From contig CBDCWI010000002.1 in the NCBI GenBank assembly GCA_965223325.1, positions 4,448,001 to 4,512,000 of the forward strand: a stretch of DNA of 64,000 nucleotides, given 5' to 3'. Positions 1 to 64,000 of the stretch are shown here, in pieces. This DNA comes from Candidatus Multivoradales bacterium (GTDB lineage: Bacteria > Acidobacteriota > Thermoanaerobaculia > Multivoradales > Multivoraceae). The notes beneath the pieces are model-generated. The model saw only the letters and a program-made list of their open reading frames with translations. It made no database searches and was not told the DNA's origin. Within the stretch, counting starts at the first letter, position 1. Every line of letters begins with the position of its first letter. The translations under genes were made by a program, and so were the position numbers.

Positions 1-193
1 TTTCGACTTTCCAGGCTTGTCGGTCCTCTACGACGGGGTCTACTGTCGGGGCTGCCCGGCGACCGAGGGGACATTGATCCGCCTCTCGCCTGGTGACGTG
101 CGCACGGGGGTCGACTTCGACCTCCGTGGCCTGCTCTTCATCGATGGTTTCGAAAGCGGCGACTTCCGGGAGTGGGATTCCCTCCGGCCCTGA
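1..193 (+). CDS. 3' end of a probable exported protein with C-terminal LFIDGFESGD motif (partial)
   Basis: Frame 2 is open from the window edge and reads ...VDFDLRGLLFIDGFESGDFREWDSLRP*; the same motif ends the 61947-63533 protein. Confidence 0.7.
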   Translation, partial: FDFPGLSVLYDGVYCRGCPATEGTLIRLSPGDVRTGVDFDLRGLLFIDGFESGDFREWDSLRP

Positions 194-395
194 GTAGCCT
201 AGCTAGTTGCACTCCCGCATACATAGGTCCCTGGCAACGGAGGGTGCCGGATGGTCGGGCAGCTCGTCGGACTCGAAGCGGGCTCTAGGGATTGGGATGG
301 TTTCAGCGTCTACCAAGACCGAGGAGCCTGCGCTGGTGACGAGGTCGGCTTTCACCAGTCTGTCGCCTGGCCGAACTACCCGGTACACGGACTCC

Positions 396-451
396 GTCTG
401 GCGTTGCCGCCAAAACTTACCCCCGACCGTGCGCGGCATCGCCGCGCGATC
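396..451 (+). repeat. Solo right end of family-B HUH element
   Basis: gttgccgccaaaacttacccccgaccgtgcgcggcatcgccgcgcgatc matches the right ends of full B copies. Confidence 0.9.
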
Positions 452-610
452 AAGGTTCAAGGGTGGCCTCCCCACCATCCATCGCCTGCTGGAGCTCGTA
501 GGGCCCGGTTGTTCTCCAAACATGAGAAGCCAATGTCTAGCACCAACGTCTCTCGGCCTGGGTTTTCGGTGGACACATGATCCGAGCTAAGTTCGGGTTG
601 GAGGTGTCGA

Positions 611-958
611 ATGTCGAAGACGAAACGAAGAGCTCCGAAGACGAAGGGCCGTTGGTCGGCAAAGCGCAAGGCCTCTGTGGTCCTGCGTCTTCTTCGCGGC
701 GAGTCACTTGACGAGGTGTCGCGCGAGACCGGCCTGACGGTGGCTCGTCTGAGCGAGTGGCGCGAGTCCTTCCTGAGCGCAGGTGAGGAGGGCTTGAAGG
801 CCCGTACCGAGGATCCGGTGGTCGAGTCTCTTGTCGAGGACAAGCGGCGGCTGCAGGCGAAGATCGGTGAACTGACGATGGATCAGGAGCTTCTGTTCGA
901 GAAGATCCATCGCCTGGAGGGCGAGAAGCCTTTTCTTGGATGGAGGTCGAGGAAGTGA
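611..958 (+). CDS. IS3-family transposase OrfA (HTH)
   Basis: RWSAKRKASVVLRLLRGESLDEVSRETG HTH-like segment plus LQAKIGELTMD coiled coil; overlaps an OrfB start. Confidence 0.8.
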   Translation: MSKTKRRAPKTKGRWSAKRKASVVLRLLRGESLDEVSRETGLTVARLSEWRESFLSAGEEGLKARTEDPVVESLVEDKRRLQAKIGELTMDQELLFEKIHRLEGEKPFLGWRSRK

Positions 959-1070
959 GTGCCGCACCCTCTCCCTCCACGGGAATCCGCTACGGCATAT
1001 CACGGGTCTGTCGTCTCTGGGAGGTTGCCCGGTCTGGCTTCTACGCCGCGCGCAAGCGCCGCGAGTCTTG
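955..1070 (+). pseudogene. IS3-family OrfB, 5' fragment only
   Basis: SAAPSPSTGIRYGISRVCRLWEVARSGFY resembles an OrfB N-terminus; breaks off at a G-rich junction. Confidence 0.7.
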
Positions 1071-1089
1071 CGGGGCGGGGTGGTGGGCG

Positions 1090-1403
1090 AGGAGGCAGTT
1101 TCTGCGAGGCAGTCTCGCCCACCCAGACTCGCAGCCCCTCGTCACCTACGATGTGTTCGACATAGAGGCCGTTCTCGCTCCACTCTCGCTTAACGGCCCA
1201 CCTTGCGCGCCACTCCGCCTTGGACGCTGGCAGTTCGAAGCTCCAGAACTTACCGGAGGGGTCGCAACCCGGCTGGATGACGCGGAAGATACGGGTTCCA
1301 GGGGGCAGGAAGACGGGATTTGGCGGTCTGGTGAATGTTGAATCCGCCACGCCGGGAAGGTTGTCCCACCCGGTCTTTGTGCGCTCCACACCCTGCAGGT
1401 CTG
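1090..1403 (-). pseudogene. Fragment resembling a polymorphic-toxin C-terminal domain
   Basis: LPPGTRIFRV...GKFWSFELP...EWRARWAVKREWSENGLYVEH...GLRVWVGETASQ; no own start or stop; abuts a family-A end. Confidence 0.5.
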
Positions 1404-1405
1404 GT

Positions 1406-1597
1406 GAGGCTTCGCCTCGAGACGTTCCAGGCACCTATGTTTCACGGCCATGCGAGGTTCACGCGCCTGCCGAGATTCACGAGCGTCAGCGGCCATCAGG
1501 AAAGTGAGGCCGCCTTGCCTCCAGCGGCGTGCCACCGGCGTTTTGCTGCCACGCGACGCCCCGCGAGGGGCTTGGAACAACGGCACTCGAAGGTGGG
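1406..1597 (+). repeat. Solo left end and 5' UTR of family-A HUH element
   Basis: gaggcttcgcctc hairpin + gttccaggcacctatgtttcac...; matches leaders of full A copies and stops before the CDS. Confidence 0.9.
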
Positions 1598-1604
1598 AGA
1601 CGCT

Positions 1605-1970
1605 CTAGGGGTCCAGACGGTCTGAACCGCCCGACCAGGGCAGTCGATGCTCGTAGTCGCACGCCGCGACGGCCATGATGTCTTTGGCCCAGAAAGCTCT
1701 CAGTAGTGTGCTGACGAGATCGAGAAACTGAGACTCTTCTGCGCCTTCGAATGGGTCGATTTCCAGCACCCAACCGGAGAACAGAAAGTTGGATCGGGTG
1801 CGAGCGAAATCCCCTTCCTTCCAGATGTCGTTCGAGCGAAGTTCGAGTTCCGCGAACCCGACGTCGTACATGCCTCGAGCGTCCTTCGGATTCTCGAGAA
1901 CTTCGTTGAGCACCGACTGGATCTCGTGGTTGAGCTCGCCGCTCAGGTACATCGTGCATTCGAGTTTCAA
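1605..1970 (-). CDS. Putative immunity protein
   Basis: 121 aa acidic protein, 4-bp overlap with upstream toxin-like gene; FL...LEIDP...LL..FW...AVAACDYE..LPWSGG pattern. Confidence 0.6.
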   Translation of the reverse strand: MKLECTMYLSGELNHEIQSVLNEVLENPKDARGMYDVGFAELELRSNDIWKEGDFARTRSNFLFSGWVLEIDPFEGAEESQFLDLVSTLLRAFWAKDIMAVAACDYEHRLPWSGGSDRLDP

Positions 1971-3799
1971 AACTGACCTCCGGAGGGTAACTGTAGCCGA
2001 ACACCATGATCGAACGGCCCACCTTCGAGGACGATCGAGAAGTCGATCTCGAAGCCATAGAGATCTCTGACCTCGTTCCTGACCTGCCTGAGGCCAGCCT
2101 GCTTCGCGTTGATCTTTCCGCTCTCTAGCGAATAGAGAATTGTGCGCTCGGCGGAGCTGCCTGGGTTCCTTCGAGCTAGTAGGTCTTCGGCGATCCGATT
2201 GAAGGTTGCGCGATCCACCCGCACTGCAAAGTCGAGGTCACTCGGTTTCCCATCAAGGTCTGGAAACTCTCGAACACTCTTGCCTCGGTCTATGCGACTC
2301 CCTTGAATGATGAGGTCATCACCAAGTCCCAGTGCCTTTGCCTCAGCTCTCAGCATTCTGGACATCGTTACGAAGTCGTCGGGTGTTACACCGCGGGGAA
2401 CTTTCAAGCGGAGGACGTCGTCGAAGAACGACCCTCCGGCTGTCAGAGGGATGACACTGGTGGAGATCTGGACGCTCTGTTCAAGTAGGTCTGCCGTTCG
2501 TGCCATGCCCTTGAACGAAGCGTGAAAGACATCGTTCGCGGAGGTGGGCTTCTCCGGGCCCAGAACCTGAGTTGCGATCTCGACAGCGCGATGCATCGGG
2601 AGCCCATCGCGTTTCTCCAGATAGGCGGCCATCGCTGGGATTCCGGCCCCTGGATGAGCCTGCTGCCAGCGGGCAAGGGCGATGAAATGCGTATTGCCCG
2701 CTTGCAGCACCCCTGCTGCCCGCGTCAGCCTCCGCTGGGCGGCTTGAAGGGCTGTCGCGTAACTGACGAGGCCATAGGACGCTCCGCCTTGGTCCCGTGT
2801 CTCGAACGCTGCTTTCGCCCTCTCGAACGCTGCGTGGGCTGCCTCCAGTTCGGCGAGCGTCGCGAGGTGTTCACCGGGAGTGACGGCGGCCCGTGCAACT
2901 CTTCCCTCTTCTGAAATGCCGATCTCGAATACCCAGGCTGCTGCTTGGCCTGTGCCGACACCTTTGCCCGTTGTCGCCTGATCATCCGTGACCTGCCGTG
3001 GGCGGTTCGTTGCGGACTCCAGGTCAGCAACGCTGACGCCGAGTACTTGCGCAACCTGGCTGAGATCGTCTGCTCTTGGCGGAGACTCGGATCTATGCGG
3101 TCCAGGCACCGCGGGGGGTTCGTTGGCGGCTTTCGCGTTGGCAGTGCCATGGAACCAGGCCAAGTCATCAAGACTGAAGTCTCGGCCTGCGTCGAGATCG
3201 CTAGTGAAGTCATGTTCAACGTCGAAGTTGAAGCCGAGGTCGAAGTTCGTGTCCAGCCAGGCGTCTTCTTGCCGCGGCAGACCACCCCAGAGGCTGAACT
3301 CTGCAGGCTCTGTATCGAAGCCTGGCGCGTTCCAGTTCCAGTCAAGGTTGTCGAGCCCCAGGCCGAGCTGTCGTTCTTCGGTGCTTCCGAAGTCGAAATC
3401 GAAGCCGAGGTCGTAGTCCCAGCCGAGGTCGAGTTCTCGCGGCTCTTTGAGGTCGCTGGGAGTGCCGAAGTCGTAGGCCCATGGGTCGAGGCTCCAGTCG
3501 GAGCCGAAGGGATCGTCGTAGGAGGAATCGGAGTCGAAGTTCCAGAGGTCGTCGTTGTTGCTTCCGAAGTCAGTGTCGAAGTCACTCCCGAAGTCGGTGT
3601 CAAACTCGAGGCCGAGGTCGAACGTTGCGGGTGGCTGGGTGTTCGAGTCGAAAAGTGAGCCGAAGCCACCGGACCCTGACGGTTCGTAGCTGTCGTTCTC
3701 GAGGCTGGTTGAGGTCCCGAAACCGCCGTCAGAACCGCCGAAGGTGTCGGCCAGGTTGAGGCCGAAGCCTGAGGAATTGTCGTTTCTGATGTCGGTCAT
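1967..3799 (-). CDS. Putative polymorphic toxin: acidic D/F/G/W low-complexity N-terminus, C-terminal nucleotidyltransferase-like domain
   Basis: 610 aa; DFDFG-type repeats in the first ~215 aa; IIQGSR...SDLDFAV GS/DxD motif near the C-terminus. Confidence 0.6.
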   Translation of the reverse strand: MTDIRNDNSSGFGLNLADTFGGSDGGFGTSTSLENDSYEPSGSGGFGSLFDSNTQPPATFDLGLEFDTDFGSDFDTDFGSNNDDLWNFDSDSSYDDPFGSDWSLDPWAYDFGTPSDLKEPRELDLGWDYDLGFDFDFGSTEERQLGLGLDNLDWNWNAPGFDTEPAEFSLWGGLPRQEDAWLDTNFDLGFNFDVEHDFTSDLDAGRDFSLDDLAWFHGTANAKAANEPPAVPGPHRSESPPRADDLSQVAQVLGVSVADLESATNRPRQVTDDQATTGKGVGTGQAAAWVFEIGISEEGRVARAAVTPGEHLATLAELEAAHAAFERAKAAFETRDQGGASYGLVSYATALQAAQRRLTRAAGVLQAGNTHFIALARWQQAHPGAGIPAMAAYLEKRDGLPMHRAVEIATQVLGPEKPTSANDVFHASFKGMARTADLLEQSVQISTSVIPLTAGGSFFDDVLRLKVPRGVTPDDFVTMSRMLRAEAKALGLGDDLIIQGSRIDRGKSVREFPDLDGKPSDLDFAVRVDRATFNRIAEDLLARRNPGSSAERTILYSLESGKINAKQAGLRQVRNEVRDLYGFEIDFSIVLEGGPFDHGVRLQLPSGGQF

Positions 3800-3916
3800 C
3801 GCGCGGGCTCCGGAAAGCAGGGGTGAGCTGCCTCTTCCTTCTTCCGGATTGCCGGGGCCTTGTTACAGGCCCATCAGACTGAGGTTGACGCCTCATGAAT
3901 TCACGCCGCAGACTCG

Positions 3917-5773
3917 CTAAAGGGCGCAGGCCTCCTTCTGAAGAGAAGCGTCATCGGGCTCTTTGTCTTGTCCGTGCTCGGCGACCGGTGTCACCTCTTT
4001 TCCCATCGCCGATTCGATCAAGCGCATCAGGCGTCTGCGACGGTCCTCGAGGAACTCGTCGAAGTCATCGCGGCGCAAGAAACCGGGCGAGAGCGCGTGG
4101 CTCGAGAGCAGGTCGTCCATTTCGGCGTCACTCAGGGCCACCTGTTTGTGTTGCTGGATTCTCGGTAGGTATTGAGAGGGGGCTTCGCCACCAATCTTGC
4201 GATTGGCTTTGTAGGAGATCGGCGTCTTGTTGAGAATGGAGTCGTAGCGGTCCTTCCCGATGCCGTGCTTCCTGCACCAGGCACGCGGGAAGATGTGGTG
4301 GATATCGAGAGAGATCTCCTCGGTATCGAGTTCCTTGATGGTGGATTTCCAGAACCAGTCTCTCGAGCCTTCACGAAGAACGAGGACATTGATGCCCTTG
4401 TAGGCGGCGCTGAGCCGCGAGCGAAGCGTGTCGAGGCGCTCAGGCTGAAAGTTTGCGTCTCGCACGGTGCGTGGCAAGGTCGTGTCGTCTTCGAACCAGC
4501 GAAGGAGCTCTTCGTAGTCGTTGGCCATGCGGGTTTCAACGGCGCCGCCGTAGAGCTCACCCAGTACACCAGACCAGAACCAGCGAGCCAGCTTGTCGTA
4601 GACCCTGGGCTCGAGCCAGCGATCGCTCAGCTTCGTGAGCACTGCAGCCAGCGGGACGAGTTGTGTGCTGTAGGGCAGCTCTCGTCGGCTGTAGAAGCAT
4701 TCTTTTCGCAGGAAGCGCGCGGCGTTTCGGAACCCACCCTCCAGGTCATTGGCCCACTTCTTCCAAGCGGCCAATGGGAGCTGGAGTACGTCGGCCCGTT
4801 TCGCGCTCACGGGGCGAACCTGCTTCCCGCTCTTGCCGGCGGCAAGATCTGCTTTCCTCACTTCGTGGGTGTGAAGCAGACTGATGGCTTGAAGGAACTC
4901 TGTGGCCTCGGTTCCTTCGAGGAGTGGATCTTCTTCCAAACGGGCCTGCCTCGATTCGACTTCGCGAACATCCGAGCCGAACCAATCGTCTCGCAGGTTG
5001 TAGCCGTCGGCCGCATAGCTCGCGGTGATCAACTCGAAGACGGAAAGCTTCACGCCGCCGGTGTTCACTTTCTCGAACACCAGGCACACCGCTTCCTTCG
5101 ACGTCTCTTTCTTGAGCAGGATCAAAGGGAGTTGGTAGCTGCGGAAGGCCGTGAGGACATCGCTACGGAACTTCATGTAGGTGTCGAACTGGTCCGAGGC
5201 AACTCGGTGAAGGGTGGTCTCCCACTCATCGCAGCTCATCACTTGAGAACAGGGAAAGTGGAGCTGTTCGCATTCGCGTTCGGTACTCGAGAGGTCGAGA
5301 TCCACCTGCCGTCCGAAGTCGCTCCGGATCTGCCGGTTCTCGTCAACGGCAATTACGGCTTCGTCCAGGGCATGCGGCGCTTCTACCGCTCGCTTGATGT
5401 CGAAGTAGTAGTGGCGCTTGATCTTCTTGCCCTTCGCGGTCCGCGTGTTGACGGCCTGGGGGAGTGCGAGGGCTTGAGTGAGCGTGGTGAGGCGCTGTTG
5501 CCCATCGAGAATGAGCTTCTCGGGCGCCACGTCCTTCCCGATCATGTCCTCTAGCCCTTCGACAGGCCGGGTCTCGAAGCGGACTTCGCCGCCAGCTTCG
5601 AGCAGCATGACGGCGCCAATTGGAAAGGATCGCGCGATGCTGACGAGTAGATCCTGGATGTGATCGTCGTCCCAGACCCAGCCGCGTTGGAAGTCGGGAA
5701 GCTGGATCCTGCCTTCGGTGATTCCTCTCAGCAGGGCGTTCAGGGATTCCTTGGTGCTGTCGAATGTCGTCAT
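3917..5773 (-). CDS. GmrSD-like DUF262/DUF1524 modification-dependent restriction nuclease
   Basis: LPDFQRGWVW, ILDGQQRLTT, FEKVNTGG (DUF262) and DIHHIFP...N (HNH-like); start taken at MTTFDSTK. Confidence 0.85.
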   Translation of the reverse strand: MTTFDSTKESLNALLRGITEGRIQLPDFQRGWVWDDDHIQDLLVSIARSFPIGAVMLLEAGGEVRFETRPVEGLEDMIGKDVAPEKLILDGQQRLTTLTQALALPQAVNTRTAKGKKIKRHYYFDIKRAVEAPHALDEAVIAVDENRQIRSDFGRQVDLDLSSTERECEQLHFPCSQVMSCDEWETTLHRVASDQFDTYMKFRSDVLTAFRSYQLPLILLKKETSKEAVCLVFEKVNTGGVKLSVFELITASYAADGYNLRDDWFGSDVREVESRQARLEEDPLLEGTEATEFLQAISLLHTHEVRKADLAAGKSGKQVRPVSAKRADVLQLPLAAWKKWANDLEGGFRNAARFLRKECFYSRRELPYSTQLVPLAAVLTKLSDRWLEPRVYDKLARWFWSGVLGELYGGAVETRMANDYEELLRWFEDDTTLPRTVRDANFQPERLDTLRSRLSAAYKGINVLVLREGSRDWFWKSTIKELDTEEISLDIHHIFPRAWCRKHGIGKDRYDSILNKTPISYKANRKIGGEAPSQYLPRIQQHKQVALSDAEMDDLLSSHALSPGFLRRDDFDEFLEDRRRRLMRLIESAMGKEVTPVAEHGQDKEPDDASLQKEACAL

Positions 5774-6038
5774 GGGCTGGCGTTTCCTTGGCGTGTTTCG
5801 AGCGGTCGGGGCGGGTTCGAACTCGGTGGTCCGTTCGCTGTCACGGCATGCTCCGAGGGAACTCCCGGTGAATCGTAGGCCTCCCTCGTTGCTACTGCCG
5901 TGCACCGTCAGCGGTAGCCGGCGGGCGTCCCGCTGATTGGGAGTCACCCGAAGCACAGAAATTATAGATTAAGTAGAATTGCGAGACTTGGCTTTTCGGC
6001 AGCCAATACCTCATTTCGAGTTCTTTCGAGGGCAATCG

Positions 6039-7016
6039 ATGTCTATTCTCCGATTTGTGCTCCCCGCGCTTCTAGTCGCGCCCCTTCATCCCTCTCCTCC
6101 AGAAAGAGACGTGACCACCGTGCCCTCTGGGACCCGCGCTCGCGCCGTTCTCGTGGATTGGCTCGGTTCACGCGGTACAGATGTTGGGGCCGAGCCGCTC
6201 TTCTGCCTCGATGAGGATGTCCACGCTGGCACGAGCACTTTGCTCAACCGCGGCATGCCGGTCGTGGGCATTGTGGATCGGGTGTCGACGGGCGGAGCCG
6301 GGTTTGACCCGGGCGACATCGCAGTTCGGCTCAAGGTCCTCCTGACACCGGACGGCGGGCGTATCTCGGTCTCGGGTTCCGGTTCTTTCGTCGGCGGGAG
6401 CAACGCCGCTAGTGCCGTGTGGGGGGGTCTGATGGCCCTGGGCACTCGCGGAGACGACGTGAAACTGCCGCCTGGAACGGCGATTGAGTTCGAGACGGCG
6501 GCCGAGGCGTCCTGGTCGCGCGAAGCGGAGGTTGACGGGCCAGAGTGGAGGCGCTGCCGTGACTTTCTCCAGTTCGCGCAACTCCCGGCTCTGCCTCTTT
6601 CCGAGCTCGAGACGGCCAAGACGTACCGGTGGCCCGGGAATGAACTGGTTGGAGACCTGGACGTCGCGGATCTCGAGGAGGGTTCGCAGACTCCCGTTCA
6701 ACTCCGGGGGGTCGTCATCTACGACGCCTTCTTGCTGAACACGAAGTTCGGCTTGACCCTTTCCAAGAAGAAGGCGGCTTTCGATCTCTCCACGATCATT
6801 CAGGTGCTCGAGTCGCACGATAAGCGCGTAGACATGCGGGTGAGTTTGCTCGATGGCGACGAAGTGCTCGCGACTGTTCTCAAGAAGGGAATCGACGCCG
6901 AGGAGGAGAAGGTCAAGAAGGTCGATCTCCGGCTTCGGACGGAGCGCGAGCTGTACGAGCGCGCGGTTAATTCAGGCGGCGGTCGACTTCGGCTGGAGAT
7001 GAAGGTGCGAGAGTAG
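6039..7016 (+). CDS. Exported hypothetical protein
   Basis: Signal-like N-terminus MSILRFVLPALLVA; C-terminal domain similar to 43095-43619. Confidence 0.7.
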   Translation: MSILRFVLPALLVAPLHPSPPERDVTTVPSGTRARAVLVDWLGSRGTDVGAEPLFCLDEDVHAGTSTLLNRGMPVVGIVDRVSTGGAGFDPGDIAVRLKVLLTPDGGRISVSGSGSFVGGSNAASAVWGGLMALGTRGDDVKLPPGTAIEFETAAEASWSREAEVDGPEWRRCRDFLQFAQLPALPLSELETAKTYRWPGNELVGDLDVADLEEGSQTPVQLRGVVIYDAFLLNTKFGLTLSKKKAAFDLSTIIQVLESHDKRVDMRVSLLDGDEVLATVLKKGIDAEEEKVKKVDLRLRTERELYERAVNSGGGRLRLEMKVRE

Positions 7017-7024
7017 TTCAGAGC

Positions 7025-7075
7025 CTAAGGGTCGAGCCAGTCTGAACCGCCCGATCGGGGTGGTCGGTGTTCGTT
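7025..7075 (-). pseudogene. 3' remnant of an immunity-gene paralog
   Basis: Reads NEHRPPRSGGSDWLDP* versus YEHRLPWSGGSDRLDP* at the end of 1605-1970. Confidence 0.65.
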
Positions 7076-7149
7076 GGCGTCCCCAGGGAGTCGTCGGCCG
7101 CGTCACACTGTAGCTACGGGTACCGTCATTCGCCCTGGCGGCGTTCCGC

Positions 7150-8675
7150 GCCTGGCGGCTTTCAAGGCACCTATGTTTCACAGCCATTCGAGGTTCACGC
7201 GCCTGCCGAGATTCACGAGCGTCAGCGGCCATCTGGAAAGTGAGCCACCTTGCCTCCAGCGGCGTGCCACCGGCGTAGTACTGCCACGCGACGCCCCGCG
7301 AGCCGCTTGGAACAACGGCACTCGAAGGTGGGGGCCGTAACAAGAGCGCAGATTCTCGGGAGGTACGACTACCAGTTCGCCAAACAACGGCAGCTTCCTC
7401 CCCATGCGTTTCGCCAAGCCCAGGATCTACACGCCCAACCGCGTCGTCGAAGTCACCACGCGCTGCCTCCAGTCGCGTTTCCTCCTGCGCCCGAGCAAAG
7501 AAGTCAACAACGAGATCATCGCCGGCTCGTGCGCAGCGGCTCTACGGAGTGAGCGTCCACGCCTTCTGGTTCGGCTCAAACCACTGCCACCTCTTGCTGT
7601 CTGCCGCATCGCAGTGGCACATCTCGCGCCTCATGGGTTTCACCAACGGAAACATCGCGAGACGAGTTGGCCGGTTGCAGCGTTGGCAGCGAGCGGTTCT
7701 GGTGTCGCCGCTACCAGGGCATCGAACTCACCGCGGAGCCTCAAGCGGCGTTCCAGCGCCTGCGCTACGTCATGGCGCAGGGCTGCAAAGAAGGGCTGAT
7801 TGAATCGCCGCTTGACTGGCCCGGTGTGACGAGTGCTCGGGCTCTTGCCGACGGTTCGATGAAGCTCTCGGGCGTCTGGCTAGATCGCACCGGCTTGTAC
7901 CACGAGCGCGTCCGCCGAGGAGTTATAGGCCCGCGATCCAAACAGCTGAGCCGGAGCGAGCGTCGCGAGGCGAGTCGCAAGATCGACATCACCGAGTTCG
8001 AGACGGTCGAGGAGCTCACTCTCGAGCTTCTGCCGCACTTTGCCGAGCTGAGCGCCGAGGCCTACCGCAAGATGCTCGTCTCGATGATCGAAGACATCGA
8101 GGAAGAGACAGGCCAACGCCTCGATCTCGAAGGTGGGCGGAGCATGGGACGCGAGAAGATCCTCGCCCAGGACCCTCACGCCGCTCCGCGGCAGTCGAAG
8201 CGCAGTCCCGCCCCGGCCTGCCACGCCCACACCCGGGAACAGCGCGTCGCGTTCATCGTCAACCGCTGGCATTTCGTTGTGGCGTACAGGAGGGCGGCGA
8301 GTAGGTTGCGTTCGGGTGAGGAGAACGTCGCGTTCCCGCGAGGTTGCTTTCCGCCGCGTGGCGCGTTCGTTCCGCACGTGGCTCGCGCTCCTGGATAGAA
8401 GGACTTCAGAGTTGCGTCTTTTTGGGACGGCGAATCACGAGATCGCGGCGCGAGCTATGGCGCAGTCAACCGCGCAGCGGCTTGGACCGGCTTGGACGGT
8501 GGTTTGAGGCGTGGTCGCGCCGCGTTGAGGAGGTGTTTGGAGCGGATCTGTTTACGCAGGTTCAGTACGGCCGCAGACTTGGCTCCGGGATCCGACTCGT
8601 GAATCTCGGCATGCGCGTGAATTTCGCATGGCTGTGAAACATAGTTGCCTGGAACGTCTCGAGGCGAAGCCTCGG
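7150..8675 (+). mobile_element. Family-A HUH element copy A1 (frameshifted)
   Basis: Degenerate left end; intact right end ending cgaggcgaagcctcgg; left boundary approximate. Confidence 0.85.
7404..8398 (+). pseudogene. RAYT-like Y1 transposase, family A, two frameshifts
   Basis: 4-bp deletion near 7525 and 1-bp insertion near 7688 relative to intact copy 17097-18095. Confidence 0.85.
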
Positions 8676-8689
8676 GACGGGAGTCCCTC

Positions 8690-8943
8690 ACGCGAAGACT
8701 AGGCGAAAGAGGCCATGAGGCGCGCTCGGTGTGGTCGAAGAGGCGCTCTCACCTCGCCACCCGGATGCCGGGCGCATCCGCCTGCGCCTCGCCTCGCTGC
8801 TGGCTAAGTCGGACGAGACTACCGTCGCCATTCGAAAGGCGGCGCTGGCAATCGAGGTTCTCGCTGAGCATCTCGATCCAGCAAACCCTGAGTTGGCAGA
8901 GGCCCACGAGCTCCTTGACAGTCTCCAGTCAGGAGGCGTCTGA
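8690..8943 (+). pseudogene. 3' fragment of a TPR-repeat protein (kinase-associated type)
   Basis: EEALSPRHPDAGRIRLRLASLL...LDPANPELAEA; begins just after an A right end. Confidence 0.55.
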
Positions 8944-9253
8944 CCCAGGCTCAGTGCGGGTCGGACCTTCAGGGGCGTTTTGGCTCTTTCGGCTAATATG
9001 GAGCAAATCTCTCTTAAGATTTCCAAGCTGTCAGGGATGGGACCTATGGAAGAGAGCCGCTCGGCCAGGCTAGCGAGCCGTATTGCCTACCGCCTCCTCG
9101 CTAGTTTGCTGCGTGCTCGTGCATCGTCCTTATTTCTGCCTCCGGGCAGGACCTCCTCAGCATGCTCCTTCCGCTGACACGACGGGCCAACGCAGAACCC
9201 GGGGCTCGACTGGCTTACTGCTCCGAACACAACGCACACAGGAGGGTCAAGTG

Positions 9254-10303
9254 ATGATCGACGAAGCGAGAATGCAGGAGTTGCTCGGCAAGATGGTGTC
9301 GGACATGGGGGCTGCCGCGGTTGCACCGCTAGTCATCCTCGGCGACAAGCTCGGGCTCTATCGCGCCTTGGCCGACGGGCCGATGACGGCCGAAGAGCTC
9401 GCCGACCGGACCGGCACGACCGAGCGCTACGTTCGCGAATGGTGTAGTGCGCAGGCCGGCTTCGGCTACATCGACTACCACCCAGAAGATCAACGCTTCG
9501 GCTTGAGTGCGGAGCAAGAGGCGGTATTTGCCGATGAGAAGAGCCCCACCTGCATGACTGGCGGCTATTACGCCATTAGCTCCGTGTTCTTCGACGAACC
9601 CAAGATCACTCATGCCTTCCAAACCGGGGAGGGCGTGGCTTGGGGAGATCACTCCGACTGCCTATTCTGCGGTACCGAGAAGTTTTTCCGCCCGGGCTAC
9701 CAGGCCAACATTGTTGCGGAATGGCTGCCAGCTCTGGATGGTGTCGTCGAAAAGCTCAGTGCCGGAGCCAAGGTCGCCGACGTCGGCTGTGGTCACGGTG
9801 TCTCTACTCTGGTCATGGCCAAGGCATTTCCCAAATCTGAGTTCATCGGCTTCGATTTTCACCAGGCCTCGATCGCACAGGCCAGCTCCCATGCTCGAGA
9901 GTCGGGACTCGACAACGTCCGATTCGAGGTTGCGGCCGCCAAGCATTTTCCCGGAAGCGATTTCGACCTAGTCGCCTATTTCGACTGTCTTCACGACATG
10001 GGCGATCCGGTGGGGGCAATCGAGCACACTCACGCAGCACTCAAGAGCGATGGCACCTTGATGCTCGTCGAGCCCTTCGCCTACGACCATTTGGAGGACA
10101 ACCTCAACCCCGTGGGACGCATGTACTACTCCTTCTCCACCATGATCTGCACACCCGCGTCGATCAGCCAGGAGGTAGGCCTGGCGCTGGGAGCTCAGGC
10201 GGGAGAGAAGCGCCTCGGAGAAGTTGTTCGTGAAGGCGGCTTCTCTTCGTTCCGACGAGCGGCAGAGACTCCGTTCAACTTGATTCTCGAAGCTCGTCTG
10301 TGA
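9254..10303 (+). CDS. Class I SAM-dependent methyltransferase with N-terminal winged HTH
   Basis: GDKLGLY...TERYVREW, VADVGCGHG, FDCLHDMGDP; GGAGG RBS upstream. Confidence 0.9.
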   Translation: MIDEARMQELLGKMVSDMGAAAVAPLVILGDKLGLYRALADGPMTAEELADRTGTTERYVREWCSAQAGFGYIDYHPEDQRFGLSAEQEAVFADEKSPTCMTGGYYAISSVFFDEPKITHAFQTGEGVAWGDHSDCLFCGTEKFFRPGYQANIVAEWLPALDGVVEKLSAGAKVADVGCGHGVSTLVMAKAFPKSEFIGFDFHQASIAQASSHARESGLDNVRFEVAAAKHFPGSDFDLVAYFDCLHDMGDPVGAIEHTHAALKSDGTLMLVEPFAYDHLEDNLNPVGRMYYSFSTMICTPASISQEVGLALGAQAGEKRLGEVVREGGFSSFRRAAETPFNLILEARL

Positions 10304-10526
10304 ACATAGCTGTCTGCGTGGAGCCGCACTGGAGTGGCAGCTTGGACTCTCGGCCTAGTATCGGGTCACTGCAGCCGCCATGTCTAGAACTCGTTCGTGC
10401 TGTATTTTGGCGCGAGTCGAGCGTGGTGTTTCTCGCGGCTCGGCGCCCCACCCGAAATGACCTACGAACGAATTCGAGCCATTACATGGGAGACGCAAGC
10501 AACAGGTCCCCCAAAAGGAGGATCGC

Positions 10527-11597
10527 ATGGCGAAGGTGACGAAGGTGAACGTGCTTGTGCTTGGTCTCCTTGTCTTGTTGGTACAGATGATCGGTTGTCA
10601 GCCCGCGTCCGACGAAACGGCTGACGCCACTGCCGACGCTGGGGCTCACGCTGGCGAAAGTCCGGACGTCGAAGCGCAGATCGCGGATGCGTTGTCGGCA
10701 GCGCTCCCGTCGATGGCAGCGACCGCGAGGGTCGTGGACTGGGATGGAAACGTGCTACGGGACGGTGACGGCCCCTACACTTGTATGCCAACTCCGCCAC
10801 AGTTCGTGGATGGCCGTGCCCCGATGTGCATGGACAAGCCGTGGTCGGCATGGGCCGATGCTTGGGGTCGTCGCACCGAGCTCTCGATCTCGCACCTCGG
10901 GATCTCCTACATGCTGGCCGGCGACGAAGGCGCGAGCAACATCGACCCCTTCGCCACCGAGGCTACAGCGGAGAACGAGTGGGTGGTGGAAGGGCCGCAC
11001 CTGATGCTTATCGTGCCCGACCCGGCGCTGCTCGAGGGCATCTCGACCGACCCAGACAACGGCGGTCCTTACGTGATGTGGAAAGGGACGCCCTACGCTC
11101 ACGTTATGGTTCCGGTGGAGCTCAGCGACGTTACGGAGGCCGCCCCAGACGCTCTTGCCGACGCGTTGTCGGCGGCCAACCCGTCGATGGCCAACAGGGT
11201 GACCGTGATGGACTGGGAGGGCAACGTTTTGAGGGAAGGTGAGGGTGACTACACCTGCATGCCAACTCCACCACAGTTCGCCGACGGTCGAGCTCCGATG
11301 TGCATGGACGCGCCCTGGTCTGCCTGGGCCGAGGCCTGGAGCAGCCGCGGTGAGCTCACCATCGATCGGCTCGGGATCTCCTACATGCTGGCCGGTGACG
11401 AGGGCGCGAGCAACGTCGACCCCTTCGCCACGGAGGCGACGGCTGATAACGAGTGGGTAGTGGAGGGGCCGCACCTGATGCTCATCGTGCCCGACCCGGC
11501 GCTGCTCGGGAACATCGGCACCGACCCAGACAACGGCGGACCGTACGTGATGTGGGAGGGGTCACCCTACGCACATGTGATGGTGCCCTTGGACTAA
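10527..11597 (+). CDS. Putative lipoprotein with two tandem ~150-aa domains
   Basis: Hydrophobic leader ending MIGC; ADALSAA...YTCMP...APMCMD...ISYMLAGD...GPHLM...YAHVMVP present twice. Confidence 0.8.
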   Translation: MAKVTKVNVLVLGLLVLLVQMIGCQPASDETADATADAGAHAGESPDVEAQIADALSAALPSMAATARVVDWDGNVLRDGDGPYTCMPTPPQFVDGRAPMCMDKPWSAWADAWGRRTELSISHLGISYMLAGDEGASNIDPFATEATAENEWVVEGPHLMLIVPDPALLEGISTDPDNGGPYVMWKGTPYAHVMVPVELSDVTEAAPDALADALSAANPSMANRVTVMDWEGNVLREGEGDYTCMPTPPQFADGRAPMCMDAPWSAWAEAWSSRGELTIDRLGISYMLAGDEGASNVDPFATEATADNEWVVEGPHLMLIVPDPALLGNIGTDPDNGGPYVMWEGSPYAHVMVPLD

Positions 11598-11978
11598 CTC
11601 CCGCGACCGTGGCCCTTTAAGCTCCCACGGAGCGTTGCACCGTTTCGTTGGCGGGTTCCAAGAAAGTGCACCCTCAGGGTACGGGAGGGATCTCCAGGTC
11701 GACCACACACAGGTTCGCCTCCCAGCCGAGCTCCGAGCAATACAGATGCGACCGCCAAGCCGGCGTCGAGAGCGTCGGAAAGGCCCAGAAGCCTCGATTT
11801 CCAGACGCCCGCGGCCCTGTGAGTTCGCCGCTCTCCAGGTAGTTCGCCTGCAACGGTGCAGGGTAAGTCGGCGAACTTCGATTTCTAGGGCGCACTCGAG
11901 AAATCCCAGGCTGCCGAGTTGCCCTGCACCGGAACCGGACGTGTGTTGAAAGCCGCTCTCTCCCTTTGTCTTTAGAGC

Positions 11979-12449
11979 CTATGGGAGCTTGAAGTCGCCT
12001 CGGATGGTGTTGAACGCCTTGCCTCCGGGCCACTGTCCGGTCGGCGCTCCCCAAGTTCCAGTGGCCGACAGGCCTTCGAGGTTCCCGGCACTCTTCATGA
12101 TGTGCCAGGTTCCACCGTCCTGATCACCTTCCCAGGCTGACCAGTAACCGCCCCCTCCGCCCATGGGAACCGTGGTGCAGTGACCGCTCGCGGCGGACTG
12201 GTTCTCGCCCATAGTGACCTGGCTGCCATAGCAGTCTTGACTGGCCAGATGGAGCTTGTGGCTCGTGTCCTTAAAGACCACGAAGCCGCGTTGTGCGAAG
12301 CGCACCGCGACGACGCCCTCTTGGAGTTCGGTGGTTTCCAGAATCTCCGTTTCGTAGAGGAAGGTCATCTCCTCTTCAGCTTGCAAGTTCGCGGCGAATA
12401 GGTTCGACGCGACGAACAGCATGGCAACGATACATCGTTTCGTACTCAT
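11979..12449 (-). CDS. Exported hypothetical beta-rich protein
   Basis: Signal peptide ending LQA; GGAGG RBS upstream on the minus strand. Confidence 0.75.
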   Translation of the reverse strand: MSTKRCIVAMLFVASNLFAANLQAEEEMTFLYETEILETTELQEGVVAVRFAQRGFVVFKDTSHKLHLASQDCYGSQVTMGENQSAASGHCTTVPMGGGGGYWSAWEGDQDGGTWHIMKSAGNLEGLSATGTWGAPTGQWPGGKAFNTIRGDFKLP

Positions 12450-12721
12450 CGTTTACCTCCAGTTCTGGTCTGCCGAGCCAAGGCCCTCCACGTTGGACGC
12501 AGGTCATTTGAGGCACCAGGAGCAAACGTCGAGAGACCCGACTGGCTGTGATGACGATCAACGGACGATGCCTTCCTAGCTTAGCAAGGGATAGGACACG
12601 ATCGACCAGAATCTTGGAGCTGTCGGCGGACCTCCGGATCCGCACAGCCGAACTGCGTCCCTTGACCCAAAAGCCTCAAATGTGTGCACCGGAATTCGGT
12701 TTGCCTTGTCCTGATCCTTCT

Positions 12722-12883
12722 TCATCGGGTCGGCACTAGACGCTCGAGCTCATCGAACCAGTTCTCGACCAACACCACCTTGGCTTTCGAGAGCTCAGCC
12801 CCTCGAGGCATGACGAAGTGTCGTCCATCGGGCGTCACGTCGAAAAGCCTGTGTGGCCAACCAATCATCCGGGGTCTTGGCTC
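12722..12883 (-). pseudogene. 3' fragment of a beta-propeller (PD40-type) protein, probably a Ser/Thr kinase
   Basis: LFDVTPDGRHFVM...VVLVENWFDELERLVPTR*; clipped at the B1 left end. Confidence 0.65.
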
Positions 12884-14283
12884 GATCGCGCGGCGATGCC
12901 GCCCACGGTCGGGGGTAAGTTTTGAGTCGAAGTTGTGGCGCAGGGCCGGGACTCGCCACCGACCTGACGTGTAGCCCGATTCACAAATGACAGTTGGTCG
13001 ATGGCGAGGGTCATCCGCTAAGATTTCACTCCCTGCAGGACATCGATGGCTCCGGGCGAAGAGTCATGGCCCATCAACTGAGATACGTCCCCACCGACTC
13101 GAGCGGTTGGGGAGTCGTCGAAGTGACGGTGCGCATCGTCAACGGATTCTTCCTGTTGGCGCCATCGTCACGCCTGCGCGACCTGCTGATCGGGATCATC
13201 GGCCGCGCGCAGCGAAAGACCGAAATCCGGATCCACGCCCTGGACTACCAGGTCAATCATGCCCACCTTCTGCTGGGCGCTCGCGACGCCCAGCAGCTGG
13301 CCGATTTCATGCGGCGCATTCAGCACCAGACGAGTGTGGAACTACGGATCCTGCGCGGGTGGAAGGGTCCGAAATGGGAAGGGCCCTACAAGACGTCGTT
13401 CCCCGGTCACGCGAAGAAGGACCTCTGCCGGCGCTTTCGCTACATCCTTGCCCAGGGTTGCAAGGCGGGGTTGGTGTCTTCACCTCGCAAGTGGCCAGGC
13501 GTGTCGGTAGGGGAGGCGTTGTGGTCAGGGACCTTCGAGCTCGAGGGCACCTGGGTCGATCGTTCAGCGCTTCGTCGTGCCCGTTTCTCGAAAGCCGGTC
13601 GTCGTTTGAGCGAAAAGGACTTCTCGAGCCGCGAGACGGTCGTTTTATCGAAGCTTCCGTGCTTCGAGGACCTCCCTGACGAGGAGTACTTCGACTGGGC
13701 CCGCGGGATGATTGTTGAGATCGAGGACGAGACCCGGGTGCGCCACAAACGGGAGGGAACGAGGCCTCGCGGCGCCTACAAGACAACGCAGGTGAGTCCG
13801 ATGCGCCGTCCGAGGAAGCTCGATTGGGGGCCGAGGCCTCGGGTCATCGCGTCGGACTCGTTCGAGCGCAATCGGCTGCTTTCGGTTTTCGATGCGGTGA
13901 GGCGAGCGCATCGCGCGGCGCGCGATCTTCTGTGGAGTGGTGACCTGGAGGCGCGATTTCCGCCCGGGACTTTTCCAAGCCCGCTGCCGTTTGTGGCCCT
14001 GGAAGTGGCTGGGCCGGGTGCACGCGACGGTCCCTGAGTCCAGGCCGCCGCCGAAGAGGTTGACGAGGTTGAGGGGGACGCACCGGCAGGTGTGGTGGCG
14101 GAGCTGCGTCTGTCGGGTGGAGTGCCGAGGCTTCAGGGGTGGCGAAGGCGACGTCTCTGCCCTCGCGACACCCATCGAGGTGGTGAAAGAGGACGATGGA
14201 GTGCTTCGGAACTCGGCGCGTCGCCTTGTCTGGTGTTGCCGTGAAAACTTACCCCCTACCGTGCGCGGCATCGCCGCGCGATC
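12884..14283 (+). mobile_element. Family-B HUH element copy B1 (1400 bp)
   Basis: GATC-hairpin inverted ends on both sides; no TSD. Confidence 0.9.
13066..14037 (+). CDS. RAYT-like Y1 HUH transposase, family B
   Basis: VEVTVR, NHAHLLL (HUH), RYILAQGCKAGLVSSPRKWPG (putative catalytic Tyr). Confidence 0.8.
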   Translation: MAHQLRYVPTDSSGWGVVEVTVRIVNGFFLLAPSSRLRDLLIGIIGRAQRKTEIRIHALDYQVNHAHLLLGARDAQQLADFMRRIQHQTSVELRILRGWKGPKWEGPYKTSFPGHAKKDLCRRFRYILAQGCKAGLVSSPRKWPGVSVGEALWSGTFELEGTWVDRSALRRARFSKAGRRLSEKDFSSRETVVLSKLPCFEDLPDEEYFDWARGMIVEIEDETRVRHKREGTRPRGAYKTTQVSPMRRPRKLDWGPRPRVIASDSFERNRLLSVFDAVRRAHRAARDLLWSGDLEARFPPGTFPSPLPFVALEVAGPGARDGP

Positions 14284-14484
14284 CCCGGAAACACTGGCCT
14301 GAAATCGCCGTCTGACGAGGGGGTTTTTGGCCACCCCTCCCCCAGCCGACCCGAGGCCTCGCCTCGGGTCGGTCTGTATGCGCGGGTTTCTACCCCGCAT
14401 CAGCACACCATCGCCATGCAGCTGCACCAGCTGCGCGAGTTCCTCGAGCGACGAGGCTGGCAAGAGACGATCGTCGTCAAGGAG
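14284..14484 (+). pseudogene. Serine recombinase (resolvase) N-terminal fragment
   Basis: RVGLYARVSTPHQHTIAMQLHQLREFLERRGW with the catalytic YARVS motif; lies between two B ends. Confidence 0.8.
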
Positions 14485-14485
14485 G

Positions 14486-15885
14486 CGGGCGGCGATGCCG
14501 CCCCCGGCCGCCCCCGGTCGGGGGTAAGTTTTGAGCCGAAGTTGTGGCGCAGTGCGACGCCTCGCCACCGACCGGACGTGTAGCCCGATTCACAAATGAC
14601 AGTTGGTCGATGGCGAGGGTCATCCGCTAGGATTCGGCTCCCTGCAGGACATCGATGGCTCCGGGCGAAGAGTCATGGCCCATCAACTGAGATACGTCCC
14701 CACCGACTCGAGCGGTTGGGGAGTTGTCGAAGTGACGGTTCGAATCGTCAACGGGTTCTTCCTGTTGGCGCCATCGTCACACCTACGCGACCTGCTGATC
14801 GGGATCATCGGCCGCGCGCAGCGAAAGACCGAGATCCGGATTCACGCCCTGGACTACCAGGTCAATCATGCTCACCTTCTGCTGGGCGCTCGCGACGCCC
14901 AACAGCTGGCCGACTTCATGCGGCGCATTCAGCACCAGACGAGTGTGGAACTACGGATCCTGCGCGGGTGGAAGGGTCCGAAATGGGAAGGGCCGTACAA
15001 GACGTCGTTTCCCGGTCACGCGAAGAAGGACCTCTGCCGTCGTTTCCGCTACATCCTTGCCCAGGGTTGCAAGGCGGGGTTGGTGTCTTCACCGCGCAAG
15101 TGGCCAGGCGTGTCGGTGGGGGAGGCGCTGTGGTCAGGGACCTTCGAGCTCGAGGGCACGTGGGTCGACCGCTCCGCGCTTCGACGTGCTCGTTTCTCGA
15201 AAGCGGGGCGTCGTTTGAGCGAAAAGGACTTCTCGAGCCGCGAGACGGTCGTCTTATCGAAGCTTCCGTGCTTCGAGGACCTCCCGGACGAGGAGTACTT
15301 CGACTGGGCCCGCGGGATGATTGTAGAGATCGAGGACGAGACCCGGGCGCGCCACAAGCGAAAGGGCACGAGGCCTCGCGGCGCCTACAAAACGACGCAA
15401 GTGAGTCCAATGCGTCGCCCGCGGAAGCTGGATTGGGGGCCGAGGCCTCGGGTCATCGCGTCGGACTCGTTCGAGCGCAATCGGCTGCTTTCGGTTTTCG
15501 ATGCGGTGAGGCGAGCGCATCGTGCGGCGCGCGATCTTCTGTGGGGTGGTGACCTGGAGGCGCGGTTTCCCCCCGGAACTTTCCCAAGCCCGCTGCCGTT
15601 CGTGGCCCTGGAAGTGCCTGGGCCGGGTGCACGCGACGGTCCCTGACGGCCCAGGCCACCGGCGAAGAGGTTGAGGGGGACGCACCGATCGGTGTGTTGG
15701 CGGAGCTCCGTTTGTCGGGCGGAGTACCGACGTTCAGGAGTGGCGACGGCGAGGTTTCTGCCTTCGTCACCGCCCTTCGAGGTCGGAGAAGAGGGCGATG
15801 GAGCGCGCGAAGGCTCGGCGCTTCGTCCAGTCCAGCGTTGCCGTCAAAACTTACCCCCGACCGTGCGCGGCATCGCCGCGCGATC
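14486..15885 (+). mobile_element. Family-B HUH element copy B2 (damaged left hairpin)
   Basis: Left end lacks GATC and has a gccgcccccg duplication; right end canonical. Confidence 0.85.
14675..15646 (+). CDS. RAYT-like Y1 HUH transposase, family B
   Basis: Near-identical to 13066-14037. Confidence 0.8.
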   Translation: MAHQLRYVPTDSSGWGVVEVTVRIVNGFFLLAPSSHLRDLLIGIIGRAQRKTEIRIHALDYQVNHAHLLLGARDAQQLADFMRRIQHQTSVELRILRGWKGPKWEGPYKTSFPGHAKKDLCRRFRYILAQGCKAGLVSSPRKWPGVSVGEALWSGTFELEGTWVDRSALRRARFSKAGRRLSEKDFSSRETVVLSKLPCFEDLPDEEYFDWARGMIVEIEDETRARHKRKGTRPRGAYKTTQVSPMRRPRKLDWGPRPRVIASDSFERNRLLSVFDAVRRAHRAARDLLWGGDLEARFPPGTFPSPLPFVALEVPGPGARDGP

Positions 15886-16418
15886 CAACGGTCGGCGGAG
15901 ACGAAGCCGCCGTTGTCGCTGTTGTAGAAGCGTTTCGTCGTTCCGTCCGAGAGCACCAGGAGAGGGCTGTCGGGGTTGAACTCACTACTGCCGGCACCGT
16001 TCGGGTTGAAGACCTTGCCCGCGTGCAGTTGCCATCCCGAGCCACCCATGTGATCTGTCGTGTCTGAAGACGCCACGTGGGTCTGGCGCACGTCGGTGCG
16101 GTTCCAGACGTCGGAGTTGTAGTAGAGGTTGACCTGCAGGCGCAGGTCGGCCCTCACCGGAAGGTCGATAGGCGTCATACGAAACATGACTCGGCCACCG
16201 AACAGGTCGAAGTCCTCTTCGAAGCCCCCGAGGACAGCTCCGTTGGTGACCTCAGAGAGATAGCGATCGTGAGTCGGCTCGTCGCCCGCGGTCTGCGCCG
16301 TGAGCTGGCTGGTCAGGCCATGCAGGAGAGCAAGAAGGATTGCGGCGGCGACGAGAATGGGACCGCTCGGAGCCGCTTCAGGAGGCGTACGGTCGAAGAC
16401 GGTGGGCTGGGCTGTCAT
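15886..16418 (-). pseudogene. 5' fragment of an RHS/YD-repeat-like exported protein
   Basis: Hydrophobic leader, then DLFGGRV...IDLP...LQVNLYYNS...GSGWQL...LVLSDGT like RHS N-termini; cut at the B2 right end. Confidence 0.6.
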
Positions 16419-16671
16419 GGAGTGCCTTTCGGTATCGGCGATTCGCGGTGCCCGTGTTCTTCCGGGTCTCGCCGGGGTTGTTACACCCCCCTGGCCGGCA
16501 CGCCCGCCCCTGCCCAGCACCTGACCCTCTTTTGCGACCAGAATGAGCGCCGAAGGCCAGCGCAGGCCAACAGGAGGCCGCGAGGTACGCGACCTCGTCG
16601 CCAGTAACAACACCGCTCGGATCCGGAAGAAGACGAAAGACAGCTCACCCTTGCCTTCCGGAGCTCGCGCC

Positions 16672-16809
16672 ATGACCGACATCAGAAACGACAATCCCTC
16701 GGGATTCAGCCTCAACCTGCCCGACACCTTCGGCGGTTCCGATGGCGGTTTCGGAACCTCACCGAGCCTCGAGAACCACAGCTACGAACCGTCGGGTCCC
16801 GGCGGCTGA
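16672..16809 (+). pseudogene. 5' fragment of a paralog of the 1967-3799 toxin gene
   Basis: MTDIRNDNPSGFSLNLPDTFGGSDGGFGTSPSLENHSYEPSG versus MTDIRNDNSSGFGLNLADTFGGSDGGFGTSTSLENDSYEPSG; upstream DNA also similar. Confidence 0.85.
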
Positions 16810-16836
16810 CAAAGTAGTCAGCTCGGTAACAGGCAC
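16805..16836 (+). repeat. Piece of IS110 leader (hairpin)
   Basis: gctgacaaagtagtcagctcggtaacaggcac is the near-exact reverse complement of ~36197-36228. Confidence 0.75.
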
Positions 16837-18350
16837 CGCCTCGGCGAGCGAGGTTCCAGGCACCTATGTTTCTCAGCCATGCGAGGTTCACGCGCCTGCC
16901 GAGATTCACGAGCGTCAGCGGCCATCAGGAAAGTGAGCCACCTTGCCTCCAGCGGCGTGCCACCGGCGTAGTGCTGCCACGCGACGCGCCGCGAGCCGCT
17001 TGGAACAACGGCACTCGAAGGTGGAGGCCGTAACAAGAGCGGAGATTCTCGGGAGGTACGACAACCAGTTCGCCAAACAACGACAGCTTCCTCCCCATGC
17101 GTTTCGCCAAACCCAGGATCTACACGCCCAACCGCGTCGTCGAAGTCACCACGCGCTGCCTCCAGTCGCGTTTCCTCCTGCGGCCGAGCAAAGAAGTCAA
17201 CAACGAGATCATCGCCGTCCTGGCTCGTGCGCAGCGGCTCTACGGAGTGAGCGTCCACGCCTTCTGGTTCGGCTCAAACCACTGCCACCTCTTGCTGTCC
17301 GCCGCATCGCAGTGGCACATCTCGCGCTTCATGGGTTTCACCAACGGAAACATCGCGAGACGAGTTGGCCGGTTGCAGCGTTGGCGCGAACGTTTCTGGT
17401 GCCGCCGTTACCAGGGCATCGAACTCACCGACGAGCCGCAGGCCGCCTACCAGCGCCTGCGCTACGTCTTGGCGCAGGGCTGCAAAGAAGGGCTGATTGA
17501 TTCGCCGCTTGACTGGCCCGGTGTGACGAGTGCTCGGGCTCTTGCCGACGGTTCGATGAAGCTCTCGGGCGTCTGGCTCGATCGCACTGGCTTGTACCAC
17601 GAGCGCGTCCGCCGAGGAGTTATTGGCCCGCGGTCCAAACGGCTGAGCCGGAGGGAGCGTCGCGAGGCGAATCGCAAGATCGACATCACCGAGTTCGAGA
17701 CGGTCGAGGAGCTCACTCTCGAGCCCCTGCCGCACTTTGCCGAGCTGAGCGCCGAGGCCTACCGCAAGATGCTCGTCTCGATGATCGAAGACATCGAGGA
17801 AGAGACAGGCCAACGCCTCGATCTCGCAGGTGGGCGGAGCATGGGACGCGAGAAGATTCTCGCCCAGGACCCTCACGCCGCTCCGCGCCATTCGAAGCGC
17901 AGCCCCGCCCCGGCCTGCCACGCCCACACCCGGGAACAGCGCGTCGCGTTCATCGTCAACCGCTGGCATTTCGTTGTGGCGTACAGGAGGGCGGCGCGTA
18001 GGTTGCGTTCGGGTGAGGAGAACGTCGCGTTCCCGCGAGGTTGCTTCCCGCCGCGTGGCGCGTTCGTTCCGCACGCGGCTCGCGCTCCTGGATAGAAGGA
18101 CTTCAGTGTTGCGTCTTTTGTGACGGCGATCACGAGATTCGCGGCGCGAGCTATGGCTTTGGTTGTTGCGCTGGCGACTCGAGGGCGGTTCGAGGCGTGA
18201 CCGGGCCTTGGCGACCGGTCGTTTCGCGCGAATCGGTTAGCGCGCGCTCGGCAAAGCGGTGAGTTTCGCGCCGGAGTCTGCCTCGTGAATCTGGATATGC
18301 CCCTGAAGCTCGCTTGGCACCGAAACATAGTTGCCTGGAACGTCTCAGGC
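16837..18350 (+). mobile_element. Family-A HUH element copy A2
   Basis: Both inverted ends recognisable, terminal hairpins degenerate. Confidence 0.85.
17097..18095 (+). CDS. RAYT-like Y1 HUH transposase, family A
   Basis: VVEVTTRC, SNHCHLLL (HUH), FWCRRY, RYVLAQGCKEGLIDSPLDWPG. Confidence 0.8.
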   Translation: MRFAKPRIYTPNRVVEVTTRCLQSRFLLRPSKEVNNEIIAVLARAQRLYGVSVHAFWFGSNHCHLLLSAASQWHISRFMGFTNGNIARRVGRLQRWRERFWCRRYQGIELTDEPQAAYQRLRYVLAQGCKEGLIDSPLDWPGVTSARALADGSMKLSGVWLDRTGLYHERVRRGVIGPRSKRLSRRERREANRKIDITEFETVEELTLEPLPHFAELSAEAYRKMLVSMIEDIEEETGQRLDLAGGRSMGREKILAQDPHAAPRHSKRSPAPACHAHTREQRVAFIVNRWHFVVAYRRAARRLRSGEENVAFPRGCFPPRGAFVPHAARAPG

Positions 18351-18365
18351 GAGAACTCGGCGCGG

Positions 18366-18481
18366 ACACCCATCGAGGCGGTGAAAGAGGACGATGGAGT
18401 GCTTCGGAACTCGGCGCGTCGCCTTGTCTGGCGTTTCCGTGAAAACTTACCCTCGACCGTGCGCGGCATCGCCGCGCGATC
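18366..18481 (+). repeat. Solo right end of family B (B1-type 3' UTR)
   Basis: Matches 14168-14283; fused directly behind A2. Confidence 0.9.
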
Positions 18482-18633
18482 TCGACAGGCTTCCCGGTCG
18501 AATGAAGTCCGGCCCCGCTTAGGAACGGCCATGGAAGCCATATTTACTTGATTTAACAAGTTTAGGATTTATTGTAGAATTCTAACGATGGCTCAATAGA
18601 CGCCAGCAACCTCACGGTCAAAGGACCCTGCCC

Positions 18634-21147
18634 ATGCAACTCGCTGTCGCCACTGGTGTCCCAGTCACCACCCGCTGTCGAAGCCTCCCCGGGGCATGTT
18701 CCCGTGGCCGAGGTCGCTCTGCGGCGCTGGCCGCTGTCGTTTTCGCCGGAGTGATCGTGGGCCCTGCGATGGGCCAGGGGCCCCGCGCGCTCGCAAAAGC
18801 AGCAGAGAACGCCGTCGAGGCGCAGCGTTACAGCGAAGCCATCGAACTACTCGAGAAGGCCGTCGAAACCAGTCACTCCAAGGCGCGGTTCGTCGAGCGC
18901 CTCGCAGAGATCAAGCAGGAAGGTGCCCAATGGGCAGCTATGACCGGGCTCTCGGGTCACCCAACGGATCTGGAGCGGTCCGTGAAGTGGCTTGGGTTGG
19001 CGGAACAGTGGGCGCCGAAGCGCACATCTGTCGCCGTGCTACGTCACGTGGTTGAATCGGAGATCGCACGCCGTCGGGCTGTGCTTGCGGAGGCGATCGA
19101 AGAAGCTCGTGCGGGCCGGGTCGGCCGCGCCGTTCAACTTGGCGAAAGCGTCGCCTCGAGAAGTCTAGAAGCACCAGAGACCAAGCTGCTGGCCGAAGAA
19201 CTCGAGCTTCAAGAATCTCTGAGAAAGGCTCGCGAACAGGTGGAGGCGAACCCCGTCGCCGAAGAGGCTTTTCATGCGGTATCTCGCCTCATTGGCCCGG
19301 CAGGCAGTCGGCCGGCTGTAATCTCTCTCCGAGAGACAGTCGGTCGCGCCCAACTGGCGATTGCACAAGAACTACTAGCGGTGCCCGACTTGGCGGTTCA
19401 GGACGTCCATGCCGGCACCGAAGCGATTCTCAGAGCCGAGAAGGTATGTTCGGCCTGCCCGACCGAACCCATTAGAGGGCTGGTCGCAGAGCGGATTGAT
19501 GAGGTTTTTGGACCTCAGCTCGAGCAGTATCGGTCTCTGGGGCCACATGGGGCAGTCGCTGCAGATGTTCTACGGCAGAGCCTGATCAGGCTGTCACCGC
19601 AAAGGGCGACGACTTCGGGTGCCCTGCCTGAGTCGTGGCCCGACGTCGTTGTTTCTGTTGATTGGCTCAGCCCTGGCGACGCCTGCGATACGCCGCCAGG
19701 CCTTCCAGCGAGGCTCACTGACCAGTTACCAACCGTACCGCCGGGTTCAAGAAAGAGCCCGGCCATCGACCAAAGTCCTGACCTGGTCGTCCGAGTATCC
19801 CTCACTCAGTGCGAGAGCCGGGCGATCAATCCGCGGGAAGTGCAGGTTCGTTCGTCATCGTACAGGGCCGGGTCACAACAGATCGCCAACCCTGAGTATG
19901 CAAGGCTTCAGGAAAACGTCAACGCTGCGACGACTAACCTTCGAACAGCCCAGTTGAACCTGGCGAACTCGGCTCAGAACATGAAGGCCTTCTACCAGGG
20001 GCAAGTGCTGGGCGGCCAGATATCCCTGGGAATGCTCCAGGGGAAGCTGAACCGCACGCCGCCCTACCTTGAACGCCCGGTCATTCAGCCCTACACCTAC
20101 GAAGAGTATGAAAAAGCTCTTGTTGTCTCGGTTGCGGGCTCGATCTCACTGGTCGACGCGCACGACCGCGGCGTACTGGTCGTAGTTCCCGTCGAAAGCT
20201 CCGTCGAGGCCTCTGCCTGGGGTCGCCGCGGCGTCTTTGGGGAGGACGTAGGCGGCCTCACCAATTCCAGCCCACAGATTCCGGAGACCTTGGCGGAGCT
20301 GGCTGACCATGCCACTGTAGACGTGTCCGAAAGAGCTCTGGGGATCGTCACTGAATACGCAAGCCGTTGGGCCCTCGTTCGGGCAGTCAAAGCAAGGCAA
20401 GGCGGCTCGGATAGAGGCGCAGCGGCGTGGATGGTCGCCGAGGCAATCCTCTCCAACGAAGATGCCGAACCTGGCCTGCTCGCCCCGGACCTCGTTGCGA
20501 AGCTGCTAGCAAATGACCCTCACGCGGCCTCATCCATGGTTCCCGACGTCGCTACGTTCTGCCAGAACCCGAGCGCTAAGAGCTCTACTCTCTGCGGTGG
20601 TGAGAATCGCTCGAGAACGAGTCGCGGGACGGCGGAGGAAAGTGAGAGTTCAGCGAGCGCAGCTGTGTTGGGGAAAGCGACCGATTACAGGGGATATCAG
20701 GAGAGGCGCTCAACCGGTTCTCGCACAGGCCGGGGCGGCAGTTGCGAGAGCGGTCACCAGATCGAAGTCGTGAGTCTTGGTGGAGAATTTGTCATCCTCG
20801 AAGACATGTCTGTGTGGAAAGTCGACGGCTTGGAGGCGCTCGAAACCAGCCTCTGGCATCGCGGAAACTCCGTGACGAGGTGTGACTCCCGTCTCGTCAA
20901 CATGGACTTGAACGAAGTCGTGACCGTGGAGCAGGTCTCGAGAGCGAGCGGTTCCATTCACGCGGTGGAGGCCGCCGACGATGGCCTCTTCGTCATCAAC
21001 GGCGCGATCTTTGAGGCGAAGACCTACTGTTCAGTTGCCCGTGGGGATGAGGTTCTCTTCATCGATGGCTCGGCGAGTGGCGTCTGCGTCAGCGCGTCGC
21101 TTCTGTCTCTGGGCTCTGCGCGTGTCTGCCGCGTCTGGTGCAAGTAG
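18634..21147 (+). CDS. Large exported hypothetical protein (TPR-like N-terminus, Cys-containing C-terminal domains)
   Basis: 837-aa ORF with hydrophobic leader; AT-rich promoter-like region at 18540-18600. Confidence 0.7.
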   Translation: MQLAVATGVPVTTRCRSLPGACSRGRGRSAALAAVVFAGVIVGPAMGQGPRALAKAAENAVEAQRYSEAIELLEKAVETSHSKARFVERLAEIKQEGAQWAAMTGLSGHPTDLERSVKWLGLAEQWAPKRTSVAVLRHVVESEIARRRAVLAEAIEEARAGRVGRAVQLGESVASRSLEAPETKLLAEELELQESLRKAREQVEANPVAEEAFHAVSRLIGPAGSRPAVISLRETVGRAQLAIAQELLAVPDLAVQDVHAGTEAILRAEKVCSACPTEPIRGLVAERIDEVFGPQLEQYRSLGPHGAVAADVLRQSLIRLSPQRATTSGALPESWPDVVVSVDWLSPGDACDTPPGLPARLTDQLPTVPPGSRKSPAIDQSPDLVVRVSLTQCESRAINPREVQVRSSSYRAGSQQIANPEYARLQENVNAATTNLRTAQLNLANSAQNMKAFYQGQVLGGQISLGMLQGKLNRTPPYLERPVIQPYTYEEYEKALVVSVAGSISLVDAHDRGVLVVVPVESSVEASAWGRRGVFGEDVGGLTNSSPQIPETLAELADHATVDVSERALGIVTEYASRWALVRAVKARQGGSDRGAAAWMVAEAILSNEDAEPGLLAPDLVAKLLANDPHAASSMVPDVATFCQNPSAKSSTLCGGENRSRTSRGTAEESESSASAAVLGKATDYRGYQERRSTGSRTGRGGSCESGHQIEVVSLGGEFVILEDMSVWKVDGLEALETSLWHRGNSVTRCDSRLVNMDLNEVVTVEQVSRASGSIHAVEAADDGLFVINGAIFEAKTYCSVARGDEVLFIDGSASGVCVSASLLSLGSARVCRVWCK

Positions 21148-21214
21148 ACCTGCGAATCGTCACGCAGACCTGATCGAGCGCTACTTCGGAGAGATGCGTG
21201 CAGCGCGGTTGCCT

Positions 21215-21259
21215 GATCGCGCAGCGATGCCGCGCACAGTCGGGGGTAGGTTTTGAGCC
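21215..21259 (+). repeat. Solo left end of family B
   Basis: gatcgcgcagcgatgccgcgcacagtcgggggtaggttttgagcc followed by a G8 run. Confidence 0.9.
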
Positions 21260-21267
21260 CTCGGGGG

Positions 21268-21430
21268 GGGCACCCTCGTGAAGGATCTCATCGAGCAGGC
21301 TGCGGGAGTCCGAAACCGGAAACTCGTGGATCGTGGCGGCGGAAGTAGACTCGGACATGGTGGCGTATCTCCTTTGCCCTCGCGGGCGATTGGGGGGTTA
21401 GGCAACCCCAGGATACGCCGCCCTTCTCAT
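21268..21430 (-). pseudogene. IS256-family 5' remnant
   Basis: GGAG RBS + MSESTSAATIHEFPVSDSRSLLDEILHEGA, resembling IS256 transposase N-termini. Confidence 0.6.
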
Positions 21431-21459
21431 CTACTCGGAACCCGACCCCCGCCTGGCGG

Positions 21460-22985
21460 GGCCGACGCTCCAGGCACCTATGTTTCATAGCCATGCGAGG
21501 TTCACGCGCCTGCCGAGATTCACGAGCGTCAGCGGCCGTCAGGAAAGTGAGCCACCTTGCCTCCAGCGGCGTGCCACCGGCGAAGTCCTGCCAGGCGATG
21601 CCCCGCGAGGCGCTTTGAACAACGGCACTCGAAGGCGGGGGCCGTAACAAGAGCGCAGATTCTCGGGAGGTACGACAACCAGGATCGCCAAACAACGGCA
21701 GCTTCCTCCCCATGCGTTTCGCCAAGCCCAGGATCTACACGCCCAACAGCGTCGTCGAAGTCACCACGCGCTGCCTCCAGTCGCGTTTCCTCCTGCGCCC
21801 GAGCAAAGAAGTCAACAACGAGATCATCGCCGTCCTGGCTCGTGCGCAGCGGCTCTACGGAGTGAGCGTCCACGCCTTCTGGTTCGGCTCAAACCACTGC
21901 CATCTCTTGCTGTCCGCCGAATCGCAGTGGCACATCTCGCGCTTCATGGGTTTCACCAACGGAAACATCGCGAGACGAGTTGGCCGGTTGCAGCGTTGGC
22001 GCGAGCGGTTCTGGTGTCGCCGTTACCAGGGCATCGAACTCACCGACGAGCCGCAAGCCGCCTACCAGCGTCTCCGCTACGTCTTGGCGCAGGGCTGCAA
22101 AGAAGGGCTGATTGATTCGCCGCTTGACTGGCCCGGTGTGACCAGTGCTCGCGCTCTTGCCGGCGGCTCGATGAAGCTCTCGGGCGTCTGGCTAGATCGC
22201 ACCGGCCTGTACCACGAGCGCGTCCGCCGAGGAGTGATCGGCCCGCGATCCAAACAGCTGAGCCGGAGCGAGCGTCGCGAGGCGAATCGCAAGATCGACA
22301 TCACCGAGTTCGAGACGGTCGAGGAGCTCACTCTCGAGCCCCTGCCGCACTTTGCCGACCTGAGCGCCGAGGCCTACCGCAAGATGATCGTTTCGATGAT
22401 CGAAGACATCGAGGAAGAGACAGGCCAACGCCTCGATCTCGAAGGTCGGCGGAGCATGGGACGCGAGAAGATTCTCGCCCAGGACCCTCACGCCGCTCCG
22501 CGGCAGTCGAAGCGCAGCCCCGCCCCGGCCTGCCACGCCCACACCCGGGAACAGCGCGTCGCGTTCATCGTCAACCGCTGGCATTTCGTTGTGGCGTACA
22601 GGAGGGCGGCGCGTAGGTTGCGTTCGGGTGAGAAGAACGTCGCGTTCCCTCGAGGTTGCTTTCCGCCGCGCGGCGCGTTCGTTCCGCACGCGGCTCGCGC
22701 TCCTGGATAGAAGGACTTCAGTGTTGCGTCTTTTGGGGACGGCGATCACGAGATCGCGGCGCGAGTTATGGCGCAGTCAATCGCGCAGCGGCTTGGACTG
22801 GCTTGGACGGTGGTTTGAGGTGTGATCGAGCCGCGTTGAGGAGGTGTTTGGAGCGGATCTGCTTGCGCATGTCCAGTACGGCCGCAGACTTGGCTCCGGG
22901 ATCCGACTCGTGAATCTCGGCATGCGCGTGAACCTCGCATGGCTATGAAACATAGTTGCCTGGAACGTCTCCGAGGCGGCCTCGG
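21460..22985 (+). mobile_element. Family-A HUH element copy A3
   Basis: Inverted ends; right hairpin ccgaggcggcctcgg; left boundary approximate. Confidence 0.85.
21712..22710 (+). CDS. RAYT-like Y1 HUH transposase, family A
   Basis: Intact 332 aa, near-identical to A2. Confidence 0.8.
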   Translation: MRFAKPRIYTPNSVVEVTTRCLQSRFLLRPSKEVNNEIIAVLARAQRLYGVSVHAFWFGSNHCHLLLSAESQWHISRFMGFTNGNIARRVGRLQRWRERFWCRRYQGIELTDEPQAAYQRLRYVLAQGCKEGLIDSPLDWPGVTSARALAGGSMKLSGVWLDRTGLYHERVRRGVIGPRSKQLSRSERREANRKIDITEFETVEELTLEPLPHFADLSAEAYRKMIVSMIEDIEEETGQRLDLEGRRSMGREKILAQDPHAAPRQSKRSPAPACHAHTREQRVAFIVNRWHFVVAYRRAARRLRSGEKNVAFPRGCFPPRGAFVPHAARAPG

Positions 22986-23545
22986 GAGATCGAGGACGAG
23001 ACCCGGGCGCGCCACAAGCGAAAGGGCACGAGGCCTCGCGGCGCCTACAAAACGGCGCAGGTGAGTCCGATGCGCCGTCCGAGGAAGCTCGATTGGGGGC
23101 CGAGGCCTCGGGTCATCGCGTCGGACTCGTACGAACGCAATCGGCTGCTTTCGGTTTTCGATGCGGTGAGGCGAGCGCATCGTGCGGCGCGCGATCTTCT
23201 GTGGGGTGGTGACCTGGAGGCGCGGTTTCCCCCCGGAACTTTCCCAAGCCCGCTGCCGTTCGTGGCCCTGGAAGTGCCTGGGCCAGGTACACGCGACGGT
23301 CCCTGACGGCCCAGGCCACCGGCGAAGAGGTTGAGGGGGACGCACCGATCGGTGTGTTGGCGGAGCTCCGTTTGTCGGGCGGAGTACCCACGTTCAGGAG
23401 TGGTGAAGGCGAGGTTTCTGCCTTCGTCACCGCCCTTCGAGGTCGGAGAGGAGGGCGATGGAGCGCGCGAAGGCTCGGCGCTTCGTCCAGTCCAGCGTTG
23501 CCGTCAAAACTTACCCCCGACCGTGCGCGGCATCGCCGCGCGATC
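22986..23545 (+). mobile_element. 5'-truncated family-B element
   Basis: Starts at EIEDETR codons directly after the A3 hairpin; canonical right end. Confidence 0.9.
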
Positions 23546-24297
23546 TTCGAGCTCGAGGGCACCTGGGTCGATCGTTCGGCGCTTCGCCGTGCCCGTTTCT
23601 CGAAAGCCGGTCGTCGTTTGAGCGAAAAGGACTTCTCGAGCCGCGAGACGGTCGTGTTATCGAAGCTTCCGTGCCTCGAGGACCTCCCTGACGAGGAGTA
23701 CTTCGACTGGGCCCGCGGGATGATTGTTGAGATCGAGGACGAGACCCGGGTGCGCCACAAGCGAGAGGGGACGAGGCCTCGCGGTGCCTACAAGACGATG
23801 CAGGTGAGTCCGATGCGCCGTCCGAGGAAGCTCGATTGGGGGCCGAGGCCTCGGGTCATCGCGTCGGACTCGTACGAACGCAATCGCCTGCTTTCGGTTT
23901 TCGATGCGGTGAGGCGAGCGCACCGCGCGGCACGGGATCTTCTGTGGAGTGGTGACCTGGAGGCGAAGTTTCCGCCTGGCACTTTTCCAAGCCCGCTGCC
24001 GTTTGTGGCCTTGGAAGTGCCTGGGCCGGGTGCACGCGACGGTCCCTGACGGTCCGGGCCGCCGGCGAAGAGGTTGACAAGGTTGAGGGTGACGCACCTA
24101 TCGGTGTGATGGCGGAGCTGCGTTTGTCGGGCAGAGTGCCGAGGTTTCAGGGGTGGCGAAGGCGAGGTTTCTGCCCTCGCGATGACCGATCGAGGTGGTG
24201 GAGAAGGCTGATGGAGCGCTCTGGATTCGGCGCGGCGCCTTCGTCGGCGCTGCCATCAAAACTTACCCCCTACCGTGCGCGGCATCGCCGCGCGAAC
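23546..24297 (+). mobile_element. 5'-truncated family-B element
   Basis: Starts at FELEGTW directly after a B GATC end; ends in GAAC instead of GATC. Confidence 0.9.
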
Positions 24298-24369
24298 TGA
24301 CTACTTTGTCAGCTGCCTGGGAGGCCGACCGACTCATTTCATCTGGAACGTCTCGAGGCGAAGCCTCGG
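24297..24369. repeat. IS110 leader remnant fused to the tip of a family-A right end
   Basis: ctgactactttgtcagctgcctgggaggccgaccgactcatttcat-CT-ggaacgtctcgaggcgaagcctcgg; same junction at 36258. Confidence 0.8.
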
Positions 24370-24422
24370 GGAGGTACACGCTATTCCCGCACACTCGGTA
24401 CACGCTATTCCTGAATTCGCGT

Positions 24423-24450
24423 TTGACAGCCGATTTCGCCGCCGTATATG
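24423..24450 (+). promoter_or_regulatory. Possible sigma70 promoter
   Basis: TTGACA-16 nt-TATATG upstream of 24493. Confidence 0.4.
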
Positions 24451-24492
24451 GTCGGCTAACCCAATGTCGAACAACCATAAGGGGGCGATCAG

Positions 24493-25098
24493 ATGATTGT
24501 CGAACAATCGGCGCTGTTTCGAATCGGCTTCGTTTTCATAGCATTGGCCGTGCTAACCACCGGGTTAGCTAGCGCACAAGGCGTTACCCAACAGGAAGTG
24601 CGCCTCACCCTCAAAGGAAGCAATCTTCCCGCCTACACGTGCGCACAGCACCTCCTCCAGACTCCGGACGTTCAGACACTGCGCGAGATTCTCGATCTCG
24701 ACCAGGCCGAAAGGGATCGCTTGTCTGCGCGGCAAGCAGACTACGAGTCTCATCGGAATGGGCTGGCTGCTCATATGAGGAACCGCTACGAGGCTTTGGG
24801 GCTGAGCGACCCTGCGAGGGCCGCGACTATCCCTGAACAAGCCCTTCGTTCCTACAGCCTTGAGGGATCCAGGCGGGATGCCGCTGCCGTTCGACGACTC
24901 GTAGCATCGCTTTATCGAGGTCTCGATGACGAGTCAAGAGCTCTAATGAAGGCAGAGTTCCCGGGCGGAAGAATCTGCGAGGGCGTTGCTTTGCACACGA
25001 CCGACGAGTCGTTTGATCCCGACCTGTTGGACCTCTTTGATACTTTCAGAGACGGAATGCAAGAGGACTTTGACACCACTGACAGAGGAAACCGATGA
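24493..25098 (+). CDS. Exported hypothetical protein
   Basis: Signal peptide ending ASA; overlaps the next gene. Confidence 0.7.
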   Translation: MIVEQSALFRIGFVFIALAVLTTGLASAQGVTQQEVRLTLKGSNLPAYTCAQHLLQTPDVQTLREILDLDQAERDRLSARQADYESHRNGLAAHMRNRYEALGLSDPARAATIPEQALRSYSLEGSRRDAAAVRRLVASLYRGLDDESRALMKAEFPGGRICEGVALHTTDESFDPDLLDLFDTFRDGMQEDFDTTDRGNR

Positions 25099-25583
25099 TG
25101 TTGACGAGAGGATGCCTCCTTGTAGCAATGCTGCTGGCAATTGCCGGCACCCCCAGCCAGGCGCTGACCTATTCAACACACGTAGCGACGACGGCCATCG
25201 GCAACAACTTCAGCATGACCGTCGACTTTACGGCGTGGGTGAATGTGACTCAGATTACGGAATTGGATTGGCTCGACGTTATCCAGGCCACGGCGATAGG
25301 ATACGGCTATTACAACGCTTGTATTCTCAATGTGAACAACCTCGGCCAGGACGATAAGACGTGGATAATCCTCCCCTACCAGCCGACTCCTTTCAAGGTA
25401 GAAGCCCTGTTGAGAAAGAACGGTACCTGTGGTGGCGGAGTTGGCGGTCTGTCCTTCAAGACCAAGGGTGTTTTTAGTGGAACCGAGATCCCTGCGTCCT
25501 CCAAAAACGGAAACTGCGTTTGCCCTTGTGAAGCGCCACCCGGCGGCGGTGGTGGTGGTGGAGGAGGATGGCCGCCACAGTAG
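25095..25583 (+). CDS. Exported Cys-containing protein with poly-Gly tail
   Basis: Signal peptide ending SQA; CVCPC...PPGGGGGGGGGWPPQ; GAGG RBS. Confidence 0.7.
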   Translation: MMLTRGCLLVAMLLAIAGTPSQALTYSTHVATTAIGNNFSMTVDFTAWVNVTQITELDWLDVIQATAIGYGYYNACILNVNNLGQDDKTWIILPYQPTPFKVEALLRKNGTCGGGVGGLSFKTKGVFSGTEIPASSKNGNCVCPCEAPPGGGGGGGGGWPPQ

Positions 25584-25643
25584 TTAGCTCACAGCCGGCG
25601 GTTCTGGGTCGTCCCAAAGGGGAAAGCCTACCGTGCCGTCGCT

Positions 25644-27037
25644 GATCGCGCGGCGATGCCGCGCCCAGTCGGGGGTAAGTTTTGAGTCGAAGTCGTGGCG
25701 CAGGACCGGGACTCGCCACCGGCCCAACGTGTAGCCCGATTCACAAGATGACAGTTGGTCGATGGCGAGGGTCATCCGCTAGGATTCGGCTCCCTGCAAG
25801 GCATCGATGGTTCCGTGCGATGAGTCATGGCCCATCAACTGAGGTATGTCCCCACCGACGGAAGCGGTTGGGGAGTCGTCGAAGTGACGGTGCGCATCGT
25901 CAACGGATTCTTCCTGTTGGCGCCATCGTCACGCCTGCGCGACCTGCTGATCGGGATCATCGGCCGCGCGCAGCGAAAGACCGAAATCCGGATCCACGCC
26001 CTGGACTACCAGGTCAATCATGCCCACCTTCTGCTGGGCGCTCGCGACGCCCAGCAGCTGGCCGATTTCATGCGGCGCATTCAGCACCAGACGAGTGTGG
26101 AACTACGGATCCTGCGCGGGTGGAAGGGTCCGAAATGGGAAGGGCCCTACAAGACGTCGTTCCCCGGTCACGCGAAGAAGGACCTCTGCCGGCGCTTTCG
26201 CTACATCCTTGCCCAGGGCTGCAAGGTGGGATTGGTGTCTTCACCGCGCAAGTGGCCAGGCGTGTCGGTGGGGGAGGCGCTGTGGTCAGGGACCTTCGAG
26301 CTCGAGGGCACCTGGGTCGATCGTTCGGCGCTTCGTCGTGCCCGTTTCTCGAAAGCCGGTCGTCGTTTGAGCGAAAAGGACTTCTCGAGCCGCGAGACGG
26401 TCGTTTTATCGAAGCTTCCGTGCTTCGAGGACCTCCCTGACGAGGAGTACTTCGACTGGGCCCGCGGGATGATTGTAGAGATCGAGGACGAGACCCGGGT
26501 GCGCCACAAACGGGAGGGAACGAGGCCTCGCGGCGCGTACAAAACGACGCAAGTGAGTCCAATGCGTCGCCCGCGGAAGCTCGATTGGGGGCCGAGGCCT
26601 CGGGTCATCGCGTCGGACTCGTTCGAGCGCAATCGGCTGCTTTCGGTTTTCGATGCGGTGAGGCGAGCGCATCGCGCGGCGCGGGATCTTCTCTGGAGTG
26701 GTGACCTGGAGGCGCGGTTTCCCCCCGGGACTTTTCCAAGCCCGCTGCCCTTTGTGGCCTTGGAAGTGCCTGGGCCGGGTGCACGCGACGGTCCCTGACG
26801 GCCCAGCCCACCGGCGAAGAGGTTGAGGGGGATGCACCGATCGGTGTGTTGGCGGAGCTCCGTTTGTCGGGCGGAGTACCGACGTTCAGGAGTGGCGAAG
26901 GCGAGGTTTCTGCCTTCGTCACCGCCCCTCGAGGTCGGAGAAGAGGGCGATGGAGCGCGCGAAGGCTCGGCGCTTCGTCCAGTCCAGCGTTGCCGTCAAA
27001 ACTTACCCCCGACCGTGCGCGGCATCGCCGCGCGATC
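25644..27037 (+). mobile_element. Family-B HUH element copy B3
   Basis: Canonical GATC-hairpin ends. Confidence 0.9.
25827..26798 (+). CDS. RAYT-like Y1 HUH transposase, family B
   Basis: Intact 323 aa. Confidence 0.8.
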   Translation: MAHQLRYVPTDGSGWGVVEVTVRIVNGFFLLAPSSRLRDLLIGIIGRAQRKTEIRIHALDYQVNHAHLLLGARDAQQLADFMRRIQHQTSVELRILRGWKGPKWEGPYKTSFPGHAKKDLCRRFRYILAQGCKVGLVSSPRKWPGVSVGEALWSGTFELEGTWVDRSALRRARFSKAGRRLSEKDFSSRETVVLSKLPCFEDLPDEEYFDWARGMIVEIEDETRVRHKREGTRPRGAYKTTQVSPMRRPRKLDWGPRPRVIASDSFERNRLLSVFDAVRRAHRAARDLLWSGDLEARFPPGTFPSPLPFVALEVPGPGARDGP

Positions 27038-27142
27038 TGCCATCAAAACTCACCCCCTACCGTGCGCGGCCTCTCGGCGCGCCGCCCAGTACGGCGATGC
27101 CGTCAACCTTACCCCGACCGTGCGCAGCATCGCCGCGCGATC
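27038..27142 (+). repeat. Two extra degenerate tandem copies of the B right end
   Basis: tgccatcaaaactcaccccctaccgtgcgcggc... and tgccgtcaaccttaccccgaccgtgcgcagcatcgccgcgcgatc. Confidence 0.85.
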
Positions 27143-27158
27143 TCATCAGTTCCTGAAT

Positions 27159-29975
27159 TCACCGTGTGGTTCTTGACATCTGCAAGACTTCGGCAACTTC
27201 ATCCCGGCCTTCCAGGCCATTGCCTGCGGGGCAGTCGATCCGGAGGAGCAGATTCTGTTGTCTTCTCAGTCGGGTCTCGGCCCAGGCTAAAACCTCCTCC
27301 TCCTGAGAGAAGAGAATGACCTGGCGTTGGGTGCTCTCCGCTAACAACAGGTCGAGGATGGCCTGAGTCCGGTCAGCATCGGAGTGTACGGTGACGTCGT
27401 CCAAGAAGACCGGCGCTATCTCTTCCGTCGTGACGAGAGTCTCGGCCAGAGCGAGGCGCAACAGTAGGTAGATCTGTTCTGCAGTTCCGTGGGAGAGGTG
27501 TGGTGCCGTCCGCCACTGGCCGTCTGCGTCTTGGGCTTGAATCTCGAGGCTCGCCGGATCGATTCGCGCGTCGACGTAGCGCTCGCTCGTAGCTTTGCCA
27601 ATGTGGCGAGAGATGATGGCCGAGAGCCTGGGCGCGATGTCCCGTTGGATCTCGTCCTTCGCCTCGGCCAGGAAGGTAGCTGTTCTCTCGAGGATCGCAT
27701 CCAGTTCTTCGAGTCGCTCGAGATCGGCACGAGCGGCAGCGTGCTGTTCTTCAGCTTCTGCGACGTCTGGCTTGGCGCTCTCGAACTCCTGGATCTTCCC
27801 CTTCAGCTGTTCCGCTTCGTTCTGGGCTTCCCGGAGCCGCACATCCGAGCGGTCGGCGGCTTCTTGGAGCCTCCCGACGGGTCCCGGTGGGACGGACGGC
27901 CAGGGGAGGGGACCAAGCTCGCGCTCGTAGTCGGCGAGACGCTCTTCGAGCTCCAGAAGGCTCGAGGGCCCGAGAAGGCCGCAAAGTCGCTCGAAGGCTT
28001 CACGGCTTCGGTCGAGCTCCTGGTCCTGCTTGTCGAGCTGGAGGAGCCTGGCTTCGAGCTTCCCCGCCAAGGAATCACCTGGTTCTCCATCGATTCCTAG
28101 TCGTCTTGCCGCTTGCACGAGCTTCTGCTCCAGCCGCATCGCACGTCCCTGTTGTTGCGCGTACGCTTCCTCCTGGCGTCGGCGAAGCTCGAGGTTTTCT
28201 GCGAGGTCGCTCCGGCGGGCGGCAAGGACAGCCAGCTCCCGGTTCGTTCGACATTGCCCGGCGTAGTCCACCGCCAGCTGTCGGAGGTCGAGATCTTCGA
28301 TCCTCGGATCGTCGAGGCCGCGCTGCAGTAGTTCTTTGCGAAGTCCGTGGGCGGCGTCTTCGAAGGCTCGGGAGTACTGCTGCTCCATGAGCTTCCATTT
28401 GTCGTACTGCTCCTGCTGGAGGTGGGTATCGTCGACGGCGGACGCGAGGCGCCGAAGATCCTGTGGGGCCGTGGGGAGCCCGTTCGCTGCCAGGCGTCTC
28501 CTGGCGTCTTCCTGAGCACTCTCTACTTCTGTTCGACGATCTCGTTGCACCTCGAGTCGAGTTGCCAGGGAGCTCGTCCGTTGCTGGCCCGATTGCCCCG
28601 CTAGCAGCAACCATGCGGTAGCTGCACCAGTGAGGAGGCCGGCGATAGCCGATGCTCCGGCTCCAGGGTTTGTTCCAGAGGAAAACAGGACAATCGCTAG
28701 GACAACCAGCGTAGTCGTGAAGCTCGCCATGGCCCACGAGGCTTTGCGCCGCTGAACGCCAGCCTCACGAAGGTCCTCAAGCTGGCGTTCGAGCTCGGAG
28801 TCGACATCAGGCAGTAGCCTCTCGAGACTCTCGGCGTAGACACGCAACTCCGGCCCCGTGGGGAGTCCCGATTCATGGGCCTCGACGGGGGGCCGAAAAG
28901 ACTGGTTGCGGTGTACCTCGAGCTCTCGCTTGCAGGAGTCGTAGGTGGCTAGTGCCGTCTCGACCTCGGGTGCTACCTCGGTGTCTCCCTGGGGTGGGAA
29001 CGGTAGTGAAGCGAGCTCCTGTTCGATGTCTGCGGCAGATGGCCCCGAGTCTGGGGGCACCGGCATCGACCGTCCTCGCCAGGTGGCCAGAACGTCGCTG
29101 ATAGAGCGCCGCTGATCCGAAGTCGAGTCGCCCGTTGGTGGTGCACCATCGGGGAATTGCGACTGGAGGACCCGGATTTCCTGGACCTTCTCCGACAGCG
29201 AAGCGGCCTTCGCAACCAGGACGACTCGTCTGGCCTCGTCGTACGCTCTCTGAAGTCGGACGACGTCCTCTTCGCTCTCGCTCAGATCGTCGAGTAGTTG
29301 CAGAAAGCGCTCGTGTTCGACTCGCGCCATCTCAAGATGGGACTCCGTGCTCCGAAGTTGCTCGACCGCGGCTGGCAGAGGCTTGGAAGACCCGCGCCGC
29401 CTCATGCCGACGTTTTCGGAGCGAAACTCCTTGACGCATCGAAGAGCCGCTTCGGCCGTAGCGTCGGAATTGCCCGCGATCGCCGCCTTCTGCAACTGCT
29501 CTTGAAAGTCTTCCGGATGAGACAAGACCTCGAGGAGTTCCGCCTGTCTGACGCAGACGGTGCCACCGAAGATTTGGCGATTCAAACCGAGGACTCCTGA
29601 GGCGTCGGCTGAACCCTCGAAGATGTACCGACTCGTGAGATCGCGTCCGGTTGCCGCGTCCGTGATCTTGCTTCCCGCCGGATCGGCGAGGTCCTGGAGG
29701 ACCTCCAGGACGTTGCCGTCGTCCAACTCGACAAGGACCAGGACCTTCCAGTCCGCACGGCCCCATGGCTGGTGACGCTGCACCAGGGCTTCATCCGCCC
29801 TTGCTCGTCGTCCACGGGCTCTCTTCATGCCGCAGAGACCAAGTTGGATCGCAGCATGCCAGCTCGACTTCCCTGCTTCGTTTCCACCCCAGATCAGAGT
29901 GAACCCGGGTGCGAGCTCCAGCTCCTGATCCGAGAAAGGGCCGAACGATATAGCGCGTACGGAGAGCACCCTCAT
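27159..29975 (-). CDS. Rad50/SbcC-like (YhaN-type) SMC ATPase with internal hydrophobic segments
   Basis: Walker A GGNEAGKSS, long coiled coil, LSHGTAEQIYL signature, FLDD Walker B. Confidence 0.85.
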   Translation of the reverse strand: MRVLSVRAISFGPFSDQELELAPGFTLIWGGNEAGKSSWHAAIQLGLCGMKRARGRRARADEALVQRHQPWGRADWKVLVLVELDDGNVLEVLQDLADPAGSKITDAATGRDLTSRYIFEGSADASGVLGLNRQIFGGTVCVRQAELLEVLSHPEDFQEQLQKAAIAGNSDATAEAALRCVKEFRSENVGMRRRGSSKPLPAAVEQLRSTESHLEMARVEHERFLQLLDDLSESEEDVVRLQRAYDEARRVVLVAKAASLSEKVQEIRVLQSQFPDGAPPTGDSTSDQRRSISDVLATWRGRSMPVPPDSGPSAADIEQELASLPFPPQGDTEVAPEVETALATYDSCKRELEVHRNQSFRPPVEAHESGLPTGPELRVYAESLERLLPDVDSELERQLEDLREAGVQRRKASWAMASFTTTLVVLAIVLFSSGTNPGAGASAIAGLLTGAATAWLLLAGQSGQQRTSSLATRLEVQRDRRTEVESAQEDARRRLAANGLPTAPQDLRRLASAVDDTHLQQEQYDKWKLMEQQYSRAFEDAAHGLRKELLQRGLDDPRIEDLDLRQLAVDYAGQCRTNRELAVLAARRSDLAENLELRRRQEEAYAQQQGRAMRLEQKLVQAARRLGIDGEPGDSLAGKLEARLLQLDKQDQELDRSREAFERLCGLLGPSSLLELEERLADYERELGPLPWPSVPPGPVGRLQEAADRSDVRLREAQNEAEQLKGKIQEFESAKPDVAEAEEQHAAARADLERLEELDAILERTATFLAEAKDEIQRDIAPRLSAIISRHIGKATSERYVDARIDPASLEIQAQDADGQWRTAPHLSHGTAEQIYLLLRLALAETLVTTEEIAPVFLDDVTVHSDADRTQAILDLLLAESTQRQVILFSQEEEVLAWAETRLRRQQNLLLRIDCPAGNGLEGRDEVAEVLQMSRTTR

Positions 29976-31069
29976 GGCGGGGCCTCCAGATCAGAGCGCC
30001 CATCGAGAGCACGTAGGCCGGTGATCAGGATCCGCGCCTTCATGTCCTCCGATAGTTCCTGGTCGGCCCGGACCTTGGAGACGAAGCGGCCTCGAACTGT
30101 GGGTTCCTTCTCGAGGCCATCCAGGTCGTAGCCCGGTTGGAGGCCCTGCGACCGGAGTACGATCTGTTCCACGTCGCCGGTCGGGCTGGATAGGCGCTCG
30201 AGGTTGAGATCTATATGGGCAGACAGTTCACCTTTGAGAGTGACCCGGACGACGCCTTTCAGGTGCCTCAGTTCGCCCGAGATCAGCTCGCGTAGCTCGT
30301 CGCAGTGATTGCACGACGTGAGGTCGATGAAGACATCATGCACCTCCGAGACGGCTACAGAGAATCGCTCCCGCGAGATGACCCCGTCGGAGCCGATCTG
30401 GGCGACTACCATCCCACGGTTCCCTGTCTCCCCGAAGGCGAGGGGGTCTGGGTTGCCTGGGTAGGTGAAAAGGTCCTGGTCGGCCGGAGCGTGGTAGTGG
30501 CCTACGAATGCATGCTGAAAGCCGGCCCTTTCGATGTCGGGGCTTTCGAACGGCGCGTGGGGCGCTTGGGAGGCCGTCGCCGGAACGGAGCTGGAGTCTG
30601 CTCCGTGGAAGAGGGCGACGTGGGTGGAGCCGGGCGGGGTTCTGAAGCCACCGAAGAAGGAATCGCAGCGTGTGGGTCCGGTGAACGCTGCGCCCCAGAG
30701 ACAGAGACCGCCTGCGAGTTCTGTCGACTGAAACTCACCCGTCTTGAAAAGGTGTACGTTCGAAGACCATGAGACCTGATGGTAGAGGCTATTCGGCCCG
30801 TACCAGTCGTGGTTTCCGGGACTGATGTAGATCGGGAGCGGGGTGTCTCCGAAGGAAGTGCGAAGGAACTCTCGAGTATCGGGTGACACGCGGTCGTGCT
30901 CATAGAGATCTCCCGCACACAGGATAGCGTCGACTCGCTGCTCCTGGGCGAGATTCAGGATCCTTCTCAAGCAGGCACGGAGAGCGCCGCGACGACGTTT
31001 CGCCACATCGCGTTTTGCCCAGGCAAAGGGGGAATCGAGATGGAGATCAGCGAAGATGGCGAGTCGCAT
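29972..31069 (-). CDS. Mre11/SbcD-like (YhaO-type) metallophosphoesterase nuclease
   Basis: ADLHL, AGDLYE, PGNHD, FHG, VGHYH motifs; 4-bp overlap with the ATPase gene. Confidence 0.9.
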   Translation of the reverse strand: MRLAIFADLHLDSPFAWAKRDVAKRRRGALRACLRRILNLAQEQRVDAILCAGDLYEHDRVSPDTREFLRTSFGDTPLPIYISPGNHDWYGPNSLYHQVSWSSNVHLFKTGEFQSTELAGGLCLWGAAFTGPTRCDSFFGGFRTPPGSTHVALFHGADSSSVPATASQAPHAPFESPDIERAGFQHAFVGHYHAPADQDLFTYPGNPDPLAFGETGNRGMVVAQIGSDGVISRERFSVAVSEVHDVFIDLTSCNHCDELRELISGELRHLKGVVRVTLKGELSAHIDLNLERLSSPTGDVEQIVLRSQGLQPGYDLDGLEKEPTVRGRFVSKVRADQELSEDMKARILITGLRALDGRSDLEAPP

Positions 31070-31419
31070 GGGTGTGCTCCACGTCCCTTTGTGATGGGAT
31101 CTGTTCGGAACGAGGGAAAGAGTTTCGCGTAGGAGACATAGTTACCCCCCAAGTGCTGGGTGGTTGATGAGAATGCCGATACGCTGCGCGGCGTGGCACA
31201 GCCGAAACATAGGAACGATCGAGAATCTCGAAGCGAGCCCGAAGCAGTGCTCGAGTTCTCCAGGGCGAGGCAGACGCTCGGGAAAGCGGAGCGGAGCAAC
31301 GGCCATGAGGGCGTTCCTTTGGGAGGAACCGCGCCTTCCTGGTCTGAAGTTGACCAGGGTCATTTGCCCGTAGGAGCTGGGCGTGCTGGAGAGTCTAGGG
31401 AGAGAAAGGCGGGCGGCTG

Positions 31420-31485
31420 GAATAACTAGAAACATTAGAAACATTAGTAATTCTGGAATTACTCGAAACAGATAAAATCTATATG
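31420..31485. promoter_or_regulatory. AT-rich regulatory-like patch
   Basis: Tandem tagaaacat x2 and palindrome GTAATTC-tg-GAATTAC. Confidence 0.45.
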
Positions 31486-31565
31486 AAAAGAGGGTTGCCG
31501 TCAATCGTTGCGAGATTCGAGGTTCGCGGCGATGGTGGCTGTAGAGGCTGGTCATTGAAGTGGGC

Positions 31566-31618
31566 CGCATGGCTATGAAACATAGGTGCCTGGATCCTCT
31601 CCCGAGGCGAAGCCTCGG
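31566..31618 (+). repeat. Solo family-A end in right-end orientation
   Basis: cgcatggctatgaaacataggtgcctggatcctctcccgaggcgaagcctcgg. Confidence 0.85.
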
Positions 31619-31798
31619 GAAGCACGAGAGCCTCGACGTGACCTGGCCGAACTGAGGGAGTGCCGCGGTTGCCAGCGAAGCGAAGTACTACGCCAGCGGG
31701 CCCCTTCAGAGTCTCGAGCTCGGAAGCGGCCTCGACGAACTCCGCAACTACGATGAGCGCTACTACCCGGCCAGGATTCGAGTGGGGACCGATCCTCG

Positions 31799-33389
31799 CC
31801 GAGGCTTCGCCTCGCCTCGGCGACGTTCCAGGCACCTATGTTTCACTGCCATGCGAGGGTTCACGCCCCCGCCAAGGCTTCGCCTCGGCGATGTTCCAGG
31901 CACCTATGATTCACAGCCATGCGAGGTTCACGCGCCTGCCGAGATTCACGAGTGTCAGCGGCCATCAGAAAGTGAGCCACCCCGCCTTCAGCGGCGTTAG
32001 TACGCCACGTGACGCCCCGCGAGCCGCTTAGAACAACGGCACTCGAAGGTGGAGGCCGTAACAAGAGCGGAGATTCTCGGGAGGTACGACAACCAGTTCG
32101 CCAAACAACGACAGCTTCCTCCCCATGCGTTTCGCCAAGCCCAGGATCTACACGCCCAACCGCGTCGTCGAAGTCACCACGCGCTGCCTCCAGTCGCGTT
32201 TCCTCCTGCGCCCGAGCAAAGAAGTCAACAACGAGATCATCGCCGTCCTGGCTCGTGCGCAGCGGCTCTACGGAGTGAGCGTCCACGCCTTCTGGTTCGG
32301 CTCAAACCACTGCCATCTCTTGCTGTCCGCCGCATCGCAGTGGCACATCTCGCGCTTCATGGGTTTCACCAACGGAAACATCGCGAGACGAGTTGGCCGG
32401 TTGCAGCGCTGGCGCGAGCGGTTCTGGTGTCGCCGCTACCAGGGCATCGAACTCACCGACGAGCCGCAGGCCGCCTACCAGCGCCTGCGCTACGTCTTGG
32501 CGCAGGGCTGCAAAGAAGGGCTGATTGATTCGCCGCTTGACTGGCCCGGTGTGACGAGTGCTCGCGCTCTTGCCGACGGTTCGATGAAGCTCTCGGGCGT
32601 CTGGCTAGATCGCACTGGCTTGTACCACGAGCGCGTCCGTCGAGGAGTTATCGGCCCGCGATCCAAACAGCTGAGCCGGAGCGAGCGTCGCGAGGCGAAT
32701 CGCAAGATCGACATCACCGAGTTCGAGACGCTCGAGGAGCTCACTCTCGAGCCCCTGCCGCACTTTGCAGACTTGAGCGCCGCGGCCTACCGCAAGATGC
32801 TCGTTTCGATGATCGAAGACATCGAGGAAGAGACAGGCCAACGCCTCGATCTCGAAGGTGGGCGGAGCATGGGGCGCGAGAAGATCCTCGCCCAGGACCC
32901 TCACGCCGCTCCGCGCCATTCGAAGCGCAGCCCCGCCCCGGCCTGCCACGCCCACACCCGGGAACAGCGCGTCGCGTTCATCGTCAACCGCTGGCGTTTT
33001 GTTGTGGCGTACAGGAGGGCGGCGCGTAGGTTGCGTTCGGGTGAGGAGAACGTCGCGCTCCCGCGAGGTTGCTTCCCGCCGCGTGGCGCGTTCGTTCCGC
33101 ACGCGGCTCGCGCTCCTGGATAGACGAGTTTCAGCGCAGCGTCTTCCGCGTCGGCGATCACGAGGTCGCGGCGCGAGCTATGGCTTTGGTTGTTGCGCTG
33201 GCGACTCGCGGGCGGTTCGGGGCGTGACCGGGCCCTGGCGACCAGTCGTTTCGCGCGAATCGGTTAGCGCGTGCTCAGCAAAGCGGTGAGTTTCGCGCCG
33301 GAGTCTGCCTCGTGAATCTGGGTATGCCCCTGAAGCTCGCTTGGCACCGAAACATAGTTGCCTGGAACGTCTCCGAGGCGAAGCCTCGG
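31799..33389 (+). mobile_element. Family-A HUH element copy A4 with tandemly doubled left end
   Basis: Left-end unit occurs at ~31799 and ~31872; right end ccgaggcgaagcctcgg. Confidence 0.9.
32125..33123 (+). CDS. RAYT-like Y1 HUH transposase, family A
   Basis: Intact 332 aa. Confidence 0.8.
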   Translation: MRFAKPRIYTPNRVVEVTTRCLQSRFLLRPSKEVNNEIIAVLARAQRLYGVSVHAFWFGSNHCHLLLSAASQWHISRFMGFTNGNIARRVGRLQRWRERFWCRRYQGIELTDEPQAAYQRLRYVLAQGCKEGLIDSPLDWPGVTSARALADGSMKLSGVWLDRTGLYHERVRRGVIGPRSKQLSRSERREANRKIDITEFETLEELTLEPLPHFADLSAAAYRKMLVSMIEDIEEETGQRLDLEGGRSMGREKILAQDPHAAPRHSKRSPAPACHAHTREQRVAFIVNRWRFVVAYRRAARRLRSGEENVALPRGCFPPRGAFVPHAARAPG

Positions 33390-33394
33390 CGTGG

Positions 33395-33780
33395 GGCCCG
33401 GGAATGAACTGGTTGGAGACCTGGACGTCGCGGATCTCGAGGAGGGTTCGCAGACTCCCGTTCAACTCCGGGGGGTCGTCATCTACGACGCCTTCTTGCT
33501 GAACACGAAGTTCGGCTTGACCCTTTCCAAGAAGAAGGCGGCTTTCGATCTCTCCACGATCATTCAGGTGCTCGAGTCGCACGATAAGCGCGTAGACATG
33601 CGGGTGAGTTTGCTCGATGGCGACGAAGTGCTCGCGACTGTTCTCAAGAAGGGAATCGACGCCGAGGAGGAGAAGGTCAAGAAGGTCGATCTCCGGCTTC
33701 GGACGGAGCGCGAGCTGTACGAGCGCGCGGTTAATTCAGGCGGCGGTCGACTTCGGCTGGAGATGAAGGTGCGAGAGTAG
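33395..33780 (+). pseudogene. Duplicate of the 3' part of the 6039-7016 gene
   Basis: Matches 6631-7016 (offset 26764). Confidence 0.9.
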
Positions 33781-33913
33781 TTCAGAGCCTAAGGGTCGAG
33801 CCAGTCTGAACCGCCCGATCGGGGTGGTCGGTGTTCGTTGGCGTCCCCAGGGAGTCGTCGGCCGCGTCACACTGTAGCTACGGGTACCGTCATTCGCCCT
33901 GGCGGCGTTCCGC

Positions 33914-35437
33914 GCCTGGCGGCTTTCAAGGCACCTATGTTTCACAGCCATTCGAGGTTCACGCGCCTGCCGAGATTCACGAGCGTCAGCGGCCATCTGG
34001 AAAGTGAGCCACCTTGCCTCCAGCGGCGTGCCACCGGCGTAGTACTGCCACGCGACGCCCCGCGAGCCGCTTGGAACAACGGCACTCGAAGGTGGGGGCC
34101 GTAACAAGAGCGCAGATTCTCGGGAGGTACGACTACCAGTTCGCCAAACAACGGCAGCTTCCTCCCCATGCGTTTCGCCAAGCCCAGGATCTACACGCCC
34201 AACCGCGTCGTCGAAGTCACCACGCGCTGCCTCCAGTCGCGTTTCCTCCTGCGCCCGAGCAAAGAAGTCAACAACGAGATCATCGCCGGCTCGTGCGCAG
34301 CGGCTCTACGGAGTGAGCGTCCACGCCTTCTGGTTCGGCTCAAACCACTGCCACCTCTTGCTGTCTGCCGCATCGCAGTGGCACATCTCGCGCCTCATGG
34401 GTTTCACCAACGGAAACATCGCGAGACGAGTTGGCCGGTTGCAGCGTTGGCAGCGAGCGGTTCTGGTGTCGCCGCTACCAGGGCATCGAACTCACCGCGG
34501 AGCCTCAAGCGGCGTTCCAGCGCCTGCGCTACGTCATGGCGCAGGGCTGCAAAGAAGGGCTGATTGAATCGCCGCTTGACTGGCCCGGTGTGACGAGTGC
34601 TCGGGCTCTTGCCGACGGTTCGATGAAGCTCTCGGGCGTCTGGCTAGATCGCACCGGCTTGTACCACGAGCGCGTCCGCCGAGGAGTTATAGGCCCGCGA
34701 TCCAAACAGCTGAGCCGGAGCGAGCGTCGCGAGGCGAGTCGCAAGATCGACATCACCGAGTTCGAGACGGTCGAGGAGCTCACTCTCGAGCTTCTGCCGC
34801 ACTTTGCCGAGCTGAGCGCCGAGGCCTACCGCAAGATGCTCGTCTCGATGATCGAAGACATCGAGGAAGAGACAGGCCAACGCCTCGATCTCGAAGGTGG
34901 GCGGAGCATGGGACGCGAGAAGATCCTCGCCCAGGACCCTCACGCCGCTCCGCGGCAGTCGAAGCGCAGTCCCGCCCCGGCCTGCCACGCCCACACCCGG
35001 GAACAGCGCGTCGCGTTCATCGTCAACCGCTGGCATTTCGTTGTGGCGTACAGGAGGGCGGCGAGTAGGTTGCGTTCGGGTGAGGAGAACGTCGCGTTCC
35101 CGCGAGGTTGCTTTCCGCCGCGTGGCGCGTTCGTTCCGCACGCGGCTCGCGCTCCTGGATAGAAGGACTTCAGTGTTGCGTCTATTGGGACGGCGATCAC
35201 GAGATCGCGGCGCGAGCTATGGCGCAGTCAACCGCGCAGCGGCTTGGACTGGCTTGGACGGTGGTTTGAGGTGTGATCGAGCCGCGTTGAGGGGGTGTGT
35301 GGAGCGGATCTGCTTGCGCATGTTCAGTATGGCCACGGGCTTGGCTCCGGGATCCGGCTCGTGAATCCCGGCATGCGCGTGAACCTCGCATGGCTGTGAA
35401 ACATAGTTGCCTGCAACGTCTCGAGGCGAAGCCTCGG
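33914..35437 (+). mobile_element. Family-A HUH element copy A5 (same frameshifts as A1; CDS 34168-35162)
   Basis: ORF track translations match A1 except near the C-terminus; 3' UTR closer to A3. Confidence 0.85.
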
Positions 35438-35442
35438 GGGGG

Positions 35443-35990
35443 GGACGAGACCCGGGCGCGCCACGAGAGGGGACTAGGCCTCGCGGTGCCTACAAGACGA
35501 CACAGGTGAGTCCGATGCGCCGTCCGAGGAAGCTCGATTGGGGGCCGAGGCCTCGGGTCATCGCGTCGGACTCGTACGAGCGCAATCGGCTGCTTTCGGT
35601 GTTCGATGCAGTGAGGCGAGCGCATCGCGCGGCGCGCGATCTTCTGTGGGGTGGTGACCTGGAGGCGCGGTTTCCCCCCGGAACTTTCCCAAGCCCGCTG
35701 CCGTTTGTGGCCCTGGAAGTGCCTGGGCCGGGTGCACGCGACGGTCCCTGACGGCCCAGGCCACCGGCGAAGAGGTTGAGGGGGACGCACCGATCGGTGT
35801 GTTGGCGGAGCTCCGTTTGTCGGGCGGAGTACCGACGTTCAGGAGTGGCGAAGGCGAGGTTTCTGCCTTCGTCACCGCCCTTCGAGGTCGGAGAAGAGGG
35901 CGATGGAGCGCGCGAAGGCTCGGCGCTTCGTCCAGTCCAGCGTTGCCGTCAAGACTTACCCCCGACCGTGCGCGGCATCGCCGCGCGATC
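35443..35990 (+). mobile_element. 5'-truncated family-B element
   Basis: Follows a G9 run; canonical right end. Confidence 0.9.
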
Positions 35991-36259
35991 AAGAGTCGGT
36001 TCAGCCACGGGCTCTGCGCGCATGCCTCCAGAGCAATGCCTCTGCATGTGCGATCGGCGAAGAAGCGCCGCATGCGCTCTTGCGTCGTGGGAATCTCGCA
36101 GCGCTCTACGACCGCGCCCTCTTCGGAGATCTCACAGATCGCACTGGTCTTCACATGGACGTCGATGCCAAAGTAACTCATGGTCGGTCTCCTTCCGTGC
36201 CTGTTACCGAGCTGACCACTTTGTCAGCTGCCTGGGAGGCCGACCGACTCATTTTATCT
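35991..36259 (-). mobile_element. IS110-family remnant: leader plus transposase N-terminus (start 36181)
   Basis: MSYFGIDVHVK...IALEA (first D and E of the DEDD RuvC-like domain); AAGGAG RBS; clipped at a B end. Confidence 0.85.
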
Positions 36260-36288
36260 GGAACGTCGCCGGAACGTCTCCGAGGCGA

Positions 36289-36354
36289 GTACAATTATGT
36301 GGACGTGAGCGGCGGTTTTCGCTGTCTTCAATTCCATTGAATAACACGTTGGGC
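36289..36354 (+). other. attI-like site preceding the first cassette
   Basis: Non-palindromic AT-richer tract ending GTTGGGC, complementary to the GCCCAAC of the next attC; homologous copy inverted at 42409-42474. Confidence 0.5.
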
Positions 36355-36381
36355 GTCACTTAACCGAACGAGGGAAGAGAC

Positions 36382-36975
36382 ATGAGGAAGGTTCAATCGA
36401 TCACAGTAGCCGTGCTTCTTGCGCTTGCGGTGGTGCCACCGCCGGCAATAGGGCAAGATCTTCAGACGACAACTACTGATGGCGGCAGCGTCGTCACCGA
36501 TCTCGGTTACAGCATTAAGATCAACGAGAAGTCGTCCTTACGGAGGACCCTCGTTGTCATCAATGATCCGAGTTGTCCCTTGCAGCTCTCGGAGGCCGGA
36601 ATCAACATTGAGTACAACGACCGGAGCTACAGCTACAGGCCCACTGGAACAGCCACGGCACAAGGTGCGCTGTCTGCCATCGAGGTTCGATATCTACTGT
36701 TCGACATGTTCGGAAACCACTTCAAAACACTTTCGGCTACCAAGGCGGCTGATCTAGGTAGCGGCAGTGCGCTCCAGCTCAAGGAGATAGGCTCCTGGCG
36801 TGCGTGGGAAAATGAGGTTTCTGAACTGCTCACTATCGTTGCGTTCGTCGGCCACGTTCGCGATTCTGATGGATCCGTTTGGAGGCACAGAGCCGACCCC
36901 ATAAACGACGAACTAAACAAGATTCGACTTCGAGTCACAACGGGGGACCTCGATCCGACCAAGGACGCGAGGTGA
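36382..36975 (+). CDS. Integron cassette gene, exported hypothetical protein
   Basis: Signal peptide; bounded by GTTGGGC and an attC. Confidence 0.8.
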   Translation: MRKVQSITVAVLLALAVVPPPAIGQDLQTTTTDGGSVVTDLGYSIKINEKSSLRRTLVVINDPSCPLQLSEAGINIEYNDRSYSYRPTGTATAQGALSAIEVRYLLFDMFGNHFKTLSATKAADLGSGSALQLKEIGSWRAWENEVSELLTIVAFVGHVRDSDGSVWRHRADPINDELNKIRLRVTTGDLDPTKDAR

Positions 36976-36976
36976 G

Positions 36977-37060
36977 GCCCAACAAAGCGCCTCCACTTGA
37001 CTCGTGCCCGCGCTCGCTTCGCTCGCCCGGCCACGAGCAAGTGAGGCTCGCTCGTTAGGC
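36977..37060 (+). other. attC site (complete, 84 bp)
   Basis: GCCCAAC-5 nt-GCCTCCAC...GTGAGGC-6 nt-GTTAGGC with internal stem ctcgtg/cacgag and an extrahelical base. Confidence 0.85.
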
Positions 37061-37082
37061 CTCCAGGCAACGAGATCAATTC

Positions 37083-38324
37083 ATGAGTAGATGGTCAGAG
37101 AGATTCGAGGAGCATGATCTGCATTCTCGATTGGACGATCTTTCAAGTCGGATCGGAACGCTGTTGGAGAGCGACGACGCCGAAACCGAAGACATTGTGG
37201 AACTTCAACGTCTGGAACAGTGTGCTGACTATCTCAGGAGGCTAGTGCGATCTGTTGACCCAGTGTTGGTTCCGTTGAGCGCTCTCAACAACTTTCAAAG
37301 CCACGTCAATCAAGCCGTTGGCCAGGTCAGCACGTTCGTGCAGAACCGAGAAATCGCACAACTGGTCGCGGCCAACAATTCCATGGATGCAGCGCTAATG
37401 CTTGCCTCCAACGTCCCTACGCTCCTAGCGGACGTCGATGTCGAGGCTACATCCGAAGCTTTGTCGAGCCTGCGCCGATTAATCGGCCAACACGCTCGCT
37501 ACATGACCGAAGAGAAGGGAACCCTAGATCAGGCTTTTGAGAGTTCGCGGTCACGCGTAGCTGAACTCACAGCGGCACTTGAAGCCGAAAAGACTCGAAT
37601 AGATGGGTTAGCCGCAGGTCTTCAAGCTCAGTTCTCTGAGGCGCAGGAGCGACGAAGCGTTTCCTTCGAAGAGGCCCAATCGGAAAGAGCTGAAGAGTCC
37701 GCTACCGCTCTGCAGGAGTCAACCGAAGCTTTTGACGGTGAACTCGAGAACGCCGCCGGAAAGCTAGAAGCCAAGATGAAGAGCCTTACCGCGGCCGGAA
37801 ACGAGGCCTTGGAGGTTCTAGACGGCCACAAGACCAAAGCGCAAGAGCTGGTCTATGTGATTTCTAACACCGGAATGGTTGGTGGCTATCAGACCACCGC
37901 AAACTCTCATCGAAATGGCGCGAGGCTTTGGAGCTTCGCCGCTGCCGCCGGTTTCGCAGGTCTCGTAGGTTTCGCGATATACGCGACGAACGCTTTGGCT
38001 GGCGAAGATCTTGGCTGGGCCATGGCTGGCGGACGGGCCTTCGTCGCGTTGTCATTCGGTGTCTTTGGTGCCTACGCAGCGAAGCAAGCGGATCGGCATG
38101 TAACCTCTGAGAAGTTCCACCGCAGCCAAGAGCTGTCGCTAGCCTCTATCGATCCCTACCTTTCGTCGCTTTCGCCAGAAGAACAGAACGAAATCAAGAA
38201 GGAACTAGCACGCCGAATGTTTGCGCCACGAGAAGAGCATTCCCACCAGAAGCGAACGAAGGGCACAAGCTCAGATAGCGTTAGCCTTGCCTTAGAAATC
38301 ATTTCAGACCTTTTGAAGAAGTGA
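37083..38324 (+). CDS. Integron cassette gene, coiled-coil protein with two C-terminal TM helices
   Basis: 413 aa; cassette bounded by GTTAGGCCTCC and GGAGGCCTAAC. Confidence 0.8.
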   Translation: MSRWSERFEEHDLHSRLDDLSSRIGTLLESDDAETEDIVELQRLEQCADYLRRLVRSVDPVLVPLSALNNFQSHVNQAVGQVSTFVQNREIAQLVAANNSMDAALMLASNVPTLLADVDVEATSEALSSLRRLIGQHARYMTEEKGTLDQAFESSRSRVAELTAALEAEKTRIDGLAAGLQAQFSEAQERRSVSFEEAQSERAEESATALQESTEAFDGELENAAGKLEAKMKSLTAAGNEALEVLDGHKTKAQELVYVISNTGMVGGYQTTANSHRNGARLWSFAAAAGFAGLVGFAIYATNALAGEDLGWAMAGGRAFVALSFGVFGAYAAKQADRHVTSEKFHRSQELSLASIDPYLSSLSPEEQNEIKKELARRMFAPREEHSHQKRTKGTSSDSVSLALEIISDLLKK

Positions 38325-38343
38325 TCGGTTTCGGTATCGGGAG

Positions 38344-38419
38344 GCCTAACAGATCGGCTGCACGCGGCCGTCAACCTGTGCTCGCTTCGCTCGCGGCGGT
38401 TGCCGCCGGTGAGCCGATG
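38344..38419 (+). other. attC site truncated just before R' by element B4
   Basis: GCCTAAC-5 nt-GGCTGCAC...GTGAGCC, then the B left end. Confidence 0.8.
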
Positions 38420-39819
38420 GATCGCGCGGCGATGCCGCGCACAGTCGGGGGTAAGTTTTGAGTCGAAGTCGTGGCGCAGGACCGGGACTCGCCACCGGCC
38501 CAACGTGTAGCCCGATTCACAAGATGACAGTTGGTCGATGGCGAGGGTCATCCGCTAGGATTCGGCTCCCTGCAAGGCATCGATGGTTCCGTGCGATGAG
38601 TCATGGCCCATCAACTGAGGTATGTCCCCACCGACGGAAGCGGTTGGGGAGTCGTCGAAGTGACGGTGCGCATCGTCAACGGGTTCTTCCTGTTGGCGCC
38701 ATCGTCACACCTACGCGAACTGCTGATCGGGATCATCGGTCGCGCGCAGCGAAAGACCGAAATCCGGATCTACGCCCTGGACTACCAGGTCAATCATGCT
38801 CACCTTCTGCTGGGCGCTCGCGACGCCCAGCAGCTGGCCGATTTCATGCGGCGCATTCAGCACCAGACGAGTGTGGAACTGCGGATCCTGCGCGGGTGGA
38901 AGGGTCCGAAATGGGAAGGGCCGTACAAGACGTCGTTTCCCGGTCACGCGAAGAAGGACCTCTGCCGTCGTTTCCGCTACATCCTTGCCCAGGGCTGCAA
39001 GGCGGGGTTGGTGTCTTCACCGCGCAAGTGGCCAGGCGTGTCGGTGGGGGAGGCGTTGTGGTCAGGGACCTTCGAGCTCGAGGGCACCTGGGTCGATCGT
39101 TCAGCGCTGCGTCGTGCCCGTTTCTCGAAGGCCGGTCGTCGTTTGAGCGAAAAGGACTTCTCGAGCCGCGAGACGGTCGTGTTATCGAAGCTTCCGTGCC
39201 TCGAGGACCTCCCTGACGAGGAGTACTTCGACTGGGCCCGCGGGATGATTGTAGAGATCGAGGACGAGACCCGGGTGCGCCACAAACGGGAGGGAACGAG
39301 GCCTCGCGGCGCCTACAAGACAACGCAGGTGAGTCCGATGCGCCGTCCGAGGAAGCTCGATTGGGGGCCGAGGCCTCGGGTCATCGCGTCGGACTCGTTC
39401 GAGCGCAATCGGCTGCTTTCGGTTTTCGATGCAGTGAGGCGAGCGCATCGCGCGGTGCGCGATCTTCTGTGGAGTGGTGACCTGGAGGCGAAGTTCCCGC
39501 CTGGCACTTTTCCAAGCCCGCTGCCGTTTGTGGCCCTGGAAGTGGCTGGGCCGGGTGCACGCGACGGTCCCTGAGTCCAGGCCGCCGACGAAGAGGTTGA
39601 CGAGGTTGAGGGCGACGCGCCTACTGGGCGATGGCGGAGCTGCGTCTGCCGGACGGCGTACCGAGGTTCAGGACTGGCGAAAGCGAGGTTTCTGGCCCCG
39701 CGACCACCGATCGACGTCGGAGAGGGGGGCGATGGACTTTGCGCAGACTCGGCGCATTGCCCAAAACGGTGTTGCCGTGAAAACTTACCCCCGACCGTGC
39801 GCGGCATCGCCGCGCGATC
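38420..39819 (+). mobile_element. Family-B HUH element copy B4 (1400 bp)
   Basis: Canonical ends; divergent 3' UTR. Confidence 0.9.
38603..39574 (+). CDS. RAYT-like Y1 HUH transposase, family B
   Basis: Intact 323 aa. Confidence 0.8.
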   Translation: MAHQLRYVPTDGSGWGVVEVTVRIVNGFFLLAPSSHLRELLIGIIGRAQRKTEIRIYALDYQVNHAHLLLGARDAQQLADFMRRIQHQTSVELRILRGWKGPKWEGPYKTSFPGHAKKDLCRRFRYILAQGCKAGLVSSPRKWPGVSVGEALWSGTFELEGTWVDRSALRRARFSKAGRRLSEKDFSSRETVVLSKLPCLEDLPDEEYFDWARGMIVEIEDETRVRHKREGTRPRGAYKTTQVSPMRRPRKLDWGPRPRVIASDSFERNRLLSVFDAVRRAHRAVRDLLWSGDLEAKFPPGTFPSPLPFVALEVAGPGARDGP

Positions 39820-39900
39820 TATCGGTTGGCAGGTCCGCGCCGGAATCGCGACGTACTGGGCACGAACGGCTCTACCCGCTGCCTGGGCGGCGCCTGCGCA

Positions 39901-39984
39901 GTACAACGGACGAGAATCACGCGCTCGTGCCCGTGCGAGCGAAGCGAGCCACGGGTACGAGTCGCGTGGATTCGGTTGTTATGA
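39901..39984 (+). other. attC site (complete, 84 bp)
   Basis: GTACAAC...aatcacgcgctcgtgcccgtg / cacgggtacgagtcgcgtggatt...GTTATGA. Confidence 0.8.
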
Positions 39985-41052
39985 GGCGGGGCGTTTCGTA
40001 GCATTGGAGCATGGCGACCACCCTTATTGTAGGCGCGGGCGGTTCCCTTGCCCAAGGCTACAGCTACCGGCCGAAGCAGACGCGAGAGCACCCGCCGCTA
40101 GACGGCAATTTCTTCGAGCGCGCCCGCTCGCTCTCTAGGCACGCGGGCGTCCAGCGCCACCTAAGGCGGCTGAGCAAGGCGGTCAGCCAACACGGCGGAC
40201 TTCCAGATCCAGTTCAAGGCGATCCCTTGCTTGAGCAGTTCTTTGCAGACGTCTACTACGAAGTCGCCTCCATGCGCTCGTCTAGAGCGTTCCCGGTTTT
40301 CGTTGAGCTCCTTCACCTCTACGTTGTAACGATCGCCGCGACAACGAACTGGATCGGACTCAATCGTCGGATCGGAGTGATTGGGCGGCTCATGCGCCTT
40401 TTGAAGGCCCAGGATCCGGACCTGACAGTCGTCACGTTCAATCACGACCTGGTGCTTGAGAATGCAGCGCTTCGGATGCCCGGTGGACGGGACGGTTGGT
40501 GCCTGCAAAGCCTCTACGGAGAACCAGACGTCCGGACTCTAAACACGGAGGGCGAAGAGAAGTTTCGCTATCACCGTGACGACTGCCTACACGAGCCACC
40601 CTTCCGGCTTCTGAAGCTCCACGGATCACTGAACTGGGGGGTCCGAAGCCTGAAGAAGGACCCGGCAATGGGAACGCTTTTCCCTACGAAGCAACGCCAG
40701 ATCTTCATGCACGATACCCGCTACGCTTTCTCTGCGGGAAAGATGAGTGGGGGGTCAGGCGGAGGGCGAAAGAGCTGGTACTTCTGGCCACTGATCGTAC
40801 CGCCGATCTACGACAAGTCGCGCGTCACAGGAATGGCTGTGCTGAACGGGCTGTGGGGGCAGGCCAGCGAAGCGATTCGGTCATCCGAACGCCTCGTCCT
40901 GTTTGGTTACTCACTCCCTGATGCAGACGTCCTTGCAGCTCAGATGCTCAGGCACGCTTTCCGTGCCAATCAGAACCTTGAGAGGGTTGATTGCATCAAC
41001 CCTGACGCTGCGATTGCGAATAAGCTCAAGTCGCGACTCGACTGTTTCGTAG

Positions 41053-42353
41053 GGCTCTTCAGGAATCGTGGTGGGCAAGTGCATGGGGCCTTAGGTCGAG
41101 CCCGCCGAGGTGGAAGTAGATATCGATGCGGAATCGGTCGCGGTTTCTGTAGCCTCGTGCTGATCGCTTGAGCCACTGGATCTTGGTGTTGAAGCCCTCG
41201 ACCTTGGCGTTGGTGACGCCGAGCGCGATGGCGTTCAGGACCCCTTCGAGGTGACGCTGGATCATGCGTGCGACTCGCTTCATCGGGGCTAGGCGTGAAC
41301 GAATCGCCCACGAGTACCACCGGTCGAAGAAGCGGCGCGCAGACTCGCGATCGGCAAGGTCCCAGATCTCCATCAGCATTTCCTTGAGGCGCCAGGCTCG
41401 AGCTGTCCGAAGCGAGCGACGAAGCAAGGAGTCGAAGTCGAGCAGGCGCGACTCCGAGGTTCGCTCGGCCAGCTTTTCGGGGTGGTACAGCCAGAGGTAC
41501 TTCGTCCCCTTGAGACTCTCGTCGCCCGACTCGAGCAGCTGCCGGTTCTCCTCGCGACGGACCTTGTCCACGGCCTGGCCGAGGTGCATCGCCACATGAA
41601 ACTTGTCGAAGGCGATCTTCGATGCGCCGCCAGGCACACGCTCCAACGTCGTCTGGATGAAGGGCCGCCACATGTCCATCGTGATGCTGCGAACCTGTTG
41701 CAGCTCAGCCACTTCGAAGCACTCGAAGTACGAAGACAGGGACTCCTTCCCACGGCCGTCGCTCACCCAGTGGATCACGTTCGCCTGCGTGTCTGCGACC
41801 ACCGTCACGTACTCGTGACGCTTCTGGAAAGACGTCTCGTCGACACCGATGTCTTCGGGCACCGCGAGTTCCCTGCGGGCCAGACCACGGGCCACCGCTC
41901 GCTGCTTGATCCCGTCGACCTCGTCCCACGTCAAGCCAAGAAGTCTGGACACGGCCGACGTGTTCGCAGCCTGCAGCCAGTCGATCACCAGCGCTTCGAA
42001 CAGAGCCGTGAACCCCGAACCCGGATCGGACCAGGGCACCTGGATCGTCTTCACTCCGTGCTCCTTGCACCGCACTCGAGGAACCCGAGCGACGAGGATC
42101 GTCTGGAACTGGCAGGTGTCGAGGTGACGCCAACGCCGCTCGCGATGGTCGTGGACCGTCACCGACCCTTCGCAGGCGGGACAGCGAAGACCCTCACCAC
42201 CGTGATCAACATAAACCTCGACCTTCGTCGAGGCCTCCTCCAACACCACATCGCTCACACGCCAAGGACGAGTGAGGCCGAGAATCCGACCGTACAGTTC
42301 CGTGTCACGCATGGCCCGAAGGCTACGCCACCCACCTCAGATCCTGAAGAGCC
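41053..42353 (-). mobile_element. ISL3-family IS
   Basis: IRs GGCTCTTCAGGA / TCCTGAAGAGCC; 8-bp TSD TTTCGTAG at 41045-41052 and 42354-42361. Confidence 0.95.
41059..42312 (-). CDS. ISL3-family transposase
   Basis: CPAC zinc finger, RWRHLD, IGVDE, TMDMW, FDKFHV, TNAKVEGFN. Confidence 0.95.
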   Translation of the reverse strand: MRDTELYGRILGLTRPWRVSDVVLEEASTKVEVYVDHGGEGLRCPACEGSVTVHDHRERRWRHLDTCQFQTILVARVPRVRCKEHGVKTIQVPWSDPGSGFTALFEALVIDWLQAANTSAVSRLLGLTWDEVDGIKQRAVARGLARRELAVPEDIGVDETSFQKRHEYVTVVADTQANVIHWVSDGRGKESLSSYFECFEVAELQQVRSITMDMWRPFIQTTLERVPGGASKIAFDKFHVAMHLGQAVDKVRREENRQLLESGDESLKGTKYLWLYHPEKLAERTSESRLLDFDSLLRRSLRTARAWRLKEMLMEIWDLADRESARRFFDRWYSWAIRSRLAPMKRVARMIQRHLEGVLNAIALGVTNAKVEGFNTKIQWLKRSARGYRNRDRFRIDIYFHLGGLDLRPHALAHHDS

Positions 42354-42408
42354 TTTCGTAGTTTCCCTTTATCACGACGTCGAGAGTTTTCTCCGTCACC
42401 ACGAAGCC

Positions 42409-42474
42409 TCATAACAGTGTTATTCAATGGAACAAACACAGCGAACACCGCTGCTCTCGTCCACATAATTGTAC
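42409..42474 (-). other. Second attI-like site, inverted
   Basis: Reverse complement gtacaattatgtggac...ttccattgaataacactGTTATGA aligns with 36289-36354. Confidence 0.5.
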
Positions 42475-42839
42475 CGCTGGCGCCCGGCGACGATCCCTCG
42501 GGAGCCCGGCGGCGTTGCCCTTCGGGTCTTGGGTCTGAGATTCCGGCGATTGGAAAGGCGGACCATCTCGTCGGCCTTTCCTGGAAGGAGGTCTGAAAGG
42601 CGGCGCGCTGGCGCGGTGTAGTTCGCGCGCGCCCCAGCGCGGGCCGCGGAATCCTGGGCGTTTGTTGATTGGGTGGCTGGGTAAACGTGGAGCATGAGTT
42701 CCACATAACCCAACCCGGCTCGCGAAGGGGATCGGGCTCCGGCTTCCCTGGGAGGGCCGCCGCGACTGAGGGCTTGCGGCCTCGTAGGGCCCGCTTCTCG
42801 TTGACAGGCACGCACGCGAACGCCCACGTGGCTCGGGCC

Positions 42840-43094
42840 CGCGCGGCGATGCCGCCCACAGTCGGGGGCAAGTTTTGAGCCGAAGTTGTGGCGCAGTGCG
42901 ACGCCTCGCGACCCTCGCCGGGCACGGAGTTCGGTTCGCTGGCTTTGGCCACCGGTGTTCGGAAAGGATGAAGATCTCGGCCGCCCGATCGCTGGCTCAG
43001 AGGAGGGCGATCCCGCGCGCGGAGGCTCGGACCCTCGTCCGGCACGGCGTTGCCGTCACCTACTTCCGGCCGTGGGCGGCAGCGCCGCGCGATG
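42840..43094 (+). mobile_element. Non-autonomous family-B derivative (MITE/REPIN-like, ~255 bp)
   Basis: B2-type left end and a degenerate right end with no transposase between. Confidence 0.75.
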
Positions 43095-43619
43095 TCAGTC
43101 AGGGAACACCTCCATCTCCACTCGCAGAGTCAATTGCTGACCCGAACTCAGCGAGGCTTCGTGGTCCTCTTTGGTCAGAATCAGCGGGCCGGAGAAGAAT
43201 CGCCTCTTCTTCTCCTCTGCTTCGCGCCGCGGTAGAGGCACGGTGCGGAGAACCTCGTCGCCGAGGAGGAGGCTGAACTTGAGTGTCACCTCACGATCGT
43301 ACCCAGGTCGAACGAAGAGATAACCCTTGATGCTGAATCTCACCAGTTTGCCGCGACTTATTCGATGGCGTTGAAGGGCGAGCGACCAGATGTACACGTC
43401 GTCGCAAACGAAGTTCCGGACGCCGTCTCCGAAAGAGAAGCTGTCGCCCGGTTCTAGCGATCGGAGGTCGTTCGCCGGGAGGTCCAACTCCATGGGAGAG
43501 CGAAACTCGTGGATCTCGACTCGCTCGGCGCGAGCGATGATCTCCTGAGCTTCTGTCGCGGTTGCTGCCCCCAAGAGGAGAAGCGTGGTCAAGAGGTTGA
43601 TTTGGCCGGGGCGGCGCAT
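43095..43619 (-). CDS. Exported hypothetical protein
   Basis: Signal peptide ending TEA; YDREVTLKFSLLLGDEVLRTV...AEEKK resembles HDKRVDMRVSLLDGDEVLATV...AEEEK of 6039-7016. Confidence 0.7.
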   Translation of the reverse strand: MRRPGQINLLTTLLLLGAATATEAQEIIARAERVEIHEFRSPMELDLPANDLRSLEPGDSFSFGDGVRNFVCDDVYIWSLALQRHRISRGKLVRFSIKGYLFVRPGYDREVTLKFSLLLGDEVLRTVPLPRREAEEKKRRFFSGPLILTKEDHEASLSSGQQLTLRVEMEVFPD

Positions 43620-43651
43620 GGGATCTCCATAGTTCGGGGCGGTGCTCGGGG

Positions 43652-46600
43652 TCAGGTGGCTACCTTCGCTCGGTTCGCAACTTGTGGATTGGTGGTTTCG
43701 CTTTCGATGGTGTCCTCCCACAGCTCGCGATATTCGGCTTCGCGGTCGCAGCGGAACCAGGGCGTCGGGTATGTCCGTTCGAGGTACGGCTCAAGGCCTG
43801 GGTCGCTGTAGCGGAGGGCGAGGAGTGAGCGTGCTTCCTCGCCGTCTTTCGTGATCTCGGTCGTGGTGGTCAGGTCGGCGATTGTGCATCGCTCGTCGAT
43901 GCCGAGAACTGCTGCGTCGCGCTTCTTGAGCCGTACCTTTTTCTGGAGGAGGCGCTTGGTCCCGGGGGCGTTGGCTTCGTAGGCTTGTTCGATATCGAAG
44001 CCGGTTTGCTCGGCCAGCAGTGCTGCTAGTTGAACGAGGTTGACGCAGTCGCGGCCGCTGGCGGTCCTCGCTGTTGGGATCTGGCGGCCGTGCTGGTCGT
44101 ACATCCGTTCACGTTCGTACTGCTGGAGGACTGGGAACTGGCTGCGGTAGATGGTAATCAACTCCTCAATCGACAAGCCAATCAACTTGGCACCGATCAC
44201 GTCAAGCCTTACAAGTGCGTTTCGCCTTTCGCGGTCACTCGTGTACGCAGCGCACTCGGCAGAGGGTGCTATATCGCCGAACGCTGTGTGATGGCAATGC
44301 AGTCGAAGAACTTCGTTGCGCAGTTCTTCTGCCAGGTCGGGGCAATCTCGCGGAACAGGTAGTCGCTCCAGAAGGCCCACGCCGCATTTGGGTTTACCGG
44401 TGGTCTTCACGAAGAAGTCGAAGCAGAGGGAGCTCGCGAGGCCGGAGAACAAGAGAAGGTCTGCCGTGCTTGCGAAGGCAACTGAAAGCACAGGGTCGAT
44501 GTGGGCGCACCCGGGCGGTGCTATCGCATTGATCAAGGTGCGCTCACCGGTTGGGCTGAGCATGTTGCGATTCACATGCCTGTAGTAATCCGTAACCAAC
44601 CGCCCCCTCCACTTCGGCGTCCTCTTCCGATACTCCTCCGCATCACACGCCGGCACGTAGTTGGTGCGCGGGAGGTAGTCGTCGGGGATGGCGGTGAGGT
44701 CGATGGCGGTGTAGTCGCCTTTGCTCTTGCAGCCTTCGTTGGGGGTCTTGTTGAAAGGAGTGCCGACGTGGAAGTGGGGGCCCTGGAGGATCCACTCGCC
44801 GGGATGTTTGGGCTGGCGGGTTTCTCTCTTGATGGTTCCGTCTTTCTGGGCGTTGGTCTCGTGCCACATCTCGGTGGCGAAGTACTGGTCCTCGAGGTCG
44901 CCGAGCTTGCGGGGCTGGGCGGCGAACTTCTCGAGGACGCGGAGGATCTCTTCGCTGTGGACGACGGGTAGGCGGGCTTCGAGGGCTGGCGTGCCGGGCT
45001 CGTCGTAGAGCTTGGCGAAGAGTTCGAGACGCTGCTCGTCGATGCAGAGGACGCGGCTTCGGTGGCCGCGCAGGTCCCAGGCGTTGTCTTCGTTCTTGAT
45101 GCCGGGCACGGGGCCGTGGCCGTCGTGGGTGAGGCTGGATTCGATGGTGGTCGGATGGAGGAGATTCGACACCTGGAGGAACGAGTCAGTCGTTCTATGC
45201 CGGTAGACGTTCAGGCTGAAGAATGTGTCCATCGCACCGACTTCGGGGAAGAGCCTCAGCTTGTTATCGAACTGGTAGTGCGCTGCAAGGCGCGGATACA
45301 GCGCTGTCCTCAGCTCCCCACCCTTGGGATCGTCATACACCCCTTCCTGATGGATAAACCCAGCGATCCCGCGCTCCGATCCCAGCTCCCACGTCCGGGT
45401 GATGAAGCACTTGTAGAGATTCGTCTGAATCTTCGGTAACAGCGGATAGTTCTGCCGCTCACACAGAAACGCCTGCGTGCCTTCCATCTCCACCATCTCA
45501 GCGACATAGTCACCCAGCTGCCCGTGGCGCCCGATCAACTCGCCACGTTGCTTGGCGATGTTCGACGACGAGGTCTTGCGTAGCGCCAGAGTGGGCTCGG
45601 CCTCCGACAGAAGCCCCGCCTCTTTCCACTGCAACTTGATCCACGGTGGGTTCCCCAGGACCAGATCAAACCCACCACCACCTGCAAACACCTCCGGAAA
45701 ACACAACTCCCAGTGGAGGAAGCGGCGCTCCGTTCCTCGCTGCGAATCCTTCCGGTTCTCACCCTCCTCGTCCTTCTTCGTATCCTTCCGAACGCCTCCT
45801 CCAAAAGCCGGTTCCGGATACGCAACCTTTCGAACAACCGCAAGGTCAGGATTCCCCGCCAACAGCTCCTCAACCGCAACCACCCCACACGCCTCAACAT
45901 AGTCCTCACCAAGCCGCGCGAAACGCTCAGAAATCCTGCGCAGCCGCCGAAGCCGAACCTGCGTGGACTCCCCAGCCCCGAGCATCTCCGCTGCCTCCTG
46001 GCCCACCGCCGGCAGCTTCTGTTCCATCTCGGCAATCACGTCAGCAAACAAGCCGATCTGCTCCGGCGGCCCAGGCGCCTCGGTCCGTCCTTCGAGAATG
46101 AGCTCCAGCCAACCCAACCAGACACTACGTTCAGGCAGTTGATGGCTCAGTTCAGGCGGCCAGAAAAAAAGAGAACACCAGATGTCCATCACCAGCTCGA
46201 GTCGCCGGTAGGGGCCGTTGTCGCGCACGACGGCACGCATGACCTCTTCCTGTTGGGACACCAGAAGCTCACCGTCGCGCGACATTCGAACCGGCACGAA
46301 CGACGACGGCTCGATCCCGCCATCGCCGGCAACACTCGAGCCGCGCTTCTCGCCCCACACCGGGATCCGGTCGGTGGTTTCTTCGATTGCGAACAGGCGC
46401 TCGGCGGTGACCTTCTCGAACAGCTTGTCGACGGCATCCGAAAGCCGGACAAGTCGCTCGATGTCATCTCGCGAGAAGGGCTCCTTTTGATTGGACCTCC
46501 AATTCCGCAGTCGCTCGGCGTCCTCGGAACAGAGTTCCTTGAGCACCTTGGATTCGCCATAGGCGGCCATACCGGCTGCGGGCACCAGGAAGTGGTAGAC

Positions 46601-48883
46601 GGTGTCCTCAGGGCGCTCTTCACTATGCGGCGCGGTCCCCACGTCTTCTGGAACGAGGCCGAGCCAGTTGGGCTTGGCCTTCGTTCCCTTGCGGGTCAGA
46701 TCGGACGTCTTGAAGACCTGCCGGCGGGCACCGATGAGACTGTTGCCCTGCATGAGCCGCAAGCCAAACCAGGGGCACTTACCGCCTTCGTGAATGGTGG
46801 CAAGCCAGAGCGAGACCTTGGCCAGTTCGACGGCGGTCTCATTCAGGTCGACCCCATAACAATTGTTGGTGGCCAGGCGCGCCATGACGCGGCGGCGCTC
46901 GGCCGCGTACCGGTGCGACGGCAGCAGTTCACCCGTTTCTTCCTGGCGGGCTTCGAGGTAGTGGTCGGCCAGTTGCCGGATCGCTTCGATCAGAAACGCT
47001 GAAGAGCCCATCGCCGGCTCGCAAATCGTGAGCCCGAGCATCTCATCGGCCGAGACCCGGCGGGTGCGGGTGCCGTCTTCGGATTCTTCGAACAGCAGCT
47101 CGTTCAACGAATGCTTGACCAGGCACTCGGTGAGCACCTGGGGGGTGTAGTAGCTAGCCGACTTCTCGCGGTTGCGGCCAGCCAGGCGGAAGAGAAAGGT
47201 GCCCTTGTCGTGGCGAATCGGGCGGTCTTTCTCGTCTTTCCGGATCTCTTCCGTTTTGTACTCGTCCTTGCGGCTCTCGGGAACGAACCAGACCGCCTCC
47301 TTGTCGCTGTCTTTAGGGCGGGCGACCTCAATGAGGGGCTCGCGAGCGAAGAAGCCGCTGTAGCTGAGAATGCCTTCGTAGACCGCGCCCAGCTGCTGAA
47401 TGTCGAGCTGGGCGTAGGAGATGCGGCCGCGCGATTGTCTCTTCTTTTCCGCCGAAAGGGAGAAGAGTTGCAGGATCTCCTGGAGAACGACGTTGCGAAG
47501 GCGCACGCCGGCGAGGATGGGGAGCTTGGCGTCGTCAAAGAGCGGTGCCGAGAGGGCGTCGAGGTGCATCCCGTGGTCGGTGGTGCCGCCGAAGACTCGC
47601 TCGTCTTTGAGCAGCTGCTGGGTGAGGTTGTGGCCCACTTCGGTGGGCGGGAAGCCGCGGTTGAGAACGTCGAAGAGCTTCTTCAGAGACTCGTGGAAGT
47701 AAAAGCCGTTGCGGTCGCGCTCGGTGAGGAGCGGCCTGAGCTCGAGGTCGCGCAGGCCTTCTAGGGAGTAGCCGCGGCGGTAGACCTCGGAGCCCATCGG
47801 CACCACGCGCAGTTCGGTGTCGCGCGCTTCGACATAGAACAAGAACAGCAAGCGGTAGAGCCAGGTGAGGCACTCCTTGGTGAGCTGTTCCGCGAGTGCG
47901 TCGCTGCCTTCTTCTATGCCCCACTTCGAGAAGACGTTGTCTTTGGCCTTGAAGCGCCGGTAGTGAACGGCCTCGTTGCCGAGCAGCTCAACGGCACGGC
48001 GGACGCCGATCTTGAGATCAGCGGAGACGGCGAAGGCGTGCTTGTGGGAGGCCTCGTCGAGCTGGTCGTGAAGCGGCTGGGCGCTTCGGGCTTCGTCGGG
48101 GTGGAAGGCCTGGTGGTGAATGAGCCCGGCCAGGGCATCGAGTGCCTTCTTTTCGCGCCGGCGAAAGATGGTGGAGAGGTCGAAGCTGAGCAGTGCCCCC
48201 TGGTGGTACTTGTTGCGATCGAGGAGTTGGATCTCGGTGCCGGTGAGGACGAGAACGAAGCGTGGCGGGTCGTCGAGACGGAAGAGATGCTCGTCGAAGA
48301 GCTCGCGCCAGGTGGCGGGCTGGGAACGCCGGGTATGGGAGCGCGGCGTTTGGAGGTTTTCGGTTGGGGGGTCGCCTGTCGCGCCTGCCGTACCGGTCGC
48401 CAGGTCGCCGGCGAATGGTGGTTGGTCGAGGGGGTCGGTGGTTTCTGCTTCCTGGTTGCCGCGCTGGGGGTCGGTGATTGGCCACGGGGTGTCGACGACG
48501 AGTAGCCAGTTGCGGTTGTCTCTTCTGGACCTGAGAAGGACGGGGATGACCGCGGAGGTGGCGTTGTTTCCGGGCGCGTCGCCAAGCGCGAAGAAGTCGG
48601 GCTCGGCCTGATAGCCGAGTGCCTCGAGCAGGTGGAGGTGGAAGTCGCGAGCGATGGCGAAGCGCGATTCGGCATCGCGGGTTGAGGCGGCGCGGTTGCT
48701 GGCTTCGAACCAACGTTCGGCGAGCGCGCTCAGCCGCTCGGGGGGTGTGCGTTGGCCCTTGGCCCTCTTCTCCTCGCGCCACCTCTTGAGGAGCTCCTTT
48801 TCGAGACTGTCCTCACATTTGTGTTCGAAGTAATGCGGGGAGTAGAAGTCGCGATTCTCGATTCCGGGGAGGGCGACGGTCAT
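43652..48883 (-). CDS. Large N6-adenine DNA methyltransferase (Type IIG/Eco57I/DrmMI-like)
   Basis: LGAVYEGIL, SYYTP, EPAMGSSAFL, YGVDLN, FDLVLGNPPW; C-terminal TRD-like region. Confidence 0.85.
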   Translation of the reverse strand: MTVALPGIENRDFYSPHYFEHKCEDSLEKELLKRWREEKRAKGQRTPPERLSALAERWFEASNRAASTRDAESRFAIARDFHLHLLEALGYQAEPDFFALGDAPGNNATSAVIPVLLRSRRDNRNWLLVVDTPWPITDPQRGNQEAETTDPLDQPPFAGDLATGTAGATGDPPTENLQTPRSHTRRSQPATWRELFDEHLFRLDDPPRFVLVLTGTEIQLLDRNKYHQGALLSFDLSTIFRRREKKALDALAGLIHHQAFHPDEARSAQPLHDQLDEASHKHAFAVSADLKIGVRRAVELLGNEAVHYRRFKAKDNVFSKWGIEEGSDALAEQLTKECLTWLYRLLFLFYVEARDTELRVVPMGSEVYRRGYSLEGLRDLELRPLLTERDRNGFYFHESLKKLFDVLNRGFPPTEVGHNLTQQLLKDERVFGGTTDHGMHLDALSAPLFDDAKLPILAGVRLRNVVLQEILQLFSLSAEKKRQSRGRISYAQLDIQQLGAVYEGILSYSGFFAREPLIEVARPKDSDKEAVWFVPESRKDEYKTEEIRKDEKDRPIRHDKGTFLFRLAGRNREKSASYYTPQVLTECLVKHSLNELLFEESEDGTRTRRVSADEMLGLTICEPAMGSSAFLIEAIRQLADHYLEARQEETGELLPSHRYAAERRRVMARLATNNCYGVDLNETAVELAKVSLWLATIHEGGKCPWFGLRLMQGNSLIGARRQVFKTSDLTRKGTKAKPNWLGLVPEDVGTAPHSEERPEDTVYHFLVPAAGMAAYGESKVLKELCSEDAERLRNWRSNQKEPFSRDDIERLVRLSDAVDKLFEKVTAERLFAIEETTDRIPVWGEKRGSSVAGDGGIEPSSFVPVRMSRDGELLVSQQEEVMRAVVRDNGPYRRLELVMDIWCSLFFWPPELSHQLPERSVWLGWLELILEGRTEAPGPPEQIGLFADVIAEMEQKLPAVGQEAAEMLGAGESTQVRLRRLRRISERFARLGEDYVEACGVVAVEELLAGNPDLAVVRKVAYPEPAFGGGVRKDTKKDEEGENRKDSQRGTERRFLHWELCFPEVFAGGGGFDLVLGNPPWIKLQWKEAGLLSEAEPTLALRKTSSSNIAKQRGELIGRHGQLGDYVAEMVEMEGTQAFLCERQNYPLLPKIQTNLYKCFITRTWELGSERGIAGFIHQEGVYDDPKGGELRTALYPRLAAHYQFDNKLRLFPEVGAMDTFFSLNVYRHRTTDSFLQVSNLLHPTTIESSLTHDGHGPVPGIKNEDNAWDLRGHRSRVLCIDEQRLELFAKLYDEPGTPALEARLPVVHSEEILRVLEKFAAQPRKLGDLEDQYFATEMWHETNAQKDGTIKRETRQPKHPGEWILQGPHFHVGTPFNKTPNEGCKSKGDYTAIDLTAIPDDYLPRTNYVPACDAEEYRKRTPKWRGRLVTDYYRHVNRNMLSPTGERTLINAIAPPGCAHIDPVLSVAFASTADLLLFSGLASSLCFDFFVKTTGKPKCGVGLLERLPVPRDCPDLAEELRNEVLRLHCHHTAFGDIAPSAECAAYTSDRERRNALVRLDVIGAKLIGLSIEELITIYRSQFPVLQQYERERMYDQHGRQIPTARTASGRDCVNLVQLAALLAEQTGFDIEQAYEANAPGTKRLLQKKVRLKKRDAAVLGIDERCTIADLTTTTEITKDGEEARSLLALRYSDPGLEPYLERTYPTPWFRCDREAEYRELWEDTIESETTNPQVANRAKVAT

Positions 48884-49154
48884 TGGCAGACTCCGGTGGC
48901 GGAATCGGCGAATTTGGCGATTCCGGAGAGTCTAGGAGTCTAATGGCCAATTCCCATTAATACAAGGAATCAAGAGAATGTAGCGTGGGGGTGCTTGCGT
49001 TCCGGGCAAGAGGGAGCGACGGGGCTTGCCTGGTATCTGGGCGCCTGGCCTGTGGCGGGTCTAAGCCAGGTCTCAGCCGAGGGGCGATCGCCGGCAGCCA
49101 GCAGGCCGACTGCTTTTGGGGGCGGGCTCTTGCGGGGGGACCGAATGGGCGCCG

Positions 49155-52100
49155 CTAGCGGCCGTCGGGCATGACGAGTGCCGCGATGCGCAGGAACGGG
49201 TCGGGCACTGTGCGCAGGCTTTCTCTCAGGAAGCGGTGGTGCTCTTCGTGGGTCCGCTCGACTTCTCGTTGGCTTTCGTCGATCCGTTTGCGCTTGACGA
49301 CGGTACTCGGTGTCTTCGAGGCCTCGTCGAGAGCGGCACGTTCATCGGCAATGGCGGCGAGGCGGCGATCACGCCAATTACTCACCCGCAGAACGCCTTC
49401 TTGCAATTTCTGGTTGAGCCCTTCCATGCGCTCGATCCGGAGATCTCCCATCCGTCGTCGAGCAGCATCGAGGGCGGGCTCGAGCAGGGTGCGAAGCAGC
49501 TCGATGTCGGCGTCCGGCAATGCGGTGCCCGGGTTGGGCAGGTCTTTGGCGAGATCGAGGTCGTCAATCAGGGCGCGCAGCGGCTCGGTTCCCATAACGA
49601 GAGGTTCGATGCCCGGCGTGAGCTCGAAACGGATGGCGAGCCACTCGGCGATGACTGGCTGGGTGCGTTCGTTCGAGATCACGGCCTGCAAGACGACGAT
49701 GCGCTCGTTCTCGCCGAGGCCGGAAGAGGCAGGAAGGCGGAGAACGGGCGCTTCGTGTCGTTCCAGGCAGGAGAGCACCCGGTCGTCGAGCCAACGGCTG
49801 ACGGGATGCTGTTCCCAGAAGAGCTCCCACTCCGGCCAGTTCTCTTCAGACTTTCGGGCGTCTTCGAGCGACTGCATGACGCGCTCGCGGTCGATGGTGA
49901 GTTTGAGACCTTGATCTTTGGCGATGCGGCGCAGCTCGGGCGGGAGCTCTTCGTAGCGGCGCAGAAGATCGGCGGAGGGGTAGAGCTCGAAGCCACGCAC
50001 CGAGTCATGAAACTCGACCTCTCCGGCGAGCGAGATCTCAGAGCCGTTGTAGCCGGCATCGATCAGCTTCTGTTTCTGCAGTGCGTCCTGGGCCTGGAGC
50101 TCGGCGAAGGCGGTGCGGGCGTAGGCGAGGTCGTCTGCGAAGAGGCGTACGGGCTCGGCGGTTTCGGCTTCGAGGTGCTCTTTGTGGTCGCCGAAGATCA
50201 AGTCGGCCAATAAGGACGTTGGTTCCTGGTCGGGCAGGATCTCTTCGGCGGGGCGGCCGTGCTCGAGGCCTTCGGCAATGTGTTGCTCTTCTTCGAGCAC
50301 GTCGTGCAGCTCGAGCACGAAGGCGGCGTCACCGAGGTTGCGGTGCGCTTGCTCTTCCTTTTCGATGAGGCGTTCGGCGACGCGCAGTTCGCCGCGTAGG
50401 ACCTCGCCGTTCTTGACCTCGCTGGCGTCGAAGCTGCTGGCATCGGGCACTGCCAGGAGGTAGTGAACTTGAGGGTCGTGCTGCTGCCCGAAACGGTCGA
50501 TGCGGCCGTTTCGCTGCTCGAGCGAAATGACCGACCAGGGCAGGTCGTAGTGCACCAGGCGGTGGCAGTGGTGATGGAGGTTGATGCCCTCGGAGGCGGC
50601 ATCGGAAGCGAGCAGGATGCGGAGGGGGCTGGCGGCGACGCCAAAAGACTCAACGCGCTCTTTCTGCTGCTGGTCGTCGAGAGAGCCGTGAAAGACGGCG
50701 ATGGCGCCTTCTTTGAGCTTCAGGTCGGAGGCGAGCGCCTCTTCGAGGAAGGCGAGGGTGGCGAGACGCTCCGAGAAGATGACGACGCGCTCGTTCTTTC
50801 CCCGGGCGCCGACGCCTTCGTCTCGCAGCCAGGCGAGCAGGTGCTGGTACTTGGCGGTCTTCTTGTCGTCGATGGCAGCGACCGCAGAGCGGAGGCGGTC
50901 GAGCTCCCTCAGGTCGTGCGCTTCTGGGCGGTCATCGACCTTCTCGGGGCCGGGGTCTTCTTCGGCCAGGCCGAGTTTCTTGCGCACGTTCCTGATGCGC
51001 ACGTCGATGGTGGCTGCGCAGGCAGCCTTCGAAGACAGGAGGGACTTGGTGAGGTGGGTGGTAAAGAGTGCTCTTGCGCCGCCGATGCTGGTCTTTCCGA
51101 GAGAGCGCAGGTCGAGATTGGCGAGCACCCGATAGGCCTCGTTCTCTTTTGGGCTCGCATCGAGGCGGTGCCTGAAGATGCGGCGCTCGCGGAAGGCGTC
51201 TTCGCTCTCGGCGGCGACGTCTTTCTTGGCGCGGCGAATGAAGAGGTGTTCGATCTCGCTGGCGTCGAAGTCCTCGGGGTCGGCGATGGCGGTGGGGTCG
51301 AGGAGCTGAATCAAGCTGGCGAAGCTCTCGGCCTTGCCGTCGTGCGGGGTCGCCGAGGCGAGCAGCAGGGTGTCGCAGCGGTCGGCGAGCAGGCGGGCGA
51401 GGCGGGATCTTTGCGAGCGGCCGGCCCCGCGCGCGCGCTCGGCGACGTGCTGGCACTCGTCGACGACGATGACGTCCCAATGCGCGTGCTCAATGTAGGA
51501 GCGGTACTTGGCGTCTTTCTTGAGCGTGTCGACCGAGATGATCGTGCGGTCGAAGTAGTGGAACGGGTTCTGGTGGGAGGGGATTCGTGACTGAACGCGC
51601 TGGAGACCAATGGAGTCGAGGCGGACGAGCGGCAGGGTGAAGCGTGCCCAGAGCTCGTGCTGGAACTGCGCCAGGACGGACTTCAAGGCCACGACGAGAA
51701 TGCGGTTGGCGCGACCTCTTTGGGCCAATTCGGAAAGCAGAATGCCCACCTCGACGGTTTTGCCGAGCCCCACCGCGTCGCCAATGAGGAGCCGAGCTCG
51801 GGGTTGCGCCAGGGCAACGGCGGCTGGTGTGAGCTGGTAGGGCGACGGGCGCATGGCGGCGCGGTGCCCGACGTAGAGGCGGCTGTCGGTGGGCGGAGAG
51901 GAGCGCAGGAGGCTCTCGAGAAAGAGCCGCGAGCGGCGAAAGCTCGGCGACTCGTCGACCACCAGGGTGGTTTCCTCGGGGCGCAGCTCCTTCCAGTCGT
52001 CGAGTTCTTCGAGAAAGATCGCCTCCAGGTTCTGGACCAGGCCGCTGGCACCCTGGACGTGCAGGGCGAGGCCGTCGCTTCGGCCGGCCGATGACGTGCG

Positions 52101-52226
52101 GTGGGTCTTACGAACAATCCACTCCTCGTCGCGGATAACGACGCGCGCTCCGGGGGCGGGCGCGGTACGTCGCCTGGCGCGAGGTTTGGTGGGCCTCGGC
52201 GTGGGGGCGGGAGCGGTGAGAGTCAT
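49155..52226 (-). CDS. SNF2-family helicase (DrmD-like)
   Basis: GDAVGLGKT, VDECQH, SATPHDG, SEGINL, EQRNGRIDR; start MTLTAP with AAAGGA RBS. Confidence 0.85.
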   Translation of the reverse strand: MTLTAPAPTPRPTKPRARRRTAPAPGARVVIRDEEWIVRKTHRTSSAGRSDGLALHVQGASGLVQNLEAIFLEELDDWKELRPEETTLVVDESPSFRRSRLFLESLLRSSPPTDSRLYVGHRAAMRPSPYQLTPAAVALAQPRARLLIGDAVGLGKTVEVGILLSELAQRGRANRILVVALKSVLAQFQHELWARFTLPLVRLDSIGLQRVQSRIPSHQNPFHYFDRTIISVDTLKKDAKYRSYIEHAHWDVIVVDECQHVAERARGAGRSQRSRLARLLADRCDTLLLASATPHDGKAESFASLIQLLDPTAIADPEDFDASEIEHLFIRRAKKDVAAESEDAFRERRIFRHRLDASPKENEAYRVLANLDLRSLGKTSIGGARALFTTHLTKSLLSSKAACAATIDVRIRNVRKKLGLAEEDPGPEKVDDRPEAHDLRELDRLRSAVAAIDDKKTAKYQHLLAWLRDEGVGARGKNERVVIFSERLATLAFLEEALASDLKLKEGAIAVFHGSLDDQQQKERVESFGVAASPLRILLASDAASEGINLHHHCHRLVHYDLPWSVISLEQRNGRIDRFGQQHDPQVHYLLAVPDASSFDASEVKNGEVLRGELRVAERLIEKEEQAHRNLGDAAFVLELHDVLEEEQHIAEGLEHGRPAEEILPDQEPTSLLADLIFGDHKEHLEAETAEPVRLFADDLAYARTAFAELQAQDALQKQKLIDAGYNGSEISLAGEVEFHDSVRGFELYPSADLLRRYEELPPELRRIAKDQGLKLTIDRERVMQSLEDARKSEENWPEWELFWEQHPVSRWLDDRVLSCLERHEAPVLRLPASSGLGENERIVVLQAVISNERTQPVIAEWLAIRFELTPGIEPLVMGTEPLRALIDDLDLAKDLPNPGTALPDADIELLRTLLEPALDAARRRMGDLRIERMEGLNQKLQEGVLRVSNWRDRRLAAIADERAALDEASKTPSTVVKRKRIDESQREVERTHEEHHRFLRESLRTVPDPFLRIAALVMPDGR

Positions 52227-52401
52227 GGCGAACCGTCCTTTCGAACGAGCCGGCGATCGCGGTGGGGCGAGGCGACTCGAATGGGGCAATGAATCTAGCC
52301 AATTAATGTTTGAAAAACAAGAATTACTAATATACTGGTGAAACGGTGTTTTGAACCGTCCTCGCCATGCCCTCCAGGGCCTTTTCACTTTCTTTCCGCC
52401 A

Positions 52402-55400
52402 ATGCTCCCTTCGATCCTTGCTGGCCAGATTCGGGCCACGGTGCTCGACTACCTGACGACGACGTTCGGTCTTTCCGACCGAGCGTTCGAGGAGAGCCTC
52501 GTAGAGTTTCTGGACGGCGAGTCGGGTTTGTTCCGCGGGCCGTACTACGAAGTGCGGTTGCCGTTTCGGCGAGAGAGCCATGCAGCGAACACGCCGCTCG
52601 AAGTGCACCCACCCTTTCAGCCCTATCGCCATCAGGCACTCGCCTTCGATCGGCTGACGTCGGCGGGCGGTCACCAGCCGCAACACACACTGATCGTGAC
52701 CGGTACCGGTTCTGGCAAGACGGAGTGTTTTCTCTACCCGATCCTCGATCACTGCCTGCGCCATAAGGACGAGCCGGGGATCAAGGCGATCCTGCTCTAT
52801 CCGATGAACGCGTTGGCTTCGGATCAGGCGCATCGCCTGGCGGAGCTGATTCACACCGATGAACGGCTGCGCGGTTCGGTGACCGCGGGAATGTACGTTG
52901 GGCAGAAGGGGCGCTATGGCGTGATGGGGCCGGATCACCTCGTGGATCAGCGTGCGGCTCTGCGCGACGACCCTCCCGACATCCTGTTGACGAACTACCG
53001 GATGCTCGACTTCCTGCTTCTGCGCCCCGAGGACGCGCGTCTCTGGCGGCACAACGGCGAGGAAACGTTGCGCTACCTGGTGCTCGATGAGCTGCACACC
53101 TACGACGGCGCCCAGGGAACTGACGTCGCGTTCCTGCTGCGTCGTCTTCGTCGTCGCCTGCAGTGTGCGAAGGGTGCCGTGTGCTGCGTGGGGACGTCGG
53201 CAACCATTGCGGGTGAGAGTGCGGAGGGCGCGGGCTCTGCGCATGAGCCGCTGATCGAGTTCGCCAGGACGCTGTTTGACGACTATTTCGCGCGCGACGC
53301 GGTGGTGACCGAGGACCGCTCGAGTGCGGTGGAGGTGTTGGGGACCGAGCAGGATCTCGATCGTTTTCCTGAGAGCTCGGCGGGCGGCTCTTTGCAGCAG
53401 CTTCTGCCGTCGTCCTACGACGACTCAGAGCAGTGGCTGGCGGCGCAGGCCGCGGAGTGGCTTGGAGATGACGTATCTGTCGAAGACGTGGTGTCGCTGG
53501 GTGAGCGGCTGTCGCGTCATCCGCTGCTTCATCTTCTGGTGCGCTCGCTCGAGAGCGGGTCGTTGTCGTTCGAGGCGCTGGACCGGGAGCTGGCGCGGTG
53601 GAGTGAACCGTGGAGTGCCATTCCCGCGGAGTGGCGGCGCCCGGCGCTCGATTCGTTCCTGGCAGTGGTGTCGACGGCGCGGACGCGGGAAGGTGCCTCT
53701 TCAGAATCGGAACGGACGCAGCCGTTCCTGACGGTCCAGGTGCATCTCTGGGTGCGCGAGCTCAGCCGGCTGTTGCAATTGGTGACAGCCGACGAGGAGC
53801 GGGTTTTTCGGTTCGACTCCGATCCAGACCCTCAGGCGAGCCTGCACAAGACGCGGCACTGGCTTCCCCTGGTGTGGTGCCGCGAGTGCGGGTCGCACGG
53901 TCTTGCCTCTGCCGAGCAGATCGGCACGCCGGCGCTCGAGAGCGCGGCACCCCAGATCAACAAGAGCTGGTTGGACGGCAAATCGAGTGCTCTGGCGCTG
54001 TTCGAGGCGCGCGGCGGCGAGGCGGTTCCCGGTACCCAGACCCGGCTCTTGTGCCCGACGTGCCTTTCGCTTGCCGATGATCGGTCAGGAAAAGGCGAAG
54101 CGGGCGCCAGTTGCCAGTGTTGGTCACGCGACGGTGGAGCCAAGCGCCGGGTCCTGATCTCCTCGGCGGGGGCGGATTCCTCGTCGGGCAACGGACGCAC
54201 GAAGAGCAGCCGCGGTGAGGGTGGCAAGAAGGTGTTCTCGAGAGCCTGCCCGATGTGTGAGTCGAAAGATGCCCTGGTGATGATGGGCTCGCGAGCGGCG
54301 ACCCTGCTCTCCGTGACGGTGAGCCAACTGCTCTCGTCTGAGCACAATCAGGATCGCAAGCTGCTCGCCTTCACCGATTCGGTCCAGGACGCTTCGCACC
54401 GGGCGGGCTTCTTCGGCGCGCGGACCTACACGTTCAACCTGCGTTCGGCGATTCAGGGAACCATCGCGGGCTGGGAGGAAGCAAAGAGCGCGCCGTTGCC
54501 GCTTGCCGATTGCGCTTCCGCGATGCTCGAACATTGGACAACCCGGGTGGAGCCGGCGTTTCTCTACGCTGCCTTGCTGCCGCCGGATCTCCTGGGGCTC
54601 AACGAGTGGCAGCGGGTTCTCGAAGCCTGGCGTGAGCTGAGCGAGCTTTCGAGCGAGGAGAGAATGGAGCGGCGGGAGGCAGTACAAGTTCCGGCGTTTC
54701 TCGACATTCTCGAACCGCGCCTTCAGTGGGAGGTGCAGCGGGAGCTGGGGCTGGATTCGCGGACGGGCCGTACGCTCGAGTGGGCAGGATGCACGGCACT
54801 CGGGTTCGATGCCGAGCGTCTGAAACGTGCGGCCGAGCGGCTCTGTCTCGAGGTCGAGGAGGAGAGCTGGTTTGGCGACCGGGGAGCGGGTGCCCTTCCG
54901 AGCAGCGAGGCCATGCAGCATCTACTGCTTGGTTTGTTGCACCGCATGCGCCAGCGCGGTGCGCTCGACCACCCGTGGCTGCGGCCGTTCTTCGAATGGG
55001 GCGGTGCGCGCTATCTCCTCAGTCGCAAGCGCCAGCCGTATCTTTCGCCGTTTCCGGATCGCGCCGTTCTGCCGCGCATGCTGGTGGAAGGAAAGCACAA
55101 GGTCTTCGACCAGGTCGACAGCCCACATGCCTACACCTGGCTAAGGTATTGGGCGGCGCGCTGTCTCGAGGTCGATGCTTCGGGCCCCGGCGCGAGCGAT
55201 TTCTGGCGGATGGCGCTCCGCATCCTGGCTACCGAAGGGCTCGCTTTGGAGGTCACTACCGAGACTCGTTCAGGGGCTACGCAGCAGCGAGGGTGGACCC
55301 TCGCACCGGCCGCTGCCTGGGTGACCACCGGGACGCGGCGGCTCGTCTGTGACGACGCTAGTTGCCAGCGGGAACGGATGCTGGCTGATGAGGAAGCGAA

Positions 55401-58400
55401 GCTCTTCCTTGGCCGGCCGTGCCCCTACTACCGCTGCTCGGGTGTGCTGCGGGCAAGCACTGAGGTTTCGCCGAGGGCCAAGGCGCGTCACGACTACTAC
55501 CAGAGGCTCTACGCCGCAGACCATCTCGAGCGTGTGGTGTGTGCCGAGCACACCGGTCTTCTGGCGCGCAAAGACCGGGAAGACCTGGAGGCCGCGTTTC
55601 GGGCCGGCAAGGTTCCTGGCGCACCGAATGTGTTGGTTTGCACGCCGACGCTCGAGATGGGAATCGACATCGGCGACCTGTCGGCGACGCTTCTGTGCTC
55701 GGTACCGCCAACCCCTGCCAGCTACCTGCAGCGGTTGGGGCGCGCGGGCCGTAAGACTGGCAACGCCTTGTCGGTGACCATGGCGGCGTCGCGGCCGCAT
55801 GACCTGTACTTCCACAACGAGCCGCTGTCGATGCTTCGTGGCCAGGTGCTGCCGCCCGGGGCGTACCTCGAGGCGCCCGAGATGCTGATTCGCCAGTTCG
55901 CCGCGTTCTCGATGGATCAATGGGCACGGGACCGTGCAGAGGCTGGCGACCGCGAGCCCTTGCCGCATCAGATGGGGCTCGTCCTCGCGGAGAAGAAGGA
56001 CGCGGACCGGTTCTTTCCCGACACCTTCGAGGCGTTCTACGAGGAACAGTTCGAGAGGCTGTGGGAAGAGTTCAGTGTCGGCTTCTGCCCGCCCGATGAG
56101 GAGGCGAGAGCTGAGATGCGCGCCTCCCTGGTGACCGATTCGGTCCCGGCGCGCTTCCGTGCCGCCTTCAAGGAGGTCGCGGACGAGCTCGCCGAGCTAC
56201 AGAGCATCGCGCGTCGAACGCGGCTGCGTGCCAAGAAGATCGAGGCCGATCCCACCATCTCGGAAGCGCCAGAGGAAGAGCAGAAGGAACTGGCCGATAC
56301 GGGCAGGGTGCTTGGGCGGCTGATGAAAGAACTGCGCAAGAAGTATCCGCTCCAGGTGCTCACCGATGCCGGGACATTGCCGAACTATGCCTTTCCGGAG
56401 CGCGGTGTTTCGTTTGAGTCGGTGGTGCGAAAAGAGCGCACGAGCAAGGCGGGCGGCAAGGAGCAGAAGGGGTCTTCTGACTTTCAGAAACGGGAGTATG
56501 TGCGCCCGGCGCATGCGGCGATTCGGGAACTCGCGCCGCACAACACGTTCTACGCCGAAGGACTGCGGGTTCGGATCGACCAGATCGACATCGGCACACA
56601 AGCTCAGCCGCTCTTCGAGTACTGGCGCTTCTGTCCCGACTGCTCGCACTCCGAGCGCGAGCTCGATGAAGCCGAGGGCGGCGGCGTGGTCGAGGCGCGC
56701 TGTCCGCACTGTAAACACGAGGGTTGGGCGGATTCTGGCCAGCGGCGCGTGGTGGTGCCGTTTCGGCGAGCGCGGGCCCTTTCGAAGCTGGCCGAGGCAA
56801 CGGCCGCGGTGTCCAAGGAAGACCGGGAGCGTAAGTACTACGAAGTGGCGCGGCTGGTCGATGTGGGGCCGCACAACGCCCTGGGTGGCTACACGTTTCC
56901 GAAGCTGCCCTTCGGCTGGGAGCGCCTGCAGCATGTGCCACTCTCTGAGGTGAACTTCGGTGTGCAGCGCAACGCCTCCGAGCAGTCGTTTCGGGTGGCC
57001 GACCGGCCGATTCACGAGACCGGCTTTCCGGTGTGCGCGCGCTGCGGCCATGTGCGTGGCGGTGGCGACGACGAAGAGAAGCGAGATCAGCGGCACACGC
57101 CCTGGTGCCCTGGCCGCCGTGAGGGTGCAAAGGAGAACTTCGTCGATGTTTCGCTCTACCGCCAGATCGAGTCTGAGGCGTTGCGCATTCTGCTTCCGGT
57201 TGCAACGCAGGATGTCGAGCGCAAGCGGGCGTCTTTCAAGGCGGCTTTGCAGCTCGGCATCCGTCGCATGCTCGGGGGCCAGGCGAGCCATCTCGAGCTC
57301 ACCGAGAGCGACGAACCGGCGAACCGGTTAGAAGGCGGGGGCGCTCGCCGGCGCTACGTTCTTCTCTACGACAGGGTGCCCGGCGGGACCGGCCAGCTGG
57401 CGCATATCGCCGAGCCCGAGACCTTCGAAAAGCTTCTACGGGTTGCACACCGGGCGCTCACCACGTGCGAGTGCCAGCGCGGCGAGTCCGAGCGCGATGG
57501 TTGCTATCTCTGCCTGTTTGCCTATCAGGTGCAGCGTGACCTGCCAATTCTCTCGTCGCATGCCGCGCGCGAGATGATCGATCAGGTTCTCGAACAGTTC
57601 GAGGGCGGCGAGCTGACGCCTACGGATTCGCTTTCGAACGCTTCGATTGATGATCTGATCGAGAGTGAACTGGAGGCGAAGTTCCTCGAGGTGCTCGAAC
57701 GCTACGCACACAAGCGCGGTACCGAGCTCGAGCGTTCGATCCAGGGTGGCAGGCCGCGGTGGATCCTGCGCTTGCCTGGCGGTGTTGGCGCCGATGGCAG
57801 GGAGACCCCGGGGCGCAGTTGGGTCGTGCGCCAACAGGTGGACATTGGTTCGAGGGAGGGCGTCGACCGCGCCTCGCGCCCGGATTTTGTGATTGCGCCG
57901 CGCGACGGCGACCCTTCTGTGCTGCCGATCGCAGTGTTCTGTGACGGTGCGGCTTTCCATGTCACGCCGGAACGGGAGACCGGGGTGATCGCGGCCGATG
58001 TCGCGAAGCGCCGCGCACTGATTGAGAGTGAGCGCTATCGCGTGTGGTCGTTGACCTGGGGTGATCTCGAGGCTTGGATCCGAGACGAAGATACAGCGGT
58101 GCGGGACGCGTTCAGCGAGCCGAGCCGCAGTGTCCTCGGCCACTTGTGGGACCAGAGGGCCGCCGGGCCGCTCAAGCAAGGTCTCTTGACCAGGGGGAGC
58201 GCGAGCCTCTTGTTTGCACACTTGGAGCATCCAGACGCGGCTCACTGGTCGGCGGTTGCAGAGGCCACGGTTGCGGCATGGGCGTTGTCGGGCCCGTTCC
58301 TCGAGGCGAGCGACGCCGCGGAAATGCGTGAGCGCCTGATTTCCGATGGGGCCGATGTGGGGGGCTTTCTGGTTGCGGTGCACAAGAAGCCGGATGCCGA

Positions 58401-59040
58401 GGCCCCGTGGGTGTCACGAGGCCATGTTGGGCAGCACGCTCTGACGTTCGCGCGAGTGCCAACCTCCTCGGTGCACGGTGGTGTCAGCGCGGGTGCTGAG
58501 ATCGCGGCGCGACTTCTCGATCATCAGAACCACCGTCAGAGTCGCGGTTTTGTGGCCTGGTGGCGCTCGTTCCTGTGGGCCTGGAACCTGCTGCAGTTTC
58601 AGGGCTCGGCGCGTTTTGTCTCGAGCGAGTTTGTGGAGACGGAAGGGCCGGTGTCGGGTGTCGCCCAACCGGTGGAAGTGGCACAGCTGGTCGCCGAGCC
58701 CGCTTCGTTGGCCGTTTCGGTGACAACGGACGTCGCCGCTTCACCGGATGCTGAGCTCGAGGAGCTGCTCGAGATTGCCACCAGTTGGAGTGCGCCGGTG
58801 ATTCGGGAGGCGTTCGAGCGCGGTCTGCCGCTGCCTGAGGTGGGCTGGGTTCTGGAAGGCTCGAGTGCGCACGAGGCGGATATCGCCTGGCCCGAACAGC
58901 GGCTGGTGGTGCTTGCCGAGTCGCAGGCTGGTTCGCGCGGTGCTTTCGAGGGTGCCGGTTTCCTGGTGTTTGAATACCCTGTTGATCGCGGTGAGCTGCT
59001 TGGTGCGCTCGCCGAGCGCTCGGCCGTCGTTCAGGTCTGA
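52402..59040 (+). CDS. Giant DEAD/DEAH helicase with DUF1998 and a C-terminal endonuclease-like domain (DruE-like or DrmA+DrmB-like)
   Basis: TGTGSGKT, DELH, TSAT, QRLGRAGR, many CxxC, YDRVPGGTG...CEC...GCYLCL, RPDFVI...VFCDGAAFH. Confidence 0.85.
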   Translation: MLPSILAGQIRATVLDYLTTTFGLSDRAFEESLVEFLDGESGLFRGPYYEVRLPFRRESHAANTPLEVHPPFQPYRHQALAFDRLTSAGGHQPQHTLIVTGTGSGKTECFLYPILDHCLRHKDEPGIKAILLYPMNALASDQAHRLAELIHTDERLRGSVTAGMYVGQKGRYGVMGPDHLVDQRAALRDDPPDILLTNYRMLDFLLLRPEDARLWRHNGEETLRYLVLDELHTYDGAQGTDVAFLLRRLRRRLQCAKGAVCCVGTSATIAGESAEGAGSAHEPLIEFARTLFDDYFARDAVVTEDRSSAVEVLGTEQDLDRFPESSAGGSLQQLLPSSYDDSEQWLAAQAAEWLGDDVSVEDVVSLGERLSRHPLLHLLVRSLESGSLSFEALDRELARWSEPWSAIPAEWRRPALDSFLAVVSTARTREGASSESERTQPFLTVQVHLWVRELSRLLQLVTADEERVFRFDSDPDPQASLHKTRHWLPLVWCRECGSHGLASAEQIGTPALESAAPQINKSWLDGKSSALALFEARGGEAVPGTQTRLLCPTCLSLADDRSGKGEAGASCQCWSRDGGAKRRVLISSAGADSSSGNGRTKSSRGEGGKKVFSRACPMCESKDALVMMGSRAATLLSVTVSQLLSSEHNQDRKLLAFTDSVQDASHRAGFFGARTYTFNLRSAIQGTIAGWEEAKSAPLPLADCASAMLEHWTTRVEPAFLYAALLPPDLLGLNEWQRVLEAWRELSELSSEERMERREAVQVPAFLDILEPRLQWEVQRELGLDSRTGRTLEWAGCTALGFDAERLKRAAERLCLEVEEESWFGDRGAGALPSSEAMQHLLLGLLHRMRQRGALDHPWLRPFFEWGGARYLLSRKRQPYLSPFPDRAVLPRMLVEGKHKVFDQVDSPHAYTWLRYWAARCLEVDASGPGASDFWRMALRILATEGLALEVTTETRSGATQQRGWTLAPAAAWVTTGTRRLVCDDASCQRERMLADEEAKLFLGRPCPYYRCSGVLRASTEVSPRAKARHDYYQRLYAADHLERVVCAEHTGLLARKDREDLEAAFRAGKVPGAPNVLVCTPTLEMGIDIGDLSATLLCSVPPTPASYLQRLGRAGRKTGNALSVTMAASRPHDLYFHNEPLSMLRGQVLPPGAYLEAPEMLIRQFAAFSMDQWARDRAEAGDREPLPHQMGLVLAEKKDADRFFPDTFEAFYEEQFERLWEEFSVGFCPPDEEARAEMRASLVTDSVPARFRAAFKEVADELAELQSIARRTRLRAKKIEADPTISEAPEEEQKELADTGRVLGRLMKELRKKYPLQVLTDAGTLPNYAFPERGVSFESVVRKERTSKAGGKEQKGSSDFQKREYVRPAHAAIRELAPHNTFYAEGLRVRIDQIDIGTQAQPLFEYWRFCPDCSHSERELDEAEGGGVVEARCPHCKHEGWADSGQRRVVVPFRRARALSKLAEATAAVSKEDRERKYYEVARLVDVGPHNALGGYTFPKLPFGWERLQHVPLSEVNFGVQRNASEQSFRVADRPIHETGFPVCARCGHVRGGGDDEEKRDQRHTPWCPGRREGAKENFVDVSLYRQIESEALRILLPVATQDVERKRASFKAALQLGIRRMLGGQASHLELTESDEPANRLEGGGARRRYVLLYDRVPGGTGQLAHIAEPETFEKLLRVAHRALTTCECQRGESERDGCYLCLFAYQVQRDLPILSSHAAREMIDQVLEQFEGGELTPTDSLSNASIDDLIESELEAKFLEVLERYAHKRGTELERSIQGGRPRWILRLPGGVGADGRETPGRSWVVRQQVDIGSREGVDRASRPDFVIAPRDGDPSVLPIAVFCDGAAFHVTPERETGVIAADVAKRRALIESERYRVWSLTWGDLEAWIRDEDTAVRDAFSEPSRSVLGHLWDQRAAGPLKQGLLTRGSASLLFAHLEHPDAAHWSAVAEATVAAWALSGPFLEASDAAEMRERLISDGADVGGFLVAVHKKPDAEAPWVSRGHVGQHALTFARVPTSSVHGGVSAGAEIAARLLDHQNHRQSRGFVAWWRSFLWAWNLLQFQGSARFVSSEFVETEGPVSGVAQPVEVAQLVAEPASLAVSVTTDVAASPDAELEELLEIATSWSAPVIREAFERGLPLPEVGWVLEGSSAHEADIAWPEQRLVVLAESQAGSRGAFEGAGFLVFEYPVDRGELLGALAERSAVVQV

Positions 59041-59057
59041 GGAAACCGAGAGCCGTC

Positions 59058-61199
59058 ATGCCACAACTCGCCGTATCGAAGGACTTCATGAAGGCGTTTG
59101 CTGCCCTTCCCAAGGCGCAGCAGAACAAGGTTCGGCTCTTTACCGACAAGTTCAAGCAAGACCCCACGCAATCAGGGATCAACTTCGAGCGCATCGAAGG
59201 CGCCGCCGACGACAAGGTGCGCAGCGTTCGTATCGACCAGGCCTATCGCGCAATCCTCGTTCACCCGCCGCGTGGCGACGTGTACCTGCTGGCCTGGGTG
59301 GATCACCATGATGATGCCTACGCCTGGGCGCGGAACCGTCGGTTCGAAGTGCACCCGCGCTCCGGTGTGCTGCAGATCTTCTCGGTTGTGGAGGCCGAGG
59401 CGGCTGCCGGTGCAGGCGAAGGAGTCGTGGCGGCGGATGGTTCGGAGCACCAGCGCTTTTTGTTCGGTGAGCACGATGACGAGGAGCTCCTTCTGGCTGG
59501 CGTTCCCGCGCCTCTTCTGCCCGCTGTGCGCGCGGTGATTACCGAAGACGACCTGGGGCGCCTTCTCGGACACCTTCCTGAGGAGTCGGCGGAGATTCTC
59601 ATTCACCTCGCGGCTGGCGAAGACATCCTGCAGGCGATCGAGTCGGTGGGGCGCGAAGAGGCGGCGGCGCCGATCGATACCGACGACTTCGAGAGTGCCC
59701 TCGAGCGGCCATCGTCGAGGCGGCAGTTTGTGGTTCCGGCGAGCGAAGAGGAGCTGGTCGCGATGCTCGAAGCGCCGCTCCTCGAGTGGCGCGTCTTCCT
59801 ACATCCGAGTCAGCGGGCGTTTGTCACCATGGATGCCAAGGGGCCGGTGCGGATTCTTGGCGGCGCCGGTACGGGCAAGACCGTCGTGCTTCTTCACCGT
59901 GCGCGGTATCTGGCGCGGCATGTATGGAACGGCGAGCAGGATCGAATCCTCGTGACCACCTTTACCCGCAACCTGGCGGCGGATCTCAGTCAACAGCTCG
60001 ATGTGCTTTGCGGCGAGGAGCGTCGGCGCATCGAGGTTGCGAACCTCGACAGCTGGGCGGTGGGCTTTCTGCGGCGCAACGGTGCGGACGTTGCGATCGT
60101 CAAGGAGAAAGAGGCGCGTGAGCTGTTGCAGCGGGCCGTCGACGAAGAGGCCCACCCGGATCTGAACCTGCCGATCGGCTTCTATCAAGACGAGTGGGAG
60201 CATGTGATCCAGGCTCAAGACCTGGGAGATCGTGACCACTACTTGACGGCTGCTCGCACCGGACGGGGTACCCCGCTCGATCGCAGGAAGCGCGCCAGGG
60301 TGTGGAAGGTTCTCGCGCGCTATCGCCAACTGCTCGAGGAGGGCAAGCTCCTCGACTGGAACGATGTCGCTCGCGAGGCCCGCCTGCTCATCGCCGGTGG
60401 AGCTTCGACGCGCGGTGTCGACGCAGGCCTGCGGGCGGTGCTGGCGGATGAGGTTCAGGATTTCGGGCCGCCGAAGCTTCGGTTGCTGCGCGCGTTGGCG
60501 CCAGAGGAGAACAACAGCCTCTTCCTGGTCGGCGACGCCCACCAGCGGATCTATGGACGGCCGTACCCGCTCAGCCGTTGTGGCATCGAGATTCGCGGGC
60601 GCGCGAAACGGTTGAAGCTCAACTACCGGACCACAGCGCAGATTCGTGCGCGCGCCGTTTCGATTCTCGAGGGCGCCGAGATCGACGACCTGGACGAGGG
60701 AAATGACACCTTGGACGGCTACCTTTCCCTGCGCCAGGGGCCTCTACCCGAGGTCAGGCACTTCGCCAAGGCGGTGCAGGAGGAGAAGGCGATTCTCGAG
60801 ACGCTGCGTGAATGGATCGAAAAGGACTGTGTCGATCCGCGCTCGATCTGCCTGTGCGCCAGAACTCGCCAAGAACTCGACAGTCGCTACGCCGTGATGC
60901 TGAAAGAGGCGGGAATCGACCAGGTGCGCCTGGACTCGGAATCTTCCCCCGAAGACGACCGGGTGGGGGTGAGAACCGCGACCCTTCATCGCCTCAAGGG
61001 CCTGGAGTTCGAGCGGCTGATTGTTGCCGGGATCGACGATGAGTCGATGCCGCTCCGCCTGAACCACTCAGGTCTCGATGAAGGAGAGCTCGTCGCGCAT
61101 GATCTCAAGGAGCGCTGCCTCTTGTACGTCGCGACGTCGAGGGCGCGCGACATGCTGATGGTGACGGGTTATGGGAAGCCGAGTCGGTTCTTGACTTGA
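59058..61199 (+). CDS. UvrD-like SF1 helicase with RelE/ParE-like N-terminal domain
   Basis: N-terminal RSVRIDQAYRAI...VDHHDDAY; GGAGTGKT, ADEVQD, GDAHQRIY, NYRTT, KGLEF, LYVATSRAR. Confidence 0.85.
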   Translation: MPQLAVSKDFMKAFAALPKAQQNKVRLFTDKFKQDPTQSGINFERIEGAADDKVRSVRIDQAYRAILVHPPRGDVYLLAWVDHHDDAYAWARNRRFEVHPRSGVLQIFSVVEAEAAAGAGEGVVAADGSEHQRFLFGEHDDEELLLAGVPAPLLPAVRAVITEDDLGRLLGHLPEESAEILIHLAAGEDILQAIESVGREEAAAPIDTDDFESALERPSSRRQFVVPASEEELVAMLEAPLLEWRVFLHPSQRAFVTMDAKGPVRILGGAGTGKTVVLLHRARYLARHVWNGEQDRILVTTFTRNLAADLSQQLDVLCGEERRRIEVANLDSWAVGFLRRNGADVAIVKEKEARELLQRAVDEEAHPDLNLPIGFYQDEWEHVIQAQDLGDRDHYLTAARTGRGTPLDRRKRARVWKVLARYRQLLEEGKLLDWNDVAREARLLIAGGASTRGVDAGLRAVLADEVQDFGPPKLRLLRALAPEENNSLFLVGDAHQRIYGRPYPLSRCGIEIRGRAKRLKLNYRTTAQIRARAVSILEGAEIDDLDEGNDTLDGYLSLRQGPLPEVRHFAKAVQEEKAILETLREWIEKDCVDPRSICLCARTRQELDSRYAVMLKEAGIDQVRLDSESSPEDDRVGVRTATLHRLKGLEFERLIVAGIDDESMPLRLNHSGLDEGELVAHDLKERCLLYVATSRARDMLMVTGYGKPSRFLT

Positions 61200-61209
61200 G
61201 CGGGATCAG

Positions 61210-61641
61210 CTACTCAACTCCCCAGTTCGGCCCCAGCTCTCCCCGAGCGTAGTCGCAGAGGTCGTAGGGGGGTTCGTCCTTCGCGCGCCACACCCAGACG
61301 TCGCCGCTGGCGTTGTACTCCAGCATTTTGCCGGTGAGAGCGATACCACTCAGCATGAGGAGCGGAAGGATGGCGGCGGCGGCACGCTGGAGGAGTGTGG
61401 GTGTTGTGAGGGGGCGAAAGAGACACCACGCTGCGAGTAGGCCTGAGATGACGACGCTGGTGATGAGGGCGCCGTGGTAGGTGGCGAGGGTTTCCGGTGC
61501 CAGGGAAGTGGCGCCGTTCTCGACGACTCGACCGCCGACGTTCTGGAGATACAGGGCGGCCGCGGCGTGGAGGGCGAGGATTGCGAAGGCGGTTGCGGTG
61601 GTGAAGCGGGCCCTCCGGTTTGGTGTCGAGGGTGGGTTCAT
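61210..61641 (-). CDS. Small membrane protein (3 hydrophobic segments)
   Basis: 143 aa; AGGAGG RBS upstream. Confidence 0.7.
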   Translation of the reverse strand: MNPPSTPNRRARFTTATAFAILALHAAAALYLQNVGGRVVENGATSLAPETLATYHGALITSVVISGLLAAWCLFRPLTTPTLLQRAAAAILPLLMLSGIALTGKMLEYNASGDVWVWRAKDEPPYDLCDYARGELGPNWGVE

Positions 61642-61946
61642 TCGTCGCCTCCTGGGGCGTCGGTGTCCTGGTTGGTTCGTGGGGCAAGGTCAACCCAGCG
61701 CCCGGGCATCCACTTGAAGGGGATGAACGGCTCGCCCGGTTGCCTGCGGTTGAAGAGGTTGCCATCCCAACCGTACACAGGGAGGTTGCAGGTCGAACAG
61801 GGCGTGACTCTCGGCCGTTTCGTAGCTATCGGGGGTTCTGCGAGGTGTGGCGTGGAGGCCTGGATTTGGGATCTGGAGTCCGCGGCGTCCGGGCTATTGA
61901 AGCTTGCTTGGCCTCTTCGTCGGGAGCTCCGTTGATAGAATTTGGG

Positions 61947-63533
61947 ATGCCGACTCGCTCCCTCCTCTGTGCCATTCTGGTGCTGGCCACGCTCTCGAGC
62001 GGGATCCTGGCCTCCGAACTGCCTACCCTGGAGCCCCTCGTTCTTCTGGCGGACACCAACCCGGGGCCGGCAGATGGCATCGACGACTGGAGGGACTTCG
62101 TCGTTGGGGGTACCTTGTTCTTCGAGGGCGGTCCGTACCCCAAGTCTTTGTGGAGAACAGACGGTACTTCCGCGGGCACATTCAGACTCACGCCAACCGG
62201 CTGGAACTACATGCATAGCCTGGTTCTCGAGGTCGCAGAGAACCAGGTCTTTTTCGGCGCCATGCCACCCGGCGAGGACGAACTTTCGCGCCTGTGGGCG
62301 ACCGATGGGACCCCGGAAGGGACTCACGAGCTTCCTGTGCCGTCTCGGGGACCTCTGCGAGCCTGGTGGGGAAATCGCAGCACCCACAGTTCCATCCTCT
62401 TCTACGAGCCCGCCGCTTCCGACGGGCCCGATGCATACTGGTCGAGCGACGGCACTCCCGGCGGCACCGCGCGGGTTACAACGCCCGAGCCGTTGCAGAA
62501 ACTCTGGGGTCACCAGGTGCTCGGGTCAGAGTTCGTTTTCCTCGGCACACGGGAAGATGAAAGCCGGGTGATCCTTCTGGGAGATGGGCCTTCTGGCACA
62601 CGTGTCTTCAGAAACCTGGCTTCCGGCGAAGGGCTGGGCTTCTTGAACCGCTCCAAGGTTCCGCCGTTCTTGTACACCGTTTGCCAGGAGGACGACTCCT
62701 GTGAGATCCGTCGCACCGATCTCGCAGGCGCTGACGTGTTGATCGGCACGTCGCCTCATCTTTTCCAGGGCCTGGTTGGGAACCGAGCGTTTCTCGCCTA
62801 TCGCGGCGAACACATTCTCACGATGCGGACGACTGACATCACGACCGGCGCAACCGAAGTCCTAGCGAAGTGGGATGCCCGCTCCGAGCCCTGGCATGGT
62901 TGGTTGTCGCGCGATCTCATGATTCTTGGAAAAAGGGACCCCGACGACTTCTACGCCATGAAGAGTCTGTATGTATCCGATGGGACCGCTGCAGGGACCA
63001 CGCGGATTCTGGAGTGCCGGGAATCACCGTGTCCGTTACCTGCCAACTTTTCGCTCGAAGAAGACGGAACGATCTGGTTCTTGGGAGGCGACTCCGCTTC
63101 GACGGGACGACAGCTCTTCCGGTCGGATGGAACGTTGGAAGGGACAGCAACCGTTACGCCTCCCTGCCCGGAGCCATGCCTAGTCACGAGTCACTTTCTC
63201 GATACTCACCGAGCGGACGAGTGGCCCTGGTGGTACAGCGGTCGGCGAGTCGTCCTTCACCGACGCACCCTGCCCGAGAACGGGCCCATCGAGGTCACCG
63301 TCTACTACGTTGATCCGGCGGAGGGTGTCGCTCATCTCCTGGGAAGCCTGGAAGTGGCGCCCTACACATGGAGGACTGCCCTTCACTCTCTGGGCAAGCG
63401 ATTTGTGGTGTTAGGGCCAACGACTGATTACGGCATAGAGCCCTCTTCCTTTGGCCTCTTCTTTCGGGAGATCTTTCAGGACGGCTTTGAGTCCGGTGAC
63501 GTCTTGGGTTGGGTGAGTTCTTCCCAGAACTGA
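61947..63533 (+). CDS. Exported ELWxxDGT-type repeat protein with IFQDGFESGD tail
   Basis: LWRTDGT, LWATDGT, YWSSDGT, LYVSDGT, LFRSDGT repeats; signal peptide. Confidence 0.85.
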   Translation: MPTRSLLCAILVLATLSSGILASELPTLEPLVLLADTNPGPADGIDDWRDFVVGGTLFFEGGPYPKSLWRTDGTSAGTFRLTPTGWNYMHSLVLEVAENQVFFGAMPPGEDELSRLWATDGTPEGTHELPVPSRGPLRAWWGNRSTHSSILFYEPAASDGPDAYWSSDGTPGGTARVTTPEPLQKLWGHQVLGSEFVFLGTREDESRVILLGDGPSGTRVFRNLASGEGLGFLNRSKVPPFLYTVCQEDDSCEIRRTDLAGADVLIGTSPHLFQGLVGNRAFLAYRGEHILTMRTTDITTGATEVLAKWDARSEPWHGWLSRDLMILGKRDPDDFYAMKSLYVSDGTAAGTTRILECRESPCPLPANFSLEEDGTIWFLGGDSASTGRQLFRSDGTLEGTATVTPPCPEPCLVTSHFLDTHRADEWPWWYSGRRVVLHRRTLPENGPIEVTVYYVDPAEGVAHLLGSLEVAPYTWRTALHSLGKRFVVLGPTTDYGIEPSSFGLFFREIFQDGFESGDVLGWVSSSQN

Positions 63534-63598
63534 AGAGGAGCCCGACACCGACCCGCGCGAGCCGCTGGAGGCGCGCTCGCGAATGTTGTGAAGCGTAG

Positions 63599-63766
63599 TC
63601 AAGCGTCGGCGGCGCCCAGGTCCTGAGGCGTGTCGTACCAGCGGTTCTCCGCCGGTCGCTTCCAGCCGTACTCCCGTCTAGCAACGGTTTCTGCCTCTTC
63701 GGTGACGAAGGCGATCAGCGCCTCAACTTTGCCGTCGCCCTCCTGTGAGTCCGCGGCCTCGGCGGT
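63599..63766 (-). pseudogene. Possible 3' end of a gene interrupted by IS256
   Basis: Open frame ...KVEALIAFVTEEAETVARREYGWKRP...* abutting the IS end. Confidence 0.35.
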
Positions 63767-63767
63767 C

Positions 63768-64000
63768 ATGTCCTGTCAAGTGGTGTATGACGGTCACGTG
63801 GGATCCTTGTTGTGATCATGCTGAGATGGCCTTGGGTTCCTCGTTGTTTGTTGGTTGATCCATGAGTTCGGCGACTCGCATGAGCGAGTCGAGACTTACG
63901 TATCGCCTGGCGATGACCCACTCGTCATGCTGTTCAGCGAGCACGGCTCCGACCAGGCGCACGATGGCGTCACGGTTGGGAAAGATGCCAACGACGTCGG
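63768..64000 (-). mobile_element. IS256-family IS, 3' end (transposase stop at 63816)
   Basis: DVVGIFPNRDAIVRLVGAVLAEQHDEW...RRY; terminal TACACCACTTGACAGGAC. Confidence 0.9.

Follow-up and report, generated by a model that had tools for sequence, protein, structure and literature searches.

Does the A family of transposase genes in Candidatus Multivoradales bacterium move by itself, and do the direct joins between its elements and those of a sister family, B, reflect a working relationship between the two? The question is raised by a 64,000-nt stretch of this genome (hereafter the window), in which the initial annotation had recognized an A unit with hairpin-bearing inverted ends, a homologous B family with different ends, and fusions of the two, and had concluded that A and B are two specificity classes that target each other or cooperate. 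A and B are two of the seven sibling lineages (A to G) found in this genome.

The focal A unit is 1.59 kb long and consists of a duplicated left end (31799-31952), a single ORF and a right end that closes in a hairpin (Table 1). The positions first assigned to it fit, the left hairpin starting at 31799 and the right one occupying 33373-33389, and the inverted ends with a GAA hairpin, first described as about 80 bp, are 87-nt arms that include the hairpin ccgaggc-gaa-gcctcgg. The two arms are 82% complementary over these 87 nt (arms of other A copies measure 63-72 nt), and the left end is tandemly duplicated with a unit of about 68 nt. Nine of the 11 sites at which the GAA-hairpin pattern occurs genome-wide are at A ends; with 11 sites and not hundreds, we rejected the hairpin as a genome-wide REP. 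An Rfam search of window positions 5000-44000 gave no match.

Table 1. Features of the A and B elements and associated remnants, in window coordinates.
Feature	Position	Strand	Remarks
A copy, frameshifted	7149-8675	+	Inside segment 6631-8676, 98.9% identical to 33395-35438
Full B copy	12884-14283	+	
Full B copy, scarred left end	14507-15885	+	
A copy, intact ORF 17097-18095	16831-18365	+	Right end adjoins final ~113 nt of B (18369-18481)
A copy, intact ORF 21712-22710	21450-22985	+	Right end adjoins 3' part of B (22986-23545)
3' B piece fused to right end of preceding B piece (B-B join)	23542-24295	+	
Shorter IS110 5'-end remnant	24293-24372	-	Preceded by A hairpin + GACGTTCCAG; cut off by B right end
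Reference B element, ORF 25827-26798, 323 aa	25644-27037	+	Ends GATC + hairpin + CAGTCGGGGGTAAG core; then partial right-end repeats
Solo A-type end with hairpin, upstream of focal copy	31566-31618	-	
Outer tandem copy of A left end	31799-31865	+	Imperfect hairpin + core GACGTTC|CAGGCACC; putative bond 31828/31829
A left inverted arm, 87 nt	31866-31952	+	Hairpin + core; putative bond 31896/31897
A transposase ORF, 332 aa	32125-33123	+	HUH H62/H64, Y123, Q127; Y1_Tnp domain + ~180-aa C-terminal extension
A right inverted arm, 87 nt	33309-33395	-	Putative bond 33364/33365
Terminal hairpin ccgaggc-gaa-gcctcgg, 7-bp stem, GAA loop	33373-33389	+	
A copy, frameshifted	33913-35437	+	Right end + G run adjoins 3' part of B (35443-35990)
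IS110-family remnant (5' end, first ~63 codons)	35991-36290	-	Outer A end up to GACGTTCCAG before remnant; B right end cuts remnant off
Full B copy	38420-39819	+	

The A protein matches the Pfam Y1_Tnp domain (PF01797) with 34 bits against a cut-off of 23, and its scores with the NCBIfam models for RAYT (NF047646; 36.7, cut-off 80) and IS200 (NF033573; 18.9, cut-off 55) lie far below their thresholds. Structure prediction agreed with its placement among RAYT-like proteins: the AlphaFold model (pLDDT 94, pTM 0.91) finds its best structural match in the RAYT-type TnpA-REP 4ER8 (Z 15.4, rmsd 2.6, 155 residues aligned; IS608, Z 8.4), and its top Foldseek matches, ISDra2 and 4ER8, agree with this as to family. 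The long C-terminal extension previously noted amounts to about 180 aa after the Y1_Tnp domain; it gave no Bac_DnaA_C, HTH_23 or HTH_28 Pfam match at E 0.01, and Atlas leads for it all scored below 0.9 and were unnamed. Over 319 aa, A shares 32% identity with B, and the motifs listed as common to them are present in both, except that FPxGxFP reads LPRGCFP in the focal A copy, a variant unique to it (FPRGCFP in the other A copies).

In both proteins, as the initial annotation had observed, YxLAQG takes the position of the RAYT YxxxNP motif when aligned to 4ER8, and a profile puts the Tyr segment of A against YIYINPVKHGWV of E. coli TnpA-REP. Aligning A and B with 108 of the 120 listed homologues, 110 proteins in all, shows the catalytic residues to be conserved (H62 in 110, H64 in 108 and Y123 in 109; H64 and Y123 are 59 aa apart in A). 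The residue at Tyr+4, covered in all 110, is H in 50, Q in 40 and N in 20, and Tyr+5 is G in 99 (A reads YVLAQG). Since the third metal ligand at this place is Q in IS608 and N in TnpA-REP, according to the available text of PMC6006769, the YxxxQG motif is best read as a conservative, family-wide swap of metal ligand (H/Q/N) in what would be an active enzyme. A is an intact HUH/Y1 transposase with a TnpA-REP fold, predicted to cleave and rejoin ssDNA through a 5'-phosphotyrosine.

The description of the A and B ends as unrelated proved accurate, there being no local alignment longer than 5 nt between them; they are alike in their cap, a 7-bp stem and 3-nt loop closed by GGC/GCC. An end scan done by mismatch matching gave, read inward, the A core GACGTTC-CAGGCACC, which fits the family motif (A)GGTKC-CASCC; the core of B and C is CAGTCGGGG and that of E is GTACCGGGTAG. 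The A hairpin lies outside the conserved core, and the GATC hairpin of B likewise lies outside the core that B and C have in common. The segment aligned to W94-Q95 of TnpA-REP, a region linked to guide recognition in the available text of Quentin et al. (PMC6006769), reads FWCRRY in A and KWEGPY in B, and among relatives the GGTKCCASSS end motif accompanies 76 of 116 proteins with RRY and 5 of 40 without it, these counts including kin that are not independent. Phylogeny likewise separated the two. A quick tree of 104 rows, which takes in about half of the locus proteins, was built without a subclass reference set and has as its single outgroup a canonical YxxxNP protein whose branch is very long, placed A beside the proteins P0002 and P0005, in a large group with mostly GGTKCCASSS ends, and clustered B with C and F at a support of 100. 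A and a canonical YxxLNP protein of its own genome are 25% identical over 140 aa. Because distinct end sequences accompany distinct recognition loops, it is plausible, as far as sequence comparison goes, that A and B are two specificity classes, with separate branches, unrelated cores and different recognition segments; this part of the earlier interpretation may stand.

The ends of relatives also carry a trace of where the enzyme may cut. We surveyed 156 distinct genes from 162 loci, giving 296 gene sides whose independence is limited by the relatedness of the genomes, and found a GGTKCCASSS-type motif pointing inward on 113 sides and outward on 8. A perfect tandem repeat overlapped the motif at 29 of these 113 ends, compared with 13 of 2563 random positions. 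The repeat units are mostly 9-16 nt long, and their restart point varies. Their breakpoint fits GGTKC|C in 20 of 32 informative scars, the other 12 breaking elsewhere, and lies exactly there in 8 of the 10 unambiguous ones. In an offset scan of 119 ends, an outer tandem ended at GGTKC|C in 23, one base further in 12 and two bases further in at 2, and an inner tandem started from the bond at 1. Several other origins for these scars were considered and set aside. Microhomology slippage was rejected as their sole source, the 8 unambiguous scars sharing no base at the restart; Ku-dependent end joining is not required, since exact scars occur in a 98%-complete genome (G032) in which Ku was not found. 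Trimming of ends exactly at the bond with loss of the outer part is uncommon (60 of 69 inner-motif matches keep GGTKC or AGTGC), and identical extensions of at least 4 nt outside the motif at both ends occur in only 4 of 38 elements.

In A, the bond homologous to GGTKC|C is GTTC|CAGG. One perfect scar compatible with this bond (C1:2128587) was found among 18 A ends, together with at least one imperfect scar, at the 36270 end; no perfect scar was found in 28 B ends. The A bond is not simply the element boundary: the sequence shared by A copies reaches about 24 nt beyond it, into the hairpin part, and B ends stop sharply at GATC. In the family, the fixed breakpoint on the outer side suggests, from the pattern of repeats, a nick followed by short outward synthesis and resealing. 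HUH enzymes leave a 5'-phosphotyrosine and a 3'-OH able to prime synthesis or reseal (available text of PMC8266576), chemistry that, by analogy with RAYTs and REPtrons, would also be expected of A. The fixed end of the scar is its 5' end when read outward, so that nicking at G|GMACC, short outward extension of the element-side 3'-OH and resealing would account for it most simply; the scars fix the position of the bond, and the choice of strand would follow from the HUH chemistry described in that source.

The genome holds seven A genes (five in the window and two at the C1 end), 94-100% identical, four with open frames and three frameshifted, and nine full B genes, 96-100% identical. All seven A genes and eight of the nine full B genes sit in two clusters, in which A and B genes are all co-oriented; dispersed family copies show no strand bias (10 vs 8 of 18), and a lagging-strand bias was rejected for them on that count. 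The second cluster lies on the minus strand at the end of contig C1 (2144090), and GC skew and co-orientation fit the C1 end continuing from the C2 end (4546094) as one putative region of about 130 kb. In a third, small cluster (C1:1789300-1796600), an E element and a further E end accompany a diverged A right end and a B/A hybrid end. Local clustering is also seen elsewhere, with four co-oriented family genes within 15 kb at one locus of a related genome (L117, G012:C21:98000-117000).

This arrangement could be explained if A were domesticated and immobile, a RAYT-like gene whose copies arose passively through segmental duplication and recombination in an unstable defence island. The copies are clustered and co-oriented, two blocks, of 2.0 kb (98.9%) and 3.5 kb (94%), are duplicated together with passenger genes, three of the seven A genes are frameshifted, and no empty site was found in the genome, paired flank BLAST giving only element-derived matches. 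In the available texts, moreover, RAYT group 1 shows 6.2% duplication (Bertels et al., PMC5581495) and class 2 no evidence of mobility (PMC6006769). We nevertheless consider passive copying improbable, given that the homology of most copies stops at or near their ends, that near-identical copies lie dispersed, in pairs, both here and in other genomes, that many related genomes hold 10-27 matches, that the copies are under purifying selection and that polar scars with a fixed breakpoint need an end-specific enzyme. The pN/pS ratios of 0.16 (three A copies) and 0.08 (eight B copies) indicate such selection, and A and B copies have heterogeneous flanks. In other genomes, five pairs at 95-99.9% identity with different flanks were found in three of the six sampled. 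A is, in our view, a real and probably mobile element.

Recent movement within this genome is most clearly indicated by a pair of lineage D copies (C2:203022 and C2:1374483) that are 99.8% identical over 1373 nt, lie 1.17 Mb apart and have unrelated flanks; in four related genomes (G001, G003, G007, G012), the genes of the left and right D flanks match separate loci. On either side of the lineage F copy (C2:585469-586860) lies a near-palindromic 17-mer, directly repeated and present 10 times genome-wide; such flanks resemble a small repeat family more than they do a simple pair of TIRs.

Beyond this genome, a GTDB scan for relatives gave 448 confirmed stretches, mostly from Thermoanaerobaculia among the 79 loci listed. 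Relatives were present in 29 of 41 genomes searched, and the YxxxQ/H/NG clade numbers 1474 representatives at E<=1e-30. No close orthologue of A or B was found in 40 related genomes, the best-scoring full-length matches being 49% (A) and 40-41% (B) identical; a metagenome scan with the A protein produced 201 pattern matches, none confirmed, and a plasmid tblastn search gave no match. Another case of local clustering is given by three A-like proteins (P0002, P0146 and P0003; 67-75% where scored), the longest contig of each having one length, 38876 nt.

We then come to the A-B joins. Three joins of an A right end to B exist as described, at about 18365/18369, 22985/22986 and 35437/35443 (with a G run between), and the initial annotation had taken them to mean that A and B target each other or cooperate, a reading under which A would insert into B-like sequence or each enzyme would act on the other's ends. 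That all seven A genes and eight of the nine full B genes share two clusters would agree with this, as would a hybrid of a B outer end and an A left end at the third cluster (C1:1795484), close to an E element and another A end. The frequency of the joins does not: in the two clusters (73.8 kb), where B makes up 22% of the non-A DNA, the outside flanks of 20 A ends are B in three cases, E, ISL3, IS110 and A's own duplicate in one each, and non-element sequence in 13. With one block duplicate and the self-duplicate dropped, B lies outside 3 of 18 distinct ends (P=0.80 for at least three), or 3 of 10 when only right ends are taken (P=0.40), and in the reverse direction none of 25 B ends adjoins A in the assembly. 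The same type of join is made with E, ISL3, IS110 and A itself, and further joins do not involve an A-B pair at all (A-A at C1:2132726, where an A end meets an A interior, B-B, E-B and B-IS110). The end cores and recognition loops of the two families also differ.

Within B, only about 8 nt separate the 22985 join from the one at 35437, and a hot spot favourable to targeting could lie here; the two share diagnostic B variants and lie within a 2080-nt match at 95%, and judging from this shared sequence they are probably one event or one hot spot. The possibility that the fusions trace to a single duplicated event, raised at the outset, thus applies to two of the three, which probably have one origin and leave two independent events or a hot spot. 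A clean insertion into B would put B's 5' part to the left of A, an arrangement seen in none of the A copies, and the A-B joins are therefore read as deletions beside an A end and not as insertions into B. In favour of targeting, population contigs show four further types of A-B joint, in which B ends meet either the left end or the interior of A, an A-type end meets a B left end, and the interior of B meets an A arm; none of these is found in the assembly; of seven joints probed against it, six were absent. Their sides are short (28-47 nt at 88% likeness) and the comparison stretch carried one A and one B, so that other join partners could hardly show. These joints speak for ongoing or strain-level rearrangement more than for preference. 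Mutual targeting or cooperation is thus an improbable reading, the part of the earlier interpretation that is not supported, and what looked like a partnership of A and B most likely comes from their clustering.

Joins with IS110 were seen as well. Of the five 5'-end remnants of the IS110 family that the genome holds, four follow the outer part of an A end, up to GACGTTCCAG, namely those at 24293-24372 and 35991-36290 in the window and at C1:2132729-2133020 and C1:2135712-2135787; the ones near 24.3 kb of the window and C1:2135.7 kb are one duplicated block. Either the A end served as a target of this IS110, or it was joined there beside the putative bond. No full IS110 copy was found in the genome with an N-terminal query. 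Runs of G or C at several element junctions (window 35432-35442 and 21259-21270; C1:2133030) resemble filler, as if from joining.

The unrelated genes that lie between the co-oriented elements, beside restriction-modification and helicase genes of defence type, suggest another possibility, namely that the A/B array is an ISCR- or integron-like platform that captures genes and shuffles passengers between elements. One attC-like site (36977-37060), a contig depth of 3.7 vs 18 between passenger segments in one run, a value that is not copy number, and population-contig joints that skip passenger segments would be in keeping with it. The passengers, however, have neither regular spacing nor fixed orientation, no tyrosine recombinase was found within the clusters, most fetched loci of relatives hold a single copy, and shuffling is an expected by-product of self-mobile A elements, all of which makes a capture platform very unlikely.

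The attC-like site follows a 197-aa ORF, and a similar site, recognized by eye, lies at 38345-38419 after a 413-aa ORF, cut by a B left end. The segment with the low depth (3.7 vs 18, run X1) carries a pair of SbcC/SbcD-like ATPase and phosphoesterase genes between B and A (27159-31069) that joints skip, and it may be strain-variable. Defence-type genes border the cluster (3917-5956, 40011-41171 and 43652-61199), including GmrSD-like and SIR2-like genes, a type IIG restriction-methylase and SNF2, DEAH and UvrD helicases; the 3' end of the SIR2-like gene is interrupted by an ISL3 element.

We consider it fairly probable that A is a self-mobile Y1 element of the TIRtron type that nicks its own ends, its fusions with B being deletions into the commonest neighbour. 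First, the enzyme would bind the core of its own end and nick one strand at GGTKC|C (GTTC|CAGG in A). Second, reading outward, the nick at G|GMACC would attach the tyrosine to the 5' end of the flank, while the element would keep a free 3'-OH. Third, a host polymerase would extend this element-side 3'-OH outward over a short distance. If the extended strand were resealed at the original tyrosine link, this would give a tandem scar of 9-16 nt, and joining to a cut elsewhere, usually nearby, would give a new junction. One-ended events of this kind, together with recombination of co-oriented copies, could produce frayed ends, local copies and adjacent deletions, and the A-B fusions would be adjacent deletions that landed in the commonest neighbour, with neither targeting nor cooperation. 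Against self-mobility stand the missing empty site, movement of the unit being deduced, and the confinement of the A genes to two co-oriented clusters, where some are segmental duplicates.

Of the systems known, the TIRtrons or TIRYTs of Di Nocera, De Gregorio and Rocco (2013, PMC3733652) are, in the available text, RAYT-like Y1 genes between long TIRs unrelated to GTAG REPs, as A is; some of their TIRs are self-complementary, and several with different TIRs can occur per genome, in Acidobacteria too. The listed A-family ends lack a GTAG foot and so fall within the basic TIRtron definition. Of the GGGGWSAS motif, which that text gives for some TIRtron TIRs only, the B core GGGGTAAG matches 7 of 8 positions and the A core GACGTTCCAGGCACC does not fit. 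The A family departs from the TIRtrons described there in having YxxxQ/H/NG and not YxxxNP, proteins of 300-335 aa and many near-identical copies per genome, and fixed-breakpoint tandem scars are an A-family feature absent from the available description in PMC3733652. With TnpA-Y1 subclass 2.1, as far as the available text of PMC6006769 describes it, A shares NHxH, the 59-aa spacing from HUH to Tyr, GLVxxPxDW after Tyr, a C-terminal extension and the lack of GTAG REPs. It differs from that subclass in lacking the class 2 Y---NP (YVLAQG in A) and any Pfam match to the Bac_DnaA_C/HTH domain of the TIRYT members, in its length (332 aa against a median of 238 aa) and in the identity of its copies within a genome (94-100% against a table mean of 49%). 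A thus appears, on sequence criteria, to work like a TIRtron and to fit the basic definition without the class 2 signature, TIRYTs being mostly subclass 2.1 (available text of PMC6006769). Subclass 2.3 differs from A in its 55-aa insertion, an HUH-to-Tyr distance of about 110 aa (59 aa in A) and YVDLNP, and TnpA-Y1 class 3 in its Y----Q (Q at +5, where A has Q at +4 and G at +5) and its median of 178 aa.

A resembles RAYT/TnpA-REP proteins and their REPtrons in its best structural match, 4ER8, and in its inverted, hairpin-bearing flanks. REPtrons, however, come with abundant GT[AG]G-footed REPs, whereas A has no GTAG foot and its hairpin occurs at 11 sites, and RAYTs are single-copy, non-duplicating genes, whereas A is present in seven copies. 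The IS200/IS605 TnpA enzymes (IS608, ISDra2) share with A and B the Y---Q ligand, the Y1_Tnp domain and multicopy, IS-like behaviour, but they are short, core-only enzymes half the length of A (332 aa), with distinct LE and RE hairpins on one strand in place of the symmetric inverted ends of A. A is therefore neither a REPtron nor a member of IS200/IS605. Our literature searches, with subscription papers outside their scope, found nothing on TIRYTs or TIRtrons beyond PMC3733652 and PMC6006769, and no paper on the YxxxQ/H/NG clade by titles and abstract openings. We tentatively raise the possibility that this clade is an unnamed autonomous IS family whose inverted ends are symmetric and whose Y1 enzyme, of RAYT fold, would nick at G|GMACC, leave the element-side 3'-OH to be extended by host polymerase over about one helical turn, and then reseal or transfer it, and in which lineage-specific loops would give orthogonal end specificities such as those of A and B.

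In summary, this locus is of value for the evidence it gives that a RAYT-fold gene is mobile, and for a cut-site prediction exact to the base; the A-B partnership looks ordinary. The scars predict the scissile bond to the base and make it directly testable, and the presence in one genome of sibling lineages that differ in their ends makes a natural panel for mapping how the recognition loop determines specificity. With its fresh copies, purifying selection and polar scars, this is a good lineage in which to test self-transposition by RAYT-fold enzymes, and it also bears on how REP-like repeats arise. If the model is true, nick-prime-reseal would be a route of transposition between rolling-circle and single-strand transposition.

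Follow-up and report, generated by a model that had tools for sequence, protein, structure and literature searches.

Elements of the IS91 and ISCR type, which move by means of an HUH nuclease, keep a constant right end downstream of the transposase gene; when the left end fails, DNA on the left is co-mobilised (PMC13181058). As described there for IS91, the nuclease is of the Y2 class, and the distinct ori and ter ends are devoid of inverted repeats, with a target tetranucleotide next to ori. Helitrons are eukaryotic and encode RepHel; the account of Helraiser reports a terminal hairpin as the boundary, truncated as well as flank-carrying copies, and copies abutting the hairpin end of another copy, the 5' end being constant and the hairpin-bearing 3' end being bypassed (PMC4778049). 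The IS200/IS605 family is characterized by Y1 HUH enzymes of about 150 amino acids and by hairpin ends which, as described, lack long inverted repeats; the enzyme acts on the lagging-strand template, leaving a 3'-OH upstream and a 5'-phosphotyrosine downstream (PMC5027513). RAYTs, according to PMC5581495, are typically single-copy and accompanied by many REPs. Open-access papers and preprints yielded no description of Y1 elements that capture flanking DNA. Ectopic gene conversion, microhomology-mediated template switching and the collapse of tandem duplications all produce a homologous plus a microhomology junction and a perfect tract within diverged sequence.

In the window, by which we mean the whole 64,000-nucleotide stretch of DNA that was analysed, the left part of a transposon copy termed A1 recurs, together with the DNA to its left, directly behind the right end of a further copy, A4 (Table 1). 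The arrangement recalls IS91 and ISCR in the constant right end, the failing left end, the co-mobilised left DNA and the HUH nuclease, and Helitrons in the hairpin boundary, the truncated and flank-carrying copies and the abutment on the hairpin end of another copy. However, the A and B elements of this locus differ from IS91 in being of the Y1 type, in having inverted repeats of 45–60 bp and in showing no target motif that we could find, and the copy lacks the right 298 bp and the right end of A1. As compared to Helitrons, it is the hairpin-bearing right end that is constant in A. The elements fit neither IS91 nor the Helitrons, given their transposase class and the absence of the source's right end from the copy. 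With IS200/IS605 the elements share the Y1 HUH type and the hairpin ends, and dispersed copies in this genome are precise-ended, but the A and B proteins comprise 332–347 amino acids, the C-terminal half being unassigned, and the inverted ends measure 60 bp and ~45 bp. Resemblance to RAYTs lies in the best NCBIfam match, in homologues named RayT and in a gene flanked by inverted hairpin repeats; in contrast to a typical RAYT, there are seven A and about ten B copies here, and REP-like motifs number about 20. Judged from their predicted proteins and ends, the A and B elements belong to the Y1/RAYT superfamily, yet are multi-copy and IS-like. What distinguishes A5, the mosaic copy behind A4, from ectopic conversion or template switching is an illegitimate junction of a kind that recurs at a single, defined end of the transposon, suggesting breakage at a specific site.

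Each element contains one ORF of 332 or 347 amino acids with a Y1_Tnp domain, PF01797 being the only Pfam match (34.1 bits for A and 25.2 bits for B, cut-off 23). An HCH motif at residues 62–64 and a Y-x3-Q motif (RYVLAQ) were recognised by eye, and the A and B transposases qualify as predicted Y1 HUH enzymes of the IS200/IS605-RAYT superfamily. The best NCBIfam match, the REP-associated tyrosine transposase NF047646, scored 36.7 bits, which is below its curated cut-off of 80. Element A (~1.5 kb) is present in seven copies, five in the window and two on the end of contig C1, and is bordered by 60-bp terminal inverted repeats with a GC hairpin outside them; intact 332-amino-acid ORFs are found in A2, A3, A4 and A6. 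Element B (1.4 kb), with about ten near-copies plus fragments, ends in inverted repeats of ~45 bp which include the terminal hairpin. The terminal motifs occur ~10–20 times each, and REP-like motifs have only ~20 copies in the genome. Homologues of ~310 amino acids are widespread, several of them from Acidobacteriota MAGs, and are called RayT in some sources (JGI). The protein was matched in 29 of 41 genomes (this genome and 40 relatives), with 44 matches in this genome, where the Y1 loci number 38. An A protein query against genome contigs returned no confirmed related locus, a 25-nt string of the A right end had no exact match in the metagenome contigs scanned, and a PDB sequence search, an Rfam scan (gathering threshold) and a tRNA scan gave no match.

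The left terminus of A1 reads TTTCAAGG, as against GTTCCAGG, and is devoid of the canonical outer hairpin. An earlier note on this DNA had described the left hairpin of A1 as degenerate. The first bases of the repeat are indeed mutated, but the outer left hairpin is heterogeneous in all A copies, and A2, A3 and A6 lack the canonical form as well.

Table 1. Coordinates (window positions) of the features of the A1 and A4/A5 loci and of related elements
Feature	Position	Strand	Remarks
Orphan ORF ("cargo gene")	5979..7016	+	345 aa in the ORF list, 325 aa in a gene call
Source tract	6631..8378	+	A1 positions 1-1230, preceded by 518 bp of flank; from alignment and exact-match scan
A1	7149..8677	+	Transposase gene broken by a 5-bp deletion (~7523) and an additional A (+1, 7688); ORFs 7404-7799 and 7667-8398; left terminus mutated
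A3 and B fragment (B positions 838-1404)	21463..23545	+	Paralogous (95%) to the right part of A5 and its B fragment; older
Solo A left-end fragment (A positions 1-56)	31820..31876	+	Directly before A4
A4	31881..33391	+	Intact 332-aa Y1 transposase ORF, 32125-33123
A4 right-end terminal hairpin	33373..33389	+	CCGAGGC-GAA-GCCTCGG
Illegitimate junction	33390..33396	+	A4 end ...CCTCGGCG; copy GTGGGGCCC vs source GGTGGCCC
Copied tract	33395..35142	+	Flank copy 33395-33912, then A5 positions 1-1230; 100% identical to 6631-8378
A5	33913..35438	+	New, A1-derived left part plus old resident right part (best explanation)
A5 old tail and right end	35143..35438	+	92% like A1; no extant copy is identical
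5'-truncated B fragment (B positions 846-1404)	35443..35990	+	Abuts the A5 right end
IS110-like transposase gene remnant (5' end, N-terminus)	35991..36262	-	Cut off by the B right end; family name from the N-terminal peptide, by eye

Self-BLAST of the 64-kb window aligned 6631–8676 with 33395–35438 at 98.9% identity over 2,046 bp. Base-by-base alignment, combined with an exact-match scan, resolved this into a tract of 1,748 bp (33395–35142 versus 6631–8378) with 100% identity and a following stretch, 8379–8676 versus 35143–35438, with 23 differences in 298 positions (92% identity). The earlier note had described 33395 to ~35140 as a duplicate of 6631 to ~8376, in which the dead A1 was copied 26.8 kb away together with ~520 bp of its left flank; the pairwise alignment it had asked for extends the exact identity to 35142 (8378 in the source), sets the flank at 518 bp and locates the switch point at 35142/35143. 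Its statements that the duplicate takes in the 3' part of a cargo gene and both frameshifts of A1 hold as well: the last 386 bp of ORF 5979–7016 lie inside the tract, and the frameshifts are present in A1 and A5 and absent from the other five A copies.

The flank (6631–7148) lies outside any repeat family and consists of these 386 bp and a spacer of 132 bp. In the 6.69-Mb assembly it has only two full copies, besides one 195-bp piece at 82.6% identity, and its first 40 nt had no exact match in the metagenome contigs or genome contigs scanned. The orphan ORF itself gave no Pfam, NCBIfam or PADLOC match, the sole homologue found being distant (35% identity), and upstream of A4 there is no remnant of the rest of it. 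Since position 6631 is situated inside the continuous ORF, without any junction, whereas 33395 is a junction, the A1 locus is the source. A1 is both source and dead copy, and the perfect tract, the old tail and the two types of junction are demonstrated.

Compared with the seven A copies, also in sliding windows, the tail of A5 is closest to A3 (91.6%), followed by A6 (89.2%) and A1 (88.3%), which bears out the A3-like 3' UTR reported in the earlier note. Moreover, the tail, the right end and the adjoining B(846–1404) align as one block with A3 and B(838–1404) at 95% identity. Because the tail is unlike every extant A copy and the A3-like arrangement with the B fragment is matched at 95%, the right part of A5 is regarded as resident and old; the boundary to the perfect tract lies inside homologous A sequence and therefore represents a homologous exchange. 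Recombinational mosaics are marked by a perfect tract with its boundary within homologous sequence and with older divergence around it, and this is the pattern observed. The A copies are broadly mosaic, their nearest neighbour shifting along the element in sliding windows, and the pairs B2/B8 and B3/B7 combine identical tracts with patches that are ~10% divergent, indicating that exchange among copies is common here. From these alignments, A5 is best explained as a recombinant patch with one homologous and one illegitimate junction, rather than as a product of transposition.

The left junction is of a different kind. As noted earlier, the copy starts 5 nt (CGTGG, 33390–33394) past the right hairpin of A4 (33373–33389), at 33395. 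The bases assignable to either partner amount to 2 nt (GG) if counted strictly and to 4 nt (GTGG) if a change in the G run is allowed, which differs by 2 nt at the junction. No similarity beyond these 2–4 nt was found between 6541–6630 and the A4 end, and homologous recombination alone does not explain the junction. With ~19 right-end termini in 64 kb, simple arithmetic gives a chance of ~0.002 for a random breakpoint to fall within 5 nt after a right end. A pseudo left end at 6631 was considered as well, 6619–6630 matching the A left terminus in 8 of 12 positions; the chance of such a match within 30 nt is ~0.17, and the candidate was rejected.

We propose that a break at the A4 right end was recently repaired from the A1 locus, with copying that over-ran into the A1 flank, and would rate the chances of this reading slightly above even. 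An older A copy (A5old), followed by the B fragment, would already have been present downstream of A4 when the DNA was interrupted precisely at the right terminus of A4, leaving a free end. We infer this break, its cause and the order of the steps; possible causes are a predicted nick by the element's own Y1 transposase on the lagging-strand template, or a replication fork stalled at the terminal hairpin. Repair would have used the A1 locus as template by virtue of the homology between A5old and A1, so that A1 positions 1–1230 were copied, and since the A1 locus contains nothing that corresponds to the A4 end, copying would have continued for 518 bp into the left flank. The product would carry a homologous junction at or left of 35142/35143 and the illegitimate junction at 33390–33396. 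Conceivable routes are synthesis-dependent repair that starts on the right and is completed by end joining on the left, priming of the A4 3' end at a microhomology with homologous return, or a 26.8-kb tandem duplication, joined from 33394 to 6631, that collapsed between the second A1 and A5old. In general terms, a defined left end and a processed right end would, upon simple joining, give a right-end-anchored deletion with a truncated neighbour, while a right end inside a repeated element might enter a paralogue by strand invasion and be extended leftward beyond it, resulting in flank carry-over; in the mirror order, the 3' end would prime at a microhomology and return by homology. Weighing against the repair model, the event is known from one instance, and intermediates were not observed; besides, with symmetric inverted ends an intrinsic bias for the right end is not obvious, and the mutated left terminus of A1 is a coincidence under this model, whereas it is a prediction of read-through.

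Read-through of a failed terminus, acting in trans, was the mechanism favoured in the earlier note. One-ended transposition of the IS91 or Helitron kind would start at the A1 right end, miss the damaged left end and terminate 518 bp further left; the unit would insert directly behind the right end of A4, forming a tandem with a resident A copy, and a subsequent recombination would have to remove the right part of the newcomer and the left part of the resident. The geometry suits this idea, in that the left terminus of A1 is mutated, intact ORFs exist in the four A copies named above, the duplicate begins at a right-end terminus, and chains of 5'-truncated copies that keep their right ends occur here and in two other genomes (G008 and G031); in 24 copy pairs from 12 other genomes, sharing of the left flank was seen once and of the right flank never. 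There is also precedent, the left terIS of IS91 failing in 1–10% of events with co-mobilisation of adjacent DNA (PMC13181058) and Helraiser yielding truncations and read-through alike (PMC4778049). However, the tail and right end of A5 do not derive from A1, and read-through therefore needs its extra recombination step within zero substitutions of time. The enzyme is a Y1 (PF01797) and not a Y2 transposase, the ends are inverted repeats, the IS200/IS605 relatives are described as excising precisely (PMC5027513), and none of ten dispersed pairs carries flank. In addition, 6631 shows no pseudo left end (the 8/12 match was judged by eye to be not significant), the variable left starts have no common motif before them, and right flanks are shared as well. 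While the right-end junction and the aberrant left end of A1 thus speak for the earlier proposal, the uncopied A1 right end and tail, the Y1 enzyme and the clean ends of dispersed copies do not, and we consider it unlikely. Read-through transposition is not needed; homologous recombination is required, because A5 differs from A1 in its last 296 bp and its right end, which, like the B fragment next to them, are old.

An older duplication might instead have placed a diverged 3' end of the ORF and an A copy beside A4, the divergence being erased later by homologous gene conversion from A1. Although gene conversion among the copies is frequent and composite units of A plus B fragment were duplicated long ago, the identity is perfect up to the junction base, which would oblige the conversion tract to reach the last homologous base; moreover, upstream of A4 nothing remains of the rest of the ORF, and the earlier flank-carrying duplication would still be needed and is itself unexplained. 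We regard this sequence of events as very unlikely. Slightly less probable again is an assembly artefact or strain chimera, in which the second copy or its junction would not exist on one molecule. The assembly was made from mixed samples, the ends of both contigs overlap other parts at 99.3–100%, and among the contigs listed none bridges 33391 to 33395; on the other hand, neither parental context could yield the junction sequence, which is unique, and A1 and A5 are located on one contig. The read evidence is indirect and consists of assembled contigs from four runs on two samples of one study. In two of the four runs, contigs of the flank begin exactly at 33395, as expected for a sequence with two left contexts, while in a third run this position is preceded by the source context. 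In both runs of sample S1, the flank contigs reach about double the depth of unique neighbours (94.8 versus 47.7 and 31.1, and 6.5 versus 4.1 and 2.9), which also argues against an artefact. In sample S2, the bins 33100–33321 are without cover, to which we attach no weight.

The last 11,498 bp of contig C2 correspond to C1 2,088,678–2,100,169 at 99.88% identity, to the final base, and the starts of C2 and C1 match other places at 99.3–100%. Most loose contig ends map to other loci of the same assembly; eight of 14 that were looked up had no good match there and probably stem from other strains. The array at the end of C1 (2,100,170–2,144,090) may represent this very locus from a strain assembled together with the first, instead of a paralogue, hence comparisons with C1 serve for rearrangements only and not as additional cases of flank carry-over. 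In the C1-end array the right end of B8 is joined to B(~1375–1402), whereas in the window the right end of B2 is followed by 8.4 kb and B(651–1402). Identity between the two versions extends from the C1-end junction for 224 bp leftward and 1,640 bp rightward; the comparison identifies the difference as a recent deletion, the left end of which lies exactly at a right-end terminus.

The A4 terminus is not the only one to which truncated DNA is joined. Six of ~15 5'-truncated fragments abut a complete right end (at 18365, 22986, 23542, 27038 and 35443, and at C1 2135785), while the remaining nine do not; besides A4, the right-end junctions comprise A2 with B(1288), A3 with B(838), A5 with B(846), B with B(651), and B3 with partial right ends. 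Simple nested insertion was considered for A2, A3, A5 and the B fragment at 23542 and was rejected, the left part of the interrupted element not being found before the inserted left end. No target motif follows the right ends, after which the bases vary, and the variable left starts are preceded by no common motif (GACC, GTAG, CGAG, CTCG, GTGG). Fragments that keep the right end outnumber those that keep the left end (~16 versus ~9; 6 versus 1 among those >300 bp), a surplus that is a trend and no rule. The polarity that the earlier note had seen in the B fragments, with right ends kept and left starts variable, is borne out by the six abutting fragments and by its recurrence in two genomes, but is blurred by the ~9 fragments with left ends.

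The carry-over of flanks, which the earlier note implied to be one-sided, occurs on both sides, weakening the inference of polarity. Left flanks are shared by A1/A5 and by B2/B8 (223 bp), and right flanks by A3/A5 (550 bp including a B fragment) and by the B fragment at 35443 and B7 (~280 bp of the IS110-like remnant). By comparison, all ten dispersed pairs (at least 85% identity; 16 Y1 loci in this genome) are clean-ended, with no contiguous flank on either side. We surveyed 12 other genomes by means of 80 regions of ~9 kb from the matches listed and three array loci; in this small sample of genomes related to one another, 24 within-genome pairs of at least 85% identity comprised one with ~250 bp of additional left flank, from genome G012, and none with additional right flank, and 5'-truncated copies were included in three of the 24 pairs, 3'-truncated copies in none. 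The G012 pair stands for two of three array copies, none of which shares a right flank, and this also fits a polar copying process. Right-end-anchored junctions recur in G008 and G031, which represent two other genera and where a truncated copy begins right after a right-end terminus.

It is possible, though doubtful, that RayT-like Y1 elements of this acidobacterial order possess a second, right-end-anchored mode, in which a 3' end made by the transposase primes on or captures DNA from an arbitrary point. If so, a start inside a neighbouring element would result in a 5'-truncated copy, and a start upstream of it in the carriage of flank and cargo, making co-oriented arrays shufflers of defence-island genes and a Y1 analogue of gene capture by IS91 and Helitrons. 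Should the transposase make the right-end junctions, Y1 would join IS91, ISCR and Helitrons among the gene-capturing HUH systems, which has not previously been shown for Y1.

The array is surrounded by genes coding for a GmrSD-like protein, a methyltransferase, an SMC-like ATPase with a phosphoesterase, a SIR2-like protein and a type IIG enzyme, a set with the look of a defence island; a search of 12 relatives revealed no island orthologous to it. In this setting A5 appears as a tidy yet fairly ordinary case of clustered transposons reshuffling an island of defence genes. If the plain reading, repair of a break at A4 from the A1 locus, is correct, the locus would be a clear case from nature in which a cluster of single-strand transposons destabilises a defence island, the element ends serving as break points and the bodies as homology for the copying of pieces of neighbouring genes. 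All 11 Y1 loci of the C2 array are on the G-rich strand; orientation set by replication was rejected as a general rule, the loci outside arrays being divided 11 versus 10. Dispersed Y1 relatives in the same genome bear doublets of the REP-like motif.

Right ends, the hairpin-bearing termini downstream of the transposase genes of RayT-like elements such as A (~1.5 kb) and B (1.4 kb), are followed by one or two partial copies of themselves in the window and at loci L015 and L017 (Table), a pattern which we term "stutter" and which in genome G012 takes the form of a tandem pair of 69 bp with 100% identity. Several junctions beside right ends hold short runs of G or C (GGGG, G9, C8), which could reflect untemplated addition, slippage or homopolymer error. 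A right end of A type also adjoins remnants of an IS110-like element, whose family was assigned by eye from the N-terminal peptide of the encoded protein (MSYFGIDVHVKT...) and not by profile search. Its last 27 nt (CTGGAACGTCTC plus hairpin) lie at the outer end of these remnants, and the abutting ends look as if the terminal repeat of A had served as target of the IS110-like element, no full-length copy of which occurs in the assembly.

Locus L094 (G031:C35:1-14329), from another genome, is densely packed with nested RayT-like copies, some complete and others fragments, all in the same orientation. One 5'-truncated copy shares 97% identity with a neighbouring copy, and another begins 2 nt past a right-end terminus. 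Dispersed over both contigs of the assembly, C1 and C2, is a third family of RayT-like elements, which shares about 60% identity with B; its members have clean ends and carry doublets of the REP-like motif CAGTCGGGGGGACTTTCC on either side.

Two B copies on C1 (2,142,755-2,144,090 and 2,135,816-2,137,151), spaced by 7 kb, are identical over 1,336 bp (100%) up to the contig end. Since their right flanks are unlike, either B was duplicated very recently or the assembly left a repeat unresolved. Copies B2 (window 14283-15886) and B8 (C1 2,137,403-2,135,812), compared with their 223-bp left spacer included, show a single substitution and an indel of 10 bp outside one 350-bp patch (window 15316-15662), in which 34 differences are concentrated; the patch looks like a product of gene conversion.

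Sequence at the contig ends recurs elsewhere in the assembly (99.3-100% identity), and the 44-kb array at the C1 end may be another strain's version of the window array rather than a second locus.

Table. Positions of remnants, dispersed copies, overlaps and right-end features
Feature	Sequence	Position	Strand	Remark
IS110-like remnant	window	35991-36262	-	family by eye
IS110-like remnant	window	24293-24347	-	family by eye
IS110-like remnant	window	16798-16836	+	family by eye
IS110-like remnants	C1	2132751-2133022; 2135733-2135787		family by eye
Third RayT-like family	C1	205201; 581180; 904514; 970219; 1242637; 1917419		
Third RayT-like family	C2	785086; 1927916		
Contig-end overlap	C2/C1	4,534,597-4,546,094/2,088,678-2,100,169		within 99.3-100%
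Contig-end overlap	C2/C1	1-3000/57,542-60,543		within 99.3-100%
Contig-end overlap	C1/C1	1-3000/46,710-49,709		within 99.3-100%
Stutter	window	27038-27142		
Stutter	L015	5281-5415		
Stutter	L017	~5359-5480		
G/C run	window	33391-33396		A4 right end/copied A1 flank
G/C run	window	~35430-35442		A5 right end/B fragment
G/C run	C1	~2,133,030		

Repeats of other kinds were also observed. An ORF without known family (window 10527-11597, 356 aa) contains an internal tandem repeat (10683-11110 versus 11157-11584, 80% identity), and three paralogous units of ~2.6-4 kb each, arranged in tandem at window 67777-80047 (coordinates as given), show 82-94% identity to C1 2,100,176-2,104,179.

Follow-up and report, generated by a model that had tools for sequence, protein, structure and literature searches.

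A dead IS1111-group insertion sequence joined to the terminal repeat of a RayT-like transposon in an acidobacterium

In 2003, Partridge and Hall reportedly found IS4321 and IS5075 in the terminal inverted repeats of the Tn21 family. The target logo of IS4321 that is given in PMC11187229 is built from nearly 900 insertions. The same source describes ISPa11 (IS1111 family) as inserting in REP sequences and ISEc21 (IS110 family) as targeting a conserved stretch of codons in the transposase genes of the IS3 family. Insertion in REPs is also described for IS621 (IS110 family; PMC11208160) and for ISPpu9 (IS110 family; PMC12288879). According to PMC11187229, IS1111 and IS110 elements are highly site-specific. 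The site-specific insertion of these elements into repeats, including the ends or genes of other mobile elements, is already established. What is new here is the class of the host element (a RayT-like Y1 transposon) and the phylum.

Elements of the IS1111 group are described as having subterminal repeats of 11-13 bp, that lie 7 bp in from the left terminus and 3 bp in from the right terminus, and a long non-coding region with a guide RNA downstream of the transposase gene (PMC11187229). Their left ends are short and their right ends long, with the predicted bridge RNA in the right end (PMC11208160).

We analysed a stretch of DNA of 64,000 nucleotides, which we call the window. The part of it at 35991-36259 is a dead IS fragment in a mosaic of nested transposons; it is not a gene, and not an RNA gene either. 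We propose, with fairly good confidence, that an IS of the IS1111 group inserted under RNA guidance in the end of an element that we call A, that it was clipped by the ends of an element that we call B, and that the junction was then partly duplicated.

Elements A and B and the remnant beside them

Families A and B were defined by comparing the window to itself. Family A is about 1.53 kb, and its copies in the window are at 7149-8677, 16831-18365, 21449-22987, 31875-33394, and 33913-35444. Family B is about 1.4 kb, with copies at 12884-14283, 14507-15886, 25644-27038, and 38420-39820, and with partial copies that retain the 3' part at 22986-23545, 23542-24295, and 35443-35990. Across the genome, we found 7 matches of at least 1,200 bp for A and 10 for B. 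A is restricted to three genomic regions, two of which are at contig ends.

Both families encode Y1_Tnp proteins (PF01797; E = 3.7e-8 for A and 6.3e-6 for B). These proteins reach only 36.7 bits (A) and 31.8 bits (B) against NCBIfam's REP_Tyr_transpos, which has a cut-off of 80, and one source calls many public relatives "REP element-mobilizing transposase RayT". Both families are multi-copy, with Y1_Tnp/RayT-like proteins of 320-330 amino acids, imperfect terminal inverted repeats of about 60 bp, and GC-rich hairpin tips. RAYTs are usually single-copy, unlike the IS-like multiplicity of A and B. The imperfect terminal inverted repeats of A end in ...GTGAAACATAGTTGC-CT-GGAACGTCTC-GAGGCgaaGCCTC-GG, and the similarity between copies ceases after the hairpin. 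There are also numerous partial copies of A or B that contain only the 3' part, and these have one fixed right end.

The features that matter for our argument are these:

33913..35444, + strand: complete A element with a RayT-like Y1 transposase, immediately upstream of B'
35443..35990, + strand: B', the 3' 548 bp of an element B, whose right-end tip (...GCCGCGCGATC) cuts off the IS at codon 64
35991..36259, - strand: remnant of an IS1111-group (IS110-family) element, 269 nt; the parent is expected to have been about 1.37 kb
35991..36181, - strand: N-terminus of the DEDD transposase, 63-64 codons, with the ATG at 36181
36182..36259, - strand: left end and 5' leader of the IS, 78 nt, non-coding, recognized by its fold, the clade consensus, and the covariation of the outer stem
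36182-36192, - strand: 3' arm of the leader stem, GGAGACCGACC, which bears the Shine-Dalgarno sequence and is predicted to pair with the distal part of the subterminal repeat
within 36182..36259, - strand: inner hairpin of the IS leader, GCTGAC/GTCAGC
36240-36252, - strand: copy of the subterminal inverted repeat, ATGAGTCGGTCGG, part of the left end of the IS
36253-36259, - strand: terminal extension of 7 nt, AGATAAA, part of the left end of the IS
36260..36288, + strand: outer tip of A on the left-end side of the IS, with its hairpin cut after GAGGCGA
24297..24344, - strand: second left-end piece (nt 1-48 of the leader); on one side it meets an A tip at the same CT, and on the other it is truncated by the right tip of B'' (23542-24295), another B copy
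24345..24370, + strand: A tip with a complete hairpin (GGAACGTCTC GAGGCgaaGCCTC GG), which flanks the second left-end piece
16808..16836, + strand: third leader piece, internal (GACAAAGTAGTCAGCTCGGTAACAGGCAC), flanked by a truncated paralogue of a 610-aa ORF on one side and by the left end of the A copy 16831-18365 on the other

The A tip at 36260..36288 contains an 11-nt tandem duplication (GGAACGTCGCC GGAACGTCTCC). Tandem duplications of 11-12 nt of the GGAACGTCTCC segment occur in several A tips (36260-36281, C1:2128569-2128593, and around 31800-31830). There are also runs of 8-9 G exactly at two rearrangement junctions, 35436-35444 (between the A tip and B') and C1:2133022-2133030 (between the IS and B). 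Such G runs may be filler, slippage, or sequencing error.

On the minus strand, an IS110-family insertion sequence occupies 35991-36259 with its first 269 nt, namely a left end of 78 nt and 63 codons. The transposase begins with MSYFGIDVHVKTSAICEISEEG (MSYFGIDVH...) and runs from the ATG at 36181 to 35991, and the reading frame then continues into B' as a meaningless ORF of 207 amino acids. The 64-aa fragment matches DEDD_Tnp_IS110 from Pfam (PF01548) at 19.7 bits (E = 7.6e-4), which is sub-threshold, as the cut-off is 29 bits. A metagenomic protein, P0003 (341 amino acids), is 98% identical to the window copy and is 100% identical over 68 amino acids to a copy on C1. P0003 contains both PF01548 and PF02371 (precomputed Pfam domains), and it scores 230 bits against NF033542 from NCBIfam ("IS110 family RNA-guided transposase"), where the cut-off is 140. 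Because the fragment is nearly identical to the N-terminus of P0003, and given these matches of P0003, it is the start of an IS110-family element. The N-terminal RuvC-like DEDD domain (PF01548) can be recognized from the fragment together with its identity to P0003. So, the original prediction that this is an IS110 element, of the RNA-guided type, is borne out. The C-terminal serine domain (PF02371) is missing from the remnant and from the whole genome: a tblastn search with P0003 found only amino acids 1-64 and 1-68, and nothing past residue 68.

To place the element within the family, we used relatives with readable DNA that are 50-53% identical to P0003 at the amino acid level. These are from genomes G006 (2 copies), G145 (2 types, 5 copies), and G355 (4 copies). 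Each measures 1362-1385 bp, of which the left end takes up about 100 nt and the non-coding region that follows the gene about 290 nt. They begin with AGATGAG-ATGAGTCGGTCGG, where the subterminal repeat is identical to that of the window IS, and they end with CGACCGACTCAT-AGA, where CGACCGACTCAT is a perfect 12-bp right copy of the repeat (...CTCAT-AGA). The left end of the copies in the window and on C1 (AGAT(A/G)AA followed by ATGAGTCGGTCGG) agrees with the consensus of the clade, which is AGATG-R-N-ATGAG with the subterminal repeat. This left-end consensus is present in all 11 of the oriented copies of four related IS types. Among 27 more distant loci, AGATG-R-N-ATGAG is present in 20, and a right-end consensus of CTCAT-R-G-R is present in 16.

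The asymmetric extension (7 or 6 bp on the left, 3 bp on the right) is found on the left, which is the side that is present. The remnant has the left copy of the subterminal repeat, ATGAGTCGGTCGG, and the right end is absent from the genome. The left end of 78 nt fits the short left ends of the IS1111 group. Judging from its sequence (the 7-nt extension, the subterminal repeat, and the short left end), the window element is of the IS1111 type.

Junctions with A ends, other copies, and their independence

Uninterrupted A ends read CATAGTTGC-CT-GGAACGTC. The junction at 36258/59 reads ...CATTTTAT-CT-GGAACGTC, and the junction at 24343/44 reads ...CATTTCAT-CT-GGAACGTC, which confirms the earlier observation that the IS leader meets the A end at the same CT at 24343 and 36258. 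Genome-wide, there are four junctions between the left end of the IS and an A tip: these two, C1:2132755, and C1:2135737. The natural left terminus of the IS meets the outer tip of the terminal repeat of A at GTTCC|AG, and in all four cases, the match to A stops exactly 7 nt before the subterminal repeat (at AGATAAA or AGATGAA). A is broken 25-27 nt inside its outer terminus, whereas the break in the IS coincides with its own terminus; this polarity means that it was the IS that entered A, not A that entered the IS. The terminus of the IS had been expected to lie inside the A end at a dinucleotide, and our data support this, with CT/AG as the dinucleotide.

We looked for the other side of the insertion, that is, a junction between the right end of the IS and A, and found none: all 20 of the inner A-end motifs in the genome are joined to normal tips, so no junction of the right-end side survives. 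We also rejected the idea that the A tip is a part of the IS, as the terminus in the clade is at the AG and as A ends bear the tip without the IS.

Another explanation is that the junction was made from the side of A, or that the assembly of a contig end rich in repeats produced a chimera. The IS does get clipped by A and B ends at other positions (16836, 24295, and 35990), and the region is a mosaic near contig ends. However, the break in the IS is at the terminus that is predicted from its family, and combined with the internal break in A, this is the signature of an IS that inserted into A. Also, the four identical junctions have three different outer flanks and 2% divergence, which is unlike a chimera. 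We consider this explanation very unlikely.

The right-end tips of B abut pieces of the IS at 35990 and 24295, as had been noted in the claim that B ends clipped the IS. The copies of the IS are truncated at codon 64, at codon 68, and at nucleotide 48 of the leader, and joins to B right ends removed the portion of the IS that was 3' of these points. The third leader piece, which had been reported to abut an A left end at 16805-16836, is present as well; it is 29-32 nt long and extends from about 16805/8 to 16836. Upstream of it, 16673-16807 is a truncated paralogue (85% nucleotide identity to 3664-3799) of the N-terminus of a 610-aa ORF (1967-3799). This paralogue stops at the leader piece.

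We did not find a full copy of the IS, the 3' part of its transposase, its right end, or its downstream non-coding region anywhere in the genome. A blastn search of the genome with the remnant gave 6 matches, every one of which is a 5' piece or an A tip. A search of the genome for the right-hand copy of the repeat, and for motifs of the scaffold that is found in the 3' region of the relatives, gave nothing credible. The closest relative among 401 genomes of the class has at most 53% amino acid identity. The best match is 40% identical among species-representative genomes and 43% identical among JGI metagenome contigs. Relatives in a scan of plasmids are at most 36.5% identical, a scan of viral contigs gave 0 matches, and 61 relatives that were compared over the N-terminus are at most 46% identical. 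We also looked for an A-like gene beside P0003: among the best 120 of 271 A-like proteins, none comes from a contig as long as its own (30,571 bp). These proteins are cluster representatives only, so this is weak evidence that the full copy lies apart from an A-type gene.

The genome also contains an unrelated second IS110-family element of about 1.6 kb (22% amino acid identity to P0003), with 3-4 full copies. These are at C2:3820231-3821846, around 4167700-4169310, and 4398887-4400502, and there is a fragment at C1:2124988-2125287. This element has a long 3' non-coding region that contains a hairpin core, GAGGCTTCGCCTC (13 nt), which is identical to the hairpin of the A tip. One fragment of it adjoins a B right end on C1.

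The four junctions are not four independent insertions. The junctions at 24343 of the window and at C1:2135737 lie within one duplication of 2777 bp (96.4% identity), so they represent one event. This 2.8-kb segmental duplication (24267-27033 of the window versus C1:2133039-2135813) connects the ends of two contigs and is bounded by right-end tips of B, which suggests that B ends mobilised the flanking DNA.

Within the window, both junctions follow a duplicated A-B' block (21469-23545 versus 33926-35990; 2080 bp, 95.1% identity), which is composed of A and a B copy that is truncated at nearly the same internal point. The same block is unlikely to have formed twice by chance, so the two window junctions probably descend from one ancestral block of A, B', IS, and tip, with a further event at 24295 that involved B''. 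The original prediction had named a single duplicated event as what would count against it. For the window pair, such a single event is rather favoured.

The copy at C1:2132755 differs from the window copy at 5 of 281 nucleotides, and also in its outer flank, its tip, its junction with B, and the subtype of B. Its B junction is 13-16 nt further into the gene, and it is the tip of the window copy that has the 11-nt duplication and the cut hairpin. The C1:2132755 copy could be a second insertion, or it could equally be a copy in which a different deletion occurred adjacent to a B right end, so that the four junctions may stand for one, two, or three insertions.

These relationships raise the alternative that there was a single insertion, perhaps off-target or at a site that resembles the true target by chance, and that the four junctions are copies of it that arose by duplication or within a composite bounded by A tips, with no specialisation for A ends. 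Besides the shared A-B' block, the C1 region resembles the window arrangement after recombination between two B copies. The outer flanks diverge at or within the hairpin of the A tip, as if the tip were the boundary of a mobile or recombining unit. And at each of the three truncations (nucleotide 48, codon 64, and codon 68), the neighbour is a B right end in the same orientation, which resembles nested adjacent deletions in descendants of one ancestor. On the other hand, the subtype of B, the B junction, and the outer flank all differ between the window and C1 copies. The tips also differ by an indel (CTC-GAGG versus CTCCGAGG), which is polymorphic among ordinary A tips too. For IS1111 and IS110 elements, furthermore, site specificity is such that one natural insertion usually marks the programmed target (as described in PMC11187229). 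Together with the data on targets below, this leads us to view a single unspecialised insertion as unlikely.

The leader hairpin and the guide segments of relatives

The leader of about 78 nt had been predicted to fold, with its outer arms pairing over the ribosome-binding site, and this holds up: the predicted energy is -32.4 kcal/mol (z = -2.95), and 0 of 200 shuffled sequences were as stable. In an alignment of 16 left ends, a consensus stem of 9 pairs links the distal subterminal repeat to the GGAG/start region. Compensatory changes are seen in 7 of the 9 pairs (for example, GGTCGG/CCGACC, GGCCGG/CCGGC, GGCCAACC/GGTTGACC, and CCGGTTCC/GGAACCGG).

It was also suggested that this leader acts as the bridge RNA. 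As an explanation for the junctions, this would mean that the A end is recognized by an RNA within the leader, or by the leader as a whole. The leader does fold stably, and it contains CCAGGCA, which is a 7-nt identity to the intact target (...TTCCAGGCA...); we estimate that 0.09 such matches are expected by chance. But the Shine-Dalgarno sequence lies inside the stem, and covariation has kept the outer stem as one that occludes the ribosome-binding site. Also, the left end of the relatives contains GTGCCAG, and this is unchanged when the target becomes GTGAC. The guides that match the flanks of the relatives are in the 3' non-coding region, and the literature places the guide of IS1111 elements downstream of the transposase gene (PMC11187229; PMC11208160). 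So we do not accept this part of the original prediction, and we view a guide within the leader as extremely unlikely. Given the covariation of the stem and the constancy of GTGCCAG when the target differs, the sequences indicate that the leader hairpin is a conserved 5'-UTR stem that occludes the ribosome-binding site, and not a bridge RNA. This stem may limit or repress translation.

The 3' non-coding region of the four related IS types (10 copies) has a fixed scaffold with two variable segments. The elements of the scaffold are GACTCCGA, about 10 nt, GG...CCG, N, 5 nt, and AGATGGGAGC. The downstream guide segment, whose 5 nt directly precede AGATGGGAGC, reads as the last 5 nt of the left flank and then AGATG. 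The match to the flank is 5/5 in 9 of the 10 copies and 4/5 in the other copy. In the type from G145 whose flank is GTGAC, this guide changes from GTGCC to GTGAC. The upstream guide segment is the reverse complement of the right flank, with exact runs of 3-10 nt for cognate pairs versus 2-6 nt for non-cognate pairs. For one of the G355 copies (L101), the upstream match is no better than for non-cognate pairs. In all four related types, the complement of the top strand comes first and the segment for the bottom strand comes second, with covariation. This is the order that PMC11187229 describes for the seekRNAs of the IS1111 family, where the top-strand match is 5' of the bottom-strand match. 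An Rfam search of five of the relatives' loci, at E ≤ 0.1, did not identify any family.

We also note that G145 contains two IS types (L104-L106 versus L080 and L103) with 81% DNA identity that differ in both guides and in both flanks. These are a natural reprogramming pair.

The A end as a probable target, and comparison with described systems

By analogy with the relatives, the target of the window IS is predicted to be GTTCC|AGGCA(A/C)CTA, which is 14 nt (GTTCCAGGCA[AC]CTA). In 6.69 Mb, this has 13 exact sites, or 19 sites if up to 1 mismatch is allowed. All of these sites lie in regions with A copies or A fragments, and uninterrupted empty sites exist. That the predicted target is present only in A ends argues against a single insertion without specialisation. 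Also, the right flanks in the clade mostly start with AG, as does the intact A end.

Relatives occupy the ends of RayT-like elements in two other genomes, which is another argument against the single-insertion explanation. G355 has four full copies, and one of these, a relative of 1385 bp, interrupts the left tip of a RayT-like element at CCTAAGTGCC|AGCCGATTA. This IS is flanked by CCTAAGTGCC and AGCCGATTACTTGC..., and the tblastn match to the RayT-like gene starts 47 nt downstream of it. An uninterrupted paralogue reads CCTAAGTGCC|AGCTGATTA (CCTAAGTGCC|AGCTGATTATTTGC...) and has an inverted tip after the gene, so this is a clean pair of empty and occupied sites. In G055, a 7.4-kb contig contains a 5' remnant of a relative whose left end is joined via CT to the tip GACACCTCTTCCC. 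The same contig contains five intact copies of ...ATTCGG(C/T)T|GA(C/G)ACCTCT and two RayT-like genes. The other side of this remnant seems to have been cut by another copy of that repeat. Among the 104 loci of relatives that were searched, a RayT-like gene is nearby in only 2, and most of the relatives are in other palindromic sequences.

At the G055 locus (L107; G055:C589:1-7415), the two RayT-like genes are in tandem, with a conserved end repeat after each. The tips at this locus carry short tandem repeats (GACACCTCTCCCCAC twice and CCTCTTCCTC three times).

On these indirect grounds, guided targeting of A ends is likely, and it is our best reading of the junctions. In this reading, a member of the IS1111 group entered the terminal repeat of the RayT-like element A between ...GACGTTCC and AGGCA(A/C)CTATG..., pointing away from the hairpin tip. 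The insertion would have been directed by a guide RNA that was encoded downstream of the transposase, with a putative "T" guide complementary to AGGCA(A/C)CTA and a putative "B" guide that reads GTTCC followed by AGATG. Joins to B right ends then deleted everything 3' of codon 64 (codon 68 or leader nucleotide 48 in other copies). With this went the catalytic C-terminal domain, the region of the guide RNA, and the right end, so the element is dead at this locus. The surviving junction was later multiplied, at least in part, by segmental duplication. In the intact element, the pairing of the subterminal repeat with the Shine-Dalgarno region in the leader hairpin would presumably have limited translation.

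More tentatively, a lineage of IS1111-type elements in the Acidobacteriota might be a hyperparasite of RayT-like (HUH/Y1) transposons, in a three-way conflict with A and B, across at least three genomes of the order. We regard this broader reading as possible but somewhat doubtful. It would have the guide RNA address the point where the hairpin tip meets the inner terminal repeat, and each insertion would then detach the tip that the Y1 transposase is expected to require. A and B, as the hosts, would in turn clip and delete the IS.

If the targeting holds, then RNA-guided IS1111 elements home on the ends of HUH/Y1 (RayT-like) elements besides REPs, attC sites, and Tn21 ends, here in a phylum that is little studied. 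The joint changes of guide and target in this clade are natural reprogramming pairs, and would be useful for working out the rules of seekRNAs or bridge RNAs. The practical value of the window locus itself lies in annotation. The remnant is modest comparative material, and as a locus it is ordinary.

The leader can be compared to IS10 and IS50, in whose transcripts a terminal repeat folds back over the ribosome-binding site. As in those elements, a terminal or subterminal repeat supplies the 5' arm of the stem, and the Shine-Dalgarno sequence is masked by the 3' arm. In contrast to IS10 and IS50, the support for the stem here comes from sequence covariation within the clade.

With regard to the target, ISEc21 is also an RNA-guided IS with a natural target within another mobile element. 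The target of ISEc21 is coding and its guide region is upstream, whereas in our case the target is in the non-coding end of an element, presumably with a downstream guide. ISPa11, IS621, and ISPpu9 are similar in that RNA-guided DEDD transposases choose a short palindrome-bearing repeat that is tied to RAYT-type Y1 transposases. In contrast to REPs, the A ends are terminal repeats of about 60 bp of an element that carries a gene, with 7 full copies instead of hundreds of dispersed ones. IS4321 and IS5075 are also of the IS1111 type with subterminal repeats, and they too use one fixed position in the terminal repeat of another transposon. Their host is a DDE transposon of the Tn3 family, whereas the acidobacterial IS sits in a RayT-like HUH/Y1 element, which has hairpin tips. 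The logo for IS4321 is far larger than our set of a few junctions, some of them duplicates, and here only dead 5' remnants survive.
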